Shown: piece by piece, positions 1 through 64,000 of the stretch | Position numbering within the stretch: position 1 is the first letter of the stretch | Layout of the letters: each line of letters begins with the position of its first letter | Source: a virus | DNA length: 64,000 nucleotides | Direction: 5' to 3' (one strand) | IMG/VR virus record: IMGVR_UViG_3300049002_000006 | Span: 1 to 64,000 of that record | Translations under genes and position numbers: made by a program | The notes under the pieces: generated by a model | Database searches by the model: none | What the model saw: the letters and a program-made list of their open reading frames with translations, nothing else | Told to the model about the DNA's origin: nothing

Positions 1-795
1 GTCGTGTTCGGTCATGATGACTTCGCCGGTTTCTTTGTCTCGACGGACGTAGAACATCTTGCCCCCCGTGTCTTTATCGACGACCACGCCCATCGCCGGT
101 CGTAGTTCTTTCGGCGGTCTAGGCATGACCCGCCCGCCCCGCCCTGGGATCTTCTTCGTGAACGTCGGTCTCGGACTTAGGAAGCCGAACACGCCGAGGG
201 ACTTCGACGCGATCCTGGTCTCGAATTCGGCGTCGGCGTCTACGTCGTGGACGTATTCTCGGCTGTCGTATTGGACGTTGTCTGCCCTGGCCCGATACGA
301 GTAGGCGGTCGATACGCCCGTCTTGGTCAGGCCGTCGAAGAAGTGCATGAGGTCGTCAGTCAGTCGGCATTGGACGATCAGATAGCCGGGGCACGTCTGG
401 ACGTTCTGCCGCCGGAACGAGCCGTCTTTCTGGAGGACGTTGTCGGGCATCTTCGGCACGATGATTCGGTCGATCTTGAGCCCGGCGGCCTTTGCTTTCT
501 TCAGGATCTGTTGCCGGATGGCCGCGTTGTTTCGGGTGTCTACTGCGAGGACGTAGAACGGATTTGTTCGGAGCATGACGAGTGCGTCTTTCGCTTGATA
601 GAGGACTGTTCGTGCCCCCTTCGGGACAGGAAGTTTCGCCAACGCCTCTTCGAGGATCTTGCTGGCCGTCGCCGATGCTGGTTGTCTTGTGATGGTCTGA
701 ATCGCTGCCGGCTTCGTCGTGTTTTGGGTCTTCGTTTTCTTCGGCAGTGCCGACAGGAAGTCGCCGAGGATTTTGCTGGCCGTCGCGTTCATCAT
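1..795 (-). CDS. NusG/RfaH-like antitermination factor (NGN domain with insertions), runs off window start
   Basis: Own translation, open from ATG 795 to position 1. FYVLAV..IRQQILKKAKAAGLKIDRIIVP...TCPGYLIVQCRLTDDLMHFF...LGVFGFL resembles NGN motifs (WYV, VVP, FPGYVLV, GVxGF). SD GAGAGGGG upstream. Confidence 0.7.
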   Translation of the reverse strand, partial: MMNATASKILGDFLSALPKKTKTQNTTKPAAIQTITRQPASATASKILEEALAKLPVPKGARTVLYQAKDALVMLRTNPFYVLAVDTRNNAAIRQQILKKAKAAGLKIDRIIVPKMPDNVLQKDGSFRRQNVQTCPGYLIVQCRLTDDLMHFFDGLTKTGVSTAYSYRARADNVQYDSREYVHDVDADAEFETRIASKSLGVFGFLSPRPTFTKKIPGRGGRVMPRPPKELRPAMGVVVDKDTGGKMFYVRRDKETGEVIMTEHD

Positions 796-873
796 GTCAA
801 GGCCCCTCTCTCGTCGGGCGAGTCTCAATCGTTGCCGGCCCGCACGGGCGCAAAAGCTAACGATATAGTGATG

Positions 874-902
874 ATTAAATCACATTGCCCGGCCCGGGGC
901 AA
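874..902 (-). promoter_or_regulatory. sigma70-type early promoter TTGCCC-17-TTTAAT
   Basis: 17-nt spacing with TG extension, upstream of the NusG-like gene. Confidence 0.55.
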
Positions 903-975
903 GAGGCGGGCCGGGCAATTTTTAGCTATTGCAAGAGGCGGGCCGGGCAATTTTTAGCTATTGCAAGAGGCGGGC
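899..975. repeat. 32-bp tandem duplication (about 2.4 copies)
   Basis: GCAAGAGGCGGGCCGGGCAATTTTTAGCTATT at 899 and 931, partial at 963. Confidence 0.95.
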
Positions 976-1173
976 TTTCATGTCCTGTATCACTAGCTCC
1001 TCGAGCAGTTTGAACCTTTCTCTTACAACTTTTAGATACTCGTCGTCCGTTTCCATGATGCCGGTGTCTTCCCACTTACAGATGACCGTCTGGAGTTCCT
1101 CCGCTATGAGTCGGGCTAGTGCGACCATATCACCGGCTTCTGTCCTTGGCGGGTACGACGGGTCATGGTCCAT
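958..1173 (-). CDS. hypothetical early protein
   Basis: ORF in tightly packed leftward cluster. Confidence 0.5.
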   Translation of the reverse strand: MDHDPSYPPRTEAGDMVALARLIAEELQTVICKWEDTGIMETDDEYLKVVRERFKLLEELVIQDMKARLLQ

Positions 1174-1384
1174 GTTGCCTTTCGATTTCGTCTGCTTCCT
1201 GATAGGCTCGAACGATTTGCTCGTCGGTCCGCTTGTTGAGGCCCATCGCCACCCGAGTGAATGCCCACATCCGGATGGTTGTCGGCACTGCCTTGTCTCG
1301 ACCTAGCAGGACGAAAACGAACTCTTCGTCCTTTGCTTTGTTCCAACAGCTATTTAGGTCGTCGATGTTCTCTCGTTTAGTCAC
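1163..1384 (-). CDS. small conserved phage protein (SCxNKAxxxExVFVLLGRD type)
   Basis: Recognisable small phage protein motif; coupled to neighbours. Confidence 0.65.
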   Translation of the reverse strand: MTKRENIDDLNSCWNKAKDEEFVFVLLGRDKAVPTTIRMWAFTRVAMGLNKRTDEQIVRAYQEADEIERQHGP

Positions 1385-1602
1385 TTCTGCTCCTTGTGGA
1401 TTCGGGCGAGATGATTCATGACTTCGTGCAGGTCTTCCATTGTGTGGAAGTTGTCGGGCAGGAGGGCGATCTTGACGGCTTTCGTGAATGTGGTTTCCTT
1501 GCCCTTCACCTCCTTCGCCTCGTCGTAGAACTTCCTGGCCGTCCGTAGCACGGGATCTTCCTTCGGTTTGACACTACTGATCTTCTTACGGACTTTCATC
1601 AC
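1381..1602 (-). CDS. hypothetical protein
   Basis: ORF with SD, coupled stop/start. Confidence 0.6.
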   Translation of the reverse strand: MMKVRKKISSVKPKEDPVLRTARKFYDEAKEVKGKETTFTKAVKIALLPDNFHTMEDLHEVMNHLARIHKEQK

Positions 1603-1633
1603 TTCTTCCTTTTAGGTTGCGGGCGAGTGGTTT

Positions 1634-1939
1634 CTAGCCGATTTTTGCGGACATAAACATATGTCCGCAAAAACGACATATCGGTCCGGACAGGCCCTTT
1701 TCGTGAATCAAGACGTGCTTGTAGGTGGGCGAGTATTCGCACTCAGGTTCCACATAGTCCGCCCGAATCAGTTTATGGACTGTTACCTCGCAGTGTCCTT
1801 TCTTTTTTAGCACCTTACGATCGATCAGTTGGTAGCCTTCCTTCGCCTCGTCCTTCAGGAACCTGTCACAGAAGTCCTGATCACCGCTGCACTTACGGAC
1901 ATCGAACTTGTAGCCTTCTGGAGCGAATAGGTCAAGCAT
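1634..1939 (-). CDS. hypothetical protein with C-terminal CxxC
   Basis: ORF, SD AGGAG. Confidence 0.6.
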   Translation of the reverse strand: MLDLFAPEGYKFDVRKCSGDQDFCDRFLKDEAKEGYQLIDRKVLKKKGHCEVTVHKLIRADYVEPECEYSPTYKHVLIHEKGLSGPICRFCGHMFMSAKIG

Positions 1940-1952
1940 CGTGTTCTCCTGG

Positions 1953-2243
1953 TTAGGCGATCTTGGAACAAAACTCGTGGAGTTTGCCGGCCAGTCCGTC
2001 GGCGAAGCAGGCCAGTCGTGGGTCTTCGTTGATGATGGTTTGCACTTCCCAGGCTTGGGCCTCCGTGAGGTTAAAGGTCAGGTCACACTCGCCCGGCCAG
2101 GATTCGTTGAAGTCCAATCCGACTACGTTGTTGGTTACTTCGGCCTGTTCGAGGACGTCTCTCAGGTCGTCGCCGTGCCGGTATCGGTGGCCGACCCAGT
2201 CGATGGCGCTACGCTCGGGCTTCGTGAGGGTGATGGAGTGCAT
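1953..2243 (-). CDS. hypothetical protein
   Basis: ORF, TAATG coupling. Confidence 0.65.
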   Translation of the reverse strand: MHSITLTKPERSAIDWVGHRYRHGDDLRDVLEQAEVTNNVVGLDFNESWPGECDLTFNLTEAQAWEVQTIINEDPRLACFADGLAGKLHEFCSKIA

Positions 2244-2482
2244 TAGCGTCCTTTCTTGAGTTTCTTCAGGATCTTGTCCTGCTCTTTCTCAGGTAAGTTG
2301 CGAAAGGCTTTGACGGCTTCGGTGTCCTTGCCGTACATTTCCAGGTAGCAGTCGGCCGCCATGTCGATGCAGTCTTTATCGGTCAGCGGCGGCTCGCAGG
2401 TGTGGGCGTCCTGTGCCAGCACGTCAGCGGTTCGTTTTAGTGCCCTTTCGATTCTTACGGGCATTGCGATTTCGGGTGGCAT
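2243..2482 (-). CDS. hypothetical protein
   Basis: ORF in cluster. Confidence 0.6.
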   Translation of the reverse strand: MPPEIAMPVRIERALKRTADVLAQDAHTCEPPLTDKDCIDMAADCYLEMYGKDTEAVKAFRNLPEKEQDKILKKLKKGR

Positions 2483-2503
2483 CGTGTCTCTCAGGTAAGG
2501 GGA

Positions 2504-2818
2504 CTATTGAGGAATCGTGACTGTTAAGTATTTTCGGGCGAGATGACTCTTATAAGGGTATTTAGTGTATTTAATGCTCCTGGCAATGATCTCCGGGACG
2601 TTTTTTGTGATCGTAATGGCACAGCCCATGTCAGTGAGGAAATCGGACATGATGAGCAGTCTTTGCTCGTCTCGGTCGAACCATTTAATGACTAAGACGA
2701 GGCTTTTGTCTTTCTTGTACTGGACCCGATTGAACGTAGAATTATGGACGCCCCACTCGTTTTTTAGTAAGTGGATGACTCTTCGCTGGTTGGGGCTTCT
2801 TTTGTTCACGGCCGTCAC
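2504..2818 (-). CDS. hypothetical protein with IMSDFLTDxG motif (paralog of 7846-8232)
   Basis: Motif shared with two ORFs at 7.5-8.2 kb. Confidence 0.6.
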   Translation of the reverse strand: MTAVNKRSPNQRRVIHLLKNEWGVHNSTFNRVQYKKDKSLVLVIKWFDRDEQRLLIMSDFLTDMGCAITITKNVPEIIARSIKYTKYPYKSHLARKYLTVTIPQ

Positions 2819-3032
2819 TCGGAATAGGAACTATGGAGTAGGACCGGGCGAGGCGTTCGATCTGGTCTTCTTTGTGCCGGCATTCACCCCGGTAATGGAA
2901 GCCAGGACAGGAGCAGAAGACGTAGCCGGTCAGCTTGGACAGCGTTACCGTATGGACTTCACCGGGCTTGCTCTTGCTGTGGTATTTGGCGATGACTTTC
3001 ACGCCGAGCTTCGACGGCCTATCGGTCTGCAT
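2742..3032 (-). CDS. SWIM-type zinc-finger protein
   Basis: SKSKPGEVHTV...CSCPGFHYRGECRH (CxC..CxH). Confidence 0.7.
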   Translation of the reverse strand: MQTDRPSKLGVKVIAKYHSKSKPGEVHTVTLSKLTGYVFCSCPGFHYRGECRHKEDQIERLARSYSIVPIPSDGREQKKPQPAKSHPLTKKRVGRP

Positions 3033-3042
3033 AGCGCCCTCG

Positions 3043-3092
3043 CGTCTAGAATCGCGTTTAACGGCCGATCTATTGCCGGCTGTAGAAAATCA
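3043..3092. promoter_or_regulatory. conserved 50-bp intergenic element, copy 1
   Basis: 37/50 identical without gaps to 52591-52640; both precede leftward genes. Confidence 0.7.
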
Positions 3093-3181
3093 CGCCCCGG
3101 GCAAGATCGGCCCGCAAACGCCGTTTAATCGTGACTGGCGGGGCATTGTTCTCAGCCCCGCTAATTCAGGCCAGCTTTGTG

Positions 3182-3448
3182 CTACGCCCCGTGCTTCGGG
3201 ATAGGTAACCAGCCCTCTTTTTCGGTTTGGAGTTCGTGTCGCCGCTTGTTGCTCAGGTAGGCCGGTTTGCGAATACCGATGCACTTGTAGTGGACAGAAT
3301 CGTTTGTCGGCTGGTCGTAGATCACGCCGAAGGCCAGTTTGCAGGCTTCGCGAGGACCGGACGCCTTTTCACTGCGGAGGGCGATGATCTTGTCAGTCGG
3401 GACGTTGTTCTCGTCTCGGTCCAGGATTCGGATGTAGTAGTACGGCAC
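3182..3448 (-). CDS. hypothetical protein
   Basis: ORF in cluster. Confidence 0.6.
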   Translation of the reverse strand: MPYYYIRILDRDENNVPTDKIIALRSEKASGPREACKLAFGVIYDQPTNDSVHYKCIGIRKPAYLSNKRRHELQTEKEGWLPIPKHGA

Positions 3449-3451
3449 AGG

Positions 3452-3703
3452 TCATTCTTTCGTAAAGATGTCAGGGCGACAGTCTTCGGCGAATAGTTGA
3501 TCGAAGCAGGGCGAGCAGTAGCCGGAGATCAGGAGTTCTCGTTGTTCGGTTGTCAGATAGGGCATCGCCTTCTGGATGAGCATACCGTTTTGCCACTTGA
3601 CGTGGTCGATACTGCCCACTTTGAAAGGCGGTTGTTCTTCGCGGCACTTCGGGCAGCAGATGGTCAGAGTTAGTGGAACGCCGTTCATGGCTACTTGCCC
3701 CAC
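3452..3703 (-). CDS. zinc-ribbon protein
   Basis: CPKC...IQKAMPYLTxEQRELLISGYCSPC. Confidence 0.7.
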   Translation of the reverse strand: MGQVAMNGVPLTLTICCPKCREEQPPFKVGSIDHVKWQNGMLIQKAMPYLTTEQRELLISGYCSPCFDQLFAEDCRPDIFTKE

Positions 3704-4065
3704 ATTTCTAGGTCTCGGATTCGTTCGTCATGTTCGGCCCGGTCGAGTCGCGGCGTCTCTTCGAGGTCTCGTTCTTGGATGTCTTCCGGAGTATGGTCGG
3801 CGTAGTAGGCTTCGAGATCTTCGTCTGACATGCAGTCGAGGGTCTCTTTGTTCCGGATCGCCTCGTTGGCCCGGTCGTAGCTATTCGTGCCGTCATCGGT
3901 CGGACTGACATGGAGCCGGTCGATCAGCGCCTCGATAGCGGAAGCCTCGGGGTAGCCTTCGGCCGAGTGTAGATCGAAGACTTTGTGGAGTGCTTGAAGT
4001 ACGCTCTGTCGGTCTTCGTCAGTCAGAGTCGTGAGGAATAAATCGATTAATCGTTCGGCGGTCAT
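3691..4065 (-). CDS. acidic hypothetical early protein
   Basis: ATG 4065 with SD AAAGGGG, downstream of promoter. Confidence 0.65.
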   Translation of the reverse strand: MTAERLIDLFLTTLTDEDRQSVLQALHKVFDLHSAEGYPEASAIEALIDRLHVSPTDDGTNSYDRANEAIRNKETLDCMSDEDLEAYYADHTPEDIQERDLEETPRLDRAEHDERIRDLEMWGK

Positions 4066-4153
4066 CGTCAGGCCCCTTTCGAGTCTAGATCGGCCCCACG
4101 CCTCGCCAGAGAACAGCCCGGCAAGAGGCGTGAGAATTCGCCGATATCGAGAT

Positions 4154-4182
4154 ACTGTACTGTCGGCGGGCCGGCCTCGCAA
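4154..4182 (-). promoter_or_regulatory. early promoter TTGCGA-17-TACAGT
   Basis: Near-consensus hexamers, correct spacing. Confidence 0.55.
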
Positions 4183-4283
4183 CGTTATTCGCGCCTTTTT
4201 GTCGATGTTTTTTGGCCGCTTCCAGGAGCCCGTCCACTGATAATTACTGTTTCACTCGTTAGTATGATATGGCTTATACCTAC

Positions 4284-4311
4284 TTGACACGCCCACATCC
4301 TCTGTTATAAC
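4284..4311 (+). promoter_or_regulatory. promoter TTGACA-16-TATAAC for terminase genes
   Basis: Near-consensus sigma70, SD AGGAGG follows. Confidence 0.7.
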
Positions 4312-4340
4312 ATGCCCCCGCCCACTAAAAGGAGGAGGCA

Positions 4341-5138
4341 GTGTCGAAGACGAGAACCATAAAAGTCGCAGTCGTGTGGCAGGACGAGTTCTACCTGCGG
4401 GCCTATCAGTTAGCCCGCAGTGGGATGGGGAAAATGCAAATCGCCCGGGCGATCGGAGTCAGCTGGCCGACGTTCAAGAAGTGGCTGGACAGGAAGGAAG
4501 CTCTCAGGACCGCTATCAAGGACGGATCAGATCCCATCCACGAGGGCAAGCCGCAGCCCTTCCAAGACTACGTTTACGGCAACATGGACCCACACACGAA
4601 AGCAGTGTACGATAAGGTCCGGTCGTACATCGACCCGCAGACGGCTCCTAGGAATGCGGTAGTGATGCTGGAAGAGTTGATGCGGGACCAGGGCGACAAG
4701 ATGCGAAAGTCCTTATTTCTGCACTTCTACGCCAGTCACGGATTCAATCCGTCTGCCGCCTGCCACGCGGTTAATATCAAGAAGAAGACCCTAGAAAGGT
4801 GGTGCATCACCGATCAGGAGTTTTACGAGATGATGGAGGAGATGCGGTGGCATATGAAGAACTTCTGCCGGGGCCGGGCGATGGACTTGGTGGCCGCCGG
4901 GGACGCAAGTATGACCAAGTTCATGCTGAGTAATCTGGATGAGGACTTCAGGAAGACGCCGAGTACGACCAACATCAACATTCAAGGCCGGATCGAACAC
5001 GAGCATAACCTGGTGGATGTGGATAAGATTCCACTCAAGATCAGGATGCAGATGATGGACGCAATCGAGAACGAGCGAGACGGGGACGAAGACGAGATTC
5101 TGGACGCCGAATACGAGGTAAAGGCAGATGGAAATTAG
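4341..5138 (+). CDS. terS: terminase small subunit (HTH)
   Basis: N-terminal HTH (QIARAIGVSWPTFKKW), second HTH, GDASMTKFML, position before terL. Confidence 0.7.
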   Translation: MSKTRTIKVAVVWQDEFYLRAYQLARSGMGKMQIARAIGVSWPTFKKWLDRKEALRTAIKDGSDPIHEGKPQPFQDYVYGNMDPHTKAVYDKVRSYIDPQTAPRNAVVMLEELMRDQGDKMRKSLFLHFYASHGFNPSAACHAVNIKKKTLERWCITDQEFYEMMEEMRWHMKNFCRGRAMDLVAAGDASMTKFMLSNLDEDFRKTPSTTNINIQGRIEHEHNLVDVDKIPLKIRMQMMDAIENERDGDEDEILDAEYEVKADGN

Positions 5139-5168
5139 AGTGGTAGTAATCTACGAGGAGGGCGAGTC

Positions 5169-5459
5169 ATGAGTTTGGTGCGAATCGAAGCTGAATGGTT
5201 TAGAAAGGCGTTAGAGAAATCACAAGAACGGATGAAGGTACTTATAGCTCAGGAACTAAAGAAAGCAGGACTTAAGCTGATGGCTGAAGCAAAGGTGACG
5301 TACAACGAGGCTCAGCTACCTGGATCAGACTGGGTGGAGTTAGAAGGACAGTTGCCGATGACAGACGAAGGTAGAAAAATCTTGGAGGAGTGGTTAGACG
5401 AAACGTTGTCGAGCAGGAAGCAAGCCGACGAGCCGGTCATCGTGAAGGAGAAGGAATGA
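5169..5459 (+). CDS. hypothetical protein
   Basis: ORF between terS and terL, ATGA coupled. Confidence 0.55.
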   Translation: MSLVRIEAEWFRKALEKSQERMKVLIAQELKKAGLKLMAEAKVTYNEAQLPGSDWVELEGQLPMTDEGRKILEEWLDETLSSRKQADEPVIVKEKE

Positions 5460-6976
5460 ATAAGAAGATGGCCGTGGACCGGATTAAACTGATCCGTAGC
5501 ACCACGATGGAGAGCTACTCCCAATTCGTCAAATACTTCTGGCCGTGCGTCTCGGAGGAGAAACTGTGCTGGAACTGGCACATGGAGTATATGTGCAACG
5601 AGACGCAGAGAATCTACGAACGGGTGTTCAAAGGCTTGCCTAAGGAGTACGACGAGGTCACCAATATCAGTCCTGGGACTAGTAAGAGCACCGTAAAGAG
5701 TGTCATGCCCTGCGCGTGGGCATGGACTAGGATGCCCCACTTCAAGATGATCGGGGCATCCTACGCGGAAGAAGTAGCCATCGACCTGAGTATGAAGTGC
5801 CGAGGACTGGTCACACACGACCGCTTCCGAGAAATCTTTCCGGAAATCGTCTTACGAGACGATATGAACAGTAAAGGAAAGTTCGGTAATACGAAAGGTG
5901 GGTGGCGGCTGGCCGCAGGCGTCAAAGGCCGGATTATGGGTCATCATGCTCATGTGATAGTTGTGGACGACCCGCTTAGTCCAGAACAAGGTGAGTCTGA
6001 GTTAGACACGGCTACGGCCAATAGATGGATTAGTAAAACTCTTTCGACCAGAAAGATCGACAAGGCTGTCACACCAATGATCCTTGTGATGCAGAGGATT
6101 CACCATAACGACCCGACTGCTCTATTCCTCAAAAAGAAACGAGTCCGTCATACCTGCATCCCGGCCGAGATAATGGATGGCAAGATTATGGTTCATCCGG
6201 ACCACCTGCGAAAGCACTACGTAGATGGATTGATGGACCCGGTCCGGCTGAGTCGAGAAGTTTTGGATGATTACAAGGCCGAAGGAGACCGCTTCTATAG
6301 CACCCAATTCTTGCAAATGCCGGCCCCCGACGGCGGCGAGATGTTCAAGGTCGATCGGCTCATCAAGCTGACCGAGTACCCGAAGAAGTTCGACAAGCTC
6401 GTCAGGTTCTGGGACAAGGCCGGGACTAAAGGCGGCGGGGCGTACACGGTCGGAACACTCATGGGCATGGTCGAGGACAAACAAACCAGGAGTGCCCGAT
6501 ATTTTGTCCTCGACGTGGTCCGGCGGCAAGTCGATAGTTATTTCCGGGAGAAGTTGATTGAGGACACGGCCCACAGCGACGGCAGGAGTGTAATCGTCGG
6601 CGTCGAGCAGGAGCCGGGCTCAGGCGGGCTGGAGTCGGCACAGAATACGGTCGGCAGACTAGGTCCGCAACGGTTTGTGGTCAAAGTGAGTAAAGTGGAT
6701 GTGTCAACAGGCGGGAAGATCCAACGAGCCGACCCGTTCAGTTCTCAGGTAAACGGTGGGACAGTATACTACCTGCCCGATAAACCCTGGAACGATGCGT
6801 GGCTGGAAGAACTAGAGCATTTTCCGCACAGTCGTACCAAGGACCAGGTAGATAGTGCGTCCGGGGCTTTCGCCCTGTTGGCCAAGAAGAGGCGGCAGGT
6901 CGGCGGTGTCAGGATGAACAGGTCAAGGGTGTCGAGTTTCGCGGCCCGGGTAGTGCCTCAGTACGCCCCCGCGTAA
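5456..6976 (+). CDS. terL: terminase large subunit
   Basis: WNWH, Walker A-like SPGTSKS, Walker B VIVVDDP, MQR, nuclease RFWDKA...EQEPGSGG...DQVD. Confidence 0.95.
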   Translation: MNKKMAVDRIKLIRSTTMESYSQFVKYFWPCVSEEKLCWNWHMEYMCNETQRIYERVFKGLPKEYDEVTNISPGTSKSTVKSVMPCAWAWTRMPHFKMIGASYAEEVAIDLSMKCRGLVTHDRFREIFPEIVLRDDMNSKGKFGNTKGGWRLAAGVKGRIMGHHAHVIVVDDPLSPEQGESELDTATANRWISKTLSTRKIDKAVTPMILVMQRIHHNDPTALFLKKKRVRHTCIPAEIMDGKIMVHPDHLRKHYVDGLMDPVRLSREVLDDYKAEGDRFYSTQFLQMPAPDGGEMFKVDRLIKLTEYPKKFDKLVRFWDKAGTKGGGAYTVGTLMGMVEDKQTRSARYFVLDVVRRQVDSYFREKLIEDTAHSDGRSVIVGVEQEPGSGGLESAQNTVGRLGPQRFVVKVSKVDVSTGGKIQRADPFSSQVNGGTVYYLPDKPWNDAWLEELEHFPHSRTKDQVDSASGAFALLAKKRRQVGGVRMNRSRVSSFAARVVPQYAPA

Positions 6977-6990
6977 TTCGCCTTTTTCTC

Positions 6991-7019
6991 TTGCATGCCC
7001 CATATCATGCCGATAAGCT
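6991..7019 (+). promoter_or_regulatory. early promoter TTGCAT-17-TAAGCT
   Basis: Spacing and position before 7093 gene, in GGW-free window. Confidence 0.55.
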
Positions 7020-7092
7020 ATCTCTATGTCGTTGTCGGCCGACTGCCTCATCACTTCGGGGCGGGCCGACAACGAAAAAGAAGGGGCCGAAC

Positions 7093-7299
7093 ATGCAAGC
7101 GCAAGCGCCGAAGTGTCAGAAGTGCGGGGCGAATCTGATATATGTGACCGACTTCGCGGCCCCAGGCTGTGGTCAAGCCTGGCGGTGCTCCGATCAGTCG
7201 TGTGCCCGGCCGCACGTCAAGATCGGCTCGACTGTCATCGACCTGTCCGAGCATGAAGATCCGACCGAATACGAGTACGACATGGCCGACGTGATGTGA
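7093..7299 (+). CDS. small zinc-ribbon protein with own promoter and terminator
   Basis: CQKC...CSDQSC; SD AAGGGG. Confidence 0.65.
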   Translation: MQAQAPKCQKCGANLIYVTDFAAPGCGQAWRCSDQSCARPHVKIGSTVIDLSEHEDPTEYEYDMADVM

Positions 7300-7307
7300 T
7301 CCTCATT

Positions 7308-7333
7308 GCCCCGTCCGAAAGGCGGGGCTTTTT
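7308..7333 (+). terminator. intrinsic terminator
   Basis: GCCCCGTCC GAAA GGCGGGGC TTTTT. Confidence 0.8.
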
Positions 7334-7531
7334 AACCTACTCTCATAATGGTTTAGACCATGAGTCAAAGGAAACTGGAAAAGCGCAGGGCGAAAGAAAT
7401 AGAGAAACAAAGACAGGACACGCTCGCGTACCGGCGGGCCAAGCTGCAAAAGTGTTCTACAGCCCTACGGCTGGAGGATATCGCCGGAGAGCGAGTTTAC
7501 GAACGAGGAAACACAGGTCACGACTATCCGC

Positions 7532-7834
7532 GTGCATCAGGATTGGGCGAATAAAGGACTAGCGATCTATCAACAACGTGGACTAGAACTAGGTTTGTTG
7601 AAATGGACTAAAACAACGAATATCTCGACCAGGAAAATGGAAAAGATATTAATAATGGGGGGAGATGGATTGGATATAACTGTTCTCGAAAAGTTAGGGG
7701 AGTTGGCAAACAGTATAAGGAAGGAAGTATTTATGCCCCACGAAATGGTCTATGACTTGTTGACGGACAACGGTTTCGAGGCTGGTGTATCCAGACAGTA
7801 TAAGGAAGTGGTTATATTCGATGTGGTCTTATAG
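7532..7834 (+). CDS. hypothetical protein (DLLTDNGF motif)
   Basis: Motif shared with downstream ORF. Confidence 0.55.
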   Translation: MHQDWANKGLAIYQQRGLELGLLKWTKTTNISTRKMEKILIMGGDGLDITVLEKLGELANSIRKEVFMPHEMVYDLLTDNGFEAGVSRQYKEVVIFDVVL

Positions 7835-7845
7835 GAGCCGGAATA

Positions 7846-8232
7846 ATGAAACTAACTAAAGACCAGTTGAAAATATTCCGATTAAACAAGGCTAGACTGA
7901 AAGGTCTCGTCGCTCAGTATGGTTGGGTAATCAGGCAAGGGGCCGTAGGAATTAAGAAAAACGGAACACGAACCGTCATTATCGAGGTGGACTGGGAAAA
8001 CATCGCCCAAGAACTGTATGAAAACGAAATAGATAGATATAGTGATTACTTCAGTAATAGTCATGTTCTGGTCAGTCAAGCGCGGCAAAAGACAATGAAC
8101 GAATTGTACATGAGGTCACCGATCATGTCGGACTTTTTAACGGATAACGGATTTGAACACCAAGTACAAAAGAAGTCCGAATATATAGATGATAACCATC
8201 AACCAATATCCGTGGAAGTACCGCACGAATAG
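7846..8232 (+). CDS. hypothetical protein (IMSDFLTDNGF motif)
   Basis: SD AGGAG; paralog motif. Confidence 0.65.
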   Translation: MKLTKDQLKIFRLNKARLKGLVAQYGWVIRQGAVGIKKNGTRTVIIEVDWENIAQELYENEIDRYSDYFSNSHVLVSQARQKTMNELYMRSPIMSDFLTDNGFEHQVQKKSEYIDDNHQPISVEVPHE

Positions 8233-8258
8233 GACTCAAGGACTTAGGAAGAAACCAA

Positions 8259-8615
8259 ATGAAAAAGAACTTCGGATGCCTGGACTGCAAAAGCGACAGA
8301 TTCGCAATGGTCATACTGAAGGAAGAGGTTTGGCTATCAATAGCTGACAAGCACGATTTCCTTTGTCCTGTTTGTATAGAAGTCCGTCTTAAAAGGAAGC
8401 TTACCTGGAATGACTTAAAAGGGTGTGTAGTTAACCTGGACGCTTTAATGGGGATTCACTACTTAATCACTTCCAGTCCACAAGAAATCCTTACTATGTT
8501 CCAGGAATATCAAGCTCTGATGAGTTTGGAAGCCCCTCTCCTCTCGCAAAAGTCAGAAGGATTAAAGGAAAAGCCTCGAAACGCCTCGAAACGCAAAGAA
8601 ATCAACAAAAAGTGA
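8259..8615 (+). CDS. zinc-finger phage protein
   Basis: CLDC...EVWLSI...LCPVCIEVRLKRKLTWND. Confidence 0.7.
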   Translation: MKKNFGCLDCKSDRFAMVILKEEVWLSIADKHDFLCPVCIEVRLKRKLTWNDLKGCVVNLDALMGIHYLITSSPQEILTMFQEYQALMSLEAPLLSQKSEGLKEKPRNASKRKEINKK

Positions 8616-9514
8616 AAAGGAGGAGGTTTCGCCGAATTAGTAGAATAGAACACTAAATATGTTCTCCAGATGTATACTCAATATTAACAATTAGTGGTAT
8701 AACATATCAAAAACGCCGTACCCAAGTCCAACCACTAATTATTTACAGGTAACGGTAGCACAATTCCAGAGACAGGCTACCTCATTACCAATTAATTCAG
8801 CCGGCTCACTCACTTCTGGCCCAAAACAAGTCTTCAAATCCCCTGGACAATCGTTATTAACCGCCCTTTTCCTGCGATATCTCCTGGCCAGAGCACAATC
8901 TCACGCCCTAGGCATAATAACTCAGGAAACCATCGGTTAATGCATTTCCTTTCAAATACCCCTCAGGTTCAATCAAGGACGCACACTTTCCTGCTAACAG
9001 AAGGTCAATAGGACTAATGGTTGAGTGGATGTGTTACCAATAGACCAATCACACACTCCTTCCAGGTAGCTCCTGTGATATGACTGGAAGAGATTCTTAG
9101 GTCGGGCTAGAGAGTCCAGCTACCAGTCTGCGTTCACGGTTAACAGGATATACGGTTTAGGAATTCGAGGCCGATAGGTAGCATTTGGAAGAGGTTAAGG
9201 TGCCAACGGACCAGGAGGGTTCAGCGCTGGTCGAGGTAATAAGGACTTACGGTCGAGCACTTCTTGGAGGTATTTCCATAGGTCTAACCAGGTGGGTTCA
9301 ACCGAGGTTAGACCTATTCGGACTACAGGTAGTATAGGTTTAAGTAGATTAGGACTAGCGGTTTTACCGGTGGTTAAGGGTTCAACAGACCCGGAGGGTT
9401 CATTTGGTCAACAGGTAATAGGTTAACGGTCGCGGTTGATCGGACTAAAGGACTAGCGGTTTCGATAGGTTTGGAGGTTGGTCAAGGGGTTTAAGTGGTT
9501 CAGGAGGAGGTGGA
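8616..9514. other. non-coding region with polar GGW-dense tracts
   Basis: No credible ORF. WCC-rich at about 8700-9060, about 52 GGW on + at 9061-9514, repeated AGGACTA/GGTT words. Confidence 0.75.
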
Positions 9515-9566
9515 AGCAGAAAAGCGCAAAAAAGAGAAGGGCGAGAAATCGCCGTGAGTGTGAACG

Positions 9567-9597
9567 AAAAGAGCCCCGGGCGAAGTGCCCGGGGCTC
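9567..9597 (-). terminator. intrinsic terminator of island gene
   Basis: GAGCCCCGGGC ACTTC GCCCGGGGCTC TTTT on minus strand. Confidence 0.9.
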
Positions 9598-9611
9598 ACG
9601 ATATCGAGATG

Positions 9612-10142
9612 CTACGCCGTCGCCACTTCGGGCACTTTCTTGCCCTTCGCCTTGCCCTTCGGGGCTTCGGCGGCCGGCTTCGTTTCGCTCTCGGCCGCGA
9701 TTAGTTGAGAGACGATTTGCACAATCGGCCCCGCCAGTGAGTAGCCGATGGCCGTTTTGCTCACGCGGCCGTTTCGCGTCATCGTGCCGTTGTGCGGGCC
9801 AGTCGGGCGATTCGGGCCGTACTCGACACTGCCGATGCTTGCGGCCATGTCACGATCACGCACGCCAGTCAGCTTGTCGGCCGCTTCGCCGTTCGCCAGC
9901 TGAGCGCACAAAGCGCTCAGCCACACTTTGAACATGGCGTGTGTGCCAGTGCCCGCCCGCGTGCCGTAGCTGGCGAGTAGCGTGCCCTGATCGCATAGGG
10001 CGTCGTACACGCGGCGGGCCGGCGTGTTCTCGGCGGGCAGGGCGATCATAGTGCCCGGCTGACTGCTACGCCCCGGCCGCACGGGCAGGGCCGCGAGGGC
10101 AGTAGCCAGCATCTCATTCGTCGTCGTGTTCAGCTTCGTCAT
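9612..10142 (-). CDS. isolated immediate-early-like protein (176 aa) in GGW-free island
   Basis: ATG 10142, SD ACAGGGG, own promoter and terminator; Lys/Ala-rich tail. Confidence 0.8.
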   Translation of the reverse strand: MTKLNTTTNEMLATALAALPVRPGRSSQPGTMIALPAENTPARRVYDALCDQGTLLASYGTRAGTGTHAMFKVWLSALCAQLANGEAADKLTGVRDRDMAASIGSVEYGPNRPTGPHNGTMTRNGRVSKTAIGYSLAGPIVQIVSQLIAAESETKPAAEAPKGKAKGKKVPEVATA

Positions 10143-10256
10143 GTCATAGCCCCTGTCTTGTAAGTACGTCATTGTCTGCATTGTGTCGCTCGCCCGCACA
10201 CGCACGTTGCGCGGCAGACGCGAGCCGAGATGTCAGAGAGCGTACTAGACAGAGTG

Positions 10257-10285
10257 ATTAAAGGGGCCGACTAGTCTGTTGTCAA
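10257..10285 (-). promoter_or_regulatory. strong promoter TTGACA-17-TTTAAT
   Basis: Consensus -35, 5/6 -10, 17-nt spacer. Confidence 0.85.
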
Positions 10286-10307
10286 CGATATCGAGTGATT
10301 TTATCAT
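10279..10307 (+). promoter_or_regulatory. overlapping divergent promoter TTGTCA-17-TATCAT
   Basis: Both hexamers 5/6; overlaps the -35 of the leftward promoter. Confidence 0.5.
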
Positions 10308-10485
10308 CACTATTTCGAGCAATTGTTCACTAGCAGTGGTAGCGAATGTCGTGCCATACCCTCATGGTTCAATAGGACTAACGTGATTACTGCCGACAGG
10401 GGGTAATAGAGGAGGATTGGAGGACTCCCCTACTTCGTGGATGAATCTGGAGGAGGGGCATTGGCAGTGAATGGGCAACCCATCC

Positions 10486-10591
10486 CTATCGATTTTTTTA
10501 TTTTTTACCCGGTATCGATTTCTAAATTTTCGCCCGGTATTTTTTAACTACGGTTTTTATCTCCTGGTATCGATTTTTTATTTTTTTAGGT
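10486..10591. repeat. T-tract repeats (GGTATCGATTTTTTA)
   Basis: TATCGATTT at about 10488, 10513 and 10568, plus CCCGGTAT x2. Confidence 0.8.
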
Positions 10592-10606
10592 AATTTTAGA
10601 AATACC

Positions 10607-10635
10607 TTGCCGTCCAGAAAACTATCGAGTATGCT
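10607..10635 (+). promoter_or_regulatory. late-operon promoter TTGCCG-17-TATGCT with 9-bp inverted repeat over -10
   Basis: Spacing; CGAGTATGC..GCATACTCG. Confidence 0.55.
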
Positions 10636-10697
10636 ACCCGCATACTCGCAGGAAACTCATCAGACCAAATTACCTGAATTCGCCCTAGGAGAACACC

Positions 10698-11102
10698 ATG
10701 AGTGGTAAGCTGCCTGACCTGGCAAACCCCTACAAAACGCGGGCGTTCGACTACGTCGGCACGACCATCGGGGCGGAAGCCACGAACGTTATCACCGTGG
10801 CCTGCCAGCTGCAAACGAGCGACCGGCGGGACATCGCCGAGCGGGCCATGATCGAATGGTTCATCAGTGACGACGCGGCCGGCGACAGCCTGGTAGCCAC
10901 AGCCCCGGACGGCGGCGTGGCCGCCGGGGCGGACGGTTGGCTCAGCCAACTCGTTACCGGAAAACTCGGGGTCGCCGTGTGCGAGGCCGACGGGGATTTG
11001 GACATCGCCATCACCCACGCGGCCGGGGCGAAGACCGTTTACCTGGGGTTCCGGATGCCGGACGGGACTATCCGGATGTCGGCCGCTATCACCTTCGCCT
11101 AA
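10698..11102 (+). CDS. putative virion structural protein
   Basis: A/G/T/D-rich beta composition, SD AGGAG. Confidence 0.6.
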   Translation: MSGKLPDLANPYKTRAFDYVGTTIGAEATNVITVACQLQTSDRRDIAERAMIEWFISDDAAGDSLVATAPDGGVAAGADGWLSQLVTGKLGVAVCEADGDLDIAITHAAGAKTVYLGFRMPDGTIRMSAAITFA

Positions 11103-11115
11103 CGGAGCAACTTCC

Positions 11116-11487
11116 GTGCCGCAGGACCACAGAGGACTCGTATTGGGTCCTGGTTCGGTAAGAGACGAGATTCTGGAAGAAAACCGAAAGCGATTTGAGG
11201 GCGAACTCCTCAAGGCAATGAAGAAAAGGTCTGTCATGCACTACCGGAACGGACGGGAAGCGAAAAACGGGGACAAGATCGTGTCCCTCGGTAGGAGCTT
11301 CCTCATCGAAGCAGTAGGAGTTTTGTTCGACGCGACTTCGGAAGGAGGTAACCACTGCAACGGGCAGATCGCCCCGGTCAGAGGAGGTCCGGTGTCTCAC
11401 GCCTGCCTCTGTGACTGCCTACACGTGGAAGACCTGTACGCGATTCTGAAAGAGAAGGGCCTCCACAAGCGTCCGGACGGAAAGTAA
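11116..11487 (+). CDS. hypothetical protein (probable start 11236, MHYRNGREAKNGD)
   Basis: Small conserved-looking protein. Confidence 0.55.
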   Translation: MPQDHRGLVLGPGSVRDEILEENRKRFEGELLKAMKKRSVMHYRNGREAKNGDKIVSLGRSFLIEAVGVLFDATSEGGNHCNGQIAPVRGGPVSHACLCDCLHVEDLYAILKEKGLHKRPDGK

Positions 11488-11503
11488 TAAAGGAGCAACT
11501 TCG

Positions 11504-11686
11504 ATGTGGGCCGTCGTGTTCGTCGTCCTGATGATTCTGATCCCAGTGCTGTACTTCGTCCTGAGGGAACCGCCTGGTCGGAACGTGATGGTAGCGGTCA
11601 TCCTGCTATGGGTGTGCGTGGCGATCCTCGGACTATACATGTTCGGGGGGTTTTGGGAACCTAGGGCGGCAGTCCTGGTAAGGTGA
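11504..11686 (+). CDS. small 2-TM membrane protein
   Basis: Two hydrophobic stretches, SD AGGAG. Confidence 0.6.
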   Translation: MWAVVFVVLMILIPVLYFVLREPPGRNVMVAVILLWVCVAILGLYMFGGFWEPRAAVLVR

Positions 11687-11687
11687 T

Positions 11688-12059
11688 ATGACAACCAACG
11701 ACCTGATTTACGGTGAAGACAGTTTACCAGTCCTGGTCTTCACCGGGTACACGGAGTTTCTGGTAGGGGGCAAAGACAGGTCGTCTCAGTGGACTAAGGT
11801 TCGGGACGAATACATCAAGGCCAACCCGGACTGCGAATGCTGCACTAGGAAGGCCGAAACCGTTCACCACAAAAGACCGTATCACCTGTTTCCGGATCTC
11901 GAGCTCGACAAGTCGAACCTGATGAGCGTTTGCGACCACTGCCACCTGGTGTTACTACACGCCGGTGACTTTAGGTTGTGGATGGACATGCCCGATCTGG
12001 AAGCCGCCCGGCACCGGAACATCGTCAAACTCGCCAAGAAAAGGTCGGTGAAACTATGA
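11688..12059 (+). CDS. HNH endonuclease
   Basis: CECC..VHHKRP..NLMSVCDHCH. Confidence 0.85.
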   Translation: MTTNDLIYGEDSLPVLVFTGYTEFLVGGKDRSSQWTKVRDEYIKANPDCECCTRKAETVHHKRPYHLFPDLELDKSNLMSVCDHCHLVLLHAGDFRLWMDMPDLEAARHRNIVKLAKKRSVKL

Positions 12060-12409
12060 GTGACAGTCCGTACATGGACCGCGACAAGACCAGAGAGCAG
12101 TTCGACTCATATGGAGTCTACGCCTCGGAAGAGTTTCAGGCGTTCTGCGAACGGTTCGGAATCGCCTGGGGACTACATACCAAGTCCATTACGATCACGT
12201 TGCCGGCCGAAGGCATCATGACTGTCGTCCAGGAATACCATACGACGGTGAAGAAGGACGATCCGTTGTCGAATGCCGCCAGGACGAAAGTAGGCAAAGG
12301 AGCCGGACCGCGACCGGCCGACGACCCGGTGAAGGTGATTGACACGACTACTGCCCACAACAAGGAGTACAGGACGGCAATCCCTTCGGCCAGGAAGGAT
12401 TTGGACTAA
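12056..12409 (+). CDS. hypothetical protein
   Basis: ATGA coupled. Confidence 0.6.
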   Translation: MSDSPYMDRDKTREQFDSYGVYASEEFQAFCERFGIAWGLHTKSITITLPAEGIMTVVQEYHTTVKKDDPLSNAARTKVGKGAGPRPADDPVKVIDTTTAHNKEYRTAIPSARKDLD

Positions 12410-12756
12410 TGCCCAATCTGACTACCCAAACGGCCGTCATCGCCAGCGGGGTGTCCATCTCCGGGGTCATCGAAACCGGCCAGCTGACGCCGTGTGCCAT
12501 CCAACTCCCGTCGGCTTGGACGACTGCCGGGATCACGTTCGCCGTCAGTCTCGACGGGGCGACCTACGGGCCGCTCAAGAACCAGGCGGGCACGGAAGTT
12601 CTCGTCACGGCCCCGGATGCGGATGACGTAATCAATCTCGACCCGAAAGACTTCGGGGCCGTCCGGTACTTCAAGATCAGGTCGGGGACGGAAGGCTCGC
12701 CCGTGAACCAGGGTGCCGCCCGGTCGATCATCGTCTGTTCTCGGTTCGTGCCTTAA
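12409..12756 (+). CDS. putative virion structural protein
   Basis: IQLPSAWTTAGITFAVSLDG..YFKIRSGT small beta protein. Confidence 0.65.
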   Translation: MPNLTTQTAVIASGVSISGVIETGQLTPCAIQLPSAWTTAGITFAVSLDGATYGPLKNQAGTEVLVTAPDADDVINLDPKDFGAVRYFKIRSGTEGSPVNQGAARSIIVCSRFVP

Positions 12757-12777
12757 CCGGAAAGGAGAAGTGACCAA

Positions 12778-13191
12778 CTGGCCAGCTACAATAAACATAA
12801 CAACTGGGCGGAGGATATGGTCGAGGTTGCCAACATGGGCACCGACCAATTCGTCCTGGCCCTGACGGCGGCGGCGAACGCCCCGGTGGCGACCAACGCC
12901 ATCCTGGCGAATCTGACCCAAGTCAGCTACACGAACTTGTCGTCCCGTAACCTGACGACGAGTAGTAGTTCCCAGACGACCGGGACTTACACCCTTGTTA
13001 TCAACGACCTGGTGTTGACGGCCTCGGGCGGGGCCGTGGCGACTTTCCGGTACGTGGACATGTACGACGACACCCCGACCAGTCCGGCCGATCCTCTGGT
13101 CGCGTGGTGGGACTACGGCGGGAACGTGACACTGGCCGACACCGAGACCTTCACGTTCGACTGCGGGGCCAACGTTATCAGTCTATCCTAA
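12778..13191 (+). CDS. virion structural protein, probable CTG start
   Basis: SD AAAGGAG 10 nt before CTG GCC AGC TAC AAT AAA; fibre-associated composition. Confidence 0.65.
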   Translation: MASYNKHNNWAEDMVEVANMGTDQFVLALTAAANAPVATNAILANLTQVSYTNLSSRNLTTSSSSQTTGTYTLVINDLVLTASGGAVATFRYVDMYDDTPTSPADPLVAWWDYGGNVTLADTETFTFDCGANVISLS

Positions 13192-13209
13192 GGAAAGGAA
13201 CGACTCGCA

Positions 13210-13617
13210 ATGTCCAAACAACCGAACACTCTGACAGACCTTCAGTTCGACCTGCTCCGGCAGGTTCCAGAGGGATATAAGGACGTAAACCCGACTGGCG
13301 TCTACGTCATGAAAGACCCACGACTTCCGCAATTCGAGTTCCACTGGCACCCCGGCGTCCAAAAAGTGTATTGCCTCTACCTGCGGGGGTACTACAAAGA
13401 AGGGACGTGGGTCAAGTCGGGCAATCAGCGCGACTGCACGGGCGAGAAGATCGCCGAACACGTCGCCACGCACGCCATAGCGTTTTCCTTCGTGCAAACG
13501 TTCTGCCGCGGCTACATACTCGCCCTGAGTCAGAAAGCCCGGGAAACGACGAATTACGGCGGGCTCGTGCCCGAACGCATTCTCCTCTACTCACCGTTAC
13601 CAACGGAGGGCAAATAG
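13210..13617 (+). CDS. hypothetical protein
   Basis: ORF with SD. Confidence 0.6.
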   Translation: MSKQPNTLTDLQFDLLRQVPEGYKDVNPTGVYVMKDPRLPQFEFHWHPGVQKVYCLYLRGYYKEGTWVKSGNQRDCTGEKIAEHVATHAIAFSFVQTFCRGYILALSQKARETTNYGGLVPERILLYSPLPTEGK

Positions 13618-13618
13618 C

Positions 13619-13915
13619 ATGACGACCAAAGCAGCCGAAAAAGAAAAGACGCCTCCGGCCAAGAAGCAAGAGTCGGAAATCGTCCAGATGGCAAAAAAAA
13701 GGCGGGCGGAGTTGGTCAAGGAAAAGGCGGAGTTGGTCAAGAAGATGCAGCCCCACCGCGACTACTTGGACAAGGTCGCGGCCGACCAGAAGCTGAACGA
13801 GGCCAGGAAGAAGGTTAAGGAGTACAACGTCCTGATCGGACCCATCGACCAGGCCCTGGCGGACTGTGCCCGGCTGATCGGCACAGTTTCCATGTCCCAG
13901 TCGGAAGGTAAGTGA
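13619..13915 (+). CDS. basic coiled-coil protein
   Basis: ORF with SD. Confidence 0.6.
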   Translation: MTTKAAEKEKTPPAKKQESEIVQMAKKRRAELVKEKAELVKKMQPHRDYLDKVAADQKLNEARKKVKEYNVLIGPIDQALADCARLIGTVSMSQSEGK

Positions 13916-13967
13916 CTGATGGTCTATTATGTCTCGAAACAACTCCTAAACCAATTAGCGTGACTTT

Positions 13968-15206
13968 GTGGCTTGCGTATTCCGGGCACAATCGGCGGTC
14001 GTCGGTGCCGGGTCTACGAACCCGAACCCTGGGGAACCTAGCGGGACGGCGGTCGGGGACTACCTCCTCGCCCTCGCCACCATCGACAACACGGCGACGA
14101 CTTGGACCGCCCCGGCCGGGTGGACGACGTTCTCCTCGGGGACACTTGCCGGCCTGAACAACTTCAAGTGGATCATGAGCGGGATTGCCCGGGGCGGGTC
14201 GGCTGTGGCGACGGCGTGGACTCAAAATGCCGTGTCCCTGTTCTGGGAAGTTCACATCCTGTCCCTCCGCAGTAACGCCGGACTGAGTATTGCCCTGGAT
14301 GCTCAGTCCGCGGCAGGTGGGACGTGGGCTAGCGGAGTTCATTCCATTGACCCGCCTGCCGCTGTGGCAATAGCCCCGGCCTCTCTCGCGGTTTGCATGG
14401 CCGTGAACTGGAACGGGACGGTATCCGGGACCTGGACCGCCCCGGCCGGGTACACCATGCGGACCCGGAACACGAGCGGGGACGACACGGTCGGGGCCAG
14501 CAAGACCCTGTCGGCGGCCGGGTCGGAAGACCCCGGCACGTTCTCCGGGACGACTAACGTGACGGTCGGCGGGTGGGACGGGATGACGTTTATTTTGACC
14601 GAAGTCAAAGCCCCACTGCTGCCCCGTCGCCCCCGCCGCTGGTTCCGGACGGCGGGGGGGAGTTCTGGCCCCGCTGACGACCGGTTTATTACTTCCGACT
14701 GGAGTTTTTTAATGAGTCGGATCTATATGTGCCCACTGACCGGGACGATCACCAACGCCGGCGGTAACACCGACTTACTGGAAGTTTTGCCCGGGGACGA
14801 CAAGCCGGTCCGCATTCGGGGTATCTTACTCAGTCAGATAAGTGAGGTCGGGGACGCGGCCGAAGAAGGACTCCAGATCAGTGTCCAACGGTTCGCCGCC
14901 ACGGTCACGTCCGGATCAGGCGGGACGGCCGACGCCGCTGCGAACCGCGTCCCGATTGACAGTGCCGACTCGGCCGGCGGGATGACGGTCGAATTTAACA
15001 ACACGACCGTCGCCACCACGTCCGGTACGGCGAGCCCGATGGGCTATCTAGGTTGGAACGAACGGAACAGCCCTTACGATTTCTGGTTTCCGGACGAGCG
15101 ATTCTGTCCGATCATCAAACAGGGCGAGGGCGGATTCGTCCGGCAGGACACGACGGCCGCCGACGACTACACCGGGTGCTTTACCTTCTGGATCGAGGAG
15201 TTGTAA
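13968..15206 (+). CDS. two-domain virion structural protein (internal start 14712)
   Basis: WTAPAGW/WTAPAGY repeats; internal GGAG+ATG. Confidence 0.7.
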   Translation: MACVFRAQSAVVGAGSTNPNPGEPSGTAVGDYLLALATIDNTATTWTAPAGWTTFSSGTLAGLNNFKWIMSGIARGGSAVATAWTQNAVSLFWEVHILSLRSNAGLSIALDAQSAAGGTWASGVHSIDPPAAVAIAPASLAVCMAVNWNGTVSGTWTAPAGYTMRTRNTSGDDTVGASKTLSAAGSEDPGTFSGTTNVTVGGWDGMTFILTEVKAPLLPRRPRRWFRTAGGSSGPADDRFITSDWSFLMSRIYMCPLTGTITNAGGNTDLLEVLPGDDKPVRIRGILLSQISEVGDAAEEGLQISVQRFAATVTSGSGGTADAAANRVPIDSADSAGGMTVEFNNTTVATTSGTASPMGYLGWNERNSPYDFWFPDERFCPIIKQGEGGFVRQDTTAADDYTGCFTFWIEEL

Positions 15207-15487
15207 TGGCGACAATCAAGGTCGGGGGCCGCGTCAAGACGGCGGAGGGGGAAGGAATGGTCGTCACCGTCCACGATGCCAACACACTGTATCCAGGAAA
15301 GCCGTTGCACAAGAAGCAGGACACGAAGCCGGACCGTCGAGACACACACTACCTGCCGGGGGATAAAGTCTATCAGGTCGAATTAGACGACCAACCGATG
15401 CGACCTGGTCCGGCCGGGAAAATGGTCCGGACCAGGAAGGCTCCCACCTATAGTAATTTCCATGAGTCGCAGGTGGAACCGTGTTAG
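15206..15487 (+). CDS. SH3/KOW-like hypothetical protein
   Basis: IKVGGRVKTAEGEGMVV; TAATG coupling. Confidence 0.55.
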   Translation: MATIKVGGRVKTAEGEGMVVTVHDANTLYPGKPLHKKQDTKPDRRDTHYLPGDKVYQVELDDQPMRPGPAGKMVRTRKAPTYSNFHESQVEPC

Positions 15488-15822
15488 AACTTCCAGATTT
15501 GGTGCAGTGTCCGAAGGTGACTCTATCTAAAAACCTGGACTGCGTAATCGGCCGTCGAGGTGCGCTAGTTACGGCCCGGATCGGGAATGCCGACCTGAAG
15601 CCGATGGACTACGCGGAAGCCATCCGGACCGGGCAGTATCTCATCAACCAGGGCGGGGCGGCGATGCGGGCAGGTGAAATTGTGAGTCGTTTGACCTTCA
15701 GTCACCATCATCTCGAATGCCATCCGAAAGTCCTGCTCAAGATCGGACAGTGGATCATGGCGAAGGGAAGTGAGGCGAAACTGATGACTGGTGACACGCT
15801 CAAGCGCGTGTACGTGGGCTAG
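15481..15822 (+). CDS. hypothetical protein
   Basis: ORF in operon. Confidence 0.6.
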   Translation: MLELPDLVQCPKVTLSKNLDCVIGRRGALVTARIGNADLKPMDYAEAIRTGQYLINQGGAAMRAGEIVSRLTFSHHHLECHPKVLLKIGQWIMAKGSEAKLMTGDTLKRVYVG

Positions 15823-15830
15823 GAGGGATC

Positions 15831-16931
15831 GTGCCGTTCTTCGTCCGGGTTCCGTTTCGACCCCGTTGCCGCCGGCCGGTCTTGTACTCCAAGTCCGGCA
15901 TTTCCGGATCGGCCACGATGGTCGTTGGCGGCGGAACTTACAGCTACACGGGGGCCAGTGTCAACCTGGCCTACGGCAGGAAGTTGGCCGTAGGCGGAGG
16001 TGCTTATACTTACACGGGCGGAACGGTAGGGTTGGCCCACGGCTATAAGGTTCCGGTCGGCGGAGGCGCGTACACCGTCACGGGCGGGGCGATCAATTTT
16101 CTACGTACCTACGACCTGCCAGTAGACGGCGGAATTTATACCTACGTGGGGAACTTAGTAGGACTCAAAAGGGGCTACCCGTTAGTCGTCGGTGGTGGGA
16201 CTTACACTTACACAGGAAGTAATGTCGGTTTGGCTCACGGCTACAAGATTCCGGCAGGTAGCGGGACTTATTCGTACACGGGCGGAACGGTTGCACTAGT
16301 ACGTGGTCGGCCGATGGCCGTAGGTCTTGGTAGCTATTCGTACACGGGGGGCAGTGTCGGGTTGCGGCGGGGCTACCCGCTGGCCGTCAGCGGTGGTACT
16401 TACTTGTATGCTGGCTCCAGCGTCAATTTGCTGTATTCCGGGGCCGGCGACAAAGTGATGAGTGCCGACGGCGGGGCTTATGCTTACAGCGGGGGAAATG
16501 TCAATCTACGCTGGACACGGGCAAGTCTAGGCGTGGGCGGGGGCAGTTACAGTTACGCGGGGGCCATGGTCGGGCTAAAGTACGGTCGAAATCTGCCCGC
16601 AGGAGGTGGGTCGTACAGTTACGTCGGCGGTACTGTCATTTTGCGGTATGGGCACAAGACGCCGGTGACTGGCGGATCTTATGCCTATTCCGGAAGTAGT
16701 GTTGGGTTGTATTTGGGCCGGCGGGTGACAGTCGGTAACGGAGTGTATTCGTACACCGGAAGTTTGGTATCTCTCCGGGCTCAGAGGTATCTAACTGTTA
16801 CCGGCGGGGCTTACAGTTACGTCGGTGGTGATGTCGGGTTGACGTATTCAGGAGAGACGGTGTTCCCGACGCACGGCGGTGGGAAGGTGTTCGAGCCACT
16901 TATGGGATTTGGTAGAATCTGGAGGTTGTAA
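15831..16931 (+). CDS. repeat fibre protein (about 25-aa VxGGxYxYxGxxVxL repeats)
   Basis: About 13 imperfect tandem repeats. Confidence 0.8.
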   Translation: MPFFVRVPFRPRCRRPVLYSKSGISGSATMVVGGGTYSYTGASVNLAYGRKLAVGGGAYTYTGGTVGLAHGYKVPVGGGAYTVTGGAINFLRTYDLPVDGGIYTYVGNLVGLKRGYPLVVGGGTYTYTGSNVGLAHGYKIPAGSGTYSYTGGTVALVRGRPMAVGLGSYSYTGGSVGLRRGYPLAVSGGTYLYAGSSVNLLYSGAGDKVMSADGGAYAYSGGNVNLRWTRASLGVGGGSYSYAGAMVGLKYGRNLPAGGGSYSYVGGTVILRYGHKTPVTGGSYAYSGSSVGLYLGRRVTVGNGVYSYTGSLVSLRAQRYLTVTGGAYSYVGGDVGLTYSGETVFPTHGGGKVFEPLMGFGRIWRL

Positions 16932-19900
16932 GTGATTTCGTCCCGTGTCACCGATGCCCGGACCGTTCGCGGGTCTTTCCAGTCCGTAGCTACGGCCGCC
17001 CTACGGAATGCCCTCCCGACTGCTTTACGGGTCGAGGGGATGCTGGTGTACCTTCAGTCCGACCAAATCACTTATCAGTTGTTGCCGGCCCCCTGGACCG
17101 GAACGAACTCAGACTGGACCACGTTCTCGGCTCTGACTCCGTACTCGATTCCTACGTTCAGTCAATTCCGGATCGCCAACCAAGCGTCCGTAGTTGTGGC
17201 CGGAGACACGATCAGCGGGGCGAAGACGTTCACCTGGGCGACCACTAATCCGGCGAACGTGGCGGCGAACAGTCTGAGCATCCTGGACGTTACGAACGCC
17301 GTTACTCTGGCTTCTGCTCTCGCCGACGACGGGACGCAGGCGATCACCATTCCGACGCCGGTGACGCACGGGGCCGGCGGGTCACACGTCTGGCGGATTA
17401 GCGGACTAGACTCGAAGGGGAACGCCTTCACGGCCGACTTTACCGTCTCGTGGGTCGCGGCATCGAACCTGACGTACTATGTTCGACCGGACGGCAACAA
17501 CTCAAATACCGGACTAGTAGATAACGCCGGCGGAGCGTTCCTGACCCTCCAGGCCGCCGCGAACGTGGTCTCGGTTGGGGACATGATCCACGTCCGGCCC
17601 GGGAACTACGTCGGGGCCCGGCAACTGAACAAGTCCGGCACCCTGTCCGCCCCGATTATCTGGTTGTTCGACACCGGGGCGACGGTTATTTCGACCCGGC
17701 CTGGGGCTCCGACCGACGAGAAGGACGGTATGAACTTCGATGGGTGTGAGTACACGACCTTCACCGGGGCAACGCTCACACCCGACGGCAGTATCGACCG
17801 GGCCGGCATCCGCATGTCCGGATCGGGCATCCTTCGGGGCAACAGGGTCCTAAACTGTACGGTGTCGTCCGGTATTCTGGCCGGCATTTTCACGGGCGGG
17901 CAGTCCGATTTCGAGGTCGGGTACTGCACCGTCTTCGGCATCGCCGGGCCGTCGGACGGACAGGGGCACGCCTGCTACACGTCCCGGACCAGTGACAACG
18001 TTTGGATTCACGACAACGTGTTCCACGATGTTGGTGGGGACGGCATTCACACCAACGGCGGGAGCGGCGGGCCGTCCACTAACTACCTGATCGAGCGGAA
18101 CACCGTCTACCGAAGCAACCTGTCACAGGGCGGCGGGGCGTTGGACTTGGACGGGTTCGTGAACGGGGTGATTCGGAACAATGTCATCTATAATTGCTAC
18201 TCGGCCGGAATCGCCCTGTTTAACGGAGACACGCCCCAGCCGTCTACCGGAAACGTTGTTTGCAACAATTCGATTCACTTGGCGGCAACTTCCCCGGAGG
18301 CCAAGGGGGTGATCTACCTGACCGGGGCGGCGACGGGGAACAAGGTCTTCAACAACGTCGTCTGGTGTGCGAACACGGTCAATGGGGACAGCGGGCAGGG
18401 CGGGTATACAGTCCTCGTCAGCCAAGCCGCGATCAGCGGCGACGACCCGAGCCAATTCGATTACAACGCCTATGCGGACGAGGGTGACAACCAGATTGCG
18501 GTCAATACCGGTCTAGAGGCCGGTCCGGTCCGGCTGACGCTTGCCCAATGGCAGTTCAGCGGGTTCGACGCCCACGGCATCACAGTGGACGCCGACGATG
18601 CCTTCCTGGACTCGGCAACTCCGAATTTGGAGCCGAAGTCCGGAAGTGATTTGATTGATGCTGGGATTGACACGTTCGCAGGAGAGGATGCACCGGACGA
18701 TGACGTGAACGGGGCAGACCGGCCGTCCGGTACCTTGTTCGACATCGGGGCGTTTGAGTACGACGCGAATGCCGTCCATATCACGGCGACGTCCCCCGTC
18801 GGGAATTCAGTCGGAGTTAAATCCGGGGTAGTTGCTTGGACGTATGACCGGGCAATCAGTTCCGCTAGTATCGTGTTCACTCTAGTCGATGAGGACGACG
18901 TGGCAGTTGCAGGATCGGTCGGATACAACTCGGGCAGTCATGTTGCCACGTTCACCCCGACCGATCCTGACGATATTAACCCACTGACCGAGTACACTGC
19001 GACTGTGTCCGTGACGACTACTGTCGGTGGCGGACAGACGATGCCGAGGCCGGCTATTTGGTCGTTCACTACCGCGGCAGCGCCTAGTGTAGGTCCGTTT
19101 AGCCTGTTCGGGCAGTCGGTTCCGTCTATCGCGGACTTTGACGATCCGACTCCTGTCGAACTCGGTACACGGATTAAAGCGTCCTACAACGGCTACGTCA
19201 TCGGTGTTCGCTTTTATAAAGCCCTCCTGAACACGGGCACACACGCGGCCCACTTCTGGACTGTGAGCGGATCGCTTTCCGCCACTAAAAACTTCGCCGG
19301 AGAAACCTCGTCCGGTTGGCAGGAGCAAGAATTCGATACACCGATCGGAGTTACGGCCAACGTCGCGTTCATCGTCAGCTACACCTGCCCGGTCGGACAC
19401 TGGGGGGCCACCCGACCGTTCTTTACTACTGATTTCGTAAATGGTTTATTGACCGGGCCGGTGGACGATCCGGAAGGCTCCCCGAACGGCCCGTTTCACG
19501 CCTACGGCGGTTTTCCTGATACTTCCGTCGGGGCTACTTGGTACGGTGTCGATTGTCTGTTCACAGGACAAGATCCGTACCCTGACAAGACTGGGGTTAG
19601 CATCTTCTCGGCCCTGACGTGGGTGTTTGCAGACGCGGTAGATCCGGTGTCGGTGACGTTCAGTCTAGTCGATTCCGGAGACACTCCTGTAGACGGGACG
19701 TTGACGAACGACGGTCCGAAGAAGAGGTTCACTTTCACTCCGGACGACGTACTGGAACTTAGTGAGACTTACACGGCTTCGGTGTCGGGGGCCACACTGG
19801 ACGGTGGGACAATCACTCAACCGACCGAACAGACATGGTCGTTTACGACGGAAGCTGTCGCCAGCCCGGTGAATATCTTCGGAACAACAGTTCCTGGTAC

Positions 19901-20351
19901 TATCGACGCGACGGACTCCCAGCCGTTCGAGGGGGGCGTCAAGTTCCGGTCCACAGTAGGTGGGAACGCCGTCGGAGTCCGATTTTACAAGGGGCCGCTA
20001 GATACCGGGACGCACGTCGGCCGACTGTACACGGTCCTCGGCGTCCTACTCGCCGAAGTCGCGTTCACCGGAGAGTCGGCGTCCGGCTGGCAAGAGATGA
20101 ATTTCGCCAGCCCGGTCGCCCTGACGGCCGGTGTGACCTATGTCGTCAGTGTCTACCACGCCTCTGGGTTCTTCCCGATCAACGCGAACTACTTCACGGC
20201 TTCGGGGCACACCAACAATCCGTTGACGGCTTTGCAGACCGGAGTGGACGGAGGGAATGGTGTGTTCCTTGAAGGTCTAGGCGGAGGATTCCCGACGACG
20301 ACGGTGAACGGCGGCAACTACTGGTCTGACATCATCTTCCAGGTGACTTGA
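16932..20351 (+). CDS. large adhesin/depolymerase: right-handed beta-helix + Ig-like (Big_5-like) + two DUF4082-like domains
   Basis: YYVRPDGNNSNTG..FLTLQAA..GD.I.V.PG.Y; PbH repeats; DIGAFEY; ELGxRxK..GVRFYK..TGTH..E(T/S)xSGWQE twice. Confidence 0.8.
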   Translation: MISSRVTDARTVRGSFQSVATAALRNALPTALRVEGMLVYLQSDQITYQLLPAPWTGTNSDWTTFSALTPYSIPTFSQFRIANQASVVVAGDTISGAKTFTWATTNPANVAANSLSILDVTNAVTLASALADDGTQAITIPTPVTHGAGGSHVWRISGLDSKGNAFTADFTVSWVAASNLTYYVRPDGNNSNTGLVDNAGGAFLTLQAAANVVSVGDMIHVRPGNYVGARQLNKSGTLSAPIIWLFDTGATVISTRPGAPTDEKDGMNFDGCEYTTFTGATLTPDGSIDRAGIRMSGSGILRGNRVLNCTVSSGILAGIFTGGQSDFEVGYCTVFGIAGPSDGQGHACYTSRTSDNVWIHDNVFHDVGGDGIHTNGGSGGPSTNYLIERNTVYRSNLSQGGGALDLDGFVNGVIRNNVIYNCYSAGIALFNGDTPQPSTGNVVCNNSIHLAATSPEAKGVIYLTGAATGNKVFNNVVWCANTVNGDSGQGGYTVLVSQAAISGDDPSQFDYNAYADEGDNQIAVNTGLEAGPVRLTLAQWQFSGFDAHGITVDADDAFLDSATPNLEPKSGSDLIDAGIDTFAGEDAPDDDVNGADRPSGTLFDIGAFEYDANAVHITATSPVGNSVGVKSGVVAWTYDRAISSASIVFTLVDEDDVAVAGSVGYNSGSHVATFTPTDPDDINPLTEYTATVSVTTTVGGGQTMPRPAIWSFTTAAAPSVGPFSLFGQSVPSIADFDDPTPVELGTRIKASYNGYVIGVRFYKALLNTGTHAAHFWTVSGSLSATKNFAGETSSGWQEQEFDTPIGVTANVAFIVSYTCPVGHWGATRPFFTTDFVNGLLTGPVDDPEGSPNGPFHAYGGFPDTSVGATWYGVDCLFTGQDPYPDKTGVSIFSALTWVFADAVDPVSVTFSLVDSGDTPVDGTLTNDGPKKRFTFTPDDVLELSETYTASVSGATLDGGTITQPTEQTWSFTTEAVASPVNIFGTTVPGTIDATDSQPFEGGVKFRSTVGGNAVGVRFYKGPLDTGTHVGRLYTVLGVLLAEVAFTGESASGWQEMNFASPVALTAGVTYVVSVYHASGFFPINANYFTASGHTNNPLTALQTGVDGGNGVFLEGLGGGFPTTTVNGGNYWSDIIFQVT

Positions 20352-20791
20352 TGGCAAATGAGTTCCAAGTCGATTATATTCCTGGGGCAACTGTCTACTT
20401 CCTGGTTCGAGACTACCTAGGACGGATATGGTCTACTGTTGCGTCGTCGTTCGGGACGTATGCTACGGTGACCTTGGCGAATTACGACGTGTCGGCCACC
20501 GAACAAGGAACGGCAAGTGGGTATTATGTGGCCGACGCCCCGGCCGGGTTACCGAAAGGTGTGTATAACGTCGTGGCGAAGGTCCAGGCAGGAGGGTCCC
20601 CGTCTGAGGTAGACTTGACTATCGGGTTTGGGACCCTAGAATTTCCGCCGGCCTGGTTCGAATACGGCGGGCAGACGATCAAGAACGATGGGGCTGGGAC
20701 GATTGTCCGAAAAGATCGGGACGGGAATACAGTGTCGAGTCAGACGTTCACTAGTGCTTCCGGGGTGGACACCATTAACGCGGCGTCCTAA
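20348..20791 (+). CDS. putative structural protein
   Basis: Coupled ORF. Confidence 0.6.
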   Translation: MMANEFQVDYIPGATVYFLVRDYLGRIWSTVASSFGTYATVTLANYDVSATEQGTASGYYVADAPAGLPKGVYNVVAKVQAGGSPSEVDLTIGFGTLEFPPAWFEYGGQTIKNDGAGTIVRKDRDGNTVSSQTFTSASGVDTINAAS

Positions 20792-21324
20792 TGATCGACG
20801 TACTCGACTTCTTGACGGTTGCCTACCCCTTTTCTTTTGGGGCTTCCGTTGGGCCGCCGGACCAGGATGAAGGATGGATATTCGACACTCCTAAAGGAGT
20901 CCACGTTCGGGTATTTTTGCCCACGGACGAGTCTCAGTTTCTCACAGGAGAGTCGATGCCGACCGCACAATTCGCCGTAGGGACTTTGATCCTGATTAAA
21001 GGGGAAATTAAGACCTTCGGTTTTGACTATTCCAAGTTTGGGGCGGTCCGGGCCGGGGACACAATTCAGAACCCGGTCGTGTCGTTCGTCACGGGGGGCA
21101 GCGGAGTTACTGTGGGCACGGCCGAAGTGAACACCGAAGAGTTCTTCGATTTTGGCACTAGAAAGGCCATTCCCGCGAACAAGGGCGTTATTGTGGCGTT
21201 TGATGCCTCTGGCACAATAACGCCAGGGAAATACGTTGTCAGTTGCGTTGCGCAAGTAGGTGACGATCCTGCCGTGAAGATTCTTGGGAAAGTTCTAGTC
21301 ACAGACACGTCGGGGGGTATCTAG
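20791..21324 (+). CDS. putative fibre adaptor/structural protein
   Basis: Coupled ORF, beta-rich. Confidence 0.55.
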   Translation: MIDVLDFLTVAYPFSFGASVGPPDQDEGWIFDTPKGVHVRVFLPTDESQFLTGESMPTAQFAVGTLILIKGEIKTFGFDYSKFGAVRAGDTIQNPVVSFVTGGSGVTVGTAEVNTEEFFDFGTRKAIPANKGVIVAFDASGTITPGKYVVSCVAQVGDDPAVKILGKVLVTDTSGGI

Positions 21325-21340
21325 GACCACTGCAAGGTGG

Positions 21341-21424
21341 CGGCTCCGGTAGAAGTAGTTGCGAGTCCTACTTCTGGTAAGTTGATGTTGTAAGATCGGA
21401 CCTTACAACATCAAGCCGGGGCTG
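21341..21424 (+). ncRNA. candidate structured RNA (three-way junction) upstream of portal
   Basis: 9-bp closing stem enclosing 8-bp and 13-bp perfect hairpins. Confidence 0.4.
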
Positions 21425-21539
21425 ATATATTAAGGAATACTAAAATGGTTTCGTTCGACAGGTCTTGGTGGAAGGGACCGGCCCCGTGGTGGGGCGGGCT
21501 ACTGGTCGTCGCCGTAACCCTACTGTTCTGGATTTTCTC

Positions 21540-23126
21540 ATGAAGGGTATGCCAAAGGTCACTTTCGACCAGGCCGAGCGGATCCTCGATCAGAAAATCG
21601 AAGAACTCCTTCGTCACGGCAACGTCCGGAACGAATCCAGTCTGCACGGTCGGCCGTCCCGGTCCGATCTTGCTGCCACGTCTGTGGACGAAGATCCGGA
21701 AAGGGACTTGTACACGGAGTGCGGGTATCCGAGGACGATCACCGCCTTCAAGTATAAAGCCCTGATCGAACGGGAAGGACACGCCCGCCGGGCGAACGAA
21801 ATCTACCCGGACGAAACGTGGGCCGAGGAGCCCGAGATTTTCGAGTCGGACGATGAGACGGTCGAGACTCCACTGGAAAAGTCGTGGTTGGAGTACGCCG
21901 CGAAGACCAGGGCTTTGAGGTACATGTACCTCGGAGACATCGCGTCGGGCATCGGCCGGATCGGCGGACTTTTATTCGGCTTTAACGACCTATCTGGAAG
22001 CCGGAAGCCGGAAAAACCAGTTCTAGGTTTGAAGGACGACGGGACGCGAGCCCCCGGCCGCCCGCCCGAAGACCGTCAACACCTGTTCACGCGGGTGTTT
22101 GACGAGACGCTCATCCAGATCGTTGACGTTGACAACAGTTACGGGCCACGACACGGCCAGCCGACGATGTACCGGCTGACGCTCACGACACCTGACGGCA
22201 TCATCAACTCCGCGACCGAGGGCACGCAACGACCGATCAGCAAGAAGGCGGCAACGGACGAGACGCTACTAGTTCATTGGACTAGGTTCTTGCCCCTGGC
22301 CGACGGGAAGACGACACACCCGATTTTCGGCACGCCCCGACTCGAAAGCAACTATAACCGGTTGCTCGATCTTCGGAAGCTGTATTCGGCCTCGCCCGAG
22401 ATGTTCTACAACGGAGCGTTTCCTGGGTATTCTCTCGAAGCCCTGCCGGACGTGACCAGTGACGACGACATCGACGTGGAGGCGACTCAACTCCAGCTGA
22501 GTCGGTACCGGAAGAAACTGCAACGGTTTGTCATGCTCGTTGGCATGACCATGAAGCCGCTGACACCACAAATTGCCGACCCGTCTAAGCACGTCGAAGT
22601 CTTGTTGGCGGCCGTCGCTATGGCGATGGGTATTCCGCTACGAATCTTCCTGGGCTCGGAGTCAGGGCATCTGGCGTCCACACAAGACGTAGCCACATGG
22701 AACAAGCGACTGGCAAAGCGGCAGCATACCTACGTCACCCCCGAGATTATCATTCCGTACATCGAACGGATGCAACTCGTCGGGTGTCTGCCGCAGTCGA
22801 AGCAGGTCAAGGTGGCGTGGGCCGACTTAAACAGTTCGTCGGACGAGACGCAGGCGGACGTGGCGTTGAAGACCACGCAAGCCTTGTTGCAGTACGCCAA
22901 GTCCGGGGCCGAGGAATTCTTCCCGTTGCCGTTCTTCCTGGCTCACGTCCTGAAGTATAACAGGAAGTTGGTGTCGGCTATTGTCAAGGAGGCTCAGAAG
23001 CGAGGTCGGTTGAAGCTGACGAGGAAGGTTTGGGAACAAGAAAAGGCCGCTCCGATCGGCGGGACAGGGAAGAAGCAGACCGGAGCTAAGACTGGTCGCA
23101 AGAGGAATGCGACCAGTAGTAAGTGA
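21540..23126 (+). CDS. portal protein (DUF1073-like)
   Basis: YTECGYP, GQPTMY, VHWTR, FGTPRLE, GIPLRIFLGSESGHLASTQD; size. Confidence 0.85.
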   Translation: MKGMPKVTFDQAERILDQKIEELLRHGNVRNESSLHGRPSRSDLAATSVDEDPERDLYTECGYPRTITAFKYKALIEREGHARRANEIYPDETWAEEPEIFESDDETVETPLEKSWLEYAAKTRALRYMYLGDIASGIGRIGGLLFGFNDLSGSRKPEKPVLGLKDDGTRAPGRPPEDRQHLFTRVFDETLIQIVDVDNSYGPRHGQPTMYRLTLTTPDGIINSATEGTQRPISKKAATDETLLVHWTRFLPLADGKTTHPIFGTPRLESNYNRLLDLRKLYSASPEMFYNGAFPGYSLEALPDVTSDDDIDVEATQLQLSRYRKKLQRFVMLVGMTMKPLTPQIADPSKHVEVLLAAVAMAMGIPLRIFLGSESGHLASTQDVATWNKRLAKRQHTYVTPEIIIPYIERMQLVGCLPQSKQVKVAWADLNSSSDETQADVALKTTQALLQYAKSGAEEFFPLPFFLAHVLKYNRKLVSAIVKEAQKRGRLKLTRKVWEQEKAAPIGGTGKKQTGAKTGRKRNATSSK

Positions 23127-23151
23127 TCGCCTTCGCCTATCGGGAGTTAGG

Positions 23152-23802
23152 ATGTGGTGGTTTGAAACAACAGACTGGCCCGCCCGCTGGCAGTGCGGTA
23201 TTTGGCCGTGGTGGCTAGGATGGGGGACGATTTGTAGTAACCTGATGATCACGGGAGCTTACTACCTGATTCCTGGTTTGATGCTTTATTTAATCAGGAA
23301 GAAGCCGGAGCTAGTCCATAGTCACAAGAAACTGGCAATTTGGTTTGCTATGTTCGTCATCATGTGTGGAACGACTCACGCGATGGACGCTCTGTCGTAC
23401 TGGTGGCCGGCTTATCGATTTAATCTTTTGGTCCGTTTCGGAACGGCAGTCGTCTCCGTGTACACTCTGGCTTTGTTGTGGGCCAGTCGCTTATCACTCT
23501 TGAATTACTGCGGGCCGGAGGCCGTGCAGAAGTTACTAGACGAGCGCAACGAAGCTGTCCGGAAGTTACAGGCGACCAATAGGCTCCTCGAAGCGCAGGC
23601 GGCCAGAGACCACAGGCAATTACAGGAATTCGAGAAGGACTTGTCTGACGTCCGAGTTCAAGCCGTCAAATTAGAGCAAATGGACGATGACGGGTTAAGA
23701 GCCATCGGAGACCAAATCCGGAAGAAGATCCATGAGATTCGAGGGCACACTCCGATCTCCCTCGCCCACGTGATAGCCAAAGCCGGAGAAGAAATACCGT
23801 GA
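23152..23802 (+). CDS. stand-alone ethylene-receptor-type membrane sensor domain + coiled coil
   Basis: AYYLIP...FAMFVIMCGTTH aligns to ETR1 AYFSIP...FGAFIVLCGATH. Confidence 0.75.
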   Translation: MWWFETTDWPARWQCGIWPWWLGWGTICSNLMITGAYYLIPGLMLYLIRKKPELVHSHKKLAIWFAMFVIMCGTTHAMDALSYWWPAYRFNLLVRFGTAVVSVYTLALLWASRLSLLNYCGPEAVQKLLDERNEAVRKLQATNRLLEAQAARDHRQLQEFEKDLSDVRVQAVKLEQMDDDGLRAIGDQIRKKIHEIRGHTPISLAHVIAKAGEEIP

Positions 23803-24275
23803 TTACGCCTATCGTGTTCGCCGACACTGACTGGAGTACAGTCGTGACAGCAGCGGTGGCAGCTTTCTTAACTGTGGCAACTACCATAGGAGGCGGAATA
23901 GGGTGGTTGCTGAATTGGCGGTCTAAGCAGGAAGACAAAGAAAGGAAATATTCGACCGAAATGATGACCAGGTTCGAAGCCCTGGTCGGTAAGGTCGAAA
24001 GCATATCGACCGAATTTCGGACGGCAAACCGGGACATGGCCAAGGACTTCCAAGGCACGGCGACCTCTTTGGCGAAGGAGGCCAGAACGGAAAGCCGGGA
24101 AGTGATGAAGACTCTGCTGAACATCCAGAGTGAGGCGGTCGAAGCCGTCGGCGGATTGGCCACCGAGGTCAGAGCCCTCGGGATGGCCCTCAACGAGTTG
24201 AGACTGGAGTTAGACAGGAAGCAAGACAAGCACCCGTCGCTAGTGCTTCCTGCCGGGGTGACAGGAGGGAGTTGA
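23799..24275 (+). CDS. N-terminal TM + coiled-coil protein (holin/spanin-like)
   Basis: Single TM then heptad helix. Confidence 0.55.
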   Translation: MITPIVFADTDWSTVVTAAVAAFLTVATTIGGGIGWLLNWRSKQEDKERKYSTEMMTRFEALVGKVESISTEFRTANRDMAKDFQGTATSLAKEARTESREVMKTLLNIQSEAVEAVGGLATEVRALGMALNELRLELDRKQDKHPSLVLPAGVTGGS

Positions 24276-24434
24276 TGATGCCAGAAGAACTCCATAGCGG
24301 ACAGTCACTATTCTGGTATCGAGTTTTCGTGATCGTCGTCAGCCTCGCCATCGTCCAATACGTCGTCGGCCGTATTTCGACCAAAGATTCGACACGCGAA
24401 GACGTGGCCTCGTCTATGGTACGGGAAAACGAGG

Positions 24435-24851
24435 CTAGAACGTGGGCATGGTGGGTGGCGGTCCGATCTGACAATCAACAACCGTGACGAAGAATCGATA
24501 GTCGGACGTACCTCTGATTTTCCCGTCCCAAGTCCGGCCCACACACTTGCCATAGATCCAGATGATCCCAGTCAGGTCCTTCGGCTTCTCGAGGAATCGA
24601 AATACCAAGACGGCCGGTTCTGACAGTGGGCCGACGTGGACCAGAATGTCGTCGCCCGAGATGGTGTAAGTTGTTACTGCAACGACCACTCGCCGGTCGT
24701 TGTAAGCGATGGTTGCATTAGTTGGGTCAGATTTGTACGCTTGAACTAGATAATCGAATCGGACGACTGCCGGCGAATCGTCCTTAACTCCGGCACACGA
24801 GGACAACATGACGATTAAGAAGCCGGCGACGACACGGAAAAAAGAGGTCAC
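24435..24851 (-). CDS. antisense lipoprotein, OB-fold (tRNA_anti-like)
   Basis: SD AGGAGG + GTG 24851, lipobox MLSSC, LVQAYKSDPTNATIAYNDRRV. Confidence 0.7.
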   Translation of the reverse strand: MTSFFRVVAGFLIVMLSSCAGVKDDSPAVVRFDYLVQAYKSDPTNATIAYNDRRVVVAVTTYTISGDDILVHVGPLSEPAVLVFRFLEKPKDLTGIIWIYGKCVGRTWDGKIRGTSDYRFFVTVVDCQIGPPPTMPTF

Positions 24852-25038
24852 TGGGAAGCCTCCTAAGGTAAGAATCAAGACCGATGCTCCTGTCTGTTCC
24901 GGTCCTCCTCAGGGGGCCGGCGGAGTTTGGGTCCATGACGGCATTAGCTGGACCCAAAAACAAGTCCCAACAGGAAGCGGTACTTGGCGTCTGATCTGGA
25001 CGTCAGCCCACGGTTGGGATTGGGAGCCCGTCAACTAA
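24808..25038 (+). CDS. small Trp-rich protein
   Basis: SD GAGGA + ATG. Confidence 0.45.
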   Translation: MTIKKPATTRKKEVTGKPPKVRIKTDAPVCSGPPQGAGGVWVHDGISWTQKQVPTGSGTWRLIWTSAHGWDWEPVN

Positions 25039-25105
25039 TATAATCGAGATTCGCCTCAGGAACCTGTCAAAAATCTTTCGCCCTTTTAAAACGCAGGAGA
25101 TTTGA

Positions 25106-25819
25106 ATGCGACGACTCGCAATCGTTGGCATGTTCGTCCTGGTGACGGCGTGCCAAGCTGCCGACTTGAAACTGGTCGGTGAGCGGCAAGTGTCGGCGGA
25201 CAAATTCGCCGACTTCATGGTCGAAGGTCACACCGAAAACGTAGACTACTTCGTCTATCCGATCCCGCCAATGTCAGTAGAGCGGGGCGGCGGGATATCG
25301 TTCAGCCGCGATCCGAAGGTTGCCGTCTACGTCATCAAAGCGACCGTGGTAGATTTCAACGCCAAAAAGGTTTTGAAGAGTGATCTAGTTCCGGTGACAT
25401 TCGGGATTCCGATCCCACCAGGTCCTCCGGACCCACCTGAACCGCCCCCACTGCCGGAAGATCCCTTCATCAAAGGGTTGAGAGAGGAAGTTGCGAAAAT
25501 CTCTCCCGCGGAAGACAAAGCCCGGGTCACGGCTTTGTCGGAAATGTACCGGGCCGGGGCCAAAGCCGTCGAGGACAAGATCGTCAAATCATGGACCGGG
25601 CTCCGGGCAAAGTTGGGGGACGAAGCGGCCAGTCGTCAAATTTCAGGTCGTCTAGCAAACGTCCAGAAGTACATCATCGAAACCAAGCTGAGTAAGGCGA
25701 TGCCGAAAACCATCGATCCTCTGGACGACGTGTTTACGGCAGATAAAGGGAGGGCCGCTCAGCAGGTGTTGACCGAGGCGGCGGATGCTTTGGACAAGGT
25801 GGCCAGGAACGGAAAGTAA
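25106..25819 (+). CDS. exported/lipoprotein with Pro-rich linker
   Basis: Signal ending LVTAC; PPGPPDPPEPPP. Confidence 0.7.
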   Translation: MRRLAIVGMFVLVTACQAADLKLVGERQVSADKFADFMVEGHTENVDYFVYPIPPMSVERGGGISFSRDPKVAVYVIKATVVDFNAKKVLKSDLVPVTFGIPIPPGPPDPPEPPPLPEDPFIKGLREEVAKISPAEDKARVTALSEMYRAGAKAVEDKIVKSWTGLRAKLGDEAASRQISGRLANVQKYIIETKLSKAMPKTIDPLDDVFTADKGRAAQQVLTEAADALDKVARNGK

Positions 25820-25834
25820 CCAGGAGAACTCGCG

Positions 25835-26854
25835 ATGGACGAACATGAAATCTTCCGGCAGGTCGGTGGTCGCCCAATGCTTCCTGTAGGAGCCAAGTTC
25901 GCCGACTTCGCTCCCGCAGACGTTCCGTGGAACTTCGGGCTTCTGCCACAGACGCCTCCGGTCCTGGACATGATCCGGGCCACGCCGTCCTTGGCCCAAC
26001 GGTTTCCTAGACTTGTCGGGTCATGGGACGGCAAGACCGAAATCAACCTGCTTGATTCGGTTCGGAAGATTGGTGTGGACCCGATCAGTCTCGTACAGTA
26101 CCAGCCCCGCGGGACTTGTGGCGGCCGGGCGGGGAGTCTCGGCCTCGACCTGATCCAGGCTTCCGTGATCGCGTCGGGCAGGTCTGATAAGAAGACTAAG
26201 TTCCGGCGGGCCTCGCACGCGGCCGTCTACTACTTCGCCCGGCAGAAGTACGGCATGGACCGGGGCGGGAATAACGAAAACAATGACGGCGTGGCGGGCG
26301 GGGCCGTGCCCGAGATCCTAGCCGACCCCTTATTCGGTGTCGTATTCCGGGACGAGATCGGGGACACGAACTACTACGGTGAAGGGTCGGACGATCTGGC
26401 GTGTACGATTGGTGGCGGTCAAATCAGTGCGGACATGAAGAAGAAGATTCACGAATTAGGTAGCGACAACACCATCGTGAAGGTCCGGTGCAAGTCTGCG
26501 CAAGACGTGGCCGACGTCCTGTTCAATCGAGGAGTCATCGTTCAGTCCGACAGTCAGGGCTACACGATGCAGCGGGACAAGGACGGATTTTGCCGTCCTT
26601 CTGGAACGTGGGCTCATTACCAAGTTCGCGGGGGGATTATAATCCGGAACGGCCGAAAAGGGTTTGTATACTACCAGTCGTGGAACAGGGACACACCGTC
26701 GGGGGACGTGATTCCGGGTTATACCGGAAACTGCTTCGGCGTAGATTGGGACGTCGAAGACAAGCTGTGCCGGACCGGCGAAGTGGATGGACTACTGGAC
26801 CTGGCTCTGTGGGATTACGATAAAGGACCGATCGAACTCAACTGGTTATTCTAA
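25835..26854 (+). CDS. papain-like (C1) cysteine peptidase
   Basis: QPRGTCGG (Q,C), WAHYQ (H), YYQSWN. Confidence 0.7.
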   Translation: MDEHEIFRQVGGRPMLPVGAKFADFAPADVPWNFGLLPQTPPVLDMIRATPSLAQRFPRLVGSWDGKTEINLLDSVRKIGVDPISLVQYQPRGTCGGRAGSLGLDLIQASVIASGRSDKKTKFRRASHAAVYYFARQKYGMDRGGNNENNDGVAGGAVPEILADPLFGVVFRDEIGDTNYYGEGSDDLACTIGGGQISADMKKKIHELGSDNTIVKVRCKSAQDVADVLFNRGVIVQSDSQGYTMQRDKDGFCRPSGTWAHYQVRGGIIIRNGRKGFVYYQSWNRDTPSGDVIPGYTGNCFGVDWDVEDKLCRTGEVDGLLDLALWDYDKGPIELNWLF

Positions 26855-26873
26855 CTAACAAAGGAAGTGTGTC

Positions 26874-27137
26874 ATGCCAAAATTCAGAAGCAGGCCGGTC
26901 GATTTCGAGGCCGTCCAATGGAAAGGAGATATGTACGGCACGCCAGGAGTCATTCAAGAACCCAATCCGGACTATCGGCCAGGAGGGACACTACCTGATT
27001 ATAAGTATTACGTGATGACAGCCCACAAACAAAAGGTGTACTTAGAAATCGGAGATTGGGTCCGAGCCGAGCCGGATGGCAGAGGACACTACCCGATCAA
27101 GCCGGACATCTTCGTGACCATTTGTGACCCGATATAA
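26874..27137 (+). CDS. small conserved phage protein
   Basis: KFRSRPVDFEAVQW..GDWV..HYPIKPDIF. Confidence 0.75.
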   Translation: MPKFRSRPVDFEAVQWKGDMYGTPGVIQEPNPDYRPGGTLPDYKYYVMTAHKQKVYLEIGDWVRAEPDGRGHYPIKPDIFVTICDPI

Positions 27138-27150
27138 AGAGGAGTGTGCT

Positions 27151-27732
27151 ATGCGCTCGTTGTTCGTCGTTCTGGTGTTCGTTTTGCCCCTCGCCGCAGA
27201 CGACAGCCCGTGGGACTTTTCGAGGCGTGTGGACGACATAGAAAAGAAGCAGAAAGAGTTTGACCGTAAGTTAACGGATCTGAACTCGAAGGTCGATGCC
27301 ACAATGGTGTTGATCGACCAGATCAAAGCGAAGTTCGCCGAACCGATGAAAGTCGCTTCGCCTACCGAGACGGAAATCATTCCGGTCCCGAAGACCACTC
27401 TCCCTCCTGGTGTAGGAGGCGGGTGGGTGCCGATGTCGGATGGTACTTACGAGCGGACGATTAAAGTGAAGTACAATCCGGTAATGCCGACTTCGGTCAT
27501 GATCTATGGAACTCCTGTAGTCGAACCAGCCGTGCCGGTGTATGCTCAGTCTACTCCCGTTTATACTCAACCGTATGTCGGTACTTATCAGACCATTGGA
27601 GGGTACACCGTCAGTCCTTCTTGGTACGGGAGTGTGGGGGCCGACGGCGGCGGGACGTGTGTAGGCGGGGATTGCGGAAACACAACCATCAACTACGGGC
27701 GGCCCGGCTTGTTCGGCCGGTACCGGAGGTAA
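27151..27732 (+). CDS. exported protein with CxGGxC / RPGLFG tail
   Basis: Signal peptide, coiled coil, PVY repeats. Confidence 0.65.
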   Translation: MRSLFVVLVFVLPLAADDSPWDFSRRVDDIEKKQKEFDRKLTDLNSKVDATMVLIDQIKAKFAEPMKVASPTETEIIPVPKTTLPPGVGGGWVPMSDGTYERTIKVKYNPVMPTSVMIYGTPVVEPAVPVYAQSTPVYTQPYVGTYQTIGGYTVSPSWYGSVGADGGGTCVGGDCGNTTINYGRPGLFGRYRR

Positions 27733-27733
27733 C

Positions 27734-28060
27734 ATGACGACCAAGCAACTGTGTGCCAAGCTGAACGACCGGATGGAATCTGTCCCGGCAGAAGTGTGGG
27801 GGGCGATCCTTGCGGCCGTCATGAAACTGATTCAAGGGTGTAAGGACACTCCTCAAGAAGCCCTCGACTACGTCCGCGAAGCACGAGGTAACTTGCGTCA
27901 CCGGGTAGTCGTGGCGGCGATGTTTCGGCGGGCGTGGGTGAATCAAGGACTCCCTCGCCGGAAAATGGATGACGGACTAGAAGCCCTCCTCGAAGAGGCG
28001 GACTTCGTTGATGTTAAGGACGTCAAGCGCATGTTTAAGGAGGCGGCATATGAGTCCTGA
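27734..28060 (+). CDS. hypothetical protein
   Basis: ORF with SD. Confidence 0.6.
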   Translation: MTTKQLCAKLNDRMESVPAEVWGAILAAVMKLIQGCKDTPQEALDYVREARGNLRHRVVVAAMFRRAWVNQGLPRRKMDDGLEALLEEADFVDVKDVKRMFKEAAYES

Positions 28061-28511
28061 CGAATTTCTGGAAAAGTCTCTGGCCGTTCACGACGCACTG
28101 AGCAGACCGGTTGAGGACGAGGTAGTGACTATCCTCAAAGTCATGTCGGACGTGGCAGAACTGTTCCAATCCGACGAAGCCGAGTACACACCCGGCCAGC
28201 AGAAGCAGTTGGAGGTCCTCGAGAACGACGTCCACATGATCGCGGTTAAACCGGTCAGTCTGATTCACGCCAAGCGGAAGACCGTGGATCGGAAGATCGA
28301 TCCCGCCGCCGAGAAAGGTCTTTGGATGGTCTTCCGGCACGCCCTGCGGACGATGCTCGGCAAGATCAAAGTAGTCGAGCCCCCGGCCGAAGAAACGCCG
28401 GCCCCCGAGAGTGCCGAAGGAAGCGAGCCAGAAGCCGTTTTCCCGGCCGATCAGCCGCCCGACGTAGAAAGTGACGCCCCGCCCGACAGCAAGCGAAGGA
28501 GAAAGAAATAG
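28050..28511 (+). CDS. hypothetical protein
   Basis: SD AGGAGG. Confidence 0.6.
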   Translation: MSPDEFLEKSLAVHDALSRPVEDEVVTILKVMSDVAELFQSDEAEYTPGQQKQLEVLENDVHMIAVKPVSLIHAKRKTVDRKIDPAAEKGLWMVFRHALRTMLGKIKVVEPPAEETPAPESAEGSEPEAVFPADQPPDVESDAPPDSKRRRKK

Positions 28512-28522
28512 GGCCTTTGCCG

Positions 28523-28551
28523 TTGACGCTCGCCCGGCATCCGGCTATAAC
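28523..28551 (+). promoter_or_regulatory. promoter TTGACG-17-TATAAC for head genes
   Basis: Near consensus. Confidence 0.75.
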
Positions 28552-28580
28552 TTCGAGGAACATCAGACCAACCTACCTGT

Positions 28581-30008
28581 ATGAATGAACTAGTCCAATA
28601 CTCAGTGCTGAATATGGACGGCGTGAGCCGGACCGAATACTTGCACGGCCGCAAGTATTTGGTCCGGATGGCCGCCTGTGGTACCGAAGGAGTCATGGCC
28701 GGGGTCGATCCGGACGGGAACCCTATCGAGATTTTCTACCCCGAGAAAGTCTGGAAGGATACTCTGCATTCATGGTCGAACAAGCCGATCATGAACCAGC
28801 ACCCGGGCGGCGACGACATGGCCGACGACCAAACGGCCCTCGAAAAGCAGAGTATGGGGTTTTTGCTCAAGCCGAGTTACGACAACAAGTTCCGGACGGA
28901 ATGCTGGTTCGACGCAGACCGGACGCAGAAACTCGACCCGGCCATCTACAAAGCGGTCCTTAACAATCAGCCCATCGAATGCTCGACCGGGCAGAAAATG
29001 GCCATCCGGAAGGAGGACGGGGAACACAACGGAGTCCCGTACAAGTACGTCGCCGTCCGGATCAACCCGAACCATCTCGCCATTCTCACCAAGCGTCGGG
29101 GGGCGTACTCGATATCGAAAGGAGGGGGCATTAACGTCCTGAACGAAGACGGCCATTCGTTGGTCGCAGTAACCAACGAAGCGTCCTATTCCGACATCAT
29201 GCGAAATCTGGACGTGGCCCTGCGGCAGAAGTTCATGAAGCCCGGGTACGACTGGTTCGGGTGCATCTGCGACGTGTACAAGGACGGCTATCTGATCTAC
29301 AGCAGTGCCGGGAAGTTGTGGCGGCTCGATTACGAAGCGGCCGACGACGGGACCGTTACGCTGTCCGGCAAGCCGGAGGAAGTGCAACGAACGACCGTCT
29401 ATGTGACGGTGAGTAACGAGGAGGCGGTCGTGGGCATCGCCTCGGGGAAGTATCTCACACAAGCGGAGGCGGAAGAAATGGCGAAGGTACTGACTAAGGA
29501 ACAACTGATCGACACGATCATCGGGAACGGCGGGGCGTGGGAAGAGACGGATCGGGAACACCTCGGCAAGAAGAACGAAGACCAACTCAAGAAGCTCCTG
29601 CCCATCGGGGCACCGAAGACGACCGAAGTCCCGGTCCTAAACATGGCCGCCGAAGTCAAGCCCGGGACTTACATCCTGACGGCCGACCAAGCTGCCGCCC
29701 TGAGCCGGATGGCCGCCCACGAGAAGCAGGCCAAGGAGGAGATCATCACGGCGGTCATGAATATGGAAGGGAACCAGTTCAAGAAGGAGTGGCTGGAAGA
29801 GCAGAAGCTGGACGTGCTGCAAGGACTCCAGGCCCTCGCCGTCGCCCCGAAGAAGGAAGAGGAGGTCGCCGTTCTGAACCAGGCCGGCGGGGCCCTCCAA
29901 CCGAAGTATTACGGGGCCGGCGGGTATATTCCGTCCGTCCAGCCGCAAGAAATCGTTCCGCTGCCGTTGTCGGCTTCCCGAAAGAAGAAGGAAACGGCCG
30001 CGGTGTAA
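28581..30008 (+). CDS. prohead protease/scaffold (DUF2213-like)
   Basis: EGV, KPIMNQHP, ECSTG, PNHLAIL; position before capsid genes. Confidence 0.8.
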   Translation: MNELVQYSVLNMDGVSRTEYLHGRKYLVRMAACGTEGVMAGVDPDGNPIEIFYPEKVWKDTLHSWSNKPIMNQHPGGDDMADDQTALEKQSMGFLLKPSYDNKFRTECWFDADRTQKLDPAIYKAVLNNQPIECSTGQKMAIRKEDGEHNGVPYKYVAVRINPNHLAILTKRRGAYSISKGGGINVLNEDGHSLVAVTNEASYSDIMRNLDVALRQKFMKPGYDWFGCICDVYKDGYLIYSSAGKLWRLDYEAADDGTVTLSGKPEEVQRTTVYVTVSNEEAVVGIASGKYLTQAEAEEMAKVLTKEQLIDTIIGNGGAWEETDREHLGKKNEDQLKKLLPIGAPKTTEVPVLNMAAEVKPGTYILTADQAAALSRMAAHEKQAKEEIITAVMNMEGNQFKKEWLEEQKLDVLQGLQALAVAPKKEEEVAVLNQAGGALQPKYYGAGGYIPSVQPQEIVPLPLSASRKKKETAAV

Positions 30009-30047
30009 TCCAAATTCAATTCGACCAACTCTCAGGAGAAATAAGGA

Positions 30048-31004
30048 ATGAGCGCAAGCGACAACGTGATCGTGCTCCGGGGTGACATGAGCAAGCGGCA
30101 CATGGAAGCCAAAGCCGGGGAGGCGAGCATCTACCCCGGGGACCTGCTCGAAACGTACCGGGCTTCAGGAGAAGAGAAGTTCCGGAAGGCTACGGTATAC
30201 GGAGCCCGGATCGGCGAGAAGATTTTCGCCAAAGAAAACTACGTCCTCGGAAAGACGAAGGCCACGGCCTACGACAGTGGGTCGAACGTCCTGGCTCACC
30301 GGGCGACACCGGGCGACTGCATCAACGCCCGGATCCCGGCCAACGCCGCGGCCATCCTGATTGACGATTATCTGATCTCCAACGGGGATGGGACGCTTGT
30401 CAAGTCGGTGTACGGCGAAGGACAGAGTCTCGGGAACGCGGTGGCCGCTTCCACGGCCGTCACGAACACGACGACGGAAGCGGCCTTCGACAACGCGAAC
30501 GTGACCATCGCGGCGAACACGCTCCGGGCCGGTGACGTTATCCGGTTGCGTGGCCAAGGGATCGCAACCGCGACTAACTCGACCGACACTCTGACCGTTC
30601 AGGTGTATGTCGGGTCTACGTCCATCGCCACGACTGGTGCAGTGGACGTAGCCAACAACGACATCTTCCGGTACGACATCCGAGTGATCTTCCGGACCGT
30701 CGGGGCGTCCGGAACGATGGTCGTGGAAGGGACGGTGGCCCTCGGGGCGGCTGCGACCGTTACCGACAAGAACGTGTTCAAGGCTTCCACAGCCGTGGAC
30801 ACGACGGCGGCTATCGTGCTGTCGGTCAAGGCGACCTGGTCCGTGGCGAACGCGGGCAACAGTGTCCGACAAGACGTGGCAACGGTCGAGAAGTCGCAGG
30901 CGACGGGGGCGGCCGGAGACGGGATGCTGGCCCGGGCCGAGGAAGACCTTGACAACTCGGCGGTTGCCACCATTACTTGGTGTGCCGTCCGAATCCTTGA
31001 CTAA
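30048..31004 (+). CDS. head decoration/cement protein with inserted domain
   Basis: IYPGDLL..SNGDGTL; position. Confidence 0.65.
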   Translation: MSASDNVIVLRGDMSKRHMEAKAGEASIYPGDLLETYRASGEEKFRKATVYGARIGEKIFAKENYVLGKTKATAYDSGSNVLAHRATPGDCINARIPANAAAILIDDYLISNGDGTLVKSVYGEGQSLGNAVAASTAVTNTTTEAAFDNANVTIAANTLRAGDVIRLRGQGIATATNSTDTLTVQVYVGSTSIATTGAVDVANNDIFRYDIRVIFRTVGASGTMVVEGTVALGAAATVTDKNVFKASTAVDTTAAIVLSVKATWSVANAGNSVRQDVATVEKSQATGAAGDGMLARAEEDLDNSAVATITWCAVRILD

Positions 31005-31034
31005 CAAAACCAACCACAGAGGAGGAGATCAGAA

Positions 31035-32117
31035 ATGGGACAGCCGAAAGTGATGGGCGGACATTACGAGTCCAGTCACCCCATCATGTCGATGGTCCGG
31101 GACCCCGGATACTACCAGCCCTTCTTCGAGAACGGCCGGTCGTGGCGGTCGAAGATCCGGCGGGACCGGCACGGATATCCGATCGAGGACGGACAGGGCA
31201 ACATCATCGAGGACGTGGTAGTCTCGAACGAGGAGGCCCTGTACACCCGCGATCAGTGGGTCGAGTTCGAGACCGCCATTCTCGAAGTCGCCCAGGAACC
31301 GCTCGTGTTCTTTGACGACGTGGCCGGGATGGGGAAGGTCACAATCCCGGCCGGCCTCGGGAAGACGATGTACGAATATCGGAATCGGTCGTTCTCGGCG
31401 TCGGCCACTACCAGCATGGACGGCCTCCGGGAATCGAACCGCGGTCGGTTCACGGTAGATACGGCCCAGCTGCCACTACACATCTACCACGGCGAACTGT
31501 CTTTCCCGTCTCGCGACCTAGACATCGCCGCCGGGAGTGCGTTGCCGCTCGATACGGAACAGGGGCAGGACGTCACTCGGGCGATTCAGGAACTGAAAGA
31601 GGACGCGACTCTCGGCTTGTACACGCCGAATCCGGTCGGCGGTACCTCGGTCGAAGGGGCGTTGAACTTCACCGGCCGGAACACTTACACCATCCGTTCG
31701 CCAGCCACGGTCGGCTGGACGCCTAACGATTTGGTTGATGACCTGATCGGCATGAGGACGATGCTCGAGGACGACAACCAGAAGGGACCGTTCCGAGTAT
31801 GGTACGGTCGTGGTTGGTCGTCCTACCTCGACAAGGACTATTCCCAGGCGAAAGGGGATAACACCGTCCGGGCTCGCGTCCAAGCCCTCGACAACATGGG
31901 GTCTTTCAAGCAGGTGCGGCGGTTGTCTGGGTACACAATCATCATGATGGCTCCGAACTCCACGACGGCGAAGATCGTTGAGGCGTCCGGCTTCAAGACG
32001 GTGACCTGGTCTGAGCGGGGCGGAATGCTCCGTCGCTGGCTGATCTACTGGGCCGGCAACCCGCTGTTCCGGGCGGACGACGAAGGGCAGTGCGGTCTGG
32101 TCGTCGGGACGGTCTAA
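31035..32117 (+). CDS. major capsid protein (HK97 fold, encapsulin/linocin-like)
   Basis: DQW.EFE.AI, SMDG, LPL.IYH, PLDT, GPF.V.Y; size and position. Confidence 0.85.
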   Translation: MGQPKVMGGHYESSHPIMSMVRDPGYYQPFFENGRSWRSKIRRDRHGYPIEDGQGNIIEDVVVSNEEALYTRDQWVEFETAILEVAQEPLVFFDDVAGMGKVTIPAGLGKTMYEYRNRSFSASATTSMDGLRESNRGRFTVDTAQLPLHIYHGELSFPSRDLDIAAGSALPLDTEQGQDVTRAIQELKEDATLGLYTPNPVGGTSVEGALNFTGRNTYTIRSPATVGWTPNDLVDDLIGMRTMLEDDNQKGPFRVWYGRGWSSYLDKDYSQAKGDNTVRARVQALDNMGSFKQVRRLSGYTIIMMAPNSTTAKIVEASGFKTVTWSERGGMLRRWLIYWAGNPLFRADDEGQCGLVVGTV

Positions 32118-32149
32118 CTCCAACTCATCGAACGAAAGAGAACCACCAA

Positions 32150-32713
32150 ATGTCGCGTAAGACACAGAGGAAGCAGGCGGAGGTTCCGAAAGGCCCGGCC
32201 GTGCGAAAATTCCGTCTAAAGGAGAACGCCGGACGGGCCGCCGTCCGGATCGCCGAGGGTCCGAACCACGAGGGCATCAAAGTCATCGAGCCGGGGCAGG
32301 TGTACGCCACGACGCGGGACATGTGTAAGAAGGACCTGAACAAGTGGGAGGAAGTGACCCACACGAACGCGAAGCCCATCGCGTCCGAGGATATGACTCC
32401 GCTCGTTAAGGACGATCTGCCCGAGGTCGTAGACGTGCCTAACCCGCCGACGCCGATGAACCCGAAGAAGTCTCGCGTTCATCCGATCGAGATGGAGGAT
32501 ACGCCGGAAGACGATCATGTCGATCTGGAAGACACCGAGTCGAAGATCGAAACTTCCGACGAGGAAGAAGAGAGCGAGGAGTCCGAAGACGAAGAGGTCT
32601 TTGAGGCTTCCGACGAGAACGAGGACGAAGAAGAGTCTGAGGACGAGAAGGAAAAACCGAAGGCCAAGGTCAAGATGAAGACGGCACCGAAGACCAAGGC
32701 CAAGAAGAAGTAA
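32150..32713 (+). CDS. acidic/Lys-tailed protein after MCP
   Basis: E/D tract and K-rich end. Confidence 0.65.
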   Translation: MSRKTQRKQAEVPKGPAVRKFRLKENAGRAAVRIAEGPNHEGIKVIEPGQVYATTRDMCKKDLNKWEEVTHTNAKPIASEDMTPLVKDDLPEVVDVPNPPTPMNPKKSRVHPIEMEDTPEDDHVDLEDTESKIETSDEEEESEESEDEEVFEASDENEDEEESEDEKEKPKAKVKMKTAPKTKAKKK

Positions 32714-32734
32714 GTCCGTCTTGGAGGGCTTTCG

Positions 32735-33154
32735 ATGGCTCGCACGACGGCAACGCGGGTCGAGGGTATCATTGAGGTCGATCCTGATGATACCTTGACC
32801 CCGTTCATCAATTCTGCCAACCGGGTAGTTACCAGGATCTGTGAAGACACCGACGATGCCTACACGACCGACGAACTGGAAGATATCGAGTGCTGGTTGG
32901 CCGCCCACTTCTACGCCGTCCTTCGACCGGCCTTCGTCGTGGAAAGTGTAGACGTGATGACGACCAGGATCGAGTCGAAAGTGGACTTGGGGCTGTCAAA
33001 CACCAGATGGGGCATCGCCGCTATGGCGATTGACACGTTCGGGAATTTGGCAAATTGGAATAACGAGATGGTTAACAGGAAGCCGACTGACGGCAGACGG
33101 ACGCCATCTCTCAGCTGGTTGGGCATTGACCAGTCGCCCAACAACGTTCCTTGA
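32735..33154 (+). CDS. head-tail adaptor
   Basis: PFINSAN..IECWLAAHF..TRWG..D; position. Confidence 0.75.
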   Translation: MARTTATRVEGIIEVDPDDTLTPFINSANRVVTRICEDTDDAYTTDELEDIECWLAAHFYAVLRPAFVVESVDVMTTRIESKVDLGLSNTRWGIAAMAIDTFGNLANWNNEMVNRKPTDGRRTPSLSWLGIDQSPNNVP

Positions 33155-33168
33155 GAGGAGATTGACTA

Positions 33169-33528
33169 ATGGCCGCCGCGAACGATAACACACGAATCCC
33201 GCGGCGTAAACAGAAGGCCGTGTATTGGGTCGCCCAGCCCAAAGACAGCGACGGGAGAACGACGTATGCGGCCCCCGTCGAAATCGATTGCCGGTGGTCA
33301 GACGTGACAGAGGAACTCGTAGGACCGTCCGGGGCCGCTGTGACTATCAAATCGAAAGTATACCCGGACCGAGACTTAGAAAAGGACTCTGTCCTGTGGC
33401 TCGGCGGGTTGAATGATCTAACGGACTTTACAAACCCGTTTAAGAATCCGGCCGCCGCTCGCATTCAAGGATGGACTAAGATCCCAGACGCCAGGGCGAA
33501 AAGGTTTTTGAGGATTGCCTTCCTGTGA
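33169..33528 (+). CDS. head closure/joining protein
   Basis: QKAVYW..PVEIDCRW; position. Confidence 0.7.
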   Translation: MAAANDNTRIPRRKQKAVYWVAQPKDSDGRTTYAAPVEIDCRWSDVTEELVGPSGAAVTIKSKVYPDRDLEKDSVLWLGGLNDLTDFTNPFKNPAAARIQGWTKIPDARAKRFLRIAFL

Positions 33529-34016
33529 GTACGGTAATCAGGACGACCGGAATCGAAGCAACCCTCCGGGCGTTGACCGACAAGAAACGGGACACGGTCA
33601 AAGCCGTCAACGAAGGACTGCATCTGGTGGCTAGGATGATTCTGAACCGGGCGTTGTACTTGTGTCCGGTCGAGACGGGGGCCATGCGGGCGACCGGGGA
33701 AGTCGGTGAGCCGACCGGAACAGGTGTCGGACTCGGGACGAGAACGTCAGTTAGTTTCGGCGGTCAGTCCGCTCCGTACACAATTTTCGTCCATGAAAAT
33801 CTGAACGCGAGTCACCTGGCCCCGACGATTGCCAAATGGCTGGAGGTGGCCGTCATGCAAACCCGCGGCCCGGCGACTAGAGTCCTCGAGCGGGCGTTTA
33901 AGTACCAAATCGTCAGTCACGAAGAGGGGGCCGCCGACCGATTCGTTCGAGGGTCTAAAGGTTTCCGAACCGCCACTGACCGGAGGGCCGGTCCTGCCCC
34001 CAGGAGAGGTCGATGA
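33525..34016 (+). CDS. HK97 gp10-like neck protein
   Basis: CPVETGAMR..APY.IFVHE..AKWLE. Confidence 0.75.
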   Translation: MSTVIRTTGIEATLRALTDKKRDTVKAVNEGLHLVARMILNRALYLCPVETGAMRATGEVGEPTGTGVGLGTRTSVSFGGQSAPYTIFVHENLNASHLAPTIAKWLEVAVMQTRGPATRVLERAFKYQIVSHEEGAADRFVRGSKGFRTATDRRAGPAPRRGR

Positions 34017-34468
34017 TTTCCGCCTCGCCGGCCCGCGTCTTGCAATATTACCTGGTCGCCGCCGGAAAAGCCGTCCTGCCGGCCGCAGGCACGGAAGACA
34101 ACTGGCCGATCACCCGCGGCTTCCTTCCGTCCGGGGAAGAAGACCCGGACAACTACCTTGCCACCTACGACTACGGGGCAGATCAGGAATTCGGAGTCAC
34201 GAACGATTCCCGTAACGACCATCCTGCCGTCCAAGTCAGGATTCGTTCCAGAACTTATGAAGAAGGGTGGGCGAAGGCCGTCGATATACTGGAAGCATTG
34301 AAGGTGATCGCCCAAGATCAGATTTGGACTTCTGTGACGGTCTTGACCGAGACGATCCTCATTCAAGGGTGTATGATCCAGGCGGGTATCATGCACATAG
34401 GACGAGAGGAGAAGGAGACGCGGGAGAATTTCACGATCAACCTGCGGTTAACCATTTCGGAGGGGTGA
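34013..34468 (+). CDS. tail terminator
   Basis: PAVQVRIRS..FTIN; position. Confidence 0.7.
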   Translation: MISASPARVLQYYLVAAGKAVLPAAGTEDNWPITRGFLPSGEEDPDNYLATYDYGADQEFGVTNDSRNDHPAVQVRIRSRTYEEGWAKAVDILEALKVIAQDQIWTSVTVLTETILIQGCMIQAGIMHIGREEKETRENFTINLRLTISEG

Positions 34469-34469
34469 T

Positions 34470-35087
34470 ATGAGCGGAGTCTCTACGGCAGTCAGGAGCA
34501 GCATCAGTTTTCTAGGAAAGAATTTCAAACAGGCCAAGGCACAAACACCGGATCAGGTCGGCTACTACGGCGAGAAGGACTTGGCTGCGGCAAAAGTCGG
34601 GCAGTTGACGACCAGGACGGATAATGACACCGGCACGTTGACGATGGTCACCGGTCACGGGATTACGACAGGAGCCATTCTCGACGTGTACTGGGACGGC
34701 GGTTACCGGGCGAACATGGTCGTTGGGACGGTTGCCACGAATAGTGTACCGATCGACGGCGGGTCCGGAGACAACTTGCCGACCAACCTGACGGCCATCA
34801 CGGCAATGGTTCCTAGTGTCGAGACCGTCGTGATCGTCGGCAACAATCTGAACAATCTGGTCGCAGACGTGACGGACAAGACGGTCCGGGGGCTCGTGAC
34901 GTACACGGACGGATCGGATGTCGTCCAAGCCGCCTTAGAAATCGACCCGCTGATCGGGGCATATCTGTGGGAGAGTACGAGCGGGGTGACGAATCCGCTG
35001 TCCGGAGCTACGACCGCAAAGATCAAATACTCGCACGCCTCGTCGGTCGGGACCAAGAAGGTCAGGGCCGGGGCACTCCGTTCCTAA
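34470..35087 (+). CDS. tail-associated structural protein
   Basis: Position, composition. Confidence 0.55.
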   Translation: MSGVSTAVRSSISFLGKNFKQAKAQTPDQVGYYGEKDLAAAKVGQLTTRTDNDTGTLTMVTGHGITTGAILDVYWDGGYRANMVVGTVATNSVPIDGGSGDNLPTNLTAITAMVPSVETVVIVGNNLNNLVADVTDKTVRGLVTYTDGSDVVQAALEIDPLIGAYLWESTSGVTNPLSGATTAKIKYSHASSVGTKKVRAGALRS

Positions 35088-35119
35088 TTCGAACCATCTA
35101 CTAAAAGGAGGCCCCGGAC

Positions 35120-35551
35120 ATGTCTCGTCTACGCGACGGATTTAGTACCCAGATCAGCTTCGCGGAAAATCCAACGGTCAAATTTTTCGAGATTACCGTC
35201 CAGCCTCCGGGCATCGACGGCGGCGGGGCGAACGACACGACGACGATGCGGAACACAGCCCTCCGCACGATGCAGCCGAAACAGTTGAAGTCCCTGACGC
35301 CGATGACCTTCTCCGCGTCCTACGACTCGGAAGTCTTCGACGTGGACGAAGTGTTCGCGATGATTAACGTCAACCAGTTAATCACAATCCTGATGCCGGA
35401 CGGGAGTGAGTACGCCTTTTGGGGCTTCCTCAACTCGTTCATCCCCGGGGCTCATCAGGAAGGCAGTCAGCCGGTCGCGACACTCAACATCATCCCGACG
35501 AACCAAGACGACGACTACGTCGAGACGGACCCGGTCTACACGCCGGCGTAA
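35120..35551 (+). CDS. major tail tube protein
   Basis: PPGIDGG..DTTTMRN..PDGS..FWGFL. Confidence 0.75.
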   Translation: MSRLRDGFSTQISFAENPTVKFFEITVQPPGIDGGGANDTTTMRNTALRTMQPKQLKSLTPMTFSASYDSEVFDVDEVFAMINVNQLITILMPDGSEYAFWGFLNSFIPGAHQEGSQPVATLNIIPTNQDDDYVETDPVYTPA

Positions 35552-35656
35552 GTGCTGTGAGTCGTTTTCCCGAGTCGCCGAATCGTCGGCGTGTCGAAAC
35601 ATGCCGGGCGGCTTATAACGTGGGAAAACTAGCTCTAATATCAAAGGAAGCGTATC

Positions 35657-36082
35657 GTGAGTAGTGAAGTAGCAGAAGCGGCAACGCCCGAAACAGAAAC
35701 GCCTGTCCCGGCTCCTGTCGGCCTAACCAAACTCCGATTCACCGTCAGCCTCCGGGAAGAGAAGTTCGACATCGAAATCGACGGTCAGGAAAAGGAGTAC
35801 ACACTCAAACAAGTCCCGTCGAACGTATTCGCCAAGTGGCAGTCCGACACGGCCGACAGGTATCGGAAGGATAAAGACGGTCGGGTGATCGGCGGAATCA
35901 GTAAGTTCGACGGTTGGTACACGAGCCTCCTGTGCAAGGCGGTGTTCGATGAAAGTGGTCAACCGGTCGGGCAGAAGACTTTGGACACATGGCCGGCCGG
36001 AGTGATCGACGGGCTGTACGAACGGCTGGGCGAACTCCAGCTGATGACCAAGAACGCAATCGACCAAGCAAAAAAAGCATAA
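35657..36082 (+). CDS. tail assembly chaperone (G)
   Basis: Between tube and tape measure, ends at slippery site. Confidence 0.75.
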   Translation: MSSEVAEAATPETETPVPAPVGLTKLRFTVSLREEKFDIEIDGQEKEYTLKQVPSNVFAKWQSDTADRYRKDKDGRVIGGISKFDGWYTSLLCKAVFDESGQPVGQKTLDTWPAGVIDGLYERLGELQLMTKNAIDQAKKA

Positions 36083-36666
36083 CGCCGGAGTTGAGGGCCT
36101 GGTCGAAAATAGCCAAGCGGCAACACAGGTCGATATCGGAGGCGATGTGCGCGACATCGCCGACCGAGTTCGTTCAAACCGTCCAGATGATGGAGGACGA
36201 ACTCGAGGACCCGGACCTACATTGCATGTACCAGGCTCAGACGGCTTATCAGCTGTACCTGCTCCGGCGGACGGTTCAAAACGTGCTTCGCACAACTCCG
36301 GACACGACGCCCCCTTTAGGTCTTAAGGACTTCATCCTGAAGTTCTACAAGAAGACCGACGTTGTCTTGGACGAAGAGACCAAGAAGAAGGCGCTCGAAG
36401 CGTTGAAGAGGAATCTGTTCGCGGCTACCGGCTTTACCGGCAAGAAAGCGGACGACGGCGGGCGGCGGGGGACGCGCAAACGACTACCAGGTAGGGTGAT
36501 CCGTGGCAACCTTCGACAAACTGATTCAGGAACTGGAAGCGAAGACGGACAAGTTCGAGCAGGGGTACGCGGTAGCAGAAAGGTCGGTCAAGGCTTTCGG
36601 AGCGGCGGTCGAGAAGGCGATGACCCGGCTGGCGGCGGACGAAGCGAAGGCGGAGGCGGCGACTAA
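36070..36666 (+). CDS. -1 frameshift extension (GT) of tail chaperone
   Basis: A AAA AAA G at 36070-36077; -1 frame open. Confidence 0.7.
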   Translation, partial: KKSITPELRAWSKIAKRQHRSISEAMCATSPTEFVQTVQMMEDELEDPDLHCMYQAQTAYQLYLLRRTVQNVLRTTPDTTPPLGLKDFILKFYKKTDVVLDEETKKKALEALKRNLFAATGFTGKKADDGGRRGTRKRLPGRVIRGNLRQTDSGTGSEDGQVRAGVRGSRKVGQGFRSGGREGDDPAGGGRSEGGGGD

Positions 36667-39502
36667 AGGAGTTTCGGAAGCCTTAGAACGGATGAGTCAG
36701 GTCGCGGCTCGGGCCGCCGCCGTTAACACGGAACTAGGAGCCGCCGCCCAATCGGCAATGGACCGAGTCAGGTCGTCAACCGTCGGGGCAATGGCAGCAG
36801 CGTCCGCCAGTATGAGTTCGACCGCCGGCCACGCCAAGATGCTCGAGGATGCTTTACGGCAACTCGGGGCGACTGCGGACGCCACGATGGCCAAGGTTCG
36901 GGTTGCCGCTCCAGGAATCCATTATCAGTCTACGTCTACCGGAACAGGCGGTGGGGTAGTCGGTGCTCCTGGTGTTCGGTTTCCTTCGATGCCTGCGTCC
37001 GGTGGTGGGGGCGTTGCCCCTCCGGGGCTTCGATTTCCGACGGTCATGTCGGACCCTGGTCGAGGCCCGGCTATAGGGGCACCGGGCCTCAGGTGGCCGA
37101 TTCAGGAACAGCAACGGATAGTCGGGGCTCCGGGACTTCGTTGGTCTAATCAAGAACAGCCGGCCGCTTCCGAACCTTGGCGATGGAATTGGGGGGCGGC
37201 GGCCGGCGGCGGGTTCTTCGGCCGGGCGATTGGCGGAATGCCCGGCGGGATTGGCGGGGCACTAGGTGGTGGTATCTTTGGCGTCCCGGGGGCCGTCGGT
37301 GGGGCGTTGGGTGGGGCCGGACTAGATTGGCTGGTCGTCAAGCCGTTATCCATAGCAGCGGATTTGGCTTCGACGGCACTCCATAAGCTGGCCGAAGGTG
37401 TTCATTTCCTGGTCGAGAAAGTCTTCACGCTCGGTATCGAATTCGAGAAGACTAGGACTGAATTCAGCATCATGGCCGGGTCCCCTGAGAAGGGGTTGAA
37501 TCTTCTCGGCCGCATCCAAGAACTTGCCGTCAAGTCGCCATACACGACCAGAGAGTTGGCCCCGACTGGTCGGATGCTCTTGAGCATGGGCGTCGATCCG
37601 GAGGATGTTCCGTCCGTCTTGAGTCGCATCGGTGACGTGGCCGGCGGAAGTCGAGACCGGCTTAACCGGCTGACGTTGGCCTACGGCCAAGTGGTTGCGG
37701 CCGGTCGGTTTCGGGCCACCGAGCTTCGCCAGTTCACGGAAGCCGGTGTCGGTGTTTCGGATTTCGCCAGGGCGGCCGGAGTTAGTCCTCGCCGCCTGCG
37801 GGAGATGATGGAAGGCGGCGAGGCCGGGGCCGACATCGTTGGTCGGACGTTCAACCAAATCACCGGTCCGGGTGGCCGATTCTTCAACATGTCGGCCGGC
37901 GTTAACCGGACCGTCGGCGGGCAGTTGAACACTCTACAGGAGTCACTGGAGATCGCCGGGCAGAAGGCCGGGGTGAGCGCCTTCGCCAGGTATGACGTGT
38001 CCGGTCGTATTGACCGGCTGACCGCGAGCATTGAGGATATTATCAAGGCGGCCGAGAAGGGCGGACCGGCCCTGGACGAAGTAGTCAAGATGCTCGATTC
38101 TGTTTATGAGGGCGTCCAGAAATCTATCGGTAGCTCTAATTTGACCTGGGAAAGTCTGACTAGCACTTTGGCAGACTTCGGTAAGAACGATCTTCCGGGG
38201 TTGATAACCGGAATCATTGAACTGTCCGGGGCGTTCATGGAACTGACAGCCTTCTCCTTGAGGGCCGCGCGGGAGATCGCAGCCGTCGTCCTTGCCGTTC
38301 CGGATACTGTGTCCTGGGCGTATCACGGATTCAATTCCAACACGACCGGAACATATCAGAAGTCCAGGGAAGCATTTGTCAATTCGACTACTGCACTAGC
38401 GGACGCCGCAAGCCGTGGCGGTGGTTTCCTGCTGGACAGAGGACAAGGCGTTGGAGATCGGGTCGCTACGGCTTACGCCCTCGGCGGGATGCGAGGGGCC
38501 GGGCTACCGGAACCGGAACCCGGCCAGATGGTCAACGGTCGTTGGCTACCACACAGCACTGTAACGCTGGCCGGCGGTCGTACAGTATCGGCACTGTCTC
38601 CGGAAGGTAGGGCGGCGTTGCTGTCCGCCGGCATTCCTATTACCTATGGGTACTCTGCCGGCGGGCAACAGCAACTCACCAGGGCGTTACAACCTTTTGG
38701 TGTCGCGGGAGGACAAGTTCCTTTCTTGCAAAACTTCTTCGGGGCCTTCGGAGCAGTCCCTCGTCAAGGATTTGTTTCACCTAACATTCCGATAGCCCCT
38801 AACGCACCGAGATGGAGTGGAGAAGACCAGCAGCTGATTGACGCCATGAAGAAGAAGTTCCTAGAACGTGATCCGGTAACGACGCTCCTGAATCAATTCT
38901 CTCTGGCCAGCAGGTTGCAGAATCCCTTAGTTGCAAGGAACTTTAACCAACTTCTATTCGGCGAAGGATTTGTTCCGGGCATCAACCAGCAGCAAGGGAA
39001 CTTCGCCAGGGAACAGGCGATGACGGAATTCAAAAAGGATATGGGAATTCCTGTCAGTCCGTGGGAACAGTTCCAAAAATCAATGGATCAGATTAACACT
39101 GGGATAGGGGCAGATTTCACCAGTAGGTTTGCTCAAGGCTTCGGCGGCGGGATGGCCGGTACCGGCCTGACGACGGCGATGGCAGCGGCCCGCGCGGCGG
39201 CCGGGGCGCAAGGCGGGCCGCTACAGAACGCCCTCAGGATGGCTCGGGTCGGAGCCTTCGACAAGCTAACTCAGGTGCGGCCGTGGGACAGTTTACCTAC
39301 GGCCATGCAACTCGGATCGAGTCAGGCCCAGGAGACGATCAATCGGAGCATGATGATGCAGCAAGTAGGGGGCGGTGTCCAGGATCGAATAGACGAAGCC
39401 CTCCAGGAGCATAAGGAAATGCAACAGAAACAATTGAAAAAACTGGAAGACATCGAGAAAGCAATCAAGGACAGACCAGGCGTCGAAGTGGTAGGAGGGT
39501 AA
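36503..39502 (+). CDS. tape measure protein
   Basis: 999 aa A/G-rich, tape_meas motif (IGDVAGG..LAYGQV..ELRQF). Confidence 0.9.
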   Translation: MATFDKLIQELEAKTDKFEQGYAVAERSVKAFGAAVEKAMTRLAADEAKAEAATKGVSEALERMSQVAARAAAVNTELGAAAQSAMDRVRSSTVGAMAAASASMSSTAGHAKMLEDALRQLGATADATMAKVRVAAPGIHYQSTSTGTGGGVVGAPGVRFPSMPASGGGGVAPPGLRFPTVMSDPGRGPAIGAPGLRWPIQEQQRIVGAPGLRWSNQEQPAASEPWRWNWGAAAGGGFFGRAIGGMPGGIGGALGGGIFGVPGAVGGALGGAGLDWLVVKPLSIAADLASTALHKLAEGVHFLVEKVFTLGIEFEKTRTEFSIMAGSPEKGLNLLGRIQELAVKSPYTTRELAPTGRMLLSMGVDPEDVPSVLSRIGDVAGGSRDRLNRLTLAYGQVVAAGRFRATELRQFTEAGVGVSDFARAAGVSPRRLREMMEGGEAGADIVGRTFNQITGPGGRFFNMSAGVNRTVGGQLNTLQESLEIAGQKAGVSAFARYDVSGRIDRLTASIEDIIKAAEKGGPALDEVVKMLDSVYEGVQKSIGSSNLTWESLTSTLADFGKNDLPGLITGIIELSGAFMELTAFSLRAAREIAAVVLAVPDTVSWAYHGFNSNTTGTYQKSREAFVNSTTALADAASRGGGFLLDRGQGVGDRVATAYALGGMRGAGLPEPEPGQMVNGRWLPHSTVTLAGGRTVSALSPEGRAALLSAGIPITYGYSAGGQQQLTRALQPFGVAGGQVPFLQNFFGAFGAVPRQGFVSPNIPIAPNAPRWSGEDQQLIDAMKKKFLERDPVTTLLNQFSLASRLQNPLVARNFNQLLFGEGFVPGINQQQGNFAREQAMTEFKKDMGIPVSPWEQFQKSMDQINTGIGADFTSRFAQGFGGGMAGTGLTTAMAAARAAAGAQGGPLQNALRMARVGAFDKLTQVRPWDSLPTAMQLGSSQAQETINRSMMMQQVGGGVQDRIDEALQEHKEMQQKQLKKLEDIEKAIKDRPGVEVVGG

Positions 39503-39525
39503 CGTGATTTTCGACAGGAGGGAGT

Positions 39526-40551
39526 ATGCCCGCGTATCCGGATAGTCCTGTTTGGGCATTTGCCGACGAGTTGGATGTCGGCAAAAAAGGCACTCCATTC
39601 TCGGCCGGCACGGATCAAGTTCGAGAACACTTCAGGAAGTTTCGTGTCATCCTGCGAGACAAGCGAGGGGGGGACGTGGCCGCGTGTTCGGCCCCGATCA
39701 TCCCAAAACCGTATGCGTTCTATATGTCACAGGATGGGTATGAGTTTGACGAACTGGCTTTGTGCGTCAAGATCAGTGCCGAACAGGAACACCAGGACGA
39801 TTGGAAGTCGTGGATCGTTTCGTGTGACTATTCGACGGACATCCCAAAGAACGGAATTCCGAATAACTTCGGGTCTGTCGGAAACGGGCAAGGGAGGCAA
39901 CAGAATCCGGAACTAGAACCACCGACCCTCCGATGGGACTTCACAGACATCCAGAAGAACCGGCCAGGAGACTTGAATCAGGACCCGTTCCTTATGTCAA
40001 ACGGCCGTCCTATAACTGCCCCGCAGAACGTCGCCCGTGCCAGGTTGACTTATACCAGGAACGAACGGGCGTTCAGCCGGGTAGTGGCGACCAAGTATGC
40101 CAATTCGACCAACTCTCTCCCGTTCGCCGGGGTTGGGAAGTACATGGTGTCGATGCCCGGTCCGGTTGCCGAAATGCGGCAGATGGGAAAGATCAATTAC
40201 TTCCGAGTTACTTACGTTTTCATATTTCATGAAAACTGCGACGAGAAAAGACAAATCCCAATTTCTAGCGGCGGGATCAGGGCTGTTGCGGCCGTAGACA
40301 TGCGTATCGAGGACTGGCAAGGATACTATCTAGATCAGGACACGATGTTCTGGGACCCAGTCGCTTTGAAACTACGGAAAATCCTGTCTGGGATGCCAAA
40401 CAACCGGGACGGAGATCCTGTGAGTTCTCCGGTCTGCCTAGACGGGAATGGGCGTGTTCTTGATTTAGCTCTGTCCCCTCCGGTCTACCGATTTTTCTTA
40501 GAAAAGAAGAGGGTAGACTACAACCAACTCTTACTAAACGGGATCGGATAA
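39526..40551 (+). CDS. tail tip/distal tail protein
   Basis: Directly after TMP. Confidence 0.6.
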   Translation: MPAYPDSPVWAFADELDVGKKGTPFSAGTDQVREHFRKFRVILRDKRGGDVAACSAPIIPKPYAFYMSQDGYEFDELALCVKISAEQEHQDDWKSWIVSCDYSTDIPKNGIPNNFGSVGNGQGRQQNPELEPPTLRWDFTDIQKNRPGDLNQDPFLMSNGRPITAPQNVARARLTYTRNERAFSRVVATKYANSTNSLPFAGVGKYMVSMPGPVAEMRQMGKINYFRVTYVFIFHENCDEKRQIPISSGGIRAVAAVDMRIEDWQGYYLDQDTMFWDPVALKLRKILSGMPNNRDGDPVSSPVCLDGNGRVLDLALSPPVYRFFLEKKRVDYNQLLLNGIG

Positions 40552-40554
40552 CTC

Positions 40555-41055
40555 ATGGCTTCCGTTATCGAAGGGGATCTGATCGTAACTGGGAGTATCG
40601 TCCCTGCGGGTATGAACATCCCGGTAGATAGCGTCGGGGCGGCGCAAATGAACCCGGCCGACCTGCCTACTGTGGATCAGATTCACCATCTGCTGCCCGG
40701 CGTGTTTGCCGACACCTTTGCGACCACAACGGCCGCCGTCCGAAAGCTGATCTATTGTGCGAAGAACGCTGGGGTGGTTAAGGGATTCAAGGTCGGCGTT
40801 ACGGTGGCGGCTGTTGGGGATTCGACTATTACTCTCGATCTATTCAAGAACGGCACGACTGTCCTGAGCGCGGCAAAGACGGTCAATGCCGGGCACGGCA
40901 CGACGGCCCAGGACGCCTCACTGTCAGGAACGCCGGCCACGCTGATCTATGCGGCCGGCGACAGGTTCGAGGCGAGCGTGACGATCAGCGCCGGGACAGG
41001 GACGCTGCCGAAGGGGGCTTACGGGGTCGCTTTCTTCGATGAGGTGTTCATCTAA
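40555..41055 (+). CDS. tail structural protein
   Basis: DLFKNGTTVLS..AGD motif; position. Confidence 0.6.
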   Translation: MASVIEGDLIVTGSIVPAGMNIPVDSVGAAQMNPADLPTVDQIHHLLPGVFADTFATTTAAVRKLIYCAKNAGVVKGFKVGVTVAAVGDSTITLDLFKNGTTVLSAAKTVNAGHGTTAQDASLSGTPATLIYAAGDRFEASVTISAGTGTLPKGAYGVAFFDEVFI

Positions 41056-41852
41056 TGTTCGGCGACCCGGTGATGTTTAGTCCGACTATCGCCGCCCGCA
41101 TTATGCGGATGCTCGCGTGGGCGGAGCGGCAAGCGGCCAAGCCGGACTTACCTGAGTTAGAGAACCCGCCGTTCGAGGTAATGGTCAAGGTTACGAACGG
41201 GACGCCGGACGACGACGGGTTGTACGAGGCGACCTACGTCCTTCTAAATCCGATCACGATGGTCCTGGAAGAACTGGACGAATGCCTAGCTTATGGAATA
41301 AATGCCGAAACACTGACCGTAGATACGGTGTACAAAGGGTACACCGTTAGGTACATGGAAGAGGACGATCTAGACTTCCCGAGTTGGGCTGTGGTTGAAC
41401 TTATCGTGCCTGGTGGCGACAGCGGTGGGTCGGTCACGATCACCCAAGTCTCAGACTTGTTGTCGGGCAACGTCCGGGGCACGTCGGTAAACCTCACTGC
41501 GTTGTCTATCGGGCCACCCGGGATGTACCTCGTCACGGCCCACGTCGTATCGCAACTATTTGACCTGACGGCGGAAACTTACTCGTCTAACATGACCGGC
41601 ACGTTTTCTGTGACCGGTGGGACCGGGACGATTGTAAACCAAGCGACTAGTGGCCTACTCATCGCCGCGAGCGGATTCGGCGGCTCGGGCGGGGCTGCAT
41701 TCACGTTCTGGGAAATGGCTTCTCTGTCGGCCCAGGTAGAGATCACGGCCGGGACTGGCCAGGTCACGCTCCAGGTCACCGAAGCCGGAACCGGGGCCGC
41801 CAGAGTAGTGTCTTGCACGGCAACGATCAACGCTATTGGCACTTTGTATTAG
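41055..41852 (+). CDS. tail tip/fibre protein with C-terminal beta-sandwich
   Basis: PGMYLVTAHV C1q/BclA-like end. Confidence 0.55.
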   Translation: MFGDPVMFSPTIAARIMRMLAWAERQAAKPDLPELENPPFEVMVKVTNGTPDDDGLYEATYVLLNPITMVLEELDECLAYGINAETLTVDTVYKGYTVRYMEEDDLDFPSWAVVELIVPGGDSGGSVTITQVSDLLSGNVRGTSVNLTALSIGPPGMYLVTAHVVSQLFDLTAETYSSNMTGTFSVTGGTGTIVNQATSGLLIAASGFGGSGGAAFTFWEMASLSAQVEITAGTGQVTLQVTEAGTGAARVVSCTATINAIGTLY

Positions 41853-42193
41853 CGGACCGTGAAGTCGTACCAGTGAGAGGATTTTGCCCCCACCGTTCCA
41901 TACCACCCCTGTCCCTTAACGAAGAGTCCGGTGGGGGAGGTACTCCCCCACCCGGCCCCGATCCCTTCCTCGGCTCCGGACGTAGAGACCCGGACCTCGA
42001 CTACGCCGGGCTTCAGGAATGTCATCACCACGGTGTAGGTGCCCCCGAACTGCATCACGCCTACGAAGCCGAGTGGTGTCGGGGCGAGCGGAGTTGATCC
42101 GCCTCGGGCATAGAACGTGGGTACTCCTTGGGCCGAAGCGAGAGTGGGCAGGAGTAAAGCGACGGCAAGTGTAAGGAGTTTAATCGCGTGCAT
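41849..42193 (-). CDS. antisense secreted small beta protein
   Basis: Signal peptide MHAIKLLTLAVALLLPTLASA; SD AAAGG; possible promoter about 42230-42259. Confidence 0.7.
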   Translation of the reverse strand: MHAIKLLTLAVALLLPTLASAQGVPTFYARGGSTPLAPTPLGFVGVMQFGGTYTVVMTFLKPGVVEVRVSTSGAEEGIGAGWGSTSPTGLFVKGQGWYGTVGAKSSHWYDFTVR

Positions 42194-42297
42194 GGCTCGA
42201 CCTTTCATGAAGTCTCGGGCGATGAATTCAGCTTACGCCCCCGGGCCGCCAGGAGACAAGAGGGAATTTTTTCGCCCGCTTTTAAGAGGAATTCGCA

Positions 42298-42600
42298 ATG
42301 GCCGACGACAACGAAACCCCAAAGTGGGGTGTGAATTGGTTGCTAAGCCCGACCGGCATGTCTCAGGTCGGGCAACTCATCATCTTGTTGATCGCGCTGG
42401 TGAAGGCTTTCCAGAACGGCGAGAAGGCCGACAAGGCGAAGGACGCGGCTGACGACGCCCGGGGCCACGCCGCCGTAACCGCAACCAGGATCGAAGACGT
42501 GAAGAAAGACGTGCAAGAAGTTCGTGTGGACGTGGAGCAGGTGAATAAGAACCAGCAGAAAGTTCTTATGAACCAGTTGAAGCCGAAGAAGGGCGATTAA
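42298..42600 (+). CDS. TM + coiled-coil protein (holin-like)
   Basis: One TM, SD GAGGA. Confidence 0.55.
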   Translation: MADDNETPKWGVNWLLSPTGMSQVGQLIILLIALVKAFQNGEKADKAKDAADDARGHAAVTATRIEDVKKDVQEVRVDVEQVNKNQQKVLMNQLKPKKGD

Positions 42601-43157
42601 ACCTTAATCACGTTTCCGACGTGCAGCCAATCGTCATCAGAGACCACGATCAACTGCACGTCCATTTCTTCTGCTAGTTGTACCAGGAGCCCGGCAACTC
42701 TTTCCTGGTATTCGGACCCATTTACGTTCTTGAACGGTTCGTCCAAAATTAGCAGTCTCCTCTTCTTCGGACGGAGCATCATCAGGCAGGCGAGCCGCAA
42801 CCCGAAAGCGGCGACCTCGATCTGCCCGCCGGCTTTCTCCTCCGTCAAATCCGTGTACTCCTCCCCGTCCGCCGTGAACACGAATACGGCTTCCGTCTTC
42901 CCTCGCTTCTGTTCGAACCGAATCTTAAAGCCGTAGGCGTCTTCCCCGAAGACCGCTTTCAGGCATTTCGTCACGACGGCGACCAGTTGCTTGTGGACTA
43001 CTTCTTGTGTCGCCACGGCAATTGACTGGAGGAGCTTCTGCGCCGAGATGCTGTTCCTGTGTTTGGCCGTCGCCACCTTGACGGCGATATTCTCCTTCGA
43101 CCTTTCGTGTGCGGCCAGCAGGTAATCATGCTTGACACTAGTCGCGTACCGGATCAG
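42597..43157 (-). CDS. SbcC/Rad50 C-terminal half, probable CTG start
   Basis: Signature-like AGGQ, Walker B LLILDEPF, QLIVVS. Confidence 0.8.
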   Translation of the reverse strand: MIRYATSVKHDYLLAAHERSKENIAVKVATAKHRNSISAQKLLQSIAVATQEVVHKQLVAVVTKCLKAVFGEDAYGFKIRFEQKRGKTEAVFVFTADGEEYTDLTEEKAGGQIEVAAFGLRLACLMMLRPKKRRLLILDEPFKNVNGSEYQERVAGLLVQLAEEMDVQLIVVSDDDWLHVGNVIKV

Positions 43158-43441
43158 CTGGCGTAGCTCTCCAGTATCTTTAACAACTCCTGATCGGGCT
43201 CCTCTTTGGCCTTTTCCTTTTCTAGTAGTTCCTGCCACATTTGGTTGTACTTTCGGAGCCATGCTATCTCCTCGTCTTGCTGCTTCCGGAGCAGGCTTTC
43301 GGCCTCCCGGAGTTCTTTGCACCCGAAGCTTGTCCGGATGCGATTCATTCGTTCCTTGTAAACCCCGTCGGCTTCCGCCTTTTCTCTTTTCCTCTTTTCG
43401 ACGTGTCGTTCGAGTTCAGGTAGCCGGTCGAGCATAATCAT
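43154..43441 (-). CDS. coiled-coil protein of SbcCD cluster
   Basis: ATGA coupled. Confidence 0.6.
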   Translation of the reverse strand: MIMLDRLPELERHVEKRKREKAEADGVYKERMNRIRTSFGCKELREAESLLRKQQDEEIAWLRKYNQMWQELLEKEKAKEEPDQELLKILESYAS

Positions 43442-43650
43442 TCCAACCCTTCCTGAATTCCTTGGAAGTGGAAGATGTGTTCTTTTCCTACTTCTCGGCT
43501 CGCCGAGTATTTCCAGTATTGAATTGGTTTTCCTGTTGGCTGGTCGTCGCACGGCCGCATGAAGTCGTAAGTCCTTTTCGGAAAATGGAATTGTTGGCCG
43601 TCGAACGGGCCACCGACTATGTCAGTCAGCATGTCTTCCGGTTCGGTCAT
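43438..43650 (-). CDS. small protein (GGPFDG motif)
   Basis: Coupled ORF. Confidence 0.6.
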   Translation of the reverse strand: MTEPEDMLTDIVGGPFDGQQFHFPKRTYDFMRPCDDQPTGKPIQYWKYSASREVGKEHIFHFQGIQEGLE

Positions 43651-44648
43651 TTCTTTCCCTCCACGGTCGATAGAAGCTCTAAAATAAGTTTCCTGAGTGT
43701 CTTACTTTCCAGTCCTTCTACCTTTCTTTTTACCGCGTCGAAGAAGTTGGCAGTTTCGTCCTGAAGACCTGATAAGGCTTGGATGAATTCGATGGAGTCT
43801 TCTGACTCTTCCACTTCTTTCGATACCGTCTCGCTGAACACGTCTCTTGATATGTCCAGATAATGCCGCTCGACGGAGCCGTCTGACATGACCAGTCCTA
43901 CACTTGGCCGCAAGTCCTTCTCGTCCGATCGCCGCCGCATGAACCCGCCGCCGTTGAAGGCGTATTGGTATTTATCGTCTCTCAGGTGCTTGACCGTCTC
44001 GAATGGCTTGTGGTTATCTCCGATCAGGATAGTGTCATAGCCGGTCAGCTTGTCCATCAGAACCGTGACATGATCTTCTTCCTTAGCCCCCGGGTGTTTG
44101 TGACCGCCCATCCATGTGTATTTATGGACGACAGCAACGTCCAATGCTCCTTGTGATTTGTCACTCGATTTTGACCAGACAGTGCCTCCTTCGTCTAGTC
44201 CGTGTAATTCTGCTCCATATGGAAAAGCGTGCAATCGAACATGACGTCCATCTGATAGGAATACCCATCCTGGCGGTCCGTCCTCTTGCAAATGTTCAAT
44301 CGCGTCAGAGTTGCGAAGCGTCCAGTAAGCCGTTTGGTTAATATTCGCCAGGTTATGATAAGCCAGGTCGTGGTTACCTGGGATGGTCCGCATGGACCGC
44401 GGAATGGTTTCTAAGACCAGGTTGATTAGTCGGGCAGTGCTGTTCCACTTGTCGAAGATGTCACCCGTGCAGACGATGTCTGCTTTGTGTTTGTGCCGGA
44501 GGGCTGCTAGTTGTCCTAGGTAGCCGACCTGAGTGGCGAGCCAGTCCTTCTCCTCCGCCCGACACGCCGGGGCCTTCTCACTCAGGTGAAGGTCGCCGCA
44601 GGAAATGAGGACGACCTTCTTTTCATTGGCTGACCACACTTTGGACAT
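43647..44648 (-). CDS. SbcD/Mre11 metallophosphoesterase nuclease
   Basis: GDLH, GDIFD, PGNHD, GDNH. Confidence 0.9.
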   Translation of the reverse strand: MSKVWSANEKKVVLISCGDLHLSEKAPACRAEEKDWLATQVGYLGQLAALRHKHKADIVCTGDIFDKWNSTARLINLVLETIPRSMRTIPGNHDLAYHNLANINQTAYWTLRNSDAIEHLQEDGPPGWVFLSDGRHVRLHAFPYGAELHGLDEGGTVWSKSSDKSQGALDVAVVHKYTWMGGHKHPGAKEEDHVTVLMDKLTGYDTILIGDNHKPFETVKHLRDDKYQYAFNGGGFMRRRSDEKDLRPSVGLVMSDGSVERHYLDISRDVFSETVSKEVEESEDSIEFIQALSGLQDETANFFDAVKRKVEGLESKTLRKLILELLSTVEGKK

Positions 44649-45637
44649 GTCTTTATCTTCCTTTTTTCCTTACTGAGTTTCTCTTCCGCCCCTTGCACTT
44701 CTTTACCTAGCCTATTTGACCTGTTCAAGGCTTCCTTAGCTTCTTCGACCAACGATTCTAGCTCCCGTCGGTGCTCCGCTATTCTGTCTGCCTCGGCCCG
44801 GCACAACAACAGTTCGGACAGGTTAGGGACTTCCTGCTTCGCCAGCTTCTTGGCGGTCTTTGCTTCCTGGATGAGTTTTTTGAGCGCTCGGGCTGTCGTT
44901 CGGGCCGCAAACGCCCCTCGCCCTGCCACGACGACGCCAGAAGCGTCTACAATTGCTTTTCCTGCACGTTCTATCGCCCGGCGTGCCGATTTGCAGTCTG
45001 AGATTAAAGAGGCCAAGGAAACGATTTTATGCGATTTGCGGGCAAGGGCTTCGCCGGCCTTTTCGAGCCGGGCAACGTCCTTCAAGAATTCGGGCACCCA
45101 CGCTAGTGTTTCCAGCTGTTTCTCGGCGGCTTTCAACCGGGCCCGACTTACTTCTTTCTCCGTTCCGGACTTACGGACTAGCTTACCAGCTTCTTTCAGC
45201 ACCTGGTCGATAGCGTCGAGGTTAACTACCTGGTTGAGTTCTTTGCTGACTTGACCTGGAGTTTTTGTGAAGAGATAAGGTGGGTCGAGTTGGCCCTGAA
45301 AATTGGGGTCACAGGTGTTCAGAAGTTCTTGAACCTCGGCGGGAATTCCGCCTTTGCCGAGAGCGTTGAGAGACTTACCGTCGAGGATGTAAGCATTCTT
45401 TCTTTTGCCACGAACACGTCGTAAGGTACGCCCATCGACTCTTGCAGATATTCGGTAAGACTTTGCCCCTCTTTTAATAACAGAAGCTGTGGCCCGGTTG
45501 AGACAGAGGGTTTTGATAGCCCGGAGAACGGAAGACTTTCCACGACCAGTACTCCCGATGAAGACGGTGATCTTACCTAATTTGAAAGACTTGTATTTGT
45601 GTTTTTGGAAGTTCTCAATGATAAGACGGTCGATCAT
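44582..45637 (-). CDS. SbcC/Rad50 N-terminal half
   Basis: IENFQKH, Walker A GSTGRGKSS, Q-loop, coiled coil, CPKC hook. Confidence 0.85.
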   Translation of the reverse strand: MIDRLIIENFQKHKYKSFKLGKITVFIGSTGRGKSSVLRAIKTLCLNRATASVIKRGAKSYRISARVDGRTLRRVRGKRKNAYILDGKSLNALGKGGIPAEVQELLNTCDPNFQGQLDPPYLFTKTPGQVSKELNQVVNLDAIDQVLKEAGKLVRKSGTEKEVSRARLKAAEKQLETLAWVPEFLKDVARLEKAGEALARKSHKIVSLASLISDCKSARRAIERAGKAIVDASGVVVAGRGAFAARTTARALKKLIQEAKTAKKLAKQEVPNLSELLLCRAEADRIAEHRRELESLVEEAKEALNRSNRLGKEVQGAEEKLSKEKRKIKTCPKCGQPMKRRSSSFPAATFT

Positions 45638-45819
45638 TTGACTTTTTGGTAAGGACAATCGTGAGTCTCGATTTCGATCCACTTCAAAAGACCTTGTGAG
45701 CATTCGTACATCGGGGCCTTGCCGCAGTCAGGACATCTTCCAATGAATTGTTTCTTCTTCGCCTTGTCCGGACGTATCACTTCTCCGGTCGTTGATTTCG
45801 GCGGTTCCGGATGTGTCAT
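45634..45819 (-). CDS. small zinc-ribbon protein
   Basis: CPDCG; coupled. Confidence 0.5.
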   Translation of the reverse strand: MTHPEPPKSTTGEVIRPDKAKKKQFIGRCPDCGKAPMYECSQGLLKWIEIETHDCPYQKVK

Positions 45820-46091
45820 TTCGTCTCCGGTTGCGGTGTTCCTTCTTGAGATTTTCCGAGTAGTCGCAGGATGGCATTTCCGCAAGCGATCATATCCTCA
45901 GCATGGTGCTTGAGCGTTTGTCGGTTCGGTTCGTCCATTACGGTTTGGGCAGACGTGGTACAGGCTGCGGCCGATTCCCCGATTCTGATTCGGTCTTTGG
46001 CGGCTCGGCCCAACGACATCATTTCTGACAGGATGCGATCCGTCCGTCCAATCGTCAGATCGAAATTTCGTTGAAGTTCATCCATCATCAT
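45816..46091 (-). CDS. hypothetical protein
   Basis: Coupled ORF. Confidence 0.55.
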   Translation of the reverse strand: MMMDELQRNFDLTIGRTDRILSEMMSLGRAAKDRIRIGESAAACTTSAQTVMDEPNRQTLKHHAEDMIACGNAILRLLGKSQEGTPQPETK

Positions 46092-46702
46092 AGTCCGTGT
46101 TGGGCGAGCGTGCGAATGTGGTCCGGCGTGACGTTGGCCAAAAACTTCCTGAGAGTCGTTCCGACAATTAACTCCCGAACCTTCACCGTCTTGTTGTTTT
46201 GCTTCTCCCGGAAGATCGTATCAACGGTGAAGAACGGGGCCGGCGGGTGCTGAAACGCCCCGACGTTGACGAGCCCGAGCATGAGCAGGTGCGGGTAGAA
46301 CACGATAGGAACTCGTCCGTTGGCCTGGTAGATCAGCATCCAGGAATGTGATCCGGAGTTCTTGTGGCCTTCCCGGGCTTGTTGCAGGAACGCCTCGACC
46401 ACGGTCTGTCCTTGCCGCTTCGTCTTGTTGACCAAATCGTTCAACTTGAAGTTCGGGTAGCCCCGCTTGGCTTCGATGGACAGCAAGTCGATTAGAGGTT
46501 GGGCGTCCGGCCGAATGGCACAAATGTCGCCGCAGTGGAGGTTGGCCTTCTGCATCCTCTTTCGCCGCATTGTGGACCTGGCTCCGCTCGCCGACGTCCT
46601 CCAGAAGATTGGTTCCTCGTGTCGATCTCCTGTCCACCAGAATGTGAAAACTCGACAGAGCGATCTCTCGAAGGTACTCCCTTTTGCGTGACCTCGCGGC
46701 AT
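46088..46702 (-). CDS. Holliday junction resolvase (PD-(D/E)xK)
   Basis: KGSTFER..FWRT.ASGA..GDI..SIEAK. Confidence 0.8.
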   Translation of the reverse strand: MPRGHAKGSTFERSLCRVFTFWWTGDRHEEPIFWRTSASGARSTMRRKRMQKANLHCGDICAIRPDAQPLIDLLSIEAKRGYPNFKLNDLVNKTKRQGQTVVEAFLQQAREGHKNSGSHSWMLIYQANGRVPIVFYPHLLMLGLVNVGAFQHPPAPFFTVDTIFREKQNNKTVKVRELIVGTTLRKFLANVTPDHIRTLAQHGL

Positions 46703-46711
46703 TTTATTCTT

Positions 46712-47605
46712 TTACTCGAAGATGGATTGTTTGGCGTTCTTCCTTTGTGGCAGCAAGGACTTCATACCGTACCGGTCGCATAGTTTCCTGAAAGCCATCT
46801 TATCGAGTTTCGTCGGTCCGTCAACGATGCTCCGTTTGAAGTCATGGAGTGGAAAACCCTCGAACGGGATAGTCACCAGTCGCTTGAACAGCTTGAACTC
46901 CTCGGACTTGAAGAAGGCCCGGATCTTTTCAATCTTTACCGACCCGGGCTTTAGTTGGTTGCTGTAGAACAGACACGCGGTCGCTTCACCGATGCCCTTG
47001 CACCCTGGGATGTTGTCGGACGAGCATCCGGCCAGGGCTTTGACGGATTTCCACCTGACGGGCAGGACTCCTTTGGACGAGATGAAAGAGGATGCCGTGA
47101 CCATCTGTTCCTTGCTCGGGTGCCAGACCCCAACGTGGCCGTCGGCGAGTAATTGGTACATGTCCTCGTCGCCGCTGACGACCACAGCCTCGTCTAGTGG
47201 GTCCATCATTTTGCAGAATGCCCCGATCACGTCGTCGGCCTCGAACCCGTCATAGGCGTAGATGTTTTCGTAGCCGAGATTCGGCAGGATCTGTCTTCTC
47301 AGGGTCGTTGTTGTCGCCCGGACCTCTTCAAGCTGTTGAGTTAGTTCCGGATCGGCCTCGGCCCGGTCGCGGCGGGCTTGCTTGTACCCTGGGTAGATGT
47401 CGAGCCGCTTCGGCTTGCCGTGGTCGAAACAGAATACGAAGCGGTTGCTATTGAACTTCCTTTCTAGCGTTTGCAGGTCTCGCAGGAAGCCGAACATGAC
47501 ACCGGTCTTGACGTGTTCGTACTCCAACCCTTTCATGGCGTGATACGCACGGTAGGACAAATAGTTCACGTCCAGCAGAAGCCATACCTTTTTACTTCTG
47601 CTCAT
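46712..47605 (-). CDS. 5'-3' exonuclease/flap nuclease
   Basis: LLLD, YPGYK..R, EADDVI, SGDED, GCSSDNIPG..GIGE. Confidence 0.9.
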   Translation of the reverse strand: MSRSKKVWLLLDVNYLSYRAYHAMKGLEYEHVKTGVMFGFLRDLQTLERKFNSNRFVFCFDHGKPKRLDIYPGYKQARRDRAEADPELTQQLEEVRATTTTLRRQILPNLGYENIYAYDGFEADDVIGAFCKMMDPLDEAVVVSGDEDMYQLLADGHVGVWHPSKEQMVTASSFISSKGVLPVRWKSVKALAGCSSDNIPGCKGIGEATACLFYSNQLKPGSVKIEKIRAFFKSEEFKLFKRLVTIPFEGFPLHDFKRSIVDGPTKLDKMAFRKLCDRYGMKSLLPQRKNAKQSIFE

Positions 47606-47850
47606 GCTCCACTTCCTTTCATTCGCGTACCGGCAACCCTAGGTATAGGTTCTTCCGGCTTGAGGCAGATGACCAGAGTTGGCGGGCCGGCGAACTTCTT
47701 TTTACCGTCCACCTCTTCGACTAACGGAATAATGTTCCGTTCCGTTATCGTCAACCGACGGCCGTCGGGCAGGACGAATACGACTGGTGAATTGGCTGCC
47801 AGGTCTTTAGTCACGATCTGTCGGAACTCGGCAGCGGTTAAGATGCTCAT
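47602..47850 (-). CDS. hypothetical protein
   Basis: ATGA coupled. Confidence 0.55.
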   Translation of the reverse strand: MSILTAAEFRQIVTKDLAANSPVVFVLPDGRRLTITERNIIPLVEEVDGKKKFAGPPTLVICLKPEEPIPRVAGTRMKGSGA

Positions 47851-48611
47851 GGTCCCTCCCGTCCGTTGTCCACGAACGCCTTGTAGGTGATAGGCCATCC
47901 TTGTTTCAAGAAGTCTTCGACCATCCGAGCGGCGACCTCTATCTCGTGCAGTGGATAGCTGACGTGATTGGCCGTCTCGTCGTGCGTTCGGAGTGACAGG
48001 AAGGCCATCAGTGACCGTGGGTTGCATGTTACCCAGCAGGACGAGTAGATGCCGACGGGTAGGCAGTCGCGGGCGAGACCAGGGTCGAAACCCATGGACA
48101 GGTTATCCTCATAAATTCGGTAGCTGTGTTCGTAAGACGATTTTAGATTCTCGACCAACTGTCCATACTGTCTTTCGGTTTGTCCGTTGTCAGTGCTACC
48201 TAATAGTTCTTTTCGTTGTTCGATGGTCAAGAACTTCGGCCGCCCAGGTTTCCAGGAATCGACTTTGAACATCGCACGATCTTTGGACGGAACATAGAAG
48301 ACAGGATCGAGTTGCTTGTAACGCCCGCTCTCTTCGTTATAACTAAATCCAATTCGGTGCCGGTGCCACTCTCGCCACACGAATATTGGAGCATGGACGA
48401 AGAACGTGATGGCAGAATGCTCAAATACCGAACCGTGTCTGTGCTTCATCACGTAATTAATGAGTCCTGGAACCTTAGTCGGGTCGGCTTTTGCTTTTGT
48501 TAAAGCCTCTGCCCCGTTTGTGCTGACCCAGGCCGCTCCGGCGATGATGGCGTCCTCACCCATCGACTGGATGATTTTGACAGTAATTTCGGAAGTCAGT
48601 TTAATTTCCAT
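47847..48611 (-). CDS. thyX: flavin-dependent thymidylate synthase
   Basis: HGSVFEH, RHRIGFSYNEESGRY. Confidence 0.95.
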   Translation of the reverse strand: MEIKLTSEITVKIIQSMGEDAIIAGAAWVSTNGAEALTKAKADPTKVPGLINYVMKHRHGSVFEHSAITFFVHAPIFVWREWHRHRIGFSYNEESGRYKQLDPVFYVPSKDRAMFKVDSWKPGRPKFLTIEQRKELLGSTDNGQTERQYGQLVENLKSSYEHSYRIYEDNLSMGFDPGLARDCLPVGIYSSCWVTCNPRSLMAFLSLRTHDETANHVSYPLHEIEVAARMVEDFLKQGWPITYKAFVDNGREGP

Positions 48612-48873
48612 TTGATTCTTCCTGTTCTACTATGTGAATAGCTCGATCCAATGCGACACGAGCTTCCTTCAGGTCTTGTAGCTTGTTTCCCTTGCCACGA
48701 ATTCCGGCACACAAGACCTTTTTGGCGCAATGGTCAAGGGCCGGACTGGCAGTCGGGAATGCTTTCAGCACGCTATATACGTCTACTGTAATTGACGCAT
48801 GATCGTCCGGAAGGCATGAGAATATCGTCCTGTGGTATTTACTCTTTCCGTGGTCGTTCGGTTGTTCAGCCAT
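48601..48873 (-). CDS. DUF3310-like protein
   Basis: VDVYSVL.AF..H..KK.LCAG.RG..QDLKEA. Confidence 0.65.
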   Translation of the reverse strand: MAEQPNDHGKSKYHRTIFSCLPDDHASITVDVYSVLKAFPTASPALDHCAKKVLCAGIRGKGNKLQDLKEARVALDRAIHIVEQEESNGN

Positions 48874-49957
48874 ATCGATTTTTCCTTTTTACGATACACT
48901 GGTCTTCGATATCCCTCCAGGTCTTCGCTACGATTTGCTGGAGTTCGTCTTCTCTGCCTTGGAACTGGATCATTTCGACTAAGTCTTCCTTCGAACCTTT
49001 CGGAAAGTCGAACTCGGGGGCGATGACCTGATTCTCAGTGCCTTTCCAGTGTCCCTCGTCAATCAAGTAATTAATCATCCCGCCAATGTCGTCCACTCCG
49101 GCCGAATGATAGATCGGGATTTCCACCTGCCGCTTGCGGCCCGTCAACCTATTCTTCTTGACCTTGACGACGGCCCGAATGCCCAACTCCCGGAACTTGC
49201 CGTTGACCTTGCCGGGCGTCTTGATCGTCTCTTTCGTTCCGGTCCAGATGACTGTATGAGCGTAGAACTTCAACGCCTTTCCACCACTTACGGACTTCTT
49301 GTTGTCACCCATGAGCATCGGACTACCGCCTACCACGTCATGGAGTTGGGCGATGATGATGAGGATAGACTTGGACTTGGCGATTTGAGTGGTGGCTAAC
49401 ACCCGCAACCGGTTGGCGTTCATCTTCGCCTTAGCCGTCCCGTAACTGCCGGCCGCTTCTTCTTGTTCGCGACGGGCCTTCCTCTGTTTCTTGATCTTGG
49501 CGGCGTCCTCTCTCGGCAGCAGAGCGTCCATCGAGTCGAGGACTTTAATGAACGGACGACCGTCCTCAATATCCTCGTCCGTGCTGTCGTAGAAATCGTC
49601 CAGGAAAGACGAGTGGCGTTCCTCCACTCGCTTCGCCAAACTCGGGAAGAGTCGGCGAATGTCCATCAGGGCCGTACCGTATTCCGGGTCATCGTAGATT
49701 AGCCGGTAGTTTTTGAATTCAGGGTTGATACTCGCCTCGGCCAGAATGGAGCGAGCTATGACGCTCTTTCCCGAGTCTGAATCGCCGGCCGCGAGTAAGT
49801 ACGTGCCTTTGGCGATGCCCCCCGAAGGAGAGCCGCTGAGGGCCATGTTAAGGCAGGTCGAAGACGTTGACAGCAAGTCTTTGTCTTTGAGTTTTGAAGG
49901 ACGGTTTTTAACCTGCGGGGCCAGGAGTTGTTTACGAATCGTTTTGGTCTGAATCAT
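48866..49957 (-). CDS. RecA/UvsX-like recombinase
   Basis: GDSDSGKS, LDSMDAL, SGGKALKFYA, VKKNR. Confidence 0.9.
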   Translation of the reverse strand: MIQTKTIRKQLLAPQVKNRPSKLKDKDLLSTSSTCLNMALSGSPSGGIAKGTYLLAAGDSDSGKSVIARSILAEASINPEFKNYRLIYDDPEYGTALMDIRRLFPSLAKRVEERHSSFLDDFYDSTDEDIEDGRPFIKVLDSMDALLPREDAAKIKKQRKARREQEEAAGSYGTAKAKMNANRLRVLATTQIAKSKSILIIIAQLHDVVGGSPMLMGDNKKSVSGGKALKFYAHTVIWTGTKETIKTPGKVNGKFRELGIRAVVKVKKNRLTGRKRQVEIPIYHSAGVDDIGGMINYLIDEGHWKGTENQVIAPEFDFPKGSKEDLVEMIQFQGREDELQQIVAKTWRDIEDQCIVKRKNRYG

Positions 49958-50013
49958 GGTGACTCTAGAAGTGGAGCGAAGGGTCCCTCAATTTGAGGGA
50001 CCCTTCTAGATGA

Positions 50014-50412
50014 CTACCGAATCTTCTTCACACCGCCCGCACCGGACGATCCGGACTTCGCCCGCGCGGCCGCAGTCATACCTGACACGACACCTTCCGG
50101 CGGCGGAGGGGTTTCCTCTTCCCGGATGTCAAAGAAGCTGACGCCGAGATTGGTCGCCGGCAGCGGGGCCTCGAAACTCGGGGCCGTGATGGAAAAACCC
50201 ATCGACATCGTGGACTGTCCGTCCGCCCCGTACACGGTCACGTTGAACGACAAGGACGTGAACGGCTCGACCCGCTCGATGGTAAACTCGGACATCTCCG
50301 ACGGCAGTTCCCAGCTACTCGGGACGCCGTTGACCGTGTAGTCCAGGACCTGCTTCGTGACTTCGCCCGTCAGGGACCTGTTCCAAGTCAGCTTGGCCGA
50401 TGCTACCTTCAT
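50014..50412 (-). CDS. FN3-like beta protein
   Basis: KLTW..YTV..VTVY..PATNL. Confidence 0.55.
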   Translation of the reverse strand: MKVASAKLTWNRSLTGEVTKQVLDYTVNGVPSSWELPSEMSEFTIERVEPFTSLSFNVTVYGADGQSTMSMGFSITAPSFEAPLPATNLGVSFFDIREEETPPPPEGVVSGMTAAARAKSGSSGAGGVKKIR

Positions 50413-50439
50413 ACCACAACCCTCTTAGTGTTTTGGGCG

Positions 50440-50473
50440 AAAACGGCTAGACAGGAATCGCACCTGCCTAGCC
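50440..50473 (-). terminator. intrinsic terminator after SSB
   Basis: CGGCTAGGCAGG..CCTGTCTAGCCG TTTT. Confidence 0.7.
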
Positions 50474-50482
50474 GGGGACTAA

Positions 50483-51895
50483 CTACTTCTTCACGACCTT
50501 CTTTTTCTTGGTCGGGGCCGGCTCTTCGACCTTCTTCACTTTCTTCTTGGGCTTCTTCTCTTCTTCCTCTTCGACCTCTTCCTCGTCATCGAAGGACGGG
50601 CCGTCGTCTTCCATATCGAGGTCGTCGTCCTCGGTGTCTTCCGAAGCAGCGTCGTCCTCGTCCTCTTCTGGGAATGGCGAATCATCTTCTTCCTCGGCCT
50701 CTTCTTCGACTTCTTCCTCTTCGATCAGTTTGGTCAGGTCCTCCAGGCGAAGCTGGAGTGTCTTGCCCTTGCTCTTGCCCTCCGTGACCTTGACCGTCGC
50801 AACGCCCTTCTTGACCTCCTTGACGATGCCCTTACCGCCCTTAGAGACCTCCCACTCGACCTCGTCCTTCGGTTCGAGTTCTACTTCTTCGGACTCCTCG
50901 TCCGAATCATCCTCGGTTTCCTCTTCGCTGTCGTCAGTGTCTTCGGACTCTTCACTTTCTTCCTCGTCCTCGGAATCCCCACTATCAGCGTCTTCGTCCG
51001 AATCTGCTTCGCTGTCGTCATCGGCTTCCTCCTCTTCTTCGATTTCTTCCTCTACCTCTTCGTCGTCTTTCGGCTTCTTCTTTTTGTCGGCTTTCTTGTC
51101 CTTCTTTCCGTCAGCGGGCTTGTCTTCCTGGCCCTTCTTCGGTGTGGCCAGGAACAGATCCATCAACTCATCATACTCCAAAGCCCCTTGTTCGACCAGA
51201 TCATCGAGACACGGAGCGGTTTTGTACAGCTTCATGTCCAGGTCGTTCCGTTCCGCCGTTTCGATCTTGTCGGCCCGCAGGTAGGTAATCGATCCTCCGT
51301 CCGATGCGAAACTGTCTTTCACGAACCGGACCTTGAGTGTCCGACCTCCCTTCGGATGGAAGAACTTGTGGATCGGCGAATCCTCATCGGCCGATTCAAG
51401 TTCCGTCTTGAGCAGGGCTCCGAAGGACTTGTAATGAGCCGAGTCGAACAACTGGAGGCCGGCTTCTTTGTTCTGTCGGTCCCGGACGAGAAAAGCTTGC
51501 TGCACCTTGGGCTCTTGCTCCTTCAGAACGGCTTCGGAAACCCCGCTCCGGCGGGCCTTGGCAACCTCCTCACACACCGGACACGGCTTACCGAAGTTTT
51601 CCTTGAGGCAGACGACCTTTCTCTTCCTAGGTCCTACGTTCTTGTGGATCATGTACGTCCGCTCGAAGTGCCACGACCCTTCGTCGGCCTTCGGGTTGCC
51701 CTTACCGACCTTGAACGCGATGAAGTCGAGTTGGTAGACTTTCGCCTCTTTCGGTCGGAATACTGACATGCCTTCCGGGACCGCGATTGCCGGCGGCGAG
51801 GAGTCGTCGTACTGACTGGCCCACTTCTTGGTGTCTGTGAAGTTCATCACTTCTTCGGTCTTCTGGACTTTCTTCTTGTCGGCCATGCGAATCAT
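50483..51895 (-). CDS. gp32-like single-stranded DNA-binding protein with long acidic tail
   Basis: H..VG..C..FGKPCPVCE zinc motif; D/E-rich C-terminus. Confidence 0.75.
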   Translation of the reverse strand: MIRMADKKKVQKTEEVMNFTDTKKWASQYDDSSPPAIAVPEGMSVFRPKEAKVYQLDFIAFKVGKGNPKADEGSWHFERTYMIHKNVGPRKRKVVCLKENFGKPCPVCEEVAKARRSGVSEAVLKEQEPKVQQAFLVRDRQNKEAGLQLFDSAHYKSFGALLKTELESADEDSPIHKFFHPKGGRTLKVRFVKDSFASDGGSITYLRADKIETAERNDLDMKLYKTAPCLDDLVEQGALEYDELMDLFLATPKKGQEDKPADGKKDKKADKKKKPKDDEEVEEEIEEEEEADDDSEADSDEDADSGDSEDEEESEESEDTDDSEEETEDDSDEESEEVELEPKDEVEWEVSKGGKGIVKEVKKGVATVKVTEGKSKGKTLQLRLEDLTKLIEEEEVEEEAEEEDDSPFPEEDEDDAASEDTEDDDLDMEDDGPSFDDEEEVEEEEEKKPKKKVKKVEEPAPTKKKKVVKK

Positions 51896-52077
51896 TCCTT
51901 ATGGTCGGGCGATTTTAGGACCTTGTTGAGTTCCCGGTAATAAGACAGACGAGTCCCGAACCAGGCTTGGGCGATTGCCGACGTTACGGCGTATACGAGG
52001 ACGTATACGCTGATGACTCCGGCACACAATCCTGCCAATGACAGGACGGCAGCTAGAGCGTATTCCCAGGTCGTCAT
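51892..52077 (-). CDS. small membrane protein
   Basis: Hydrophobic, coupled. Confidence 0.55.
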   Translation of the reverse strand: MTTWEYALAAVLSLAGLCAGVISVYVLVYAVTSAIAQAWFGTRLSYYRELNKVLKSPDHKE

Positions 52078-52577
52078 TCCTCCATCCTGCCTTTCAGGTA
52101 CAGCTTCTTTTCCTTTTTGGTTTCGAGCCTCCTTTTCACTTTCCGGTCCTCTGACGAGTTTTGGGCAACTCTCACACGCGGTTCGGCAAAGTAGTCTCTG
52201 GCCTCTAACTTCACCAGATTTTCCAGGGCGGTCTTTCTTTGCTCGAACCCGTTCACTAGTGCTTCCAACATTTCGACTTTGTATTTTGCCTGGTTGTAGG
52301 CTTTTGTGGCCACTCGGACGCGTTTGTCTCTGGCGACGGCCGCTTCCGCCGTCTTCTCGGTCAACTTAGGAAGACGGTATCTAGTTGTCGGATTAGAATA
52401 CACGTCCAGTGTCACGTCGGCCCTGACCACTTCTAAAGCCGCCTTTCTCTCGTCCCTCCGAAACTTGGCCAGGGCTAACTGGACCGCTGCATTATGGAAC
52501 TGCTCTGCCTGGTCGAGCCATTCTTCGTCTAATTTATTCTGGTCAATCGCCAGAGGCGATGTTAGTTGTTCGGCCAT
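52074..52577 (-). CDS. UvsY-like recombination mediator
   Basis: ID..KLDEEW..KLTE....A..FEQRK.ALENLV helical pattern; context. Confidence 0.6.
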   Translation of the reverse strand: MAEQLTSPLAIDQNKLDEEWLDQAEQFHNAAVQLALAKFRRDERKAALEVVRADVTLDVYSNPTTRYRLPKLTEKTAEAAVARDKRVRVATKAYNQAKYKVEMLEALVNGFEQRKTALENLVKLEARDYFAEPRVRVAQNSSEDRKVKRRLETKKEKKLYLKGRMEE

Positions 52578-52590
52578 ACGTTTCCTTTAA

Positions 52591-52640
52591 CGTCTAGAAC
52601 GGCTTTAAACGGCCGATCATACGTCGGCCGGGCAAAATCA
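52591..52640. promoter_or_regulatory. conserved 50-bp intergenic element, copy 2
   Basis: 37/50 identity to 3043-3092. Confidence 0.7.
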
Positions 52641-52682
52641 TTGTCGCCGTAGCAAAGGCCGGGAAATCGACGTATACGCAAT

Positions 52683-53645
52683 CTATTTGCCCTTGCTCGA
52701 AAGGGCTTGCGATGCCTCAAAGGCTGCAAGAACGAGACCGGCTTTGGCCGTGTCGAACAGATTGAACTGAAAAAACCTCATGATTAGAGCCGCTTTGCCC
52801 GATGAATGATCCGCTTTCAAACAGATAGTCGAGGCGATGGTCATAACCGCCCGGCGAATGCCTTCCGGATCTTCATCGAACTTCTGGACTACAGGAGCGA
52901 CGTTCGGCCACGTCGGAATGATCTTGTCCCAGCCCATTAGTCTACGGAACAGAGCGAAGGCGTTGGAGTTTTCTTCTTCTATGGTAATGACTGAAGATTG
53001 TTCTTTGCTCGGAAGTTCTCGGACTTTATCGAGAATGACCAGAGCCTGCCGGGCCGACCCTCTACTGGCTTCCGCAATTTGCTTTAGCACGTCTTCGGAC
53101 ACTTTTGCCTTTTCGGCCTTGACCACCTTCTTCATCAAAGACACCAGATCGTCCTGACTGATCGACTGAAATCGAACCGTCGTGCATCTGGTTTTGATAG
53201 CGTCGATCACCTTAGACGGATCGGACGCGGCCAGGAAAAAGTAAACTCCTTTCGGAGTGTCTTCTAGAATCTTTAGGATGGCTTGCTGGGCGAAGCCGGC
53301 TTTCGACCACGCCTGAATCTCGTCCAGGTAATAGATTTTCGTTTTTCCGACTAACGGCTTCATGCCCATCTGCCGTTCGATCTTCCTGATCGTATCGATA
53401 GGACTGTCCACAATGGCGCAGTTGAGTTCCGTGTAGGCCGATTCAGAACATCCTAACATCTTTTTCAGAATCCTAGCTACCGTAGTCTTTCCAGTTCCGC
53501 TTGGGCCGGTGAGTAGAATTACTTGCGGTATTCGATTCTTGTTCGCCATAGACTGGAGGGCTTTCACGGCGGCCTGTTGGCCGGTCAATTCTGCCAAGGT
53601 CTTGGGCCGGTGCTTATGATATAGTCCGCCGGCTTCTTCTGCCAT
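52683..53645 (-). CDS. clamp loader AAA+ (DnaX/RFC-like)
   Basis: KHRP, GPSGTGKTT, LDE, LKILED, TRC, GSARQA. Confidence 0.9.
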   Translation of the reverse strand: MAEEAGGLYHKHRPKTLAELTGQQAAVKALQSMANKNRIPQVILLTGPSGTGKTTVARILKKMLGCSESAYTELNCAIVDSPIDTIRKIERQMGMKPLVGKTKIYYLDEIQAWSKAGFAQQAILKILEDTPKGVYFFLAASDPSKVIDAIKTRCTTVRFQSISQDDLVSLMKKVVKAEKAKVSEDVLKQIAEASRGSARQALVILDKVRELPSKEQSSVITIEEENSNAFALFRRLMGWDKIIPTWPNVAPVVQKFDEDPEGIRRAVMTIASTICLKADHSSGKAALIMRFFQFNLFDTAKAGLVLAAFEASQALSSKGK

Positions 53646-53833
53646 TACTTATGCTCCTTTGTCCAGTCCTTCTTATCGGTGAATACGAACACCGAATACT
53701 GACACTGCTTACACCTGGCCGCCTTGTCTAGTTCCGATTCGTTCGTGGCGTGACACGACGGACACGTCCAAGTGAATAGCCAGGTCTCTAACTCACGGTC
53801 GTAGCACCGGATTTGACCTTCGACACGTTTCAC
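53645..53833 (-). CDS. small zinc-ribbon protein
   Basis: CPSC..CKQC; GTGA coupled. Confidence 0.6.
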   Translation of the reverse strand: MKRVEGQIRCYDRELETWLFTWTCPSCHATNESELDKAARCKQCQYSVFVFTDKKDWTKEHK

Positions 53834-54126
53834 GGCCAGTCCTTGTAAAAGACGCCCCCGGCCTTCGTCGTCGGCTCGACAATCTCCAGGGCCGCCATGC
53901 CGGGCAAGTCGCGGAGAACGGCCCATATCTCACTCGGCTTGATCTTGTCGGCCGTGTCGCGCTCGACTTGTGCTAGTATCCGGAAAGTGTCGATGATGTC
54001 GGCATCCGGAATCATCTTGACTAAGTCGATCCAGGACGCCCGATTGACGTTCCGCCAGACCCGCATTTCGTACCCGAGGGCCTTGTACGGTCGAATGGTT
54101 TCGTAGGCGTCACCTTCGTGCTTCAC
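53830..54126 (-). CDS. hypothetical protein
   Basis: GTGA coupled. Confidence 0.55.
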   Translation of the reverse strand: MKHEGDAYETIRPYKALGYEMRVWRNVNRASWIDLVKMIPDADIIDTFRILAQVERDTADKIKPSEIWAVLRDLPGMAALEIVEPTTKAGGVFYKDWP

Positions 54127-54521
54127 TCCGGTTCCGGTACGGCGTAAGTCTTGCAGGACACTTTGGACTCTTGGGCCATCCGGATCATCTTTCCGGTGCT
54201 CTTGCACTTTCCATTCGTGAACGCCACTAGGTAGTCCGCTCGGCATATCATTTCCTCGTTCCGTTGTTTGGCCGGGTAGTCCTCGGCCGTGTGCCAGACT
54301 TGGACTAGATACCAGTTCCGCCCCGCCCACTTCATGACTAGTTTGTTCGTGCCGACACTCGACCGGATCATGATAATTGGGTCGGCCAGTTTCGACAGGG
54401 CGTGATCCAGTTTCTGTCTCAGGTAGCTGTACGTCGGCCCCGGCTCCTGGCTAATTACTATTACCTTCTTTCTCGTCTCTTCCGGCCACCTGATTGTCGG
54501 TGGTGAAGGTCTTTCGTTCAT
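54123..54521 (-). CDS. SLOG/DUF2493-like protein
   Basis: RNEEM..AD.LVAF..G..STG.MIRMA. Confidence 0.65.
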   Translation of the reverse strand: MNERPSPPTIRWPEETRKKVIVISQEPGPTYSYLRQKLDHALSKLADPIIMIRSSVGTNKLVMKWAGRNWYLVQVWHTAEDYPAKQRNEEMICRADYLVAFTNGKCKSTGKMIRMAQESKVSCKTYAVPEPE

Positions 54522-54705
54522 TGTCTTTACCGGTTTCTAGTGCGAGTTCCAATAGAGGGATGATACTTTCTTTTCCGCACGTCTCGACAATGTGAACTCC
54601 TTCTAGTCCGAATACTAGAGCGATGACAACGTGTTCTTCGATCGCTTCTTTGTCCAGGTCTTTAATCAAAGCTGACAGGGCTTTTGTGTATTCCTGATTT
54701 TTCAC
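54451..54705 (-). CDS. hypothetical protein
   Basis: GTGA coupled to pol. Confidence 0.5.
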   Translation of the reverse strand: MKNQEYTKALSALIKDLDKEAIEEHVVIALVFGLEGVHIVETCGKESIIPLLELALETGKDNERKTFTTDNQVAGRDEKEGNSN

Positions 54706-56111
54706 GCCGCGATCTCCATGGGGGCCTTCTCGTGCCACGACCTGCCCCGGGGGGCCACGTCCGCCTCGATTTCTAACGGGACGATAATCCAGCTGAAATG
54801 TTTACGGACTTCTTCGACCATTACTTTGTGACAGATCGCCAGCAGCTTCTTAACTTCGTCCTTGTGACAGTCGAACAGAATGGAATCGTGAATCTCTCCG
54901 ACCATCAAGCACCGTTTCAGCCCGGCCTTCTCTAACTCTTCCAGAATTCTGGGCATCGACCACAGGGCTAGATGGAAGGCCGACCCCTGGACCGGGATGT
55001 TGATGACTTGGTTGCGACGCATCGGGCTGTCACAACGAAACCCTGTCAGCAGGTCGAAGTAGCCACGTTCCAGATATTTATTATACCATTCCTTCTTCCA
55101 TTTCGAGTAGACGGCGAAGCGTTCGTTCCAGAACTTCTTCTCCACTTGCTTGATATGGTATTCAAACGTGCCGGGCCGCGGGTCGCAATCTTCGAGGCAC
55201 GCCCCCATAGATTTGATTCCGTTGCGAGCCAGGTGCTTTTCTAGAGGCACACCGCTATTGGTCGTGAGTTTGAGCTGGTCGATGGCGTGCCAAAGTGCTT
55301 TGGCACAGTCCACATAATAGCTTCCGTAGAACTGTGGGAAGACGTACTTGTTTTTTGCGCAATATCTGGAATCTTTGCTAACTTCTTCCTTACTAAGCAG
55401 GTAGCACTCCATCGCCATGTCTCGGTGCATATCCGTCGTCTTGTCTTTGATGTATTTCAACAGGACCGGGTCCTTGTTGTAGCACGCCGAGACCTTGACC
55501 TCGATTCCGCCGTAATCGACTTCAACGATACAGTGATCCGGATGGCGTGGCTTGTAGCATCGCCGAACCATCTCGGCCAGTTTCTTATTTCTTACCGGCT
55601 GGTTCTGGAAGTTAGGCCGGCTACATCCGGACCTGTGGCTGAGAGACAAATTGAGACTGTAGCCCGGATGCACGAACCCGTCGATCATTTCCCGCTTCAA
55701 GCCGTCGAGGTAAGTGGACTTGATCTTTAGGAGCTTTCGCAGGTCCTGGTATTTTTTCAGGAAAGGTAAGTCCGACGAGTCGAGTCTCGACAAGACCTCT
55801 TCTGTCATCTTCGGCTGGCCCGTCTTCGTCAACTCTCTCTGGTCGATCTTAAATCCGAGGACGCCGTACAGGAGCTTACCGAATTGGGGCAGGCTGTTCA
55901 GGTTGGCCTTCTGCCCGAAGCGCTTCTTCCATTCTAACCAGACAGGACTTCCTTTCAGAATGGCTTGCCTGATTTCAATCTTGTGGGCCATGCCCTTGAT
56001 CGCTGATTCCAGGTAGTCCACGTCTACGGCGACTCCATTAAACTCTATCTCGGCGAGAGCCCGTTGCCCACGATACAGGAGCTTGATCGCTTCTTTAGTA
56101 TTCGGTTTCAC
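54702..56111 (-). CDS. family A DNA polymerase, polymerase domain only
   Basis: PNFQNQP, motif A DYGGIE, motif B R..AK..F..FYG, QG, motif C IHDS. Confidence 0.9.
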   Translation of the reverse strand: MKPNTKEAIKLLYRGQRALAEIEFNGVAVDVDYLESAIKGMAHKIEIRQAILKGSPVWLEWKKRFGQKANLNSLPQFGKLLYGVLGFKIDQRELTKTGQPKMTEEVLSRLDSSDLPFLKKYQDLRKLLKIKSTYLDGLKREMIDGFVHPGYSLNLSLSHRSGCSRPNFQNQPVRNKKLAEMVRRCYKPRHPDHCIVEVDYGGIEVKVSACYNKDPVLLKYIKDKTTDMHRDMAMECYLLSKEEVSKDSRYCAKNKYVFPQFYGSYYVDCAKALWHAIDQLKLTTNSGVPLEKHLARNGIKSMGACLEDCDPRPGTFEYHIKQVEKKFWNERFAVYSKWKKEWYNKYLERGYFDLLTGFRCDSPMRRNQVINIPVQGSAFHLALWSMPRILEELEKAGLKRCLMVGEIHDSILFDCHKDEVKKLLAICHKVMVEEVRKHFSWIIVPLEIEADVAPRGRSWHEKAPMEIAA

Positions 56112-56734
56112 GAGAGTCGATTCCTGTGAAGGTGTTTATAGGTCTCGACCGCCGCTTTGATTTCGTTCCACTCCTTCGCAGACAGGGTCCTTCCTGTTTT
56201 CTGACTGCCCTGACGGTTGTTACCGCTTTTCGCGGTAAGTTCTATAAAGACCCGGTCGGACAGCATCTTGTCGATGTTCGCCACGAATCCGTTCGTGTTA
56301 TACGTGTTGAGGAATGTCTGCACGTCTGACATCTTTGCCATATTCGGAATACCGGACCTGGCCCGGATGTATGCCGGGTTATCAAGGATCTTGGTGACGA
56401 TCATCATGTCGATGGTGTCTGACGGGTTGTGTTCCTTTATGTTCTGCTTGACCTCACCGTTCGTCCTCTTGCCCTTGTCCGTCAAGGCGTACACTTTTGG
56501 CCGGACCTTATCCAGAAATCCTTGGTTGTGAAGTCCTCTTTCCCCCATGACGTAAGACAGGACTTTATTATTGTCAGGATGTTCTTCTTCGTATCCGCGA
56601 AGACCTAGCAGTTTTTTGTTGTGCTGCCAGCTAGTCACTACCAGTTGCTCGGCGGTGAACGTGAGTAGCCCTTGACTGGTCAGGAGTTTTGCAGCCGACA
56701 GGATGTTTTGCTTGATGGTAGTCGAGTCAGACAC
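56108..56734 (-). CDS. winged-helix-like hypothetical protein
   Basis: LGLRGY..HPD..YALT.KG. Confidence 0.55.
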   Translation of the reverse strand: MSDSTTIKQNILSAAKLLTSQGLLTFTAEQLVVTSWQHNKKLLGLRGYEEEHPDNNKVLSYVMGERGLHNQGFLDKVRPKVYALTDKGKRTNGEVKQNIKEHNPSDTIDMMIVTKILDNPAYIRARSGIPNMAKMSDVQTFLNTYNTNGFVANIDKMLSDRVFIELTAKSGNNRQGSQKTGRTLSAKEWNEIKAAVETYKHLHRNRLS

Positions 56735-56737
56735 TTA

Positions 56738-57310
56738 TCAGCCTCCGTTTTCCTTGAGGACTTCTTCTTGGATGCGATTCAGGTACACTGTCGGACCTAT
56801 TCGCCTTTGGCAGTTTAGAACGTGGTTATGATCCGGAGCCTGCCATCCTTCTGGTTTGAGATACTTCCCTGTCTCAGGGTTGATGATCGCCTTGCCATCC
56901 GGGAACTTGGAGTTGTTTGCCCGGCAGACTTCGGCCAGGTGGGGCAGGTCCGGAACGCCGCAGGCGACCAGGGCTCCGGTGGCGACGTAAATCAGGTCAC
57001 ATGCCCCGTCGATGATCTCTTCCAGAGTGTGCCATTCGTTATCAATACCATCATGGGACAATAGTTCGTAGTTGGGCTGACACGGCACTTCCTCCGGATC
57101 GCCCTTCATCGGCATAACTAGGAAGCCTAATGCGTGAATAGTTTCCATGGTTTCTTCAAGGATCAGTTGGGCGGACAGCCGCCGGATAGCTTCATCCGGA
57201 ACGCCCGGCATGGCCCGGATCGCCTGCCGCGGATCGTACTTAACGGCGACTCCTTTCGTGAAAAGATTCGAGAGGGCGACCTGGCTGAGCAGCGGATGAG
57301 TCTTCATCAT
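56738..57310 (-). CDS. MazG-like NTP pyrophosphohydrolase
   Basis: LILEE..E, DG.CDLIYV..G, EV..AN.SK, KP.GW..PD. Confidence 0.8.
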   Translation of the reverse strand: MMKTHPLLSQVALSNLFTKGVAVKYDPRQAIRAMPGVPDEAIRRLSAQLILEETMETIHALGFLVMPMKGDPEEVPCQPNYELLSHDGIDNEWHTLEEIIDGACDLIYVATGALVACGVPDLPHLAEVCRANNSKFPDGKAIINPETGKYLKPEGWQAPDHNHVLNCQRRIGPTVYLNRIQEEVLKENGG

Positions 57311-57624
57311 GTTCCTTTCTTGACTACTCGGTACCGAACCTTAGCACAGTTGTCATGGTGTAGGCGAGTCTTTTGGAAGGCTTTGATCCACTTCTGGACC
57401 TTGTTAGCAGCGTCCAGATACGCCCGACTCGGCCGCATGTCCTTTTCTTGCCCCGGCCGGTACGTAGACCAGATCAGGTCTCGGAGTTCTTTCGGGAGTT
57501 GGAACCAGTGAGCGGCACAGCCCCACTTGGCCGGAGGCACTTGTTGCTTGCAGCCGGGCCAATGACAGCTGTGAGGCCGGTCCTGCTTCTGCCTTTGGAC
57601 ATAATCAGCCTTCCGATTCGCCAT
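57307..57624 (-). CDS. conserved Cys/His phage protein
   Basis: CHWPGC..VPPAKWGC..HW. Confidence 0.7.
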   Translation of the reverse strand: MANRKADYVQRQKQDRPHSCHWPGCKQQVPPAKWGCAAHWFQLPKELRDLIWSTYRPGQEKDMRPSRAYLDAANKVQKWIKAFQKTRLHHDNCAKVRYRVVKKGT

Positions 57625-57725
57625 CTTCCGGCTCCTGATTGTTTGTATTCTAGGCGGACGAGGGAACGAAGAGGCGGGGCGGTTATTTTCTGGACGTTTA
57701 TAACCGCCCCTGGAACGACTGCCCA

Positions 57726-58349
57726 TCAGCCGTCGTACTCTTCGTCTTGATCTTCCTGATCTTCCTCGTCGTCGTCCTCTTCTGACCTGCGAATCCTTTC
57801 CTTCGCCGCTAGGACCTTTTTGTCAGGGCCGATCACTTCGTGAGGGACGAACGGAGTCTCTTCCGAGACGATTTCGAGTTTCGACACCGTGATATTCAGG
57901 AATTCGACCTCAATCGAGACGAGTGCCCCGTTCGGGACGTCTTTCGGACTAAGCCCCCAATGGGCTAGGCCAGCCTCGCAGATGGTCTTCTCCACCTCCG
58001 GATTGACGTACTTGCCTAATTCTACGGTCGGCTTAGTCCCGGAGCAGTAGACGGTTCCGAACCAGTCTTTTCTCTTGATCTGACCAGGAGTCCTTCTCGA
58101 CAGAGGTTCCAACCGCCAGAAGTAGAACTTCTTCCTGATCCGTTTCGGTTCTTCCGGCGGCTGATCGTGTTCGTGTGTCTGAGCCGCCGGAGCTTTGACG
58201 TGAGTTCCGTTTCTTTGGACGAAAAGCGTCGAGTGTCCGTTTACTTCGGAAGCGACAGTTAGCGCTCTGGCCGCTAGGACCTTGAACGCTTCTCGTTCCT
58301 GTTCAGTTAAGGGAGCTTTCATATCGCGACTGAAAGTCAGTTGATCCAT
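57726..58349 (-). CDS. hypothetical protein
   Basis: SD GAGGA. Confidence 0.6.
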   Translation of the reverse strand: MDQLTFSRDMKAPLTEQEREAFKVLAARALTVASEVNGHSTLFVQRNGTHVKAPAAQTHEHDQPPEEPKRIRKKFYFWRLEPLSRRTPGQIKRKDWFGTVYCSGTKPTVELGKYVNPEVEKTICEAGLAHWGLSPKDVPNGALVSIEVEFLNITVSKLEIVSEETPFVPHEVIGPDKKVLAAKERIRRSEEDDDEEDQEDQDEEYDG

Positions 58350-58380
58350 TGTTTAATCCTCCTTTCTTTTGGTATTTGAA

Positions 58381-58728
58381 TCAGGCCCCAGGAGGCAGTT
58401 CCGTACCAGGAGTCGGAACGTCTTGTTGATCGCCGGCCTTCGCCAAAGGAACAGTTGTCTCTGCCCCTAGCGTGGCAGGAACTTCCGTCGGGACCGGAGG
58501 CGTCACGCTCGCCCTGGCCTGGTCCATCATTGCCGAGAACTTCGCCTCTAGCCGGTTGAAGCATAGCCCGATGTCCTTCACCTTACCCTCGGCCCGGTTG
58601 CTATACAAGCTTTGGGCGATGCCGACGAACTCCTGGCCTGTCCGATAGTTGCCGAACAGCTTTCGCAGGGTATCTACTTCCTTCTGCACGACTTCCAACG
58701 ATTCGATACTGACGGTTGCGTTAATCAT
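58381..58728 (-). CDS. hypothetical protein
   Basis: ATGA coupled. Confidence 0.55.
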   Translation of the reverse strand: MINATVSIESLEVVQKEVDTLRKLFGNYRTGQEFVGIAQSLYSNRAEGKVKDIGLCFNRLEAKFSAMMDQARASVTPPVPTEVPATLGAETTVPLAKAGDQQDVPTPGTELPPGA

Positions 58729-59945
58729 CCGATCTCCTTGAGTTGTTCCTTAGCGACGTGCCACGTCAATAAGGAATCTAGGGCGTTATAACGGAGGACC
58801 GTACTCAGGTCGCATTCCGTTATTCGGTTGAGCCCCGGCCCGGATTCGTCTTTCGGTACCAGGTACGGGGCTACTGTATCGTTGTATTGTGGTTGCCCTA
58901 GTTTCACGAACGCCTGGAATTTCAGGCCACTAACCCCGCGTCTATGGTCTAGGGCGTGGGCGACTAGCATTCCGTCATGTCTCCAGTTGTTGACGAACTT
59001 GCCCCATTGAAACCTGGTCCATAAATCTTCGTGTTTCGTGTTCCAACCGATCTTCGGGCGAGGCCCTAAAACGATTTCCTTCGCGGCTTCGATCACGGGG
59101 CCGACGAAAGGGCAAGCGACAGACGAAAGGCCGTCGGAAACGCTTATAGAGAAGATGCGGCTATGGACGTGCGGCACTAAAGAGCAAGTCTCATAGTCGA
59201 AGGATAAAGACCGTTTATTCGCGTGCATCTTTCGTAGTAATGCCGCCCCTTCGGTCGGGGCTATTTCGACCACGCATCTAGCGTCCAAGTCATCGACTGG
59301 TTCTTTATGTGGCCGTCCGTTTAACTCGAAAGCCGCTTTCAGGTGCTTGTCGAATAGAATACCTTCTATCGGTTTGTTCTCGTCTTCGTTCCGGTTGACA
59401 TGACTCGGATGAAACGTCGGGCAGACCCAAGTGTTCGGCTTCCGGCAAGGAATCTTCCAGCCGGCCCACTTCGTGATGCCCCCGACGTCCTTATCGAACA
59501 GCCAACCGATTACCGACTCGACGGCCCTGGCCCCGAGGACGATAATTGTTGACGGCTTTAACTCCTTGATCGTATTGGTCACGTTCGGACGACACCATTC
59601 GATCATTTCGTCCTTGGTGATCTTATTCCGTGGCGGCCTGCACCAAAGACTGTTGATGGTCCAGCAATCCCGCTCCAGGTCGATTTTTAGCTTCCTGAGA
59701 GTCTTATGGAGTCTGGCCCCGGCCGGGGCTCCTGGAAAGAACGGCCGCCCGTGCAAGTCTTCCTGTTCTCCGGGGGCCTCGCCGACGATCAGGACACCCC
59801 GCTTGCCCTTACCGAAGACCTTCATCTTCGGCGTCCGACACCCGCTCTTGTCGAGCCGGCACATGGAGCACTTCGGGCTGATCGGGTCCGGCGGCCGAAA
59901 CATCTCTAAGGCGGTCCGCGAGAACAGAGGACTTTCTAACATCAC
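58725..59945 (-). CDS. family-4 uracil-DNA glycosylase fused to PolA 3'-5' exonuclease domain
   Basis: CxxC, GEAPG..ED, CRPP.N, HPS; ExoI FDYET, ExoII WNTKHED, ExoIII YNALD. Confidence 0.85.
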   Translation of the reverse strand: MMLESPLFSRTALEMFRPPDPISPKCSMCRLDKSGCRTPKMKVFGKGKRGVLIVGEAPGEQEDLHGRPFFPGAPAGARLHKTLRKLKIDLERDCWTINSLWCRPPRNKITKDEMIEWCRPNVTNTIKELKPSTIIVLGARAVESVIGWLFDKDVGGITKWAGWKIPCRKPNTWVCPTFHPSHVNRNEDENKPIEGILFDKHLKAAFELNGRPHKEPVDDLDARCVVEIAPTEGAALLRKMHANKRSLSFDYETCSLVPHVHSRIFSISVSDGLSSVACPFVGPVIEAAKEIVLGPRPKIGWNTKHEDLWTRFQWGKFVNNWRHDGMLVAHALDHRRGVSGLKFQAFVKLGQPQYNDTVAPYLVPKDESGPGLNRITECDLSTVLRYNALDSLLTWHVAKEQLKEIG

Positions 59946-60133
59946 TGTTCCTTGCTAGGCGGGCCGTCGTACAGACAAATATTTCCGGAATCTTTCCATT
60001 GTTTAACTATTCGGTCGAAGTCTTTTTCGCAGTCGGCGAACGCCCGAAGGCTGATCTGCCCTCTGGCGAGGAAGGCACCGTCTACGAACACGACGATTCG
60101 CTTGACGGTACCTATTGTGATCGGAACTTCCAT
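59942..60133 (-). CDS. hypothetical protein
   Basis: Coupled ORF. Confidence 0.5.
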   Translation of the reverse strand: MEVPITIGTVKRIVVFVDGAFLARGQISLRAFADCEKDFDRIVKQWKDSGNICLYDGPPSKEQ

Positions 60134-61179
60134 TAGTCCTCCAGACTTTCGGTTTCCGCCTTCTTGTAGTCGTACAAGCCGGCGACGTAGGTAAACTTCC
60201 CACCGTCTACGATGATCCGGCGTTCCGGACTGACTTGACAGTCCGTGTGTCGTTTGACGAGTTCGATCAGGAGTTTCGGGGACACGGCAAACTTGAGTGG
60301 CTTTCCAATATACTTAACCTTCTTGAACTCGGTATGCTTCCCGTTCGGCCCGTGCCCAACGATTTTGAGGGCGTCGTTGGTTAGTTCGACCACTACGATG
60401 TTGTCGTCATTCTCGTCCGAGAACACTTGGGCCCGGTCGGCAGCGTCGCCTAGTCCCGGAGGCAAAACCGTCGGCACGCCCGTGACCTGAAGGGCTTTGT
60501 CCATGTCCTTAATGAATTCTGAGATCCACTTCTTCACACTATATACCAACTTCGATCTGGTGTAGAAGTGAACGAAGTTTTCGTCCTCGGCAATGTAGAC
60601 AGGGGCAATGACTTGGACGTGCTTGACCGACTCTCCTCGGACCATAAACGGCTCCTTCACGCCCGTTTGGAGCCTATATCGAGTAAGTTGCACACTGTCA
60701 CAGGACTCAATATGCTTCGGGGTGATATGGACGCAGACCGTGTAGAACATCGACACGTCCTTACCTACGCAGGTCATGGCGATGCCGATTGCGTCCGTGA
60801 AATCAGTATGGATTCGATTCCAGTCTTCTTTCTTCGGCAGCTTGATCTTATCTACCGGAAGCAGGATCTCGCGGGCCGCCGGGAGTTCAGTCTTTCTTCC
60901 TTTACCTTTGATCACCAGATCGTTCCCGGACAGGCCCACGTCGATTTCTTCGTCCGGGAGTTTCGATAGAATCCGGAGTAGTGGGTCGGCTTGTACAGCA
61001 CACACTAGGTCCTTTGGTAGGCCGCTTGGCGTTCGGCAAGCCACTTCCTCGTTGTAGGTGTAAATCCAACCGTTCTGAAATATGAAGTGCGTCGATTGCT
61101 CCACGATCGGCTGGTGCGAAAGCCCCGGCTTAACTTCGTCCAGTCGTTGCAGCAGGTATTCACGGTTGATTCGGGCCAT
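60133..61179 (-). CDS. DnaN-like sliding clamp
   Basis: About 348 aa beta-clamp pattern (L..V.PGL..I.EQS..F.F; A..LL.IL.KLP.EEI); clamp loader present. Confidence 0.7.
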   Translation of the reverse strand: MARINREYLLQRLDEVKPGLSHQPIVEQSTHFIFQNGWIYTYNEEVACRTPSGLPKDLVCAVQADPLLRILSKLPDEEIDVGLSGNDLVIKGKGRKTELPAAREILLPVDKIKLPKKEDWNRIHTDFTDAIGIAMTCVGKDVSMFYTVCVHITPKHIESCDSVQLTRYRLQTGVKEPFMVRGESVKHVQVIAPVYIAEDENFVHFYTRSKLVYSVKKWISEFIKDMDKALQVTGVPTVLPPGLGDAADRAQVFSDENDDNIVVVELTNDALKIVGHGPNGKHTEFKKVKYIGKPLKFAVSPKLLIELVKRHTDCQVSPERRIIVDGGKFTYVAGLYDYKKAETESLED

Positions 61180-61349
61180 TACTTGTTGTCCTCGGCAAGT
61201 GAGTCGATACAGGTCGAAATCAGCCGACGCCGGGTAAAGTCTTCCTCGAGATTGAGAACGACTGTGTAGGCGTTCATCAACTCTTCGTACCTGCGTTGTT
61301 CTTCGTGTTGCTGGCGAGCCCATTCTTCGTTTGTTGCTGGCTTCGACAT
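61179..61349 (-). CDS. small hypothetical protein
   Basis: SD AAGGAG; TAATG coupling. Confidence 0.5.
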   Translation of the reverse strand: MSKPATNEEWARQQHEEQRRYEELMNAYTVVLNLEEDFTRRRLISTCIDSLAEDNK

Positions 61350-61510
61350 TCGCTGGCTCCTTTCTTCCATCGGTACTTGATAGCTCGTTTCAACCGGGCG
61401 TTGATCTTCTTCTTCCGCATGTAGCAGCACACGTACCAGCTGAGCATGATTGGTGGGTCTTTTAGACCCGTTTCGGCAATCTCTGAACCGCCGCTCAGAT
61501 ATACGATCAT
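61277..61510 (-). CDS. small protein resembling N-terminal strands of DpdA/TGT-like barrels
   Basis: MIVYLSG...IMLSWY. Confidence 0.45.
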   Translation of the reverse strand: MIVYLSGGSEIAETGLKDPPIMLSWYVCCYMRKKKINARLKRAIKYRWKKGASECRSQQQTKNGLASNTKNNAGTKS

Positions 61511-61752
61511 GTTTTCGTGATTTCTTTAAAGTGATTCGTTCTGAGCCAGTACACGAAGTCCTCAAATAGTGTCATCAGCTTTGGATCTTTGAAACAGAAG
61601 CTCGCAAGCTCTCGCATTGTCTCAGTAGGTCCGCCGTCATGCTTCCATGGAAAATCGTAATCGACGGTTAGACCAAAGTCTAAAATCATCTGGTTCGACT
61701 TGTTCATATGGGCGATTAATGCCTCGAATTTTTCGTTTTTTGGTCGGCTCAT
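61507..61752 (-). CDS. hypothetical protein
   Basis: ATGA coupled. Confidence 0.55.
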   Translation of the reverse strand: MSRPKNEKFEALIAHMNKSNQMILDFGLTVDYDFPWKHDGGPTETMRELASFCFKDPKLMTLFEDFVYWLRTNHFKEITKT

Positions 61753-62690
61753 TGGAATATCCTTCCGTAATTAGTTTTCGGTTTGAAGGCCCACGGCCAT
61801 TTAGGCAACCATTCACACAGCTTCTCGAAGAACCTGGCGTTCGCCAGGGCTCGCGGGTTGTACGTCGATAACGCCCCAGGAACTTTCACCGTTCCGTCTT
61901 TGTTGAAAGTCCCGAGCGGCACGTCGATGATCTTCAACCACTCTAAGACTATTGCCCTTGCCCCGGAAGTCAGATGGTAGAAATGCTTCCAGTTCTTGCC
62001 GATTGTTTTACTCCGGTGACTCATGCCGATCTGGTATGGGGCCACGCCGAACGTAAACGCCCCGTTCCGCTTGTGTGGCACGAACAGGCTCCCGAAGCCG
62101 GCCGCTTTCGCCCACGACGAGGAATCGACGCTATAAAAAGGGTAGCGAATCATCAAGTCGTAGGACGTGACTGCGAACCCGTGTGTTTTGATCCTCGGCT
62201 TTCGGTCCGGAAAGCTACACAGCCTGTCGAACACCGAATCAGTCCATTTCTTGTACGATTGCTTGGTCGAGTCCTGTCCCATGCCACCGATACCAATGAA
62301 GTCGTACCCGGCCTCTATGTGCTTGTCGAGCCACTTTAACGGAGTCTTATCGTGTATGACAGGAACAGGACTGAGCCCGTGCTTCTCTTCTAAATACTTG
62401 AGTGACTTCCAGCTTAGTTCCGGATTGAAGATTACGTCCACAGTGACGTAGAAGTCGATGCCCTGACCGTATCTTTTCAGGAAGGCCGCGTACTGATCCA
62501 GGTACGCCTTGAACTCGGAAGTTTTGAACCAGTCGTACCGGGCTTGCCCTTTTCCTAGGACGTGCATGTTGAACAGACTATGCGCTCCTGAGTCCAGAAA
62601 TAAAGAACCACACGTTGATTTGGAGTGATCGACGTAGACACGGTTCAAACTCATGAACTTTCTTTTCAACCCTAATCGACCGGAGCCCAT
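61749..62690 (-). CDS. DpdA/TGT-like 7-deazaguanine DNA transglycosylase
   Basis: LFLDSGAHS, YV.VDVI, PVPVIH, IGIGG, KTHGFA, SVDSSSW; beside QueD-like gene. Confidence 0.75.
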   Translation of the reverse strand: MGSGRLGLKRKFMSLNRVYVDHSKSTCGSLFLDSGAHSLFNMHVLGKGQARYDWFKTSEFKAYLDQYAAFLKRYGQGIDFYVTVDVIFNPELSWKSLKYLEEKHGLSPVPVIHDKTPLKWLDKHIEAGYDFIGIGGMGQDSTKQSYKKWTDSVFDRLCSFPDRKPRIKTHGFAVTSYDLMIRYPFYSVDSSSWAKAAGFGSLFVPHKRNGAFTFGVAPYQIGMSHRSKTIGKNWKHFYHLTSGARAIVLEWLKIIDVPLGTFNKDGTVKVPGALSTYNPRALANARFFEKLCEWLPKWPWAFKPKTNYGRIFQ

Positions 62691-62691
62691 G

Positions 62692-63870
62692 TCAACTCTC
62701 CGGGTATAGCGGTTCGAGGACGTAGTTCGTCAGGCCCATTACGTTTGTCATCCGTTTCCAGGTGTCGTCGTATCGTTTGTGAATCCAAGACCTTTTCTTG
62801 ATGCTGGCCGGTCCGAAAGATACAATATCTAGTGCGACCAGGACACTAGACACAGCGTCCCCGACTGACCAAGGATTGTACATGAACACACCGTCCTTCT
62901 CATAGTTCAAGGTCTCGGGGAAGGACCTGAACTTAGGATAGATTGGGTAGCATCCGGCTACCGATGCTTCGAGAAGGGTAAAACTGACCCAGTCTTGCAG
63001 GGCACAGTTGAACTGGATCTTTGACTCGCATAAGGTCGCGTAGTATTGCTCCTTCGTCTGATTTTCCCGGAGTTCTACTACACCGTCGGCCAGGGCTTGG
63101 TTGAGCAGGGTCAGAAGGTGCTTGCCGTTACTTCTGATCTTCCGAGCAGAGGTTGTTACGACGAAGTTCACGTCCGGCCTGAACTTTTTGACCTCCCTGG
63201 CGACTTGCAGGAAGAACTCCGGCTGCTTCTCGACGTCCCACCGTGACGAGAACACGACTTGATTCTTGCGACTGACGGCTCCGGCATATCCGAGGACTGG
63301 AAATCCCTTCGTCTCGTTGACGTACCCAGCAGGCATCCGATCCATAACTTCGGTCGAGTCAAACGGCAAGCCGACTACATGGATTTTGTCTTCATCGACT
63401 TCGTACTCCTCAATCATAAGGTTTTTAAGGAGGGAATTGGCTACAAACACTCCTTCACACAGGTCGAGAACCATGTTCTCATAAGTCCACATCCACACAT
63501 CCATCTTCGCCGTGAAGTCATATTCGTCTACCGACTGTGCCCACCAGTAGCAGTAGATTTTCGGCTTGATCCCGAGTTGATGGAAGGTGTACGGTAGGGC
63601 CTCGATTCCAGGTGTCCACGCGTCGTCTATCAGGATCACGTCCTTGTCTGTTAACTTCCAGTCTAGCAGCTGACTGATTTGTCTAAAGGAGTTCCCAGTT
63701 CTGGCATACGGATTTACGACTTGCCCGATGCCTACCGAGCCTTCTTGCTGAATAGTTCCTTCTATCTCCTGGAACAGAATACCTGCTTTCCGCCAGTTGT
63801 TGTGATACCAGAGTCGTAACTGGTCCGTATATCTTTCCTTGTACCCTTCGAGCGGCAGGTGAAAAAGCAT
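62692..63870 (-). CDS. GT-B (GT4-like) glycosyltransferase
   Basis: VVFSSRWDVEKQPEFF..ALQDWVSFTLLEA..G..P.YP..SFPE. Confidence 0.8.
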   Translation of the reverse strand: MLFHLPLEGYKERYTDQLRLWYHNNWRKAGILFQEIEGTIQQEGSVGIGQVVNPYARTGNSFRQISQLLDWKLTDKDVILIDDAWTPGIEALPYTFHQLGIKPKIYCYWWAQSVDEYDFTAKMDVWMWTYENMVLDLCEGVFVANSLLKNLMIEEYEVDEDKIHVVGLPFDSTEVMDRMPAGYVNETKGFPVLGYAGAVSRKNQVVFSSRWDVEKQPEFFLQVAREVKKFRPDVNFVVTTSARKIRSNGKHLLTLLNQALADGVVELRENQTKEQYYATLCESKIQFNCALQDWVSFTLLEASVAGCYPIYPKFRSFPETLNYEKDGVFMYNPWSVGDAVSSVLVALDIVSFGPASIKKRSWIHKRYDDTWKRMTNVMGLTNYVLEPLYPES

Positions 63871-63872
63871 AG

Positions 63873-64000
63873 TTATACCTTACTCAGAGGAAGATAAATG
63901 GCCCCGTTCTCGTCGTCCTCGTTCACGGTCACGGAACCAACTGTGAATCCGGTACTTGCGAGGAAAGCGGCGGTATTTCTGGCGATCATTTCACACGATT
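63873..64000 (-). CDS. QueD-like (6-pyruvoyl-tetrahydropterin synthase-like) C-terminus, partial
   Basis: Own translation SCEMIA...VTVNEDDENGAIY. Confidence 0.65.
   Translation of the reverse strand, partial: SCEMIARNTAAFLASTGFTVGSVTVNEDDENGAIYLPLSKV

Follow-up and report, generated by a model that had tools for sequence, protein, structure and literature searches.

GGW-free transcription unit in the genome of an uncultured soil phage that encodes a DpdA-like transglycosylase

The trinucleotides GGA and GGT (GGW; WCC on the complementary strand) occur 5941 times in the 82,146-bp genome of an uncultured soil phage, with a mean spacing of 13.8 bp, and 4709 times in the window, the whole 64,000-nucleotide stretch analysed here. 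Why, then, is a single short gene together with its control signals entirely free of this word, and what could read it? The contig ends overlap by 127 bp, which indicates a circular assembly. A second assembler produced an 82,002-bp contig from the same run with no difference across positions 8600-11000; being built from the same underlying data, this contig backs only the join. The locus lies within a 14.5-kb stretch between terL and the portal gene that is missing from four relatives, and a blastn search at distant settings with positions 9000-11000 gave no match among 50,697 phage records. Searches with TerL, portal, DpdA and the NusG-like ORF found no close relative, the DpdA query returning only fragments of 1.2 and 2.7 kb. 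Among sequencing runs, the stretch occurs only in the probable source run, and aligning contigs of three runs at 80% likeness yielded the source contig and otherwise only unrelated pieces of 35-50 nt. A tRNA search of the phage found none.

The region in question is delimited as follows.

9515-10337, unstranded: island free of GGW and WCC, 823 bp, GC content 0.61

As the preliminary description had reported, with exact coordinates, GGA, GGT, TCC and ACC are all absent between the last GGA, with its first letter at 9512, and the GGT that follows at 10338, leaving a gap of 826 bp. GGW-free windows of similar length were not seen elsewhere, the second-largest gap being 215 bp. A uniform model predicts 51 sites in the island, close to the earlier estimate of about 50, and local composition predicts 59.9. 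At genome frequency, 33.9 GGA/TCC and 25.5 ACC/GGT are expected against none found, while GGC/GCC reaches 73 against 39 expected. The plus strand of the island holds 52 GGS and 56 SCC with no GGW or WCC; all 108 consecutive GG/CC steps thus have only G or C (S) flanks, a run with a genome-wide E of 1.2e-27. Normalised to mean spacing, the GGW gap (59.7-fold) is the largest of 168 strand-symmetric 3-mer sets, and the runner-up among independent sets, AAW, reaches 30-fold. K-mer counts against codon-shuffled controls had been proposed beforehand, and their outcome agrees. The ORF inside the island has GGW at 0 of 43 positions on the message strand and 0 of 41 on the template strand, whereas resampling its codons from genome usage gave a mean of 34.5 sites and a minimum of 21 (n = 5000). 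Shuffling of its own synonymous codons gave a mean of 13.7 and a minimum of 5, and none of 5000 shuffles was free of sites. Glycine is encoded by GGC (15 codons) and GGG (2 codons), and ACC and TCC are unused, compared with 30% of Thr and 21% of Ser codons in 18 large ORFs. The ban on GGW is real, exact and far beyond chance, and acts both at codon choice and at codon junctions. Because it is strand-symmetric and extends into untranscribed DNA on each side, about 52 bp upstream of the -35 element and about 50 bp past the terminator, we infer that the word is read on DNA.

Inspection of the island revealed one complete transcription unit on the minus strand, in agreement with the preliminary description, which had the margins just enclosing promoter, leader, a 176-aa ORF and terminator.

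10295-10312, minus strand: 18-bp quasi-palindrome TAGTGATGATAAAATCAC just upstream of -35, candidate operator
10286-10295, plus strand: CGATATCGAG element abutting -35
10257-10285, minus strand: promoter-like site, -35 TTGACA (10285-10280), 17-nt spacer, -10 TTTAAT (10262-10257)
10143-10256, minus strand: leader of about 105 nt, Shine-Dalgarno AGGGG (10154-10150), spaced 7 nt from the ATG at 10142
9612-10142, minus strand: 176-aa ORF, stop included (MTKLN...PEVATA)
9561-9597, minus strand: intrinsic terminator, stem 9597-9571 with 11 pairs (10 G-C), 5-nt loop, T tail TTTTCGTTCA

The promoter-like site matches 11 of 12 positions of the sigma70 consensus, which may not be that of the host. It had been called a consensus promoter; the TTGACA-17 arrangement is indeed present, but the -10 hexamer TTTAAT is not consensus, as it lacks the conserved A at position 2, and for this reason the site was not listed by our consensus scan. 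The terminator, a G+C-rich hairpin with a T tail after the stop codon, and the AGGGG Shine-Dalgarno sequence are both as first described. Rfam contains no family for this locus, the only match being a chance-level one on the terminator hairpin (E 0.37). Shine-Dalgarno sequences of AGGGG/GGGG type without GGAG were found at 3 of 70 ORF starts examined, and we count the AGGGG of the island, as a forced choice, in favour of a GGW ban. The only other copy of TAGTGATGATAAAATCAC in the window, at 866-883 on the plus strand, lies in another GGW-free promoter window (two matches against 0.01 expected). In addition, three of the four exact copies of CGATATCGAG in the window lie in GGW-free DNA; one of the further copies, at 9599-9608, immediately precedes the terminator on the mRNA, and a second, at 4142-4151, falls in another GGW-free window. 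The sharing of these 18-bp and 10-bp elements between the island and other GGW-free windows indicates that the island is native to this genome.

The 176-aa protein matches no curated family: searches against Pfam, PHROGs, NCBIfam, PDB sequences and the ESM Atlas gave nothing, and no relative was found in viral, metagenome and genome contigs or in five whole relatives. A marginal match in one relative, G005 (25 residues, E 0.028), was disregarded. Two homologues, P0003 (189 aa, on a contig of 2,367 bp) and P0004 (176 aa, on a contig of 1,186 bp), were found in Logan, at 67% and 38% identity, indicating that the ORF is a real gene. The homologous-protein search returned the query itself and P0003, and the protein-representative search returned three entries, the query itself, P0004 and P0005, the last of which was rejected as a low-complexity match to a protein with a 7-fold PTGTNNGT repeat. 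An AF2 model of the protein (pLDDT 65, pTM 0.60) suggests a possible winged-helix core at about residues 52-150. A Foldseek search of pdb returned no structure at E <= 0.001; its top match was the winged helix of MUS81 (E 0.58). With VIA-align the best Z was 5.8 and most rows were winged-helix domains (ORC/Cdc6, Fur/PerR), all below the Z 8 caution line; histone H5 was matched with a Z of 4.7 and an rmsd of 2.5 over 63 aligned residues. The C-terminal tail is rich in Lys, Ala and Pro (...KPAAEAPKGKAKGKKVPEVATA), and both homologues have analogous tails. Linker-histone-like winged-helix proteins likewise carry a basic tail, whereas the winged-helix fold itself is weak here and model-based. This small, basic and possibly winged-helix protein would most probably regulate or coat DNA and be produced very early. 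Its homologues may be under the same ban. Under a total GGW ban, Met followed by Asp, Glu or Val and Trp followed by most residues cannot be encoded, and P0003 and P0004 contain no such GGW-forcing dipeptide in 15 Met and 2 Trp contexts (joint P about 0.005 if independent). This proxy is suggestive only, since homology keeps several of these contexts the same, and GGW-forcing dipeptides are also absent from 6 of the 127 180-aa windows taken from reference proteins.

The DNA on either side of the island carries the word again.

9061-9514, plus strand: left flank, polar and non-coding, with the highest GGW density in the genome
10338-10595, unstranded: right flank, where GGW returns, GC content 0.42

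The left flank (454 bp) has 52 GGW on the plus strand against 11 WCC, with only 9 GGS and 3 SCC, and contains the repeated words (T/A)AGGACTA(GCGGTTT) and GGTTCAA. Helical periodicity of this tract at 10-10.5 bp was not found; the best period was 8 bp (P 0.03, uncorrected, 13 periods). The right flank has 16 GGW and 6 WCC on the plus strand and three TATCGATTTTTT-type repeats at 10487-10588.

Extending the search for GG/CC steps with only G or C flanks to the whole genome placed the island at the far end of a pattern that recurs across it. Eight runs have a genome-wide E below 0.05, five of them in GC-rich windows that head operons. Six of 40 intergenic regions are nearly GGW-free while the remainder match expectation, and about 30 of the 40 are not depleted. 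Besides the island, the following windows were recorded.

771-982, unstranded: promoter window without GGW, ahead of the NusG-like ORF 1-828 (minus strand); 37 consecutive GG/CC steps, E 2e-7
3027-3198, unstranded: promoter window without GGW; 28 consecutive steps, E 7e-5
4063-4220, unstranded: promoter window without GGW, ahead of ORF 3691-4182 (minus strand); 24 consecutive steps, E 9e-4
6952-7146, unstranded: window without GGW where ORF 6991-7299 (plus strand) begins; 27 consecutive steps, E 1e-4

A scan of positions 1-8500 for the sigma70 consensus found no excess of promoters (5 against 5.3 expected) and none in the GGW-free windows. A TTGCCC-17-TTTAAT arrangement between 768 and 983 was noticed by eye only. 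Only 4 of 105 ORFs are GGW-depleted, each being the first behind a GGW-free window. In three of them the depletion is confined to the message strand, with GGW at 3/53, 2/29 (ORF 3691-4182) and 2/20 (ORF 6991-7299), and the template strand has a normal density (37/67, 20/38 and 6/23). The island ORF is the only one of the 105 purged on both strands. RNA polymerase evidently requires no clean template to read these three promoter-proximal ORFs, and transcription alone fails to explain the purge of the template strand in the island.

Which feature of this phage could give meaning to a three-letter DNA word? The genome encodes a candidate writer of modified guanine.

61749-62690, minus strand: DpdA-like DNA transglycosylase gene, candidate writer, PHROG 887 'queuine tRNA-ribosyltransferase', E 2.7e-39
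62692-63870, minus strand: GT4-like glycosyltransferase candidate adjoining dpdA, Glyco_transf_4, E 1.1e-4

By tblastn, the DpdA-like product shares 33% identity with the DpdA of Pseudomonas phage iggy and the TGT of Escherichia phage CAjan, and it has no match in Pfam or NCBIfam. FolE is found by Pfam at 2.8e-65 and is 46-47% identical to the FolE of iggy and CAjan, and QueE and QueD share 46% and 35% identity with their CAjan counterparts. Also present is a DpdL-like QueD paralogue containing LRNWHRHIF. QueC (preQ0 synthase; PF06508) was not found in the 82-kb genome, with a control positive in 14 of 14 genomes. DpdA-like, QueD-like and glycosyltransferase genes had all been assigned at the outset; the first two are confirmed, but the glycosyltransferase is weak, its score of 22.7 bits lying under the Pfam cut-off of 28.5. 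In the scheme of PMC10516641, which treats the DpdA subfamilies and DpdL, absence of QueC together with a DpdL-like protein predicts CDG or plain 7-deazaguanine, and the base in this phage could be the plain one. The consequences for transcription would differ. According to the accessible text of PMC4838386, bulkier 7-substituted 7-deazaguanines almost abolished in vitro transcription by the RNA polymerases of E. coli and B. subtilis, without prominent shortened transcripts, an effect ascribed to a guanine contact at -35, and templates with plain 7-deazaguanine were transcribed efficiently. A strong effect of the latter would therefore need a further step, e.g. by the putative GT4-like enzyme.

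Phage DpdA enzymes are specific for short motifs: GA for CAjan and also GGC (PMC7544227), and GA, determined experimentally, for iggy (PMC10484667), in so far as the accessible parts of these papers describe them. The system studied here has the same genes in the same order as CAjan and iggy (PolA, clamp, DpdA-like, FolE, QueD, QueE), and a short G-containing word is again the unit that matters. It differs in its putative motif GGW, in the missing QueC and in the GT4-like gene beside dpdA. GGW was not found as a DpdA motif in the accessible text on CAjan, iggy and the DpdA subfamilies. In intergenic DNA of iggy, GA/TC is the most depleted of 10 dinucleotide sets (O/E 0.60, against 0.81 in coding DNA), and it is likewise the lowest in CAjan (0.84). 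However, neither phage has a long motif-free transcription unit, the largest GA/TC-free gaps being 171 bp in iggy and 81 bp in CAjan, so that the principle is not general in its strong form. A comparable island was found in none of six comparator phages. The same island in relatives without modification genes had been named as evidence against a modification code; the DpdA-less relatives G001 and G004 have no GGW-free window, with largest gaps of 113 and 77 bp. The DpdA-positive distant relatives G003 and G005 show no comparable ban of any two- or three-letter word. A PolA search retrieved 79 loci at 35-53% identity, and the 53 of at least 10 kb were scanned for banned 2-3-mers; the top gaps belonged to AT-type words in GC-rich or repetitive DNA, and GGW was never in the top three of a locus. 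Full-text literature searches found no description of motif-free islands in deazaguanine phages, and the main texts of the CAjan and iggy papers, whose supplements may contain relevant per-site modification maps, do not mention motif-free zones, promoters or early genes.

Taken together, we propose that GGW is the guanine-modification motif of this phage and that the island is a modification-free transcription unit, an explanation to which we give an even chance of being correct. A DpdA-type transglycosylase would swap guanine for a 7-deazaguanine derivative at GGW, so that the genome would carry a mark about every 14 bp and the island would stay ordinary DNA. Selection would maintain the island as a unit purged on both strands over promoter, leader, gene and terminator. 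A marked guanine in promoter DNA would disturb the binding of sigma or of a regulator, and one in the non-template strand would hinder unassisted RNA polymerase, which would account for the message-strand-only purge of the three promoter-proximal genes. The template strand of the island is clean as well, perhaps because its gene has to remain undamaged and transcribable in the face of anything that targets the mark, such as modification-dependent host nucleases, glycosylases or mark-binding proteins. The idea of a DNA-modification code in the preliminary description is borne out in part: the writer genes, the both-strand ban and the other promoter windows favour it, but a clean template is evidently not needed elsewhere. 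The undepleted majority of intergenic regions, the lack of a promoter excess in the sigma70 scan and the DpdA-positive relatives without such a ban speak against the proposal.

Alternatively, GGW might be read on DNA by an agent that has nothing to do with deazaguanine, such as a silencer, nuclease or defence sensor, the GGW-free windows being free of its sites. We regard this as a less probable explanation, but it has the most to be said for it among the alternatives. A strand-symmetric ban that takes in untranscribed DNA would be expected from such a reader, and the island abuts the densest polar tract, in which 52 GGW in 454 bp with GGC nearly absent resemble a binding array. A nucleoid-like silencer could nucleate on GGW-dense tracts, and the basic protein of the island, with its weak winged-helix-like matches and Lys-rich tail, could itself be the reader. 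The lack of such islands in cultured deazaguanine phages would also be understood if modification were irrelevant. However, a degenerate 3-nt word every 14 bp offers little specificity for binding, helical periodicity is absent from the dense tract, and the analysis yielded no nuclease or reader as a candidate. That three ORFs are purged on the message strand only calls for a strand-aware reader, which double-strand binders are not, and the co-occurrence with the DpdA cluster would be a coincidence.

The preferred reading, a unit kept free of modification, shares all its support with the complete model of the preliminary description, in which bulky modification at GGW lets host polymerase read only the island gene first and the product acts as a master switch. 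In this full form the model appears rather improbable. It would explain why the island ORF alone is clean on both strands and has its own promoter-like site and terminator; the possible DNA-binding fold of the model structure and the 18-bp element common to the promoters of the island and the NusG-like gene are also in line with it. On the other hand, the genome has four or more further GGW-free promoter windows, and the normal template-strand GGW of their first genes implies that polymerase is not restricted to the island. Bulkiness is putative, given the GT4-like score, the missing QueC and the DpdL-like paralogue, and the proposed switch is a protein without a family and with a model of middling confidence.

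Selection at the RNA level might instead remove GGA and GGU from early transcripts, for instance because these would be cut by a GG-specific endoribonuclease or contain internal words resembling a Shine-Dalgarno sequence; transcription of the island in both directions would then account for its purge on both strands. The message-strand bias of the three promoter-proximal ORFs and the change of Shine-Dalgarno sequences from GGAG to GGGG would fit, but we consider this quite improbable. The purge of the island covers untranscribed DNA upstream of the promoter and after the terminator, and in the promoter windows both strands lack the word. A search of the left edge gave no antisense promoter, the plus-strand ORF in the island gives Arg/Ser/Pro/Cys-rich nonsense, and the plus strand immediately before the island is richer in GGW than any other DNA of the genome, whereas an antisense transcript would have to be poor in it.

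That the island carries no biological signal, being a product of chance, composition, an imported foreign gene or a chimeric assembly, might be suspected from its GC content (0.61), which is higher than in the flanks (0.42-0.49), and from its place in a stretch missing from relatives, but this reading is refuted for practical purposes by the run statistic (E about 1e-27) and the own-codon shuffles, by high-GC codon usage, which should promote ACC, TCC and GGT-free but ACC-rich coding instead of their total absence, by the agreement of the second assembly as far as the join is concerned, and by the regulatory words and other windows under the same ban elsewhere in the genome. Avoidance of CRISPR PAMs, phosphorothioate motifs and Rho (PMC13323073, accessible text) was also considered and does not fit a both-strand ban confined to one gene, and an invertible cassette was dropped because inversion leaves the message strand unchanged.

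Known phage systems offer partial parallels to an island spared from modification. The transcription factors Alc of T4 (acting on cytosine DNA) and TF1 of SPO1 (hydroxymethyluracil DNA) discriminate templates by modification. There, as proposed here, the chemical state of phage DNA governs RNA polymerase or its partners; however, every C or T is replaced in those phages, which separates self from host, whereas here the compartments would be patterned and strand-polar within one genome. In T5, the first-step-transfer or pre-early region is set by the mechanics of injection. It resembles the island in being a short set of genes under its own control that is to work ahead of the remaining genome, and differs in being defined by injection and not by a banned word. 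In Autographiviridae, restriction-modification motifs are absent from the first-injected (leading) region, according to the accessible text of PMC12455610. As in this phage (0 in 823 bp against 5941 in the genome), a word is excluded from one small region and tolerated elsewhere, and its location counts instead of its genome-wide number; the region excluded there is described in that text as carrying early and anti-defence functions. Their word, in the same account, is a Type I site and the agent is host restriction of unmethylated DNA, whereas here the word is degenerate, 3 nt long and present every 14 bp, and the suspected agent is the phage's own modification. A word of this kind is shorter than any restriction-modification site known to us.

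A broader view, which we hold to be unlikely at present, would extend the modification-free unit to a cis-regulatory layer written in modified guanine, in which the placement and strand of GGW give four kinds of sequence distinct meanings. GGW-free windows would be binding places for host RNA polymerase and regulators on incoming DNA; genes without GGW in the non-template strand could be traversed by unassisted polymerase; GGW-dense polar tracts would serve as insulators; and a fully clean 'boot' cassette would code for a small DNA-binding protein and remain undamaged and open to expression no matter what attacked or covered the marked DNA. It would fall to the NusG-like factor to license polymerase for all other, marked parts of the genome. 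Should GGW prove to be the modification motif, the genome would map where the phage cannot afford modified guanine, namely at specific promoters, in the non-template strand of the first genes and over one whole gene. Protective DNA modification would thereby become a positional regulatory signal, banned words at early promoters would allow the motifs of uncharacterised DpdA enzymes to be predicted computationally, and the orphan protein would deserve first attention as a possible immediate-early regulator or anti-defence factor. Otherwise, some agent must be recognising individual occurrences of a three-letter DNA word, and this would be no less interesting.

Between the last GGA (start 9512) and the next GGT (start 10338), direct counts revealed no GGA, GGT, TCC or ACC, so the preliminary description was right about the coordinates of the island (9515-10337) and the total absence of GGW/WCC in it (W, A or T; S, G or C). 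The window makes up the first 64 kb of one 82,146-bp contig, whose GC content is 0.55 and which carries 5941 such sites, one per 13.8 bp; the second-ranked GGW-free gap in it is only 215 bp. The two ends of the contig share 127 bp (window 1-127 = genome 82020-82146), so the assembly is circular, with a length of about 82,019 bp; the IMG/VR-style 'direct terminal repeats' of the record are this assembly overlap. The island is neither G- nor C-poor (GC 0.61), with 52 GGS and 56 SCC steps on the plus strand. GGC/GCC steps, already noted as abundant, number 73 vs 39 at the genome rate, nearly double, and AGG/CCT and CCA/TGG are down to about half as an arithmetic by-product of the ban on W after GG. 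All other di- and trinucleotides occur in it, so that the ban concerns precisely 5'-GGW-3', whichever strand carries it.

The gap is 59.7 times the mean spacing, the highest value among 168 strand-symmetric trinucleotide sets, the best unrelated set being AAW at 30 times. With each GG/CC step taken as one trial and a genome-wide probability of W of 0.48, the island contains 108 consecutive steps whose flanks are all S, for which 1.2e-27 occurrences are expected in the whole genome. From the base composition of the gap itself, 59.9 sites are predicted; the next unrelated gap in the genome scores 18.5. With the protein sequence unchanged, codons resampled among synonyms at the frequencies of 18 large ORFs gave 34.5 ± 4.3 sites (minimum 21 in 5000). 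Permuting the ORF's own codons among synonymous positions gave 13.7 ± 2.5 (minimum 5), with zero reached in 0 of 5000 trials. Therefore, the ban works on codon choice and on codon junctions. Glycine is encoded by 15 GGC and 2 GGG, and ACC and TCC, which make up 30% of the Thr and 21% of the Ser codons in the large ORFs, are absent.

Features of the island:
10312-10295 (-), 18-bp quasi-palindrome TAGTGATGATAAAATCAC; the only other copy in the window is at 866-883 (+)
10295-10286 (minus-strand order), CGATATCGAG word; also at 9608-9599, just before the terminator, and in the 4063-4220 window
10285-10280 (-), -35 hexamer TTGACA, 17-nt spacer to the -10 hexamer
10262-10257 (-), -10 hexamer TTTAAT, without the conserved A
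Upstream of the ATG at 10142 (-), leader of about 105 nt with the SD AGGGG at its end
10142 (ATG) to 9612 (-), 176-codon ORF
9597-9561 (-), terminator hairpin of 11 bp, 10 of them G-C, with a T tail

The leader, SD, ORF, terminator and -35 hexamer agree with the preliminary description, but the promoter is not fully consensus: the -10 hexamer lacks its conserved A, and a consensus promoter scan omits the site for this reason. On the upstream side of the -35 hexamer, GGW-free DNA continues for about 52 bp, and beyond the hairpin for about 50 bp. Given the rarity of GGGG-type SDs without GGAG (3 of 70 ORF starts examined; GGAG, GAGG or AGGA in 43), the island SD looks like a forced substitution. 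The 18-bp quasi-palindrome TAGTGATGATWAAATCAC is found solely in two GGW-free promoter windows, at 866-883 (+) and 10295-10312 (-), with 0.01 expected, and is a candidate operator common to the island gene and a NusG-like gene. The word CGATATCGAG has four exact copies (4142-4151, 9599-9608, 10286-10295 and 29108-29117), three in GGW-free DNA; those at 4142 and 9599 lengthen to CGATATCGAGATNCT.

Judged by its homologues, the island ORF is a real gene. One homologue (189 aa, on a 2,367-bp Logan contig) shares 67% identity and the start MTKLN with the island protein, and another (176 aa, on a 1,186-bp Logan contig) shares 38% identity and the same architecture. The third listed match, a repeat protein, was rejected as spurious. 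Searches of Pfam, PHROGs, NCBIfam, PDB sequences and the ESM Atlas gave no match to the protein. Its AlphaFold model is middling (pLDDT 65) and found no significant match with Foldseek. An exhaustive structural aligner gave a best Z of 5.8, under the caution line of the tool; its matches, all below that line, are mostly winged-helix folds over residues 52-150 (ORC/Cdc6, Fur/PerR, Crp, and histone H5 with Z 4.7). From these weak matches and the Lys/Ala/Pro-rich tail, our best guess for the product is a small DNA-binding protein. Under a total ban on GGW, Met cannot precede Asp, Glu or Val, and Trp cannot precede most residues, which served as a proxy for conservation of the ban. None of the 15 Met and 2 Trp contexts in the two homologues is a forbidden dipeptide (joint P about 0.005 assuming independent contexts; 6 of 127 reference windows likewise have none). 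As a sign of conservation this is no more than suggestive, since several of these contexts are shared through homology.

The island is the most extreme case in a pattern of GGW-free DNA found across the genome. The next largest gaps (GC 0.56-0.61, rich in GG/CC) are placed at operon heads, and 4 of 105 ORFs are GGW-depleted (P < 1e-3), each of them coming first after a GGW-free window.

GGW-free gaps and depleted ORFs (counts are for GGW on the strand named):
771-982, GGW-free gap
3027-3198, GGW-free gap
4063-4220, GGW-free gap
6952-7146, GGW-free gap
About 52.6, 64.2, 67.1, 70.6 and 75.2 kb, GGW-free gaps of the replication arm
1-828 (-), extending past the contig junction to genome 81732-82146, NusG-like ORF, the first message-purged ORF; message 3/53, template 37/67
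3691-4182 (-), depleted ORF; message 2/29, template 20/38
6991-7299 (+), depleted ORF; message 2/20, template 6/23
9612-10142 (-), island ORF; message 0/43, template 0/41

Eight runs have a genome-wide E < 0.05, one of which, within an 88%-GC stretch of the tape-measure gene, is probably compositional. The run statistic of the gap 771-982 is inflated by a 37-bp unit (GCAAGAGGCGGGCCGGGCAATTTTTAGCTATT...) repeated about 2.5 times in tandem at 880-975. On the ORF map made in this analysis, 6 of 40 intergenic regions of at least 50 bp are nearly GGW-free and the remainder are at or above expectation; thus the ban is not general to non-coding DNA. Among the 105 ORFs, only the island ORF has its template strand cleaned as well. 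The ORF at 1-828 may encode a phage NusG paralogue, as its NGN-like segment matches Pfam NusG (E 0.0021), NCBIfam nusG (4.3e-6) and LoaP (0.0028), all below cut-off, and its C-terminal part, beyond the circular junction, appears KOW-like by eye.

The left flank is the compositional inverse of the island. Its plus strand (9061-9514) has 52 GGW and 11 WCC and only 12 GGS/SCC, and no other 200-bp bins in the genome are as dense in sites (30 vs a mean of 14.5, s.d. 3.8). This non-coding tract is made of recurring words, and no tRNA, Rfam family or 10-10.5-bp periodicity of GGW was found in it. In addition, 8934-9540 is nearly without GGC/GCC (largest free gap 338 bp, 9202-9540) and CGR (8934-9102). 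To the right of the island, an A/T-rich stretch (10487-10588, GC about 0.22-0.40) contains three TATCGATTTTTT(A)TTTTTT-type repeats, which look like an origin or packaging site. The island lies in the 14.5 kb (6977-21464) between terL (5390-6976) and portal (21465-23126). These two genes are adjacent, with a gap of at most 805 bp, in all four complete relatives found via PolA (G001, G003, G004 and G005), which places the island in a lineage-specific insert. The insert also carries a 1139-aa beta-helix/Big_5/DUF4082 protein (16932-20351). Elsewhere, a 168-aa ORF at genome 79023-79529 (L107 15023-15529, -) has a weak match to Sigma70 region 2 (E 0.0039, below cut-off) and may encode a phage sigma factor for later promoters. 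Two proteins with long low-complexity regions, acidic or basic, at genome 67182-68075 (L107 3182-4075, -) and 68621-69424 (L107 4621-5424, -), have C-terminal segments that are winged-helix-like by eye (...HLSKLVGLGYVKV... and ...HLSALKTKGLIVRG...), and may be further DNA-binding proteins in the style of the island protein.

Six comparators were scanned: the DpdA phages iggy (Pseudomonas) and CAjan (Escherichia), and the four relatives, among which G003 and G005 have DpdA, FolE, QueE and QueD and G001 and G004 are without them. A GGW-free island is absent from all six (largest gaps 77-237 bp; runs of 10-23 steps, E at least 2e-3). The preliminary description would have been contradicted by such an island in relatives without modification genes; G001 and G004 show none, and also lack the island gene. 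A general banned-word scan (a core of one or two bases plus a flank class) found at best low-complexity stretches of up to 270 bp in the comparators (log10 E -14 to -18), vs -26.9 across 728 bp of unique coding sequence in this phage. Nor do iggy and CAjan have a long island free of their own experimentally known motifs. The all-or-none island is thus peculiar to this phage lineage. The GA/TC observed/expected ratio in iggy is 0.60 in intergenic vs 0.81 in coding DNA, the lowest of 10 dinucleotide sets between genes, and in CAjan the intergenic ratio, 0.84, is likewise the lowest of the 10 sets. At the right end of iggy, GA/TC is missing from two stretches of 152 and 95 bp in a divergent-promoter region (60073-60458); no mention of these gaps or of the depletion in iggy was found in the main text of PMC10484667. 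Phages with a known motif thus lend modest support to the idea that regulatory DNA avoids the modification word.

A candidate modification cluster lies on the minus strand at 61.7-67 kb. The DpdA-like and QueD-like genes first reported are there, whereas the glycosyltransferase amounts to a sub-threshold GT4-like match next to dpdA. The DpdA-like protein (PHROG 887, 2.7e-39) is 33% identical to iggy DpdA and CAjan TGT. FolE (2.8e-65), QueE and QueD are also in the cluster, and a QueD paralogue across the window end (genome 63873-64223, -) bears the DpdL signature LRNWHRHIF (PMC10516641). QueC was not found in the genome. The gene order PolA, clamp, DpdA, FolE, QueD, QueE is the same in this phage, iggy and CAjan. 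The DpdL-like protein and the lack of QueC predict a CDG-derived base or plain 7-deazaguanine, which could be the harmless unsubstituted form if neither the GT-like enzyme nor another step adds a decoration.

Phage DpdA is motif-specific, acting at GA and GGC in CAjan (PMC7544227) and at GA in iggy (PMC10484667). In PMC4838386, templates with vinyl-, ethynyl- or phenyl-7-deazaguanine almost completely inhibited E. coli and B. subtilis RNA polymerase and gave no prominent shortened transcripts, which the authors ascribed to a -35 G contacted by sigma region 4.2; unsubstituted 7-deazaguanine templates were transcribed efficiently. Polymerase inhibition by substituted deazaguanine gives promoters a concrete reason to avoid such bases. 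The polymerase core also has a specific pocket holding a non-template-strand G, and NusG-family factors contact the non-template strand. Both would fit a non-template-specific effect.

The strand symmetry, the reach into untranscribed DNA and the sharing by selected promoter windows indicate that the DNA is read one site at a time. We give about an even chance to the prediction that the reader is the phage's own guanine-modification system, the obvious candidate, which fits the published motif specificity and the transcription biochemistry. A GGW-reading protein or nuclease unrelated to modification is clearly less probable. The strict model first proposed, with the island as the only expressible gene and its product as a master switch, is unlikely; it draws on the completeness of the purge, and the GGW-free windows at other operon heads speak against it. 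Selection at the RNA level, suggested by the message-strand bias of the three sister genes, is quite improbable, as the purge also takes in the untranscribed borders of the island. An artefact is practically negligible, as an independent assembler's contig from the same run covers the stretch with 0 differences (backing only the join, since it was built from the same data) and a high-GC foreign source predicts more ACC and TCC, whereas the island has none.

Phages are already known to avoid motifs in their genomes, to insert deazaguanine at specific motifs and to keep RM sites out of the leading region (PMC12455610). The searched literature, supplements aside, contains no description of a DpdA phage in which a complete transcription unit lacks a 3-nt word on both strands and lies beside the densest tract of that word. 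As polymerase evidently tolerates template-strand GGW in the three sister genes, the cleaning of the island's template strand must have some other purpose. If guanine modification is the reader, the best inference is that the cassette would be kept uncut and unbound despite whatever acts at marked sites, for which modification-dependent nucleases, glycosylases or proteins coating marked DNA are candidates. Such a cassette would suit an immediate-early regulator, an anti-defence protein or a DNA-coating protein. On a bolder reading, which we hold to be rather doubtful, the GGW pattern would be a cis-regulatory layer written by modification.
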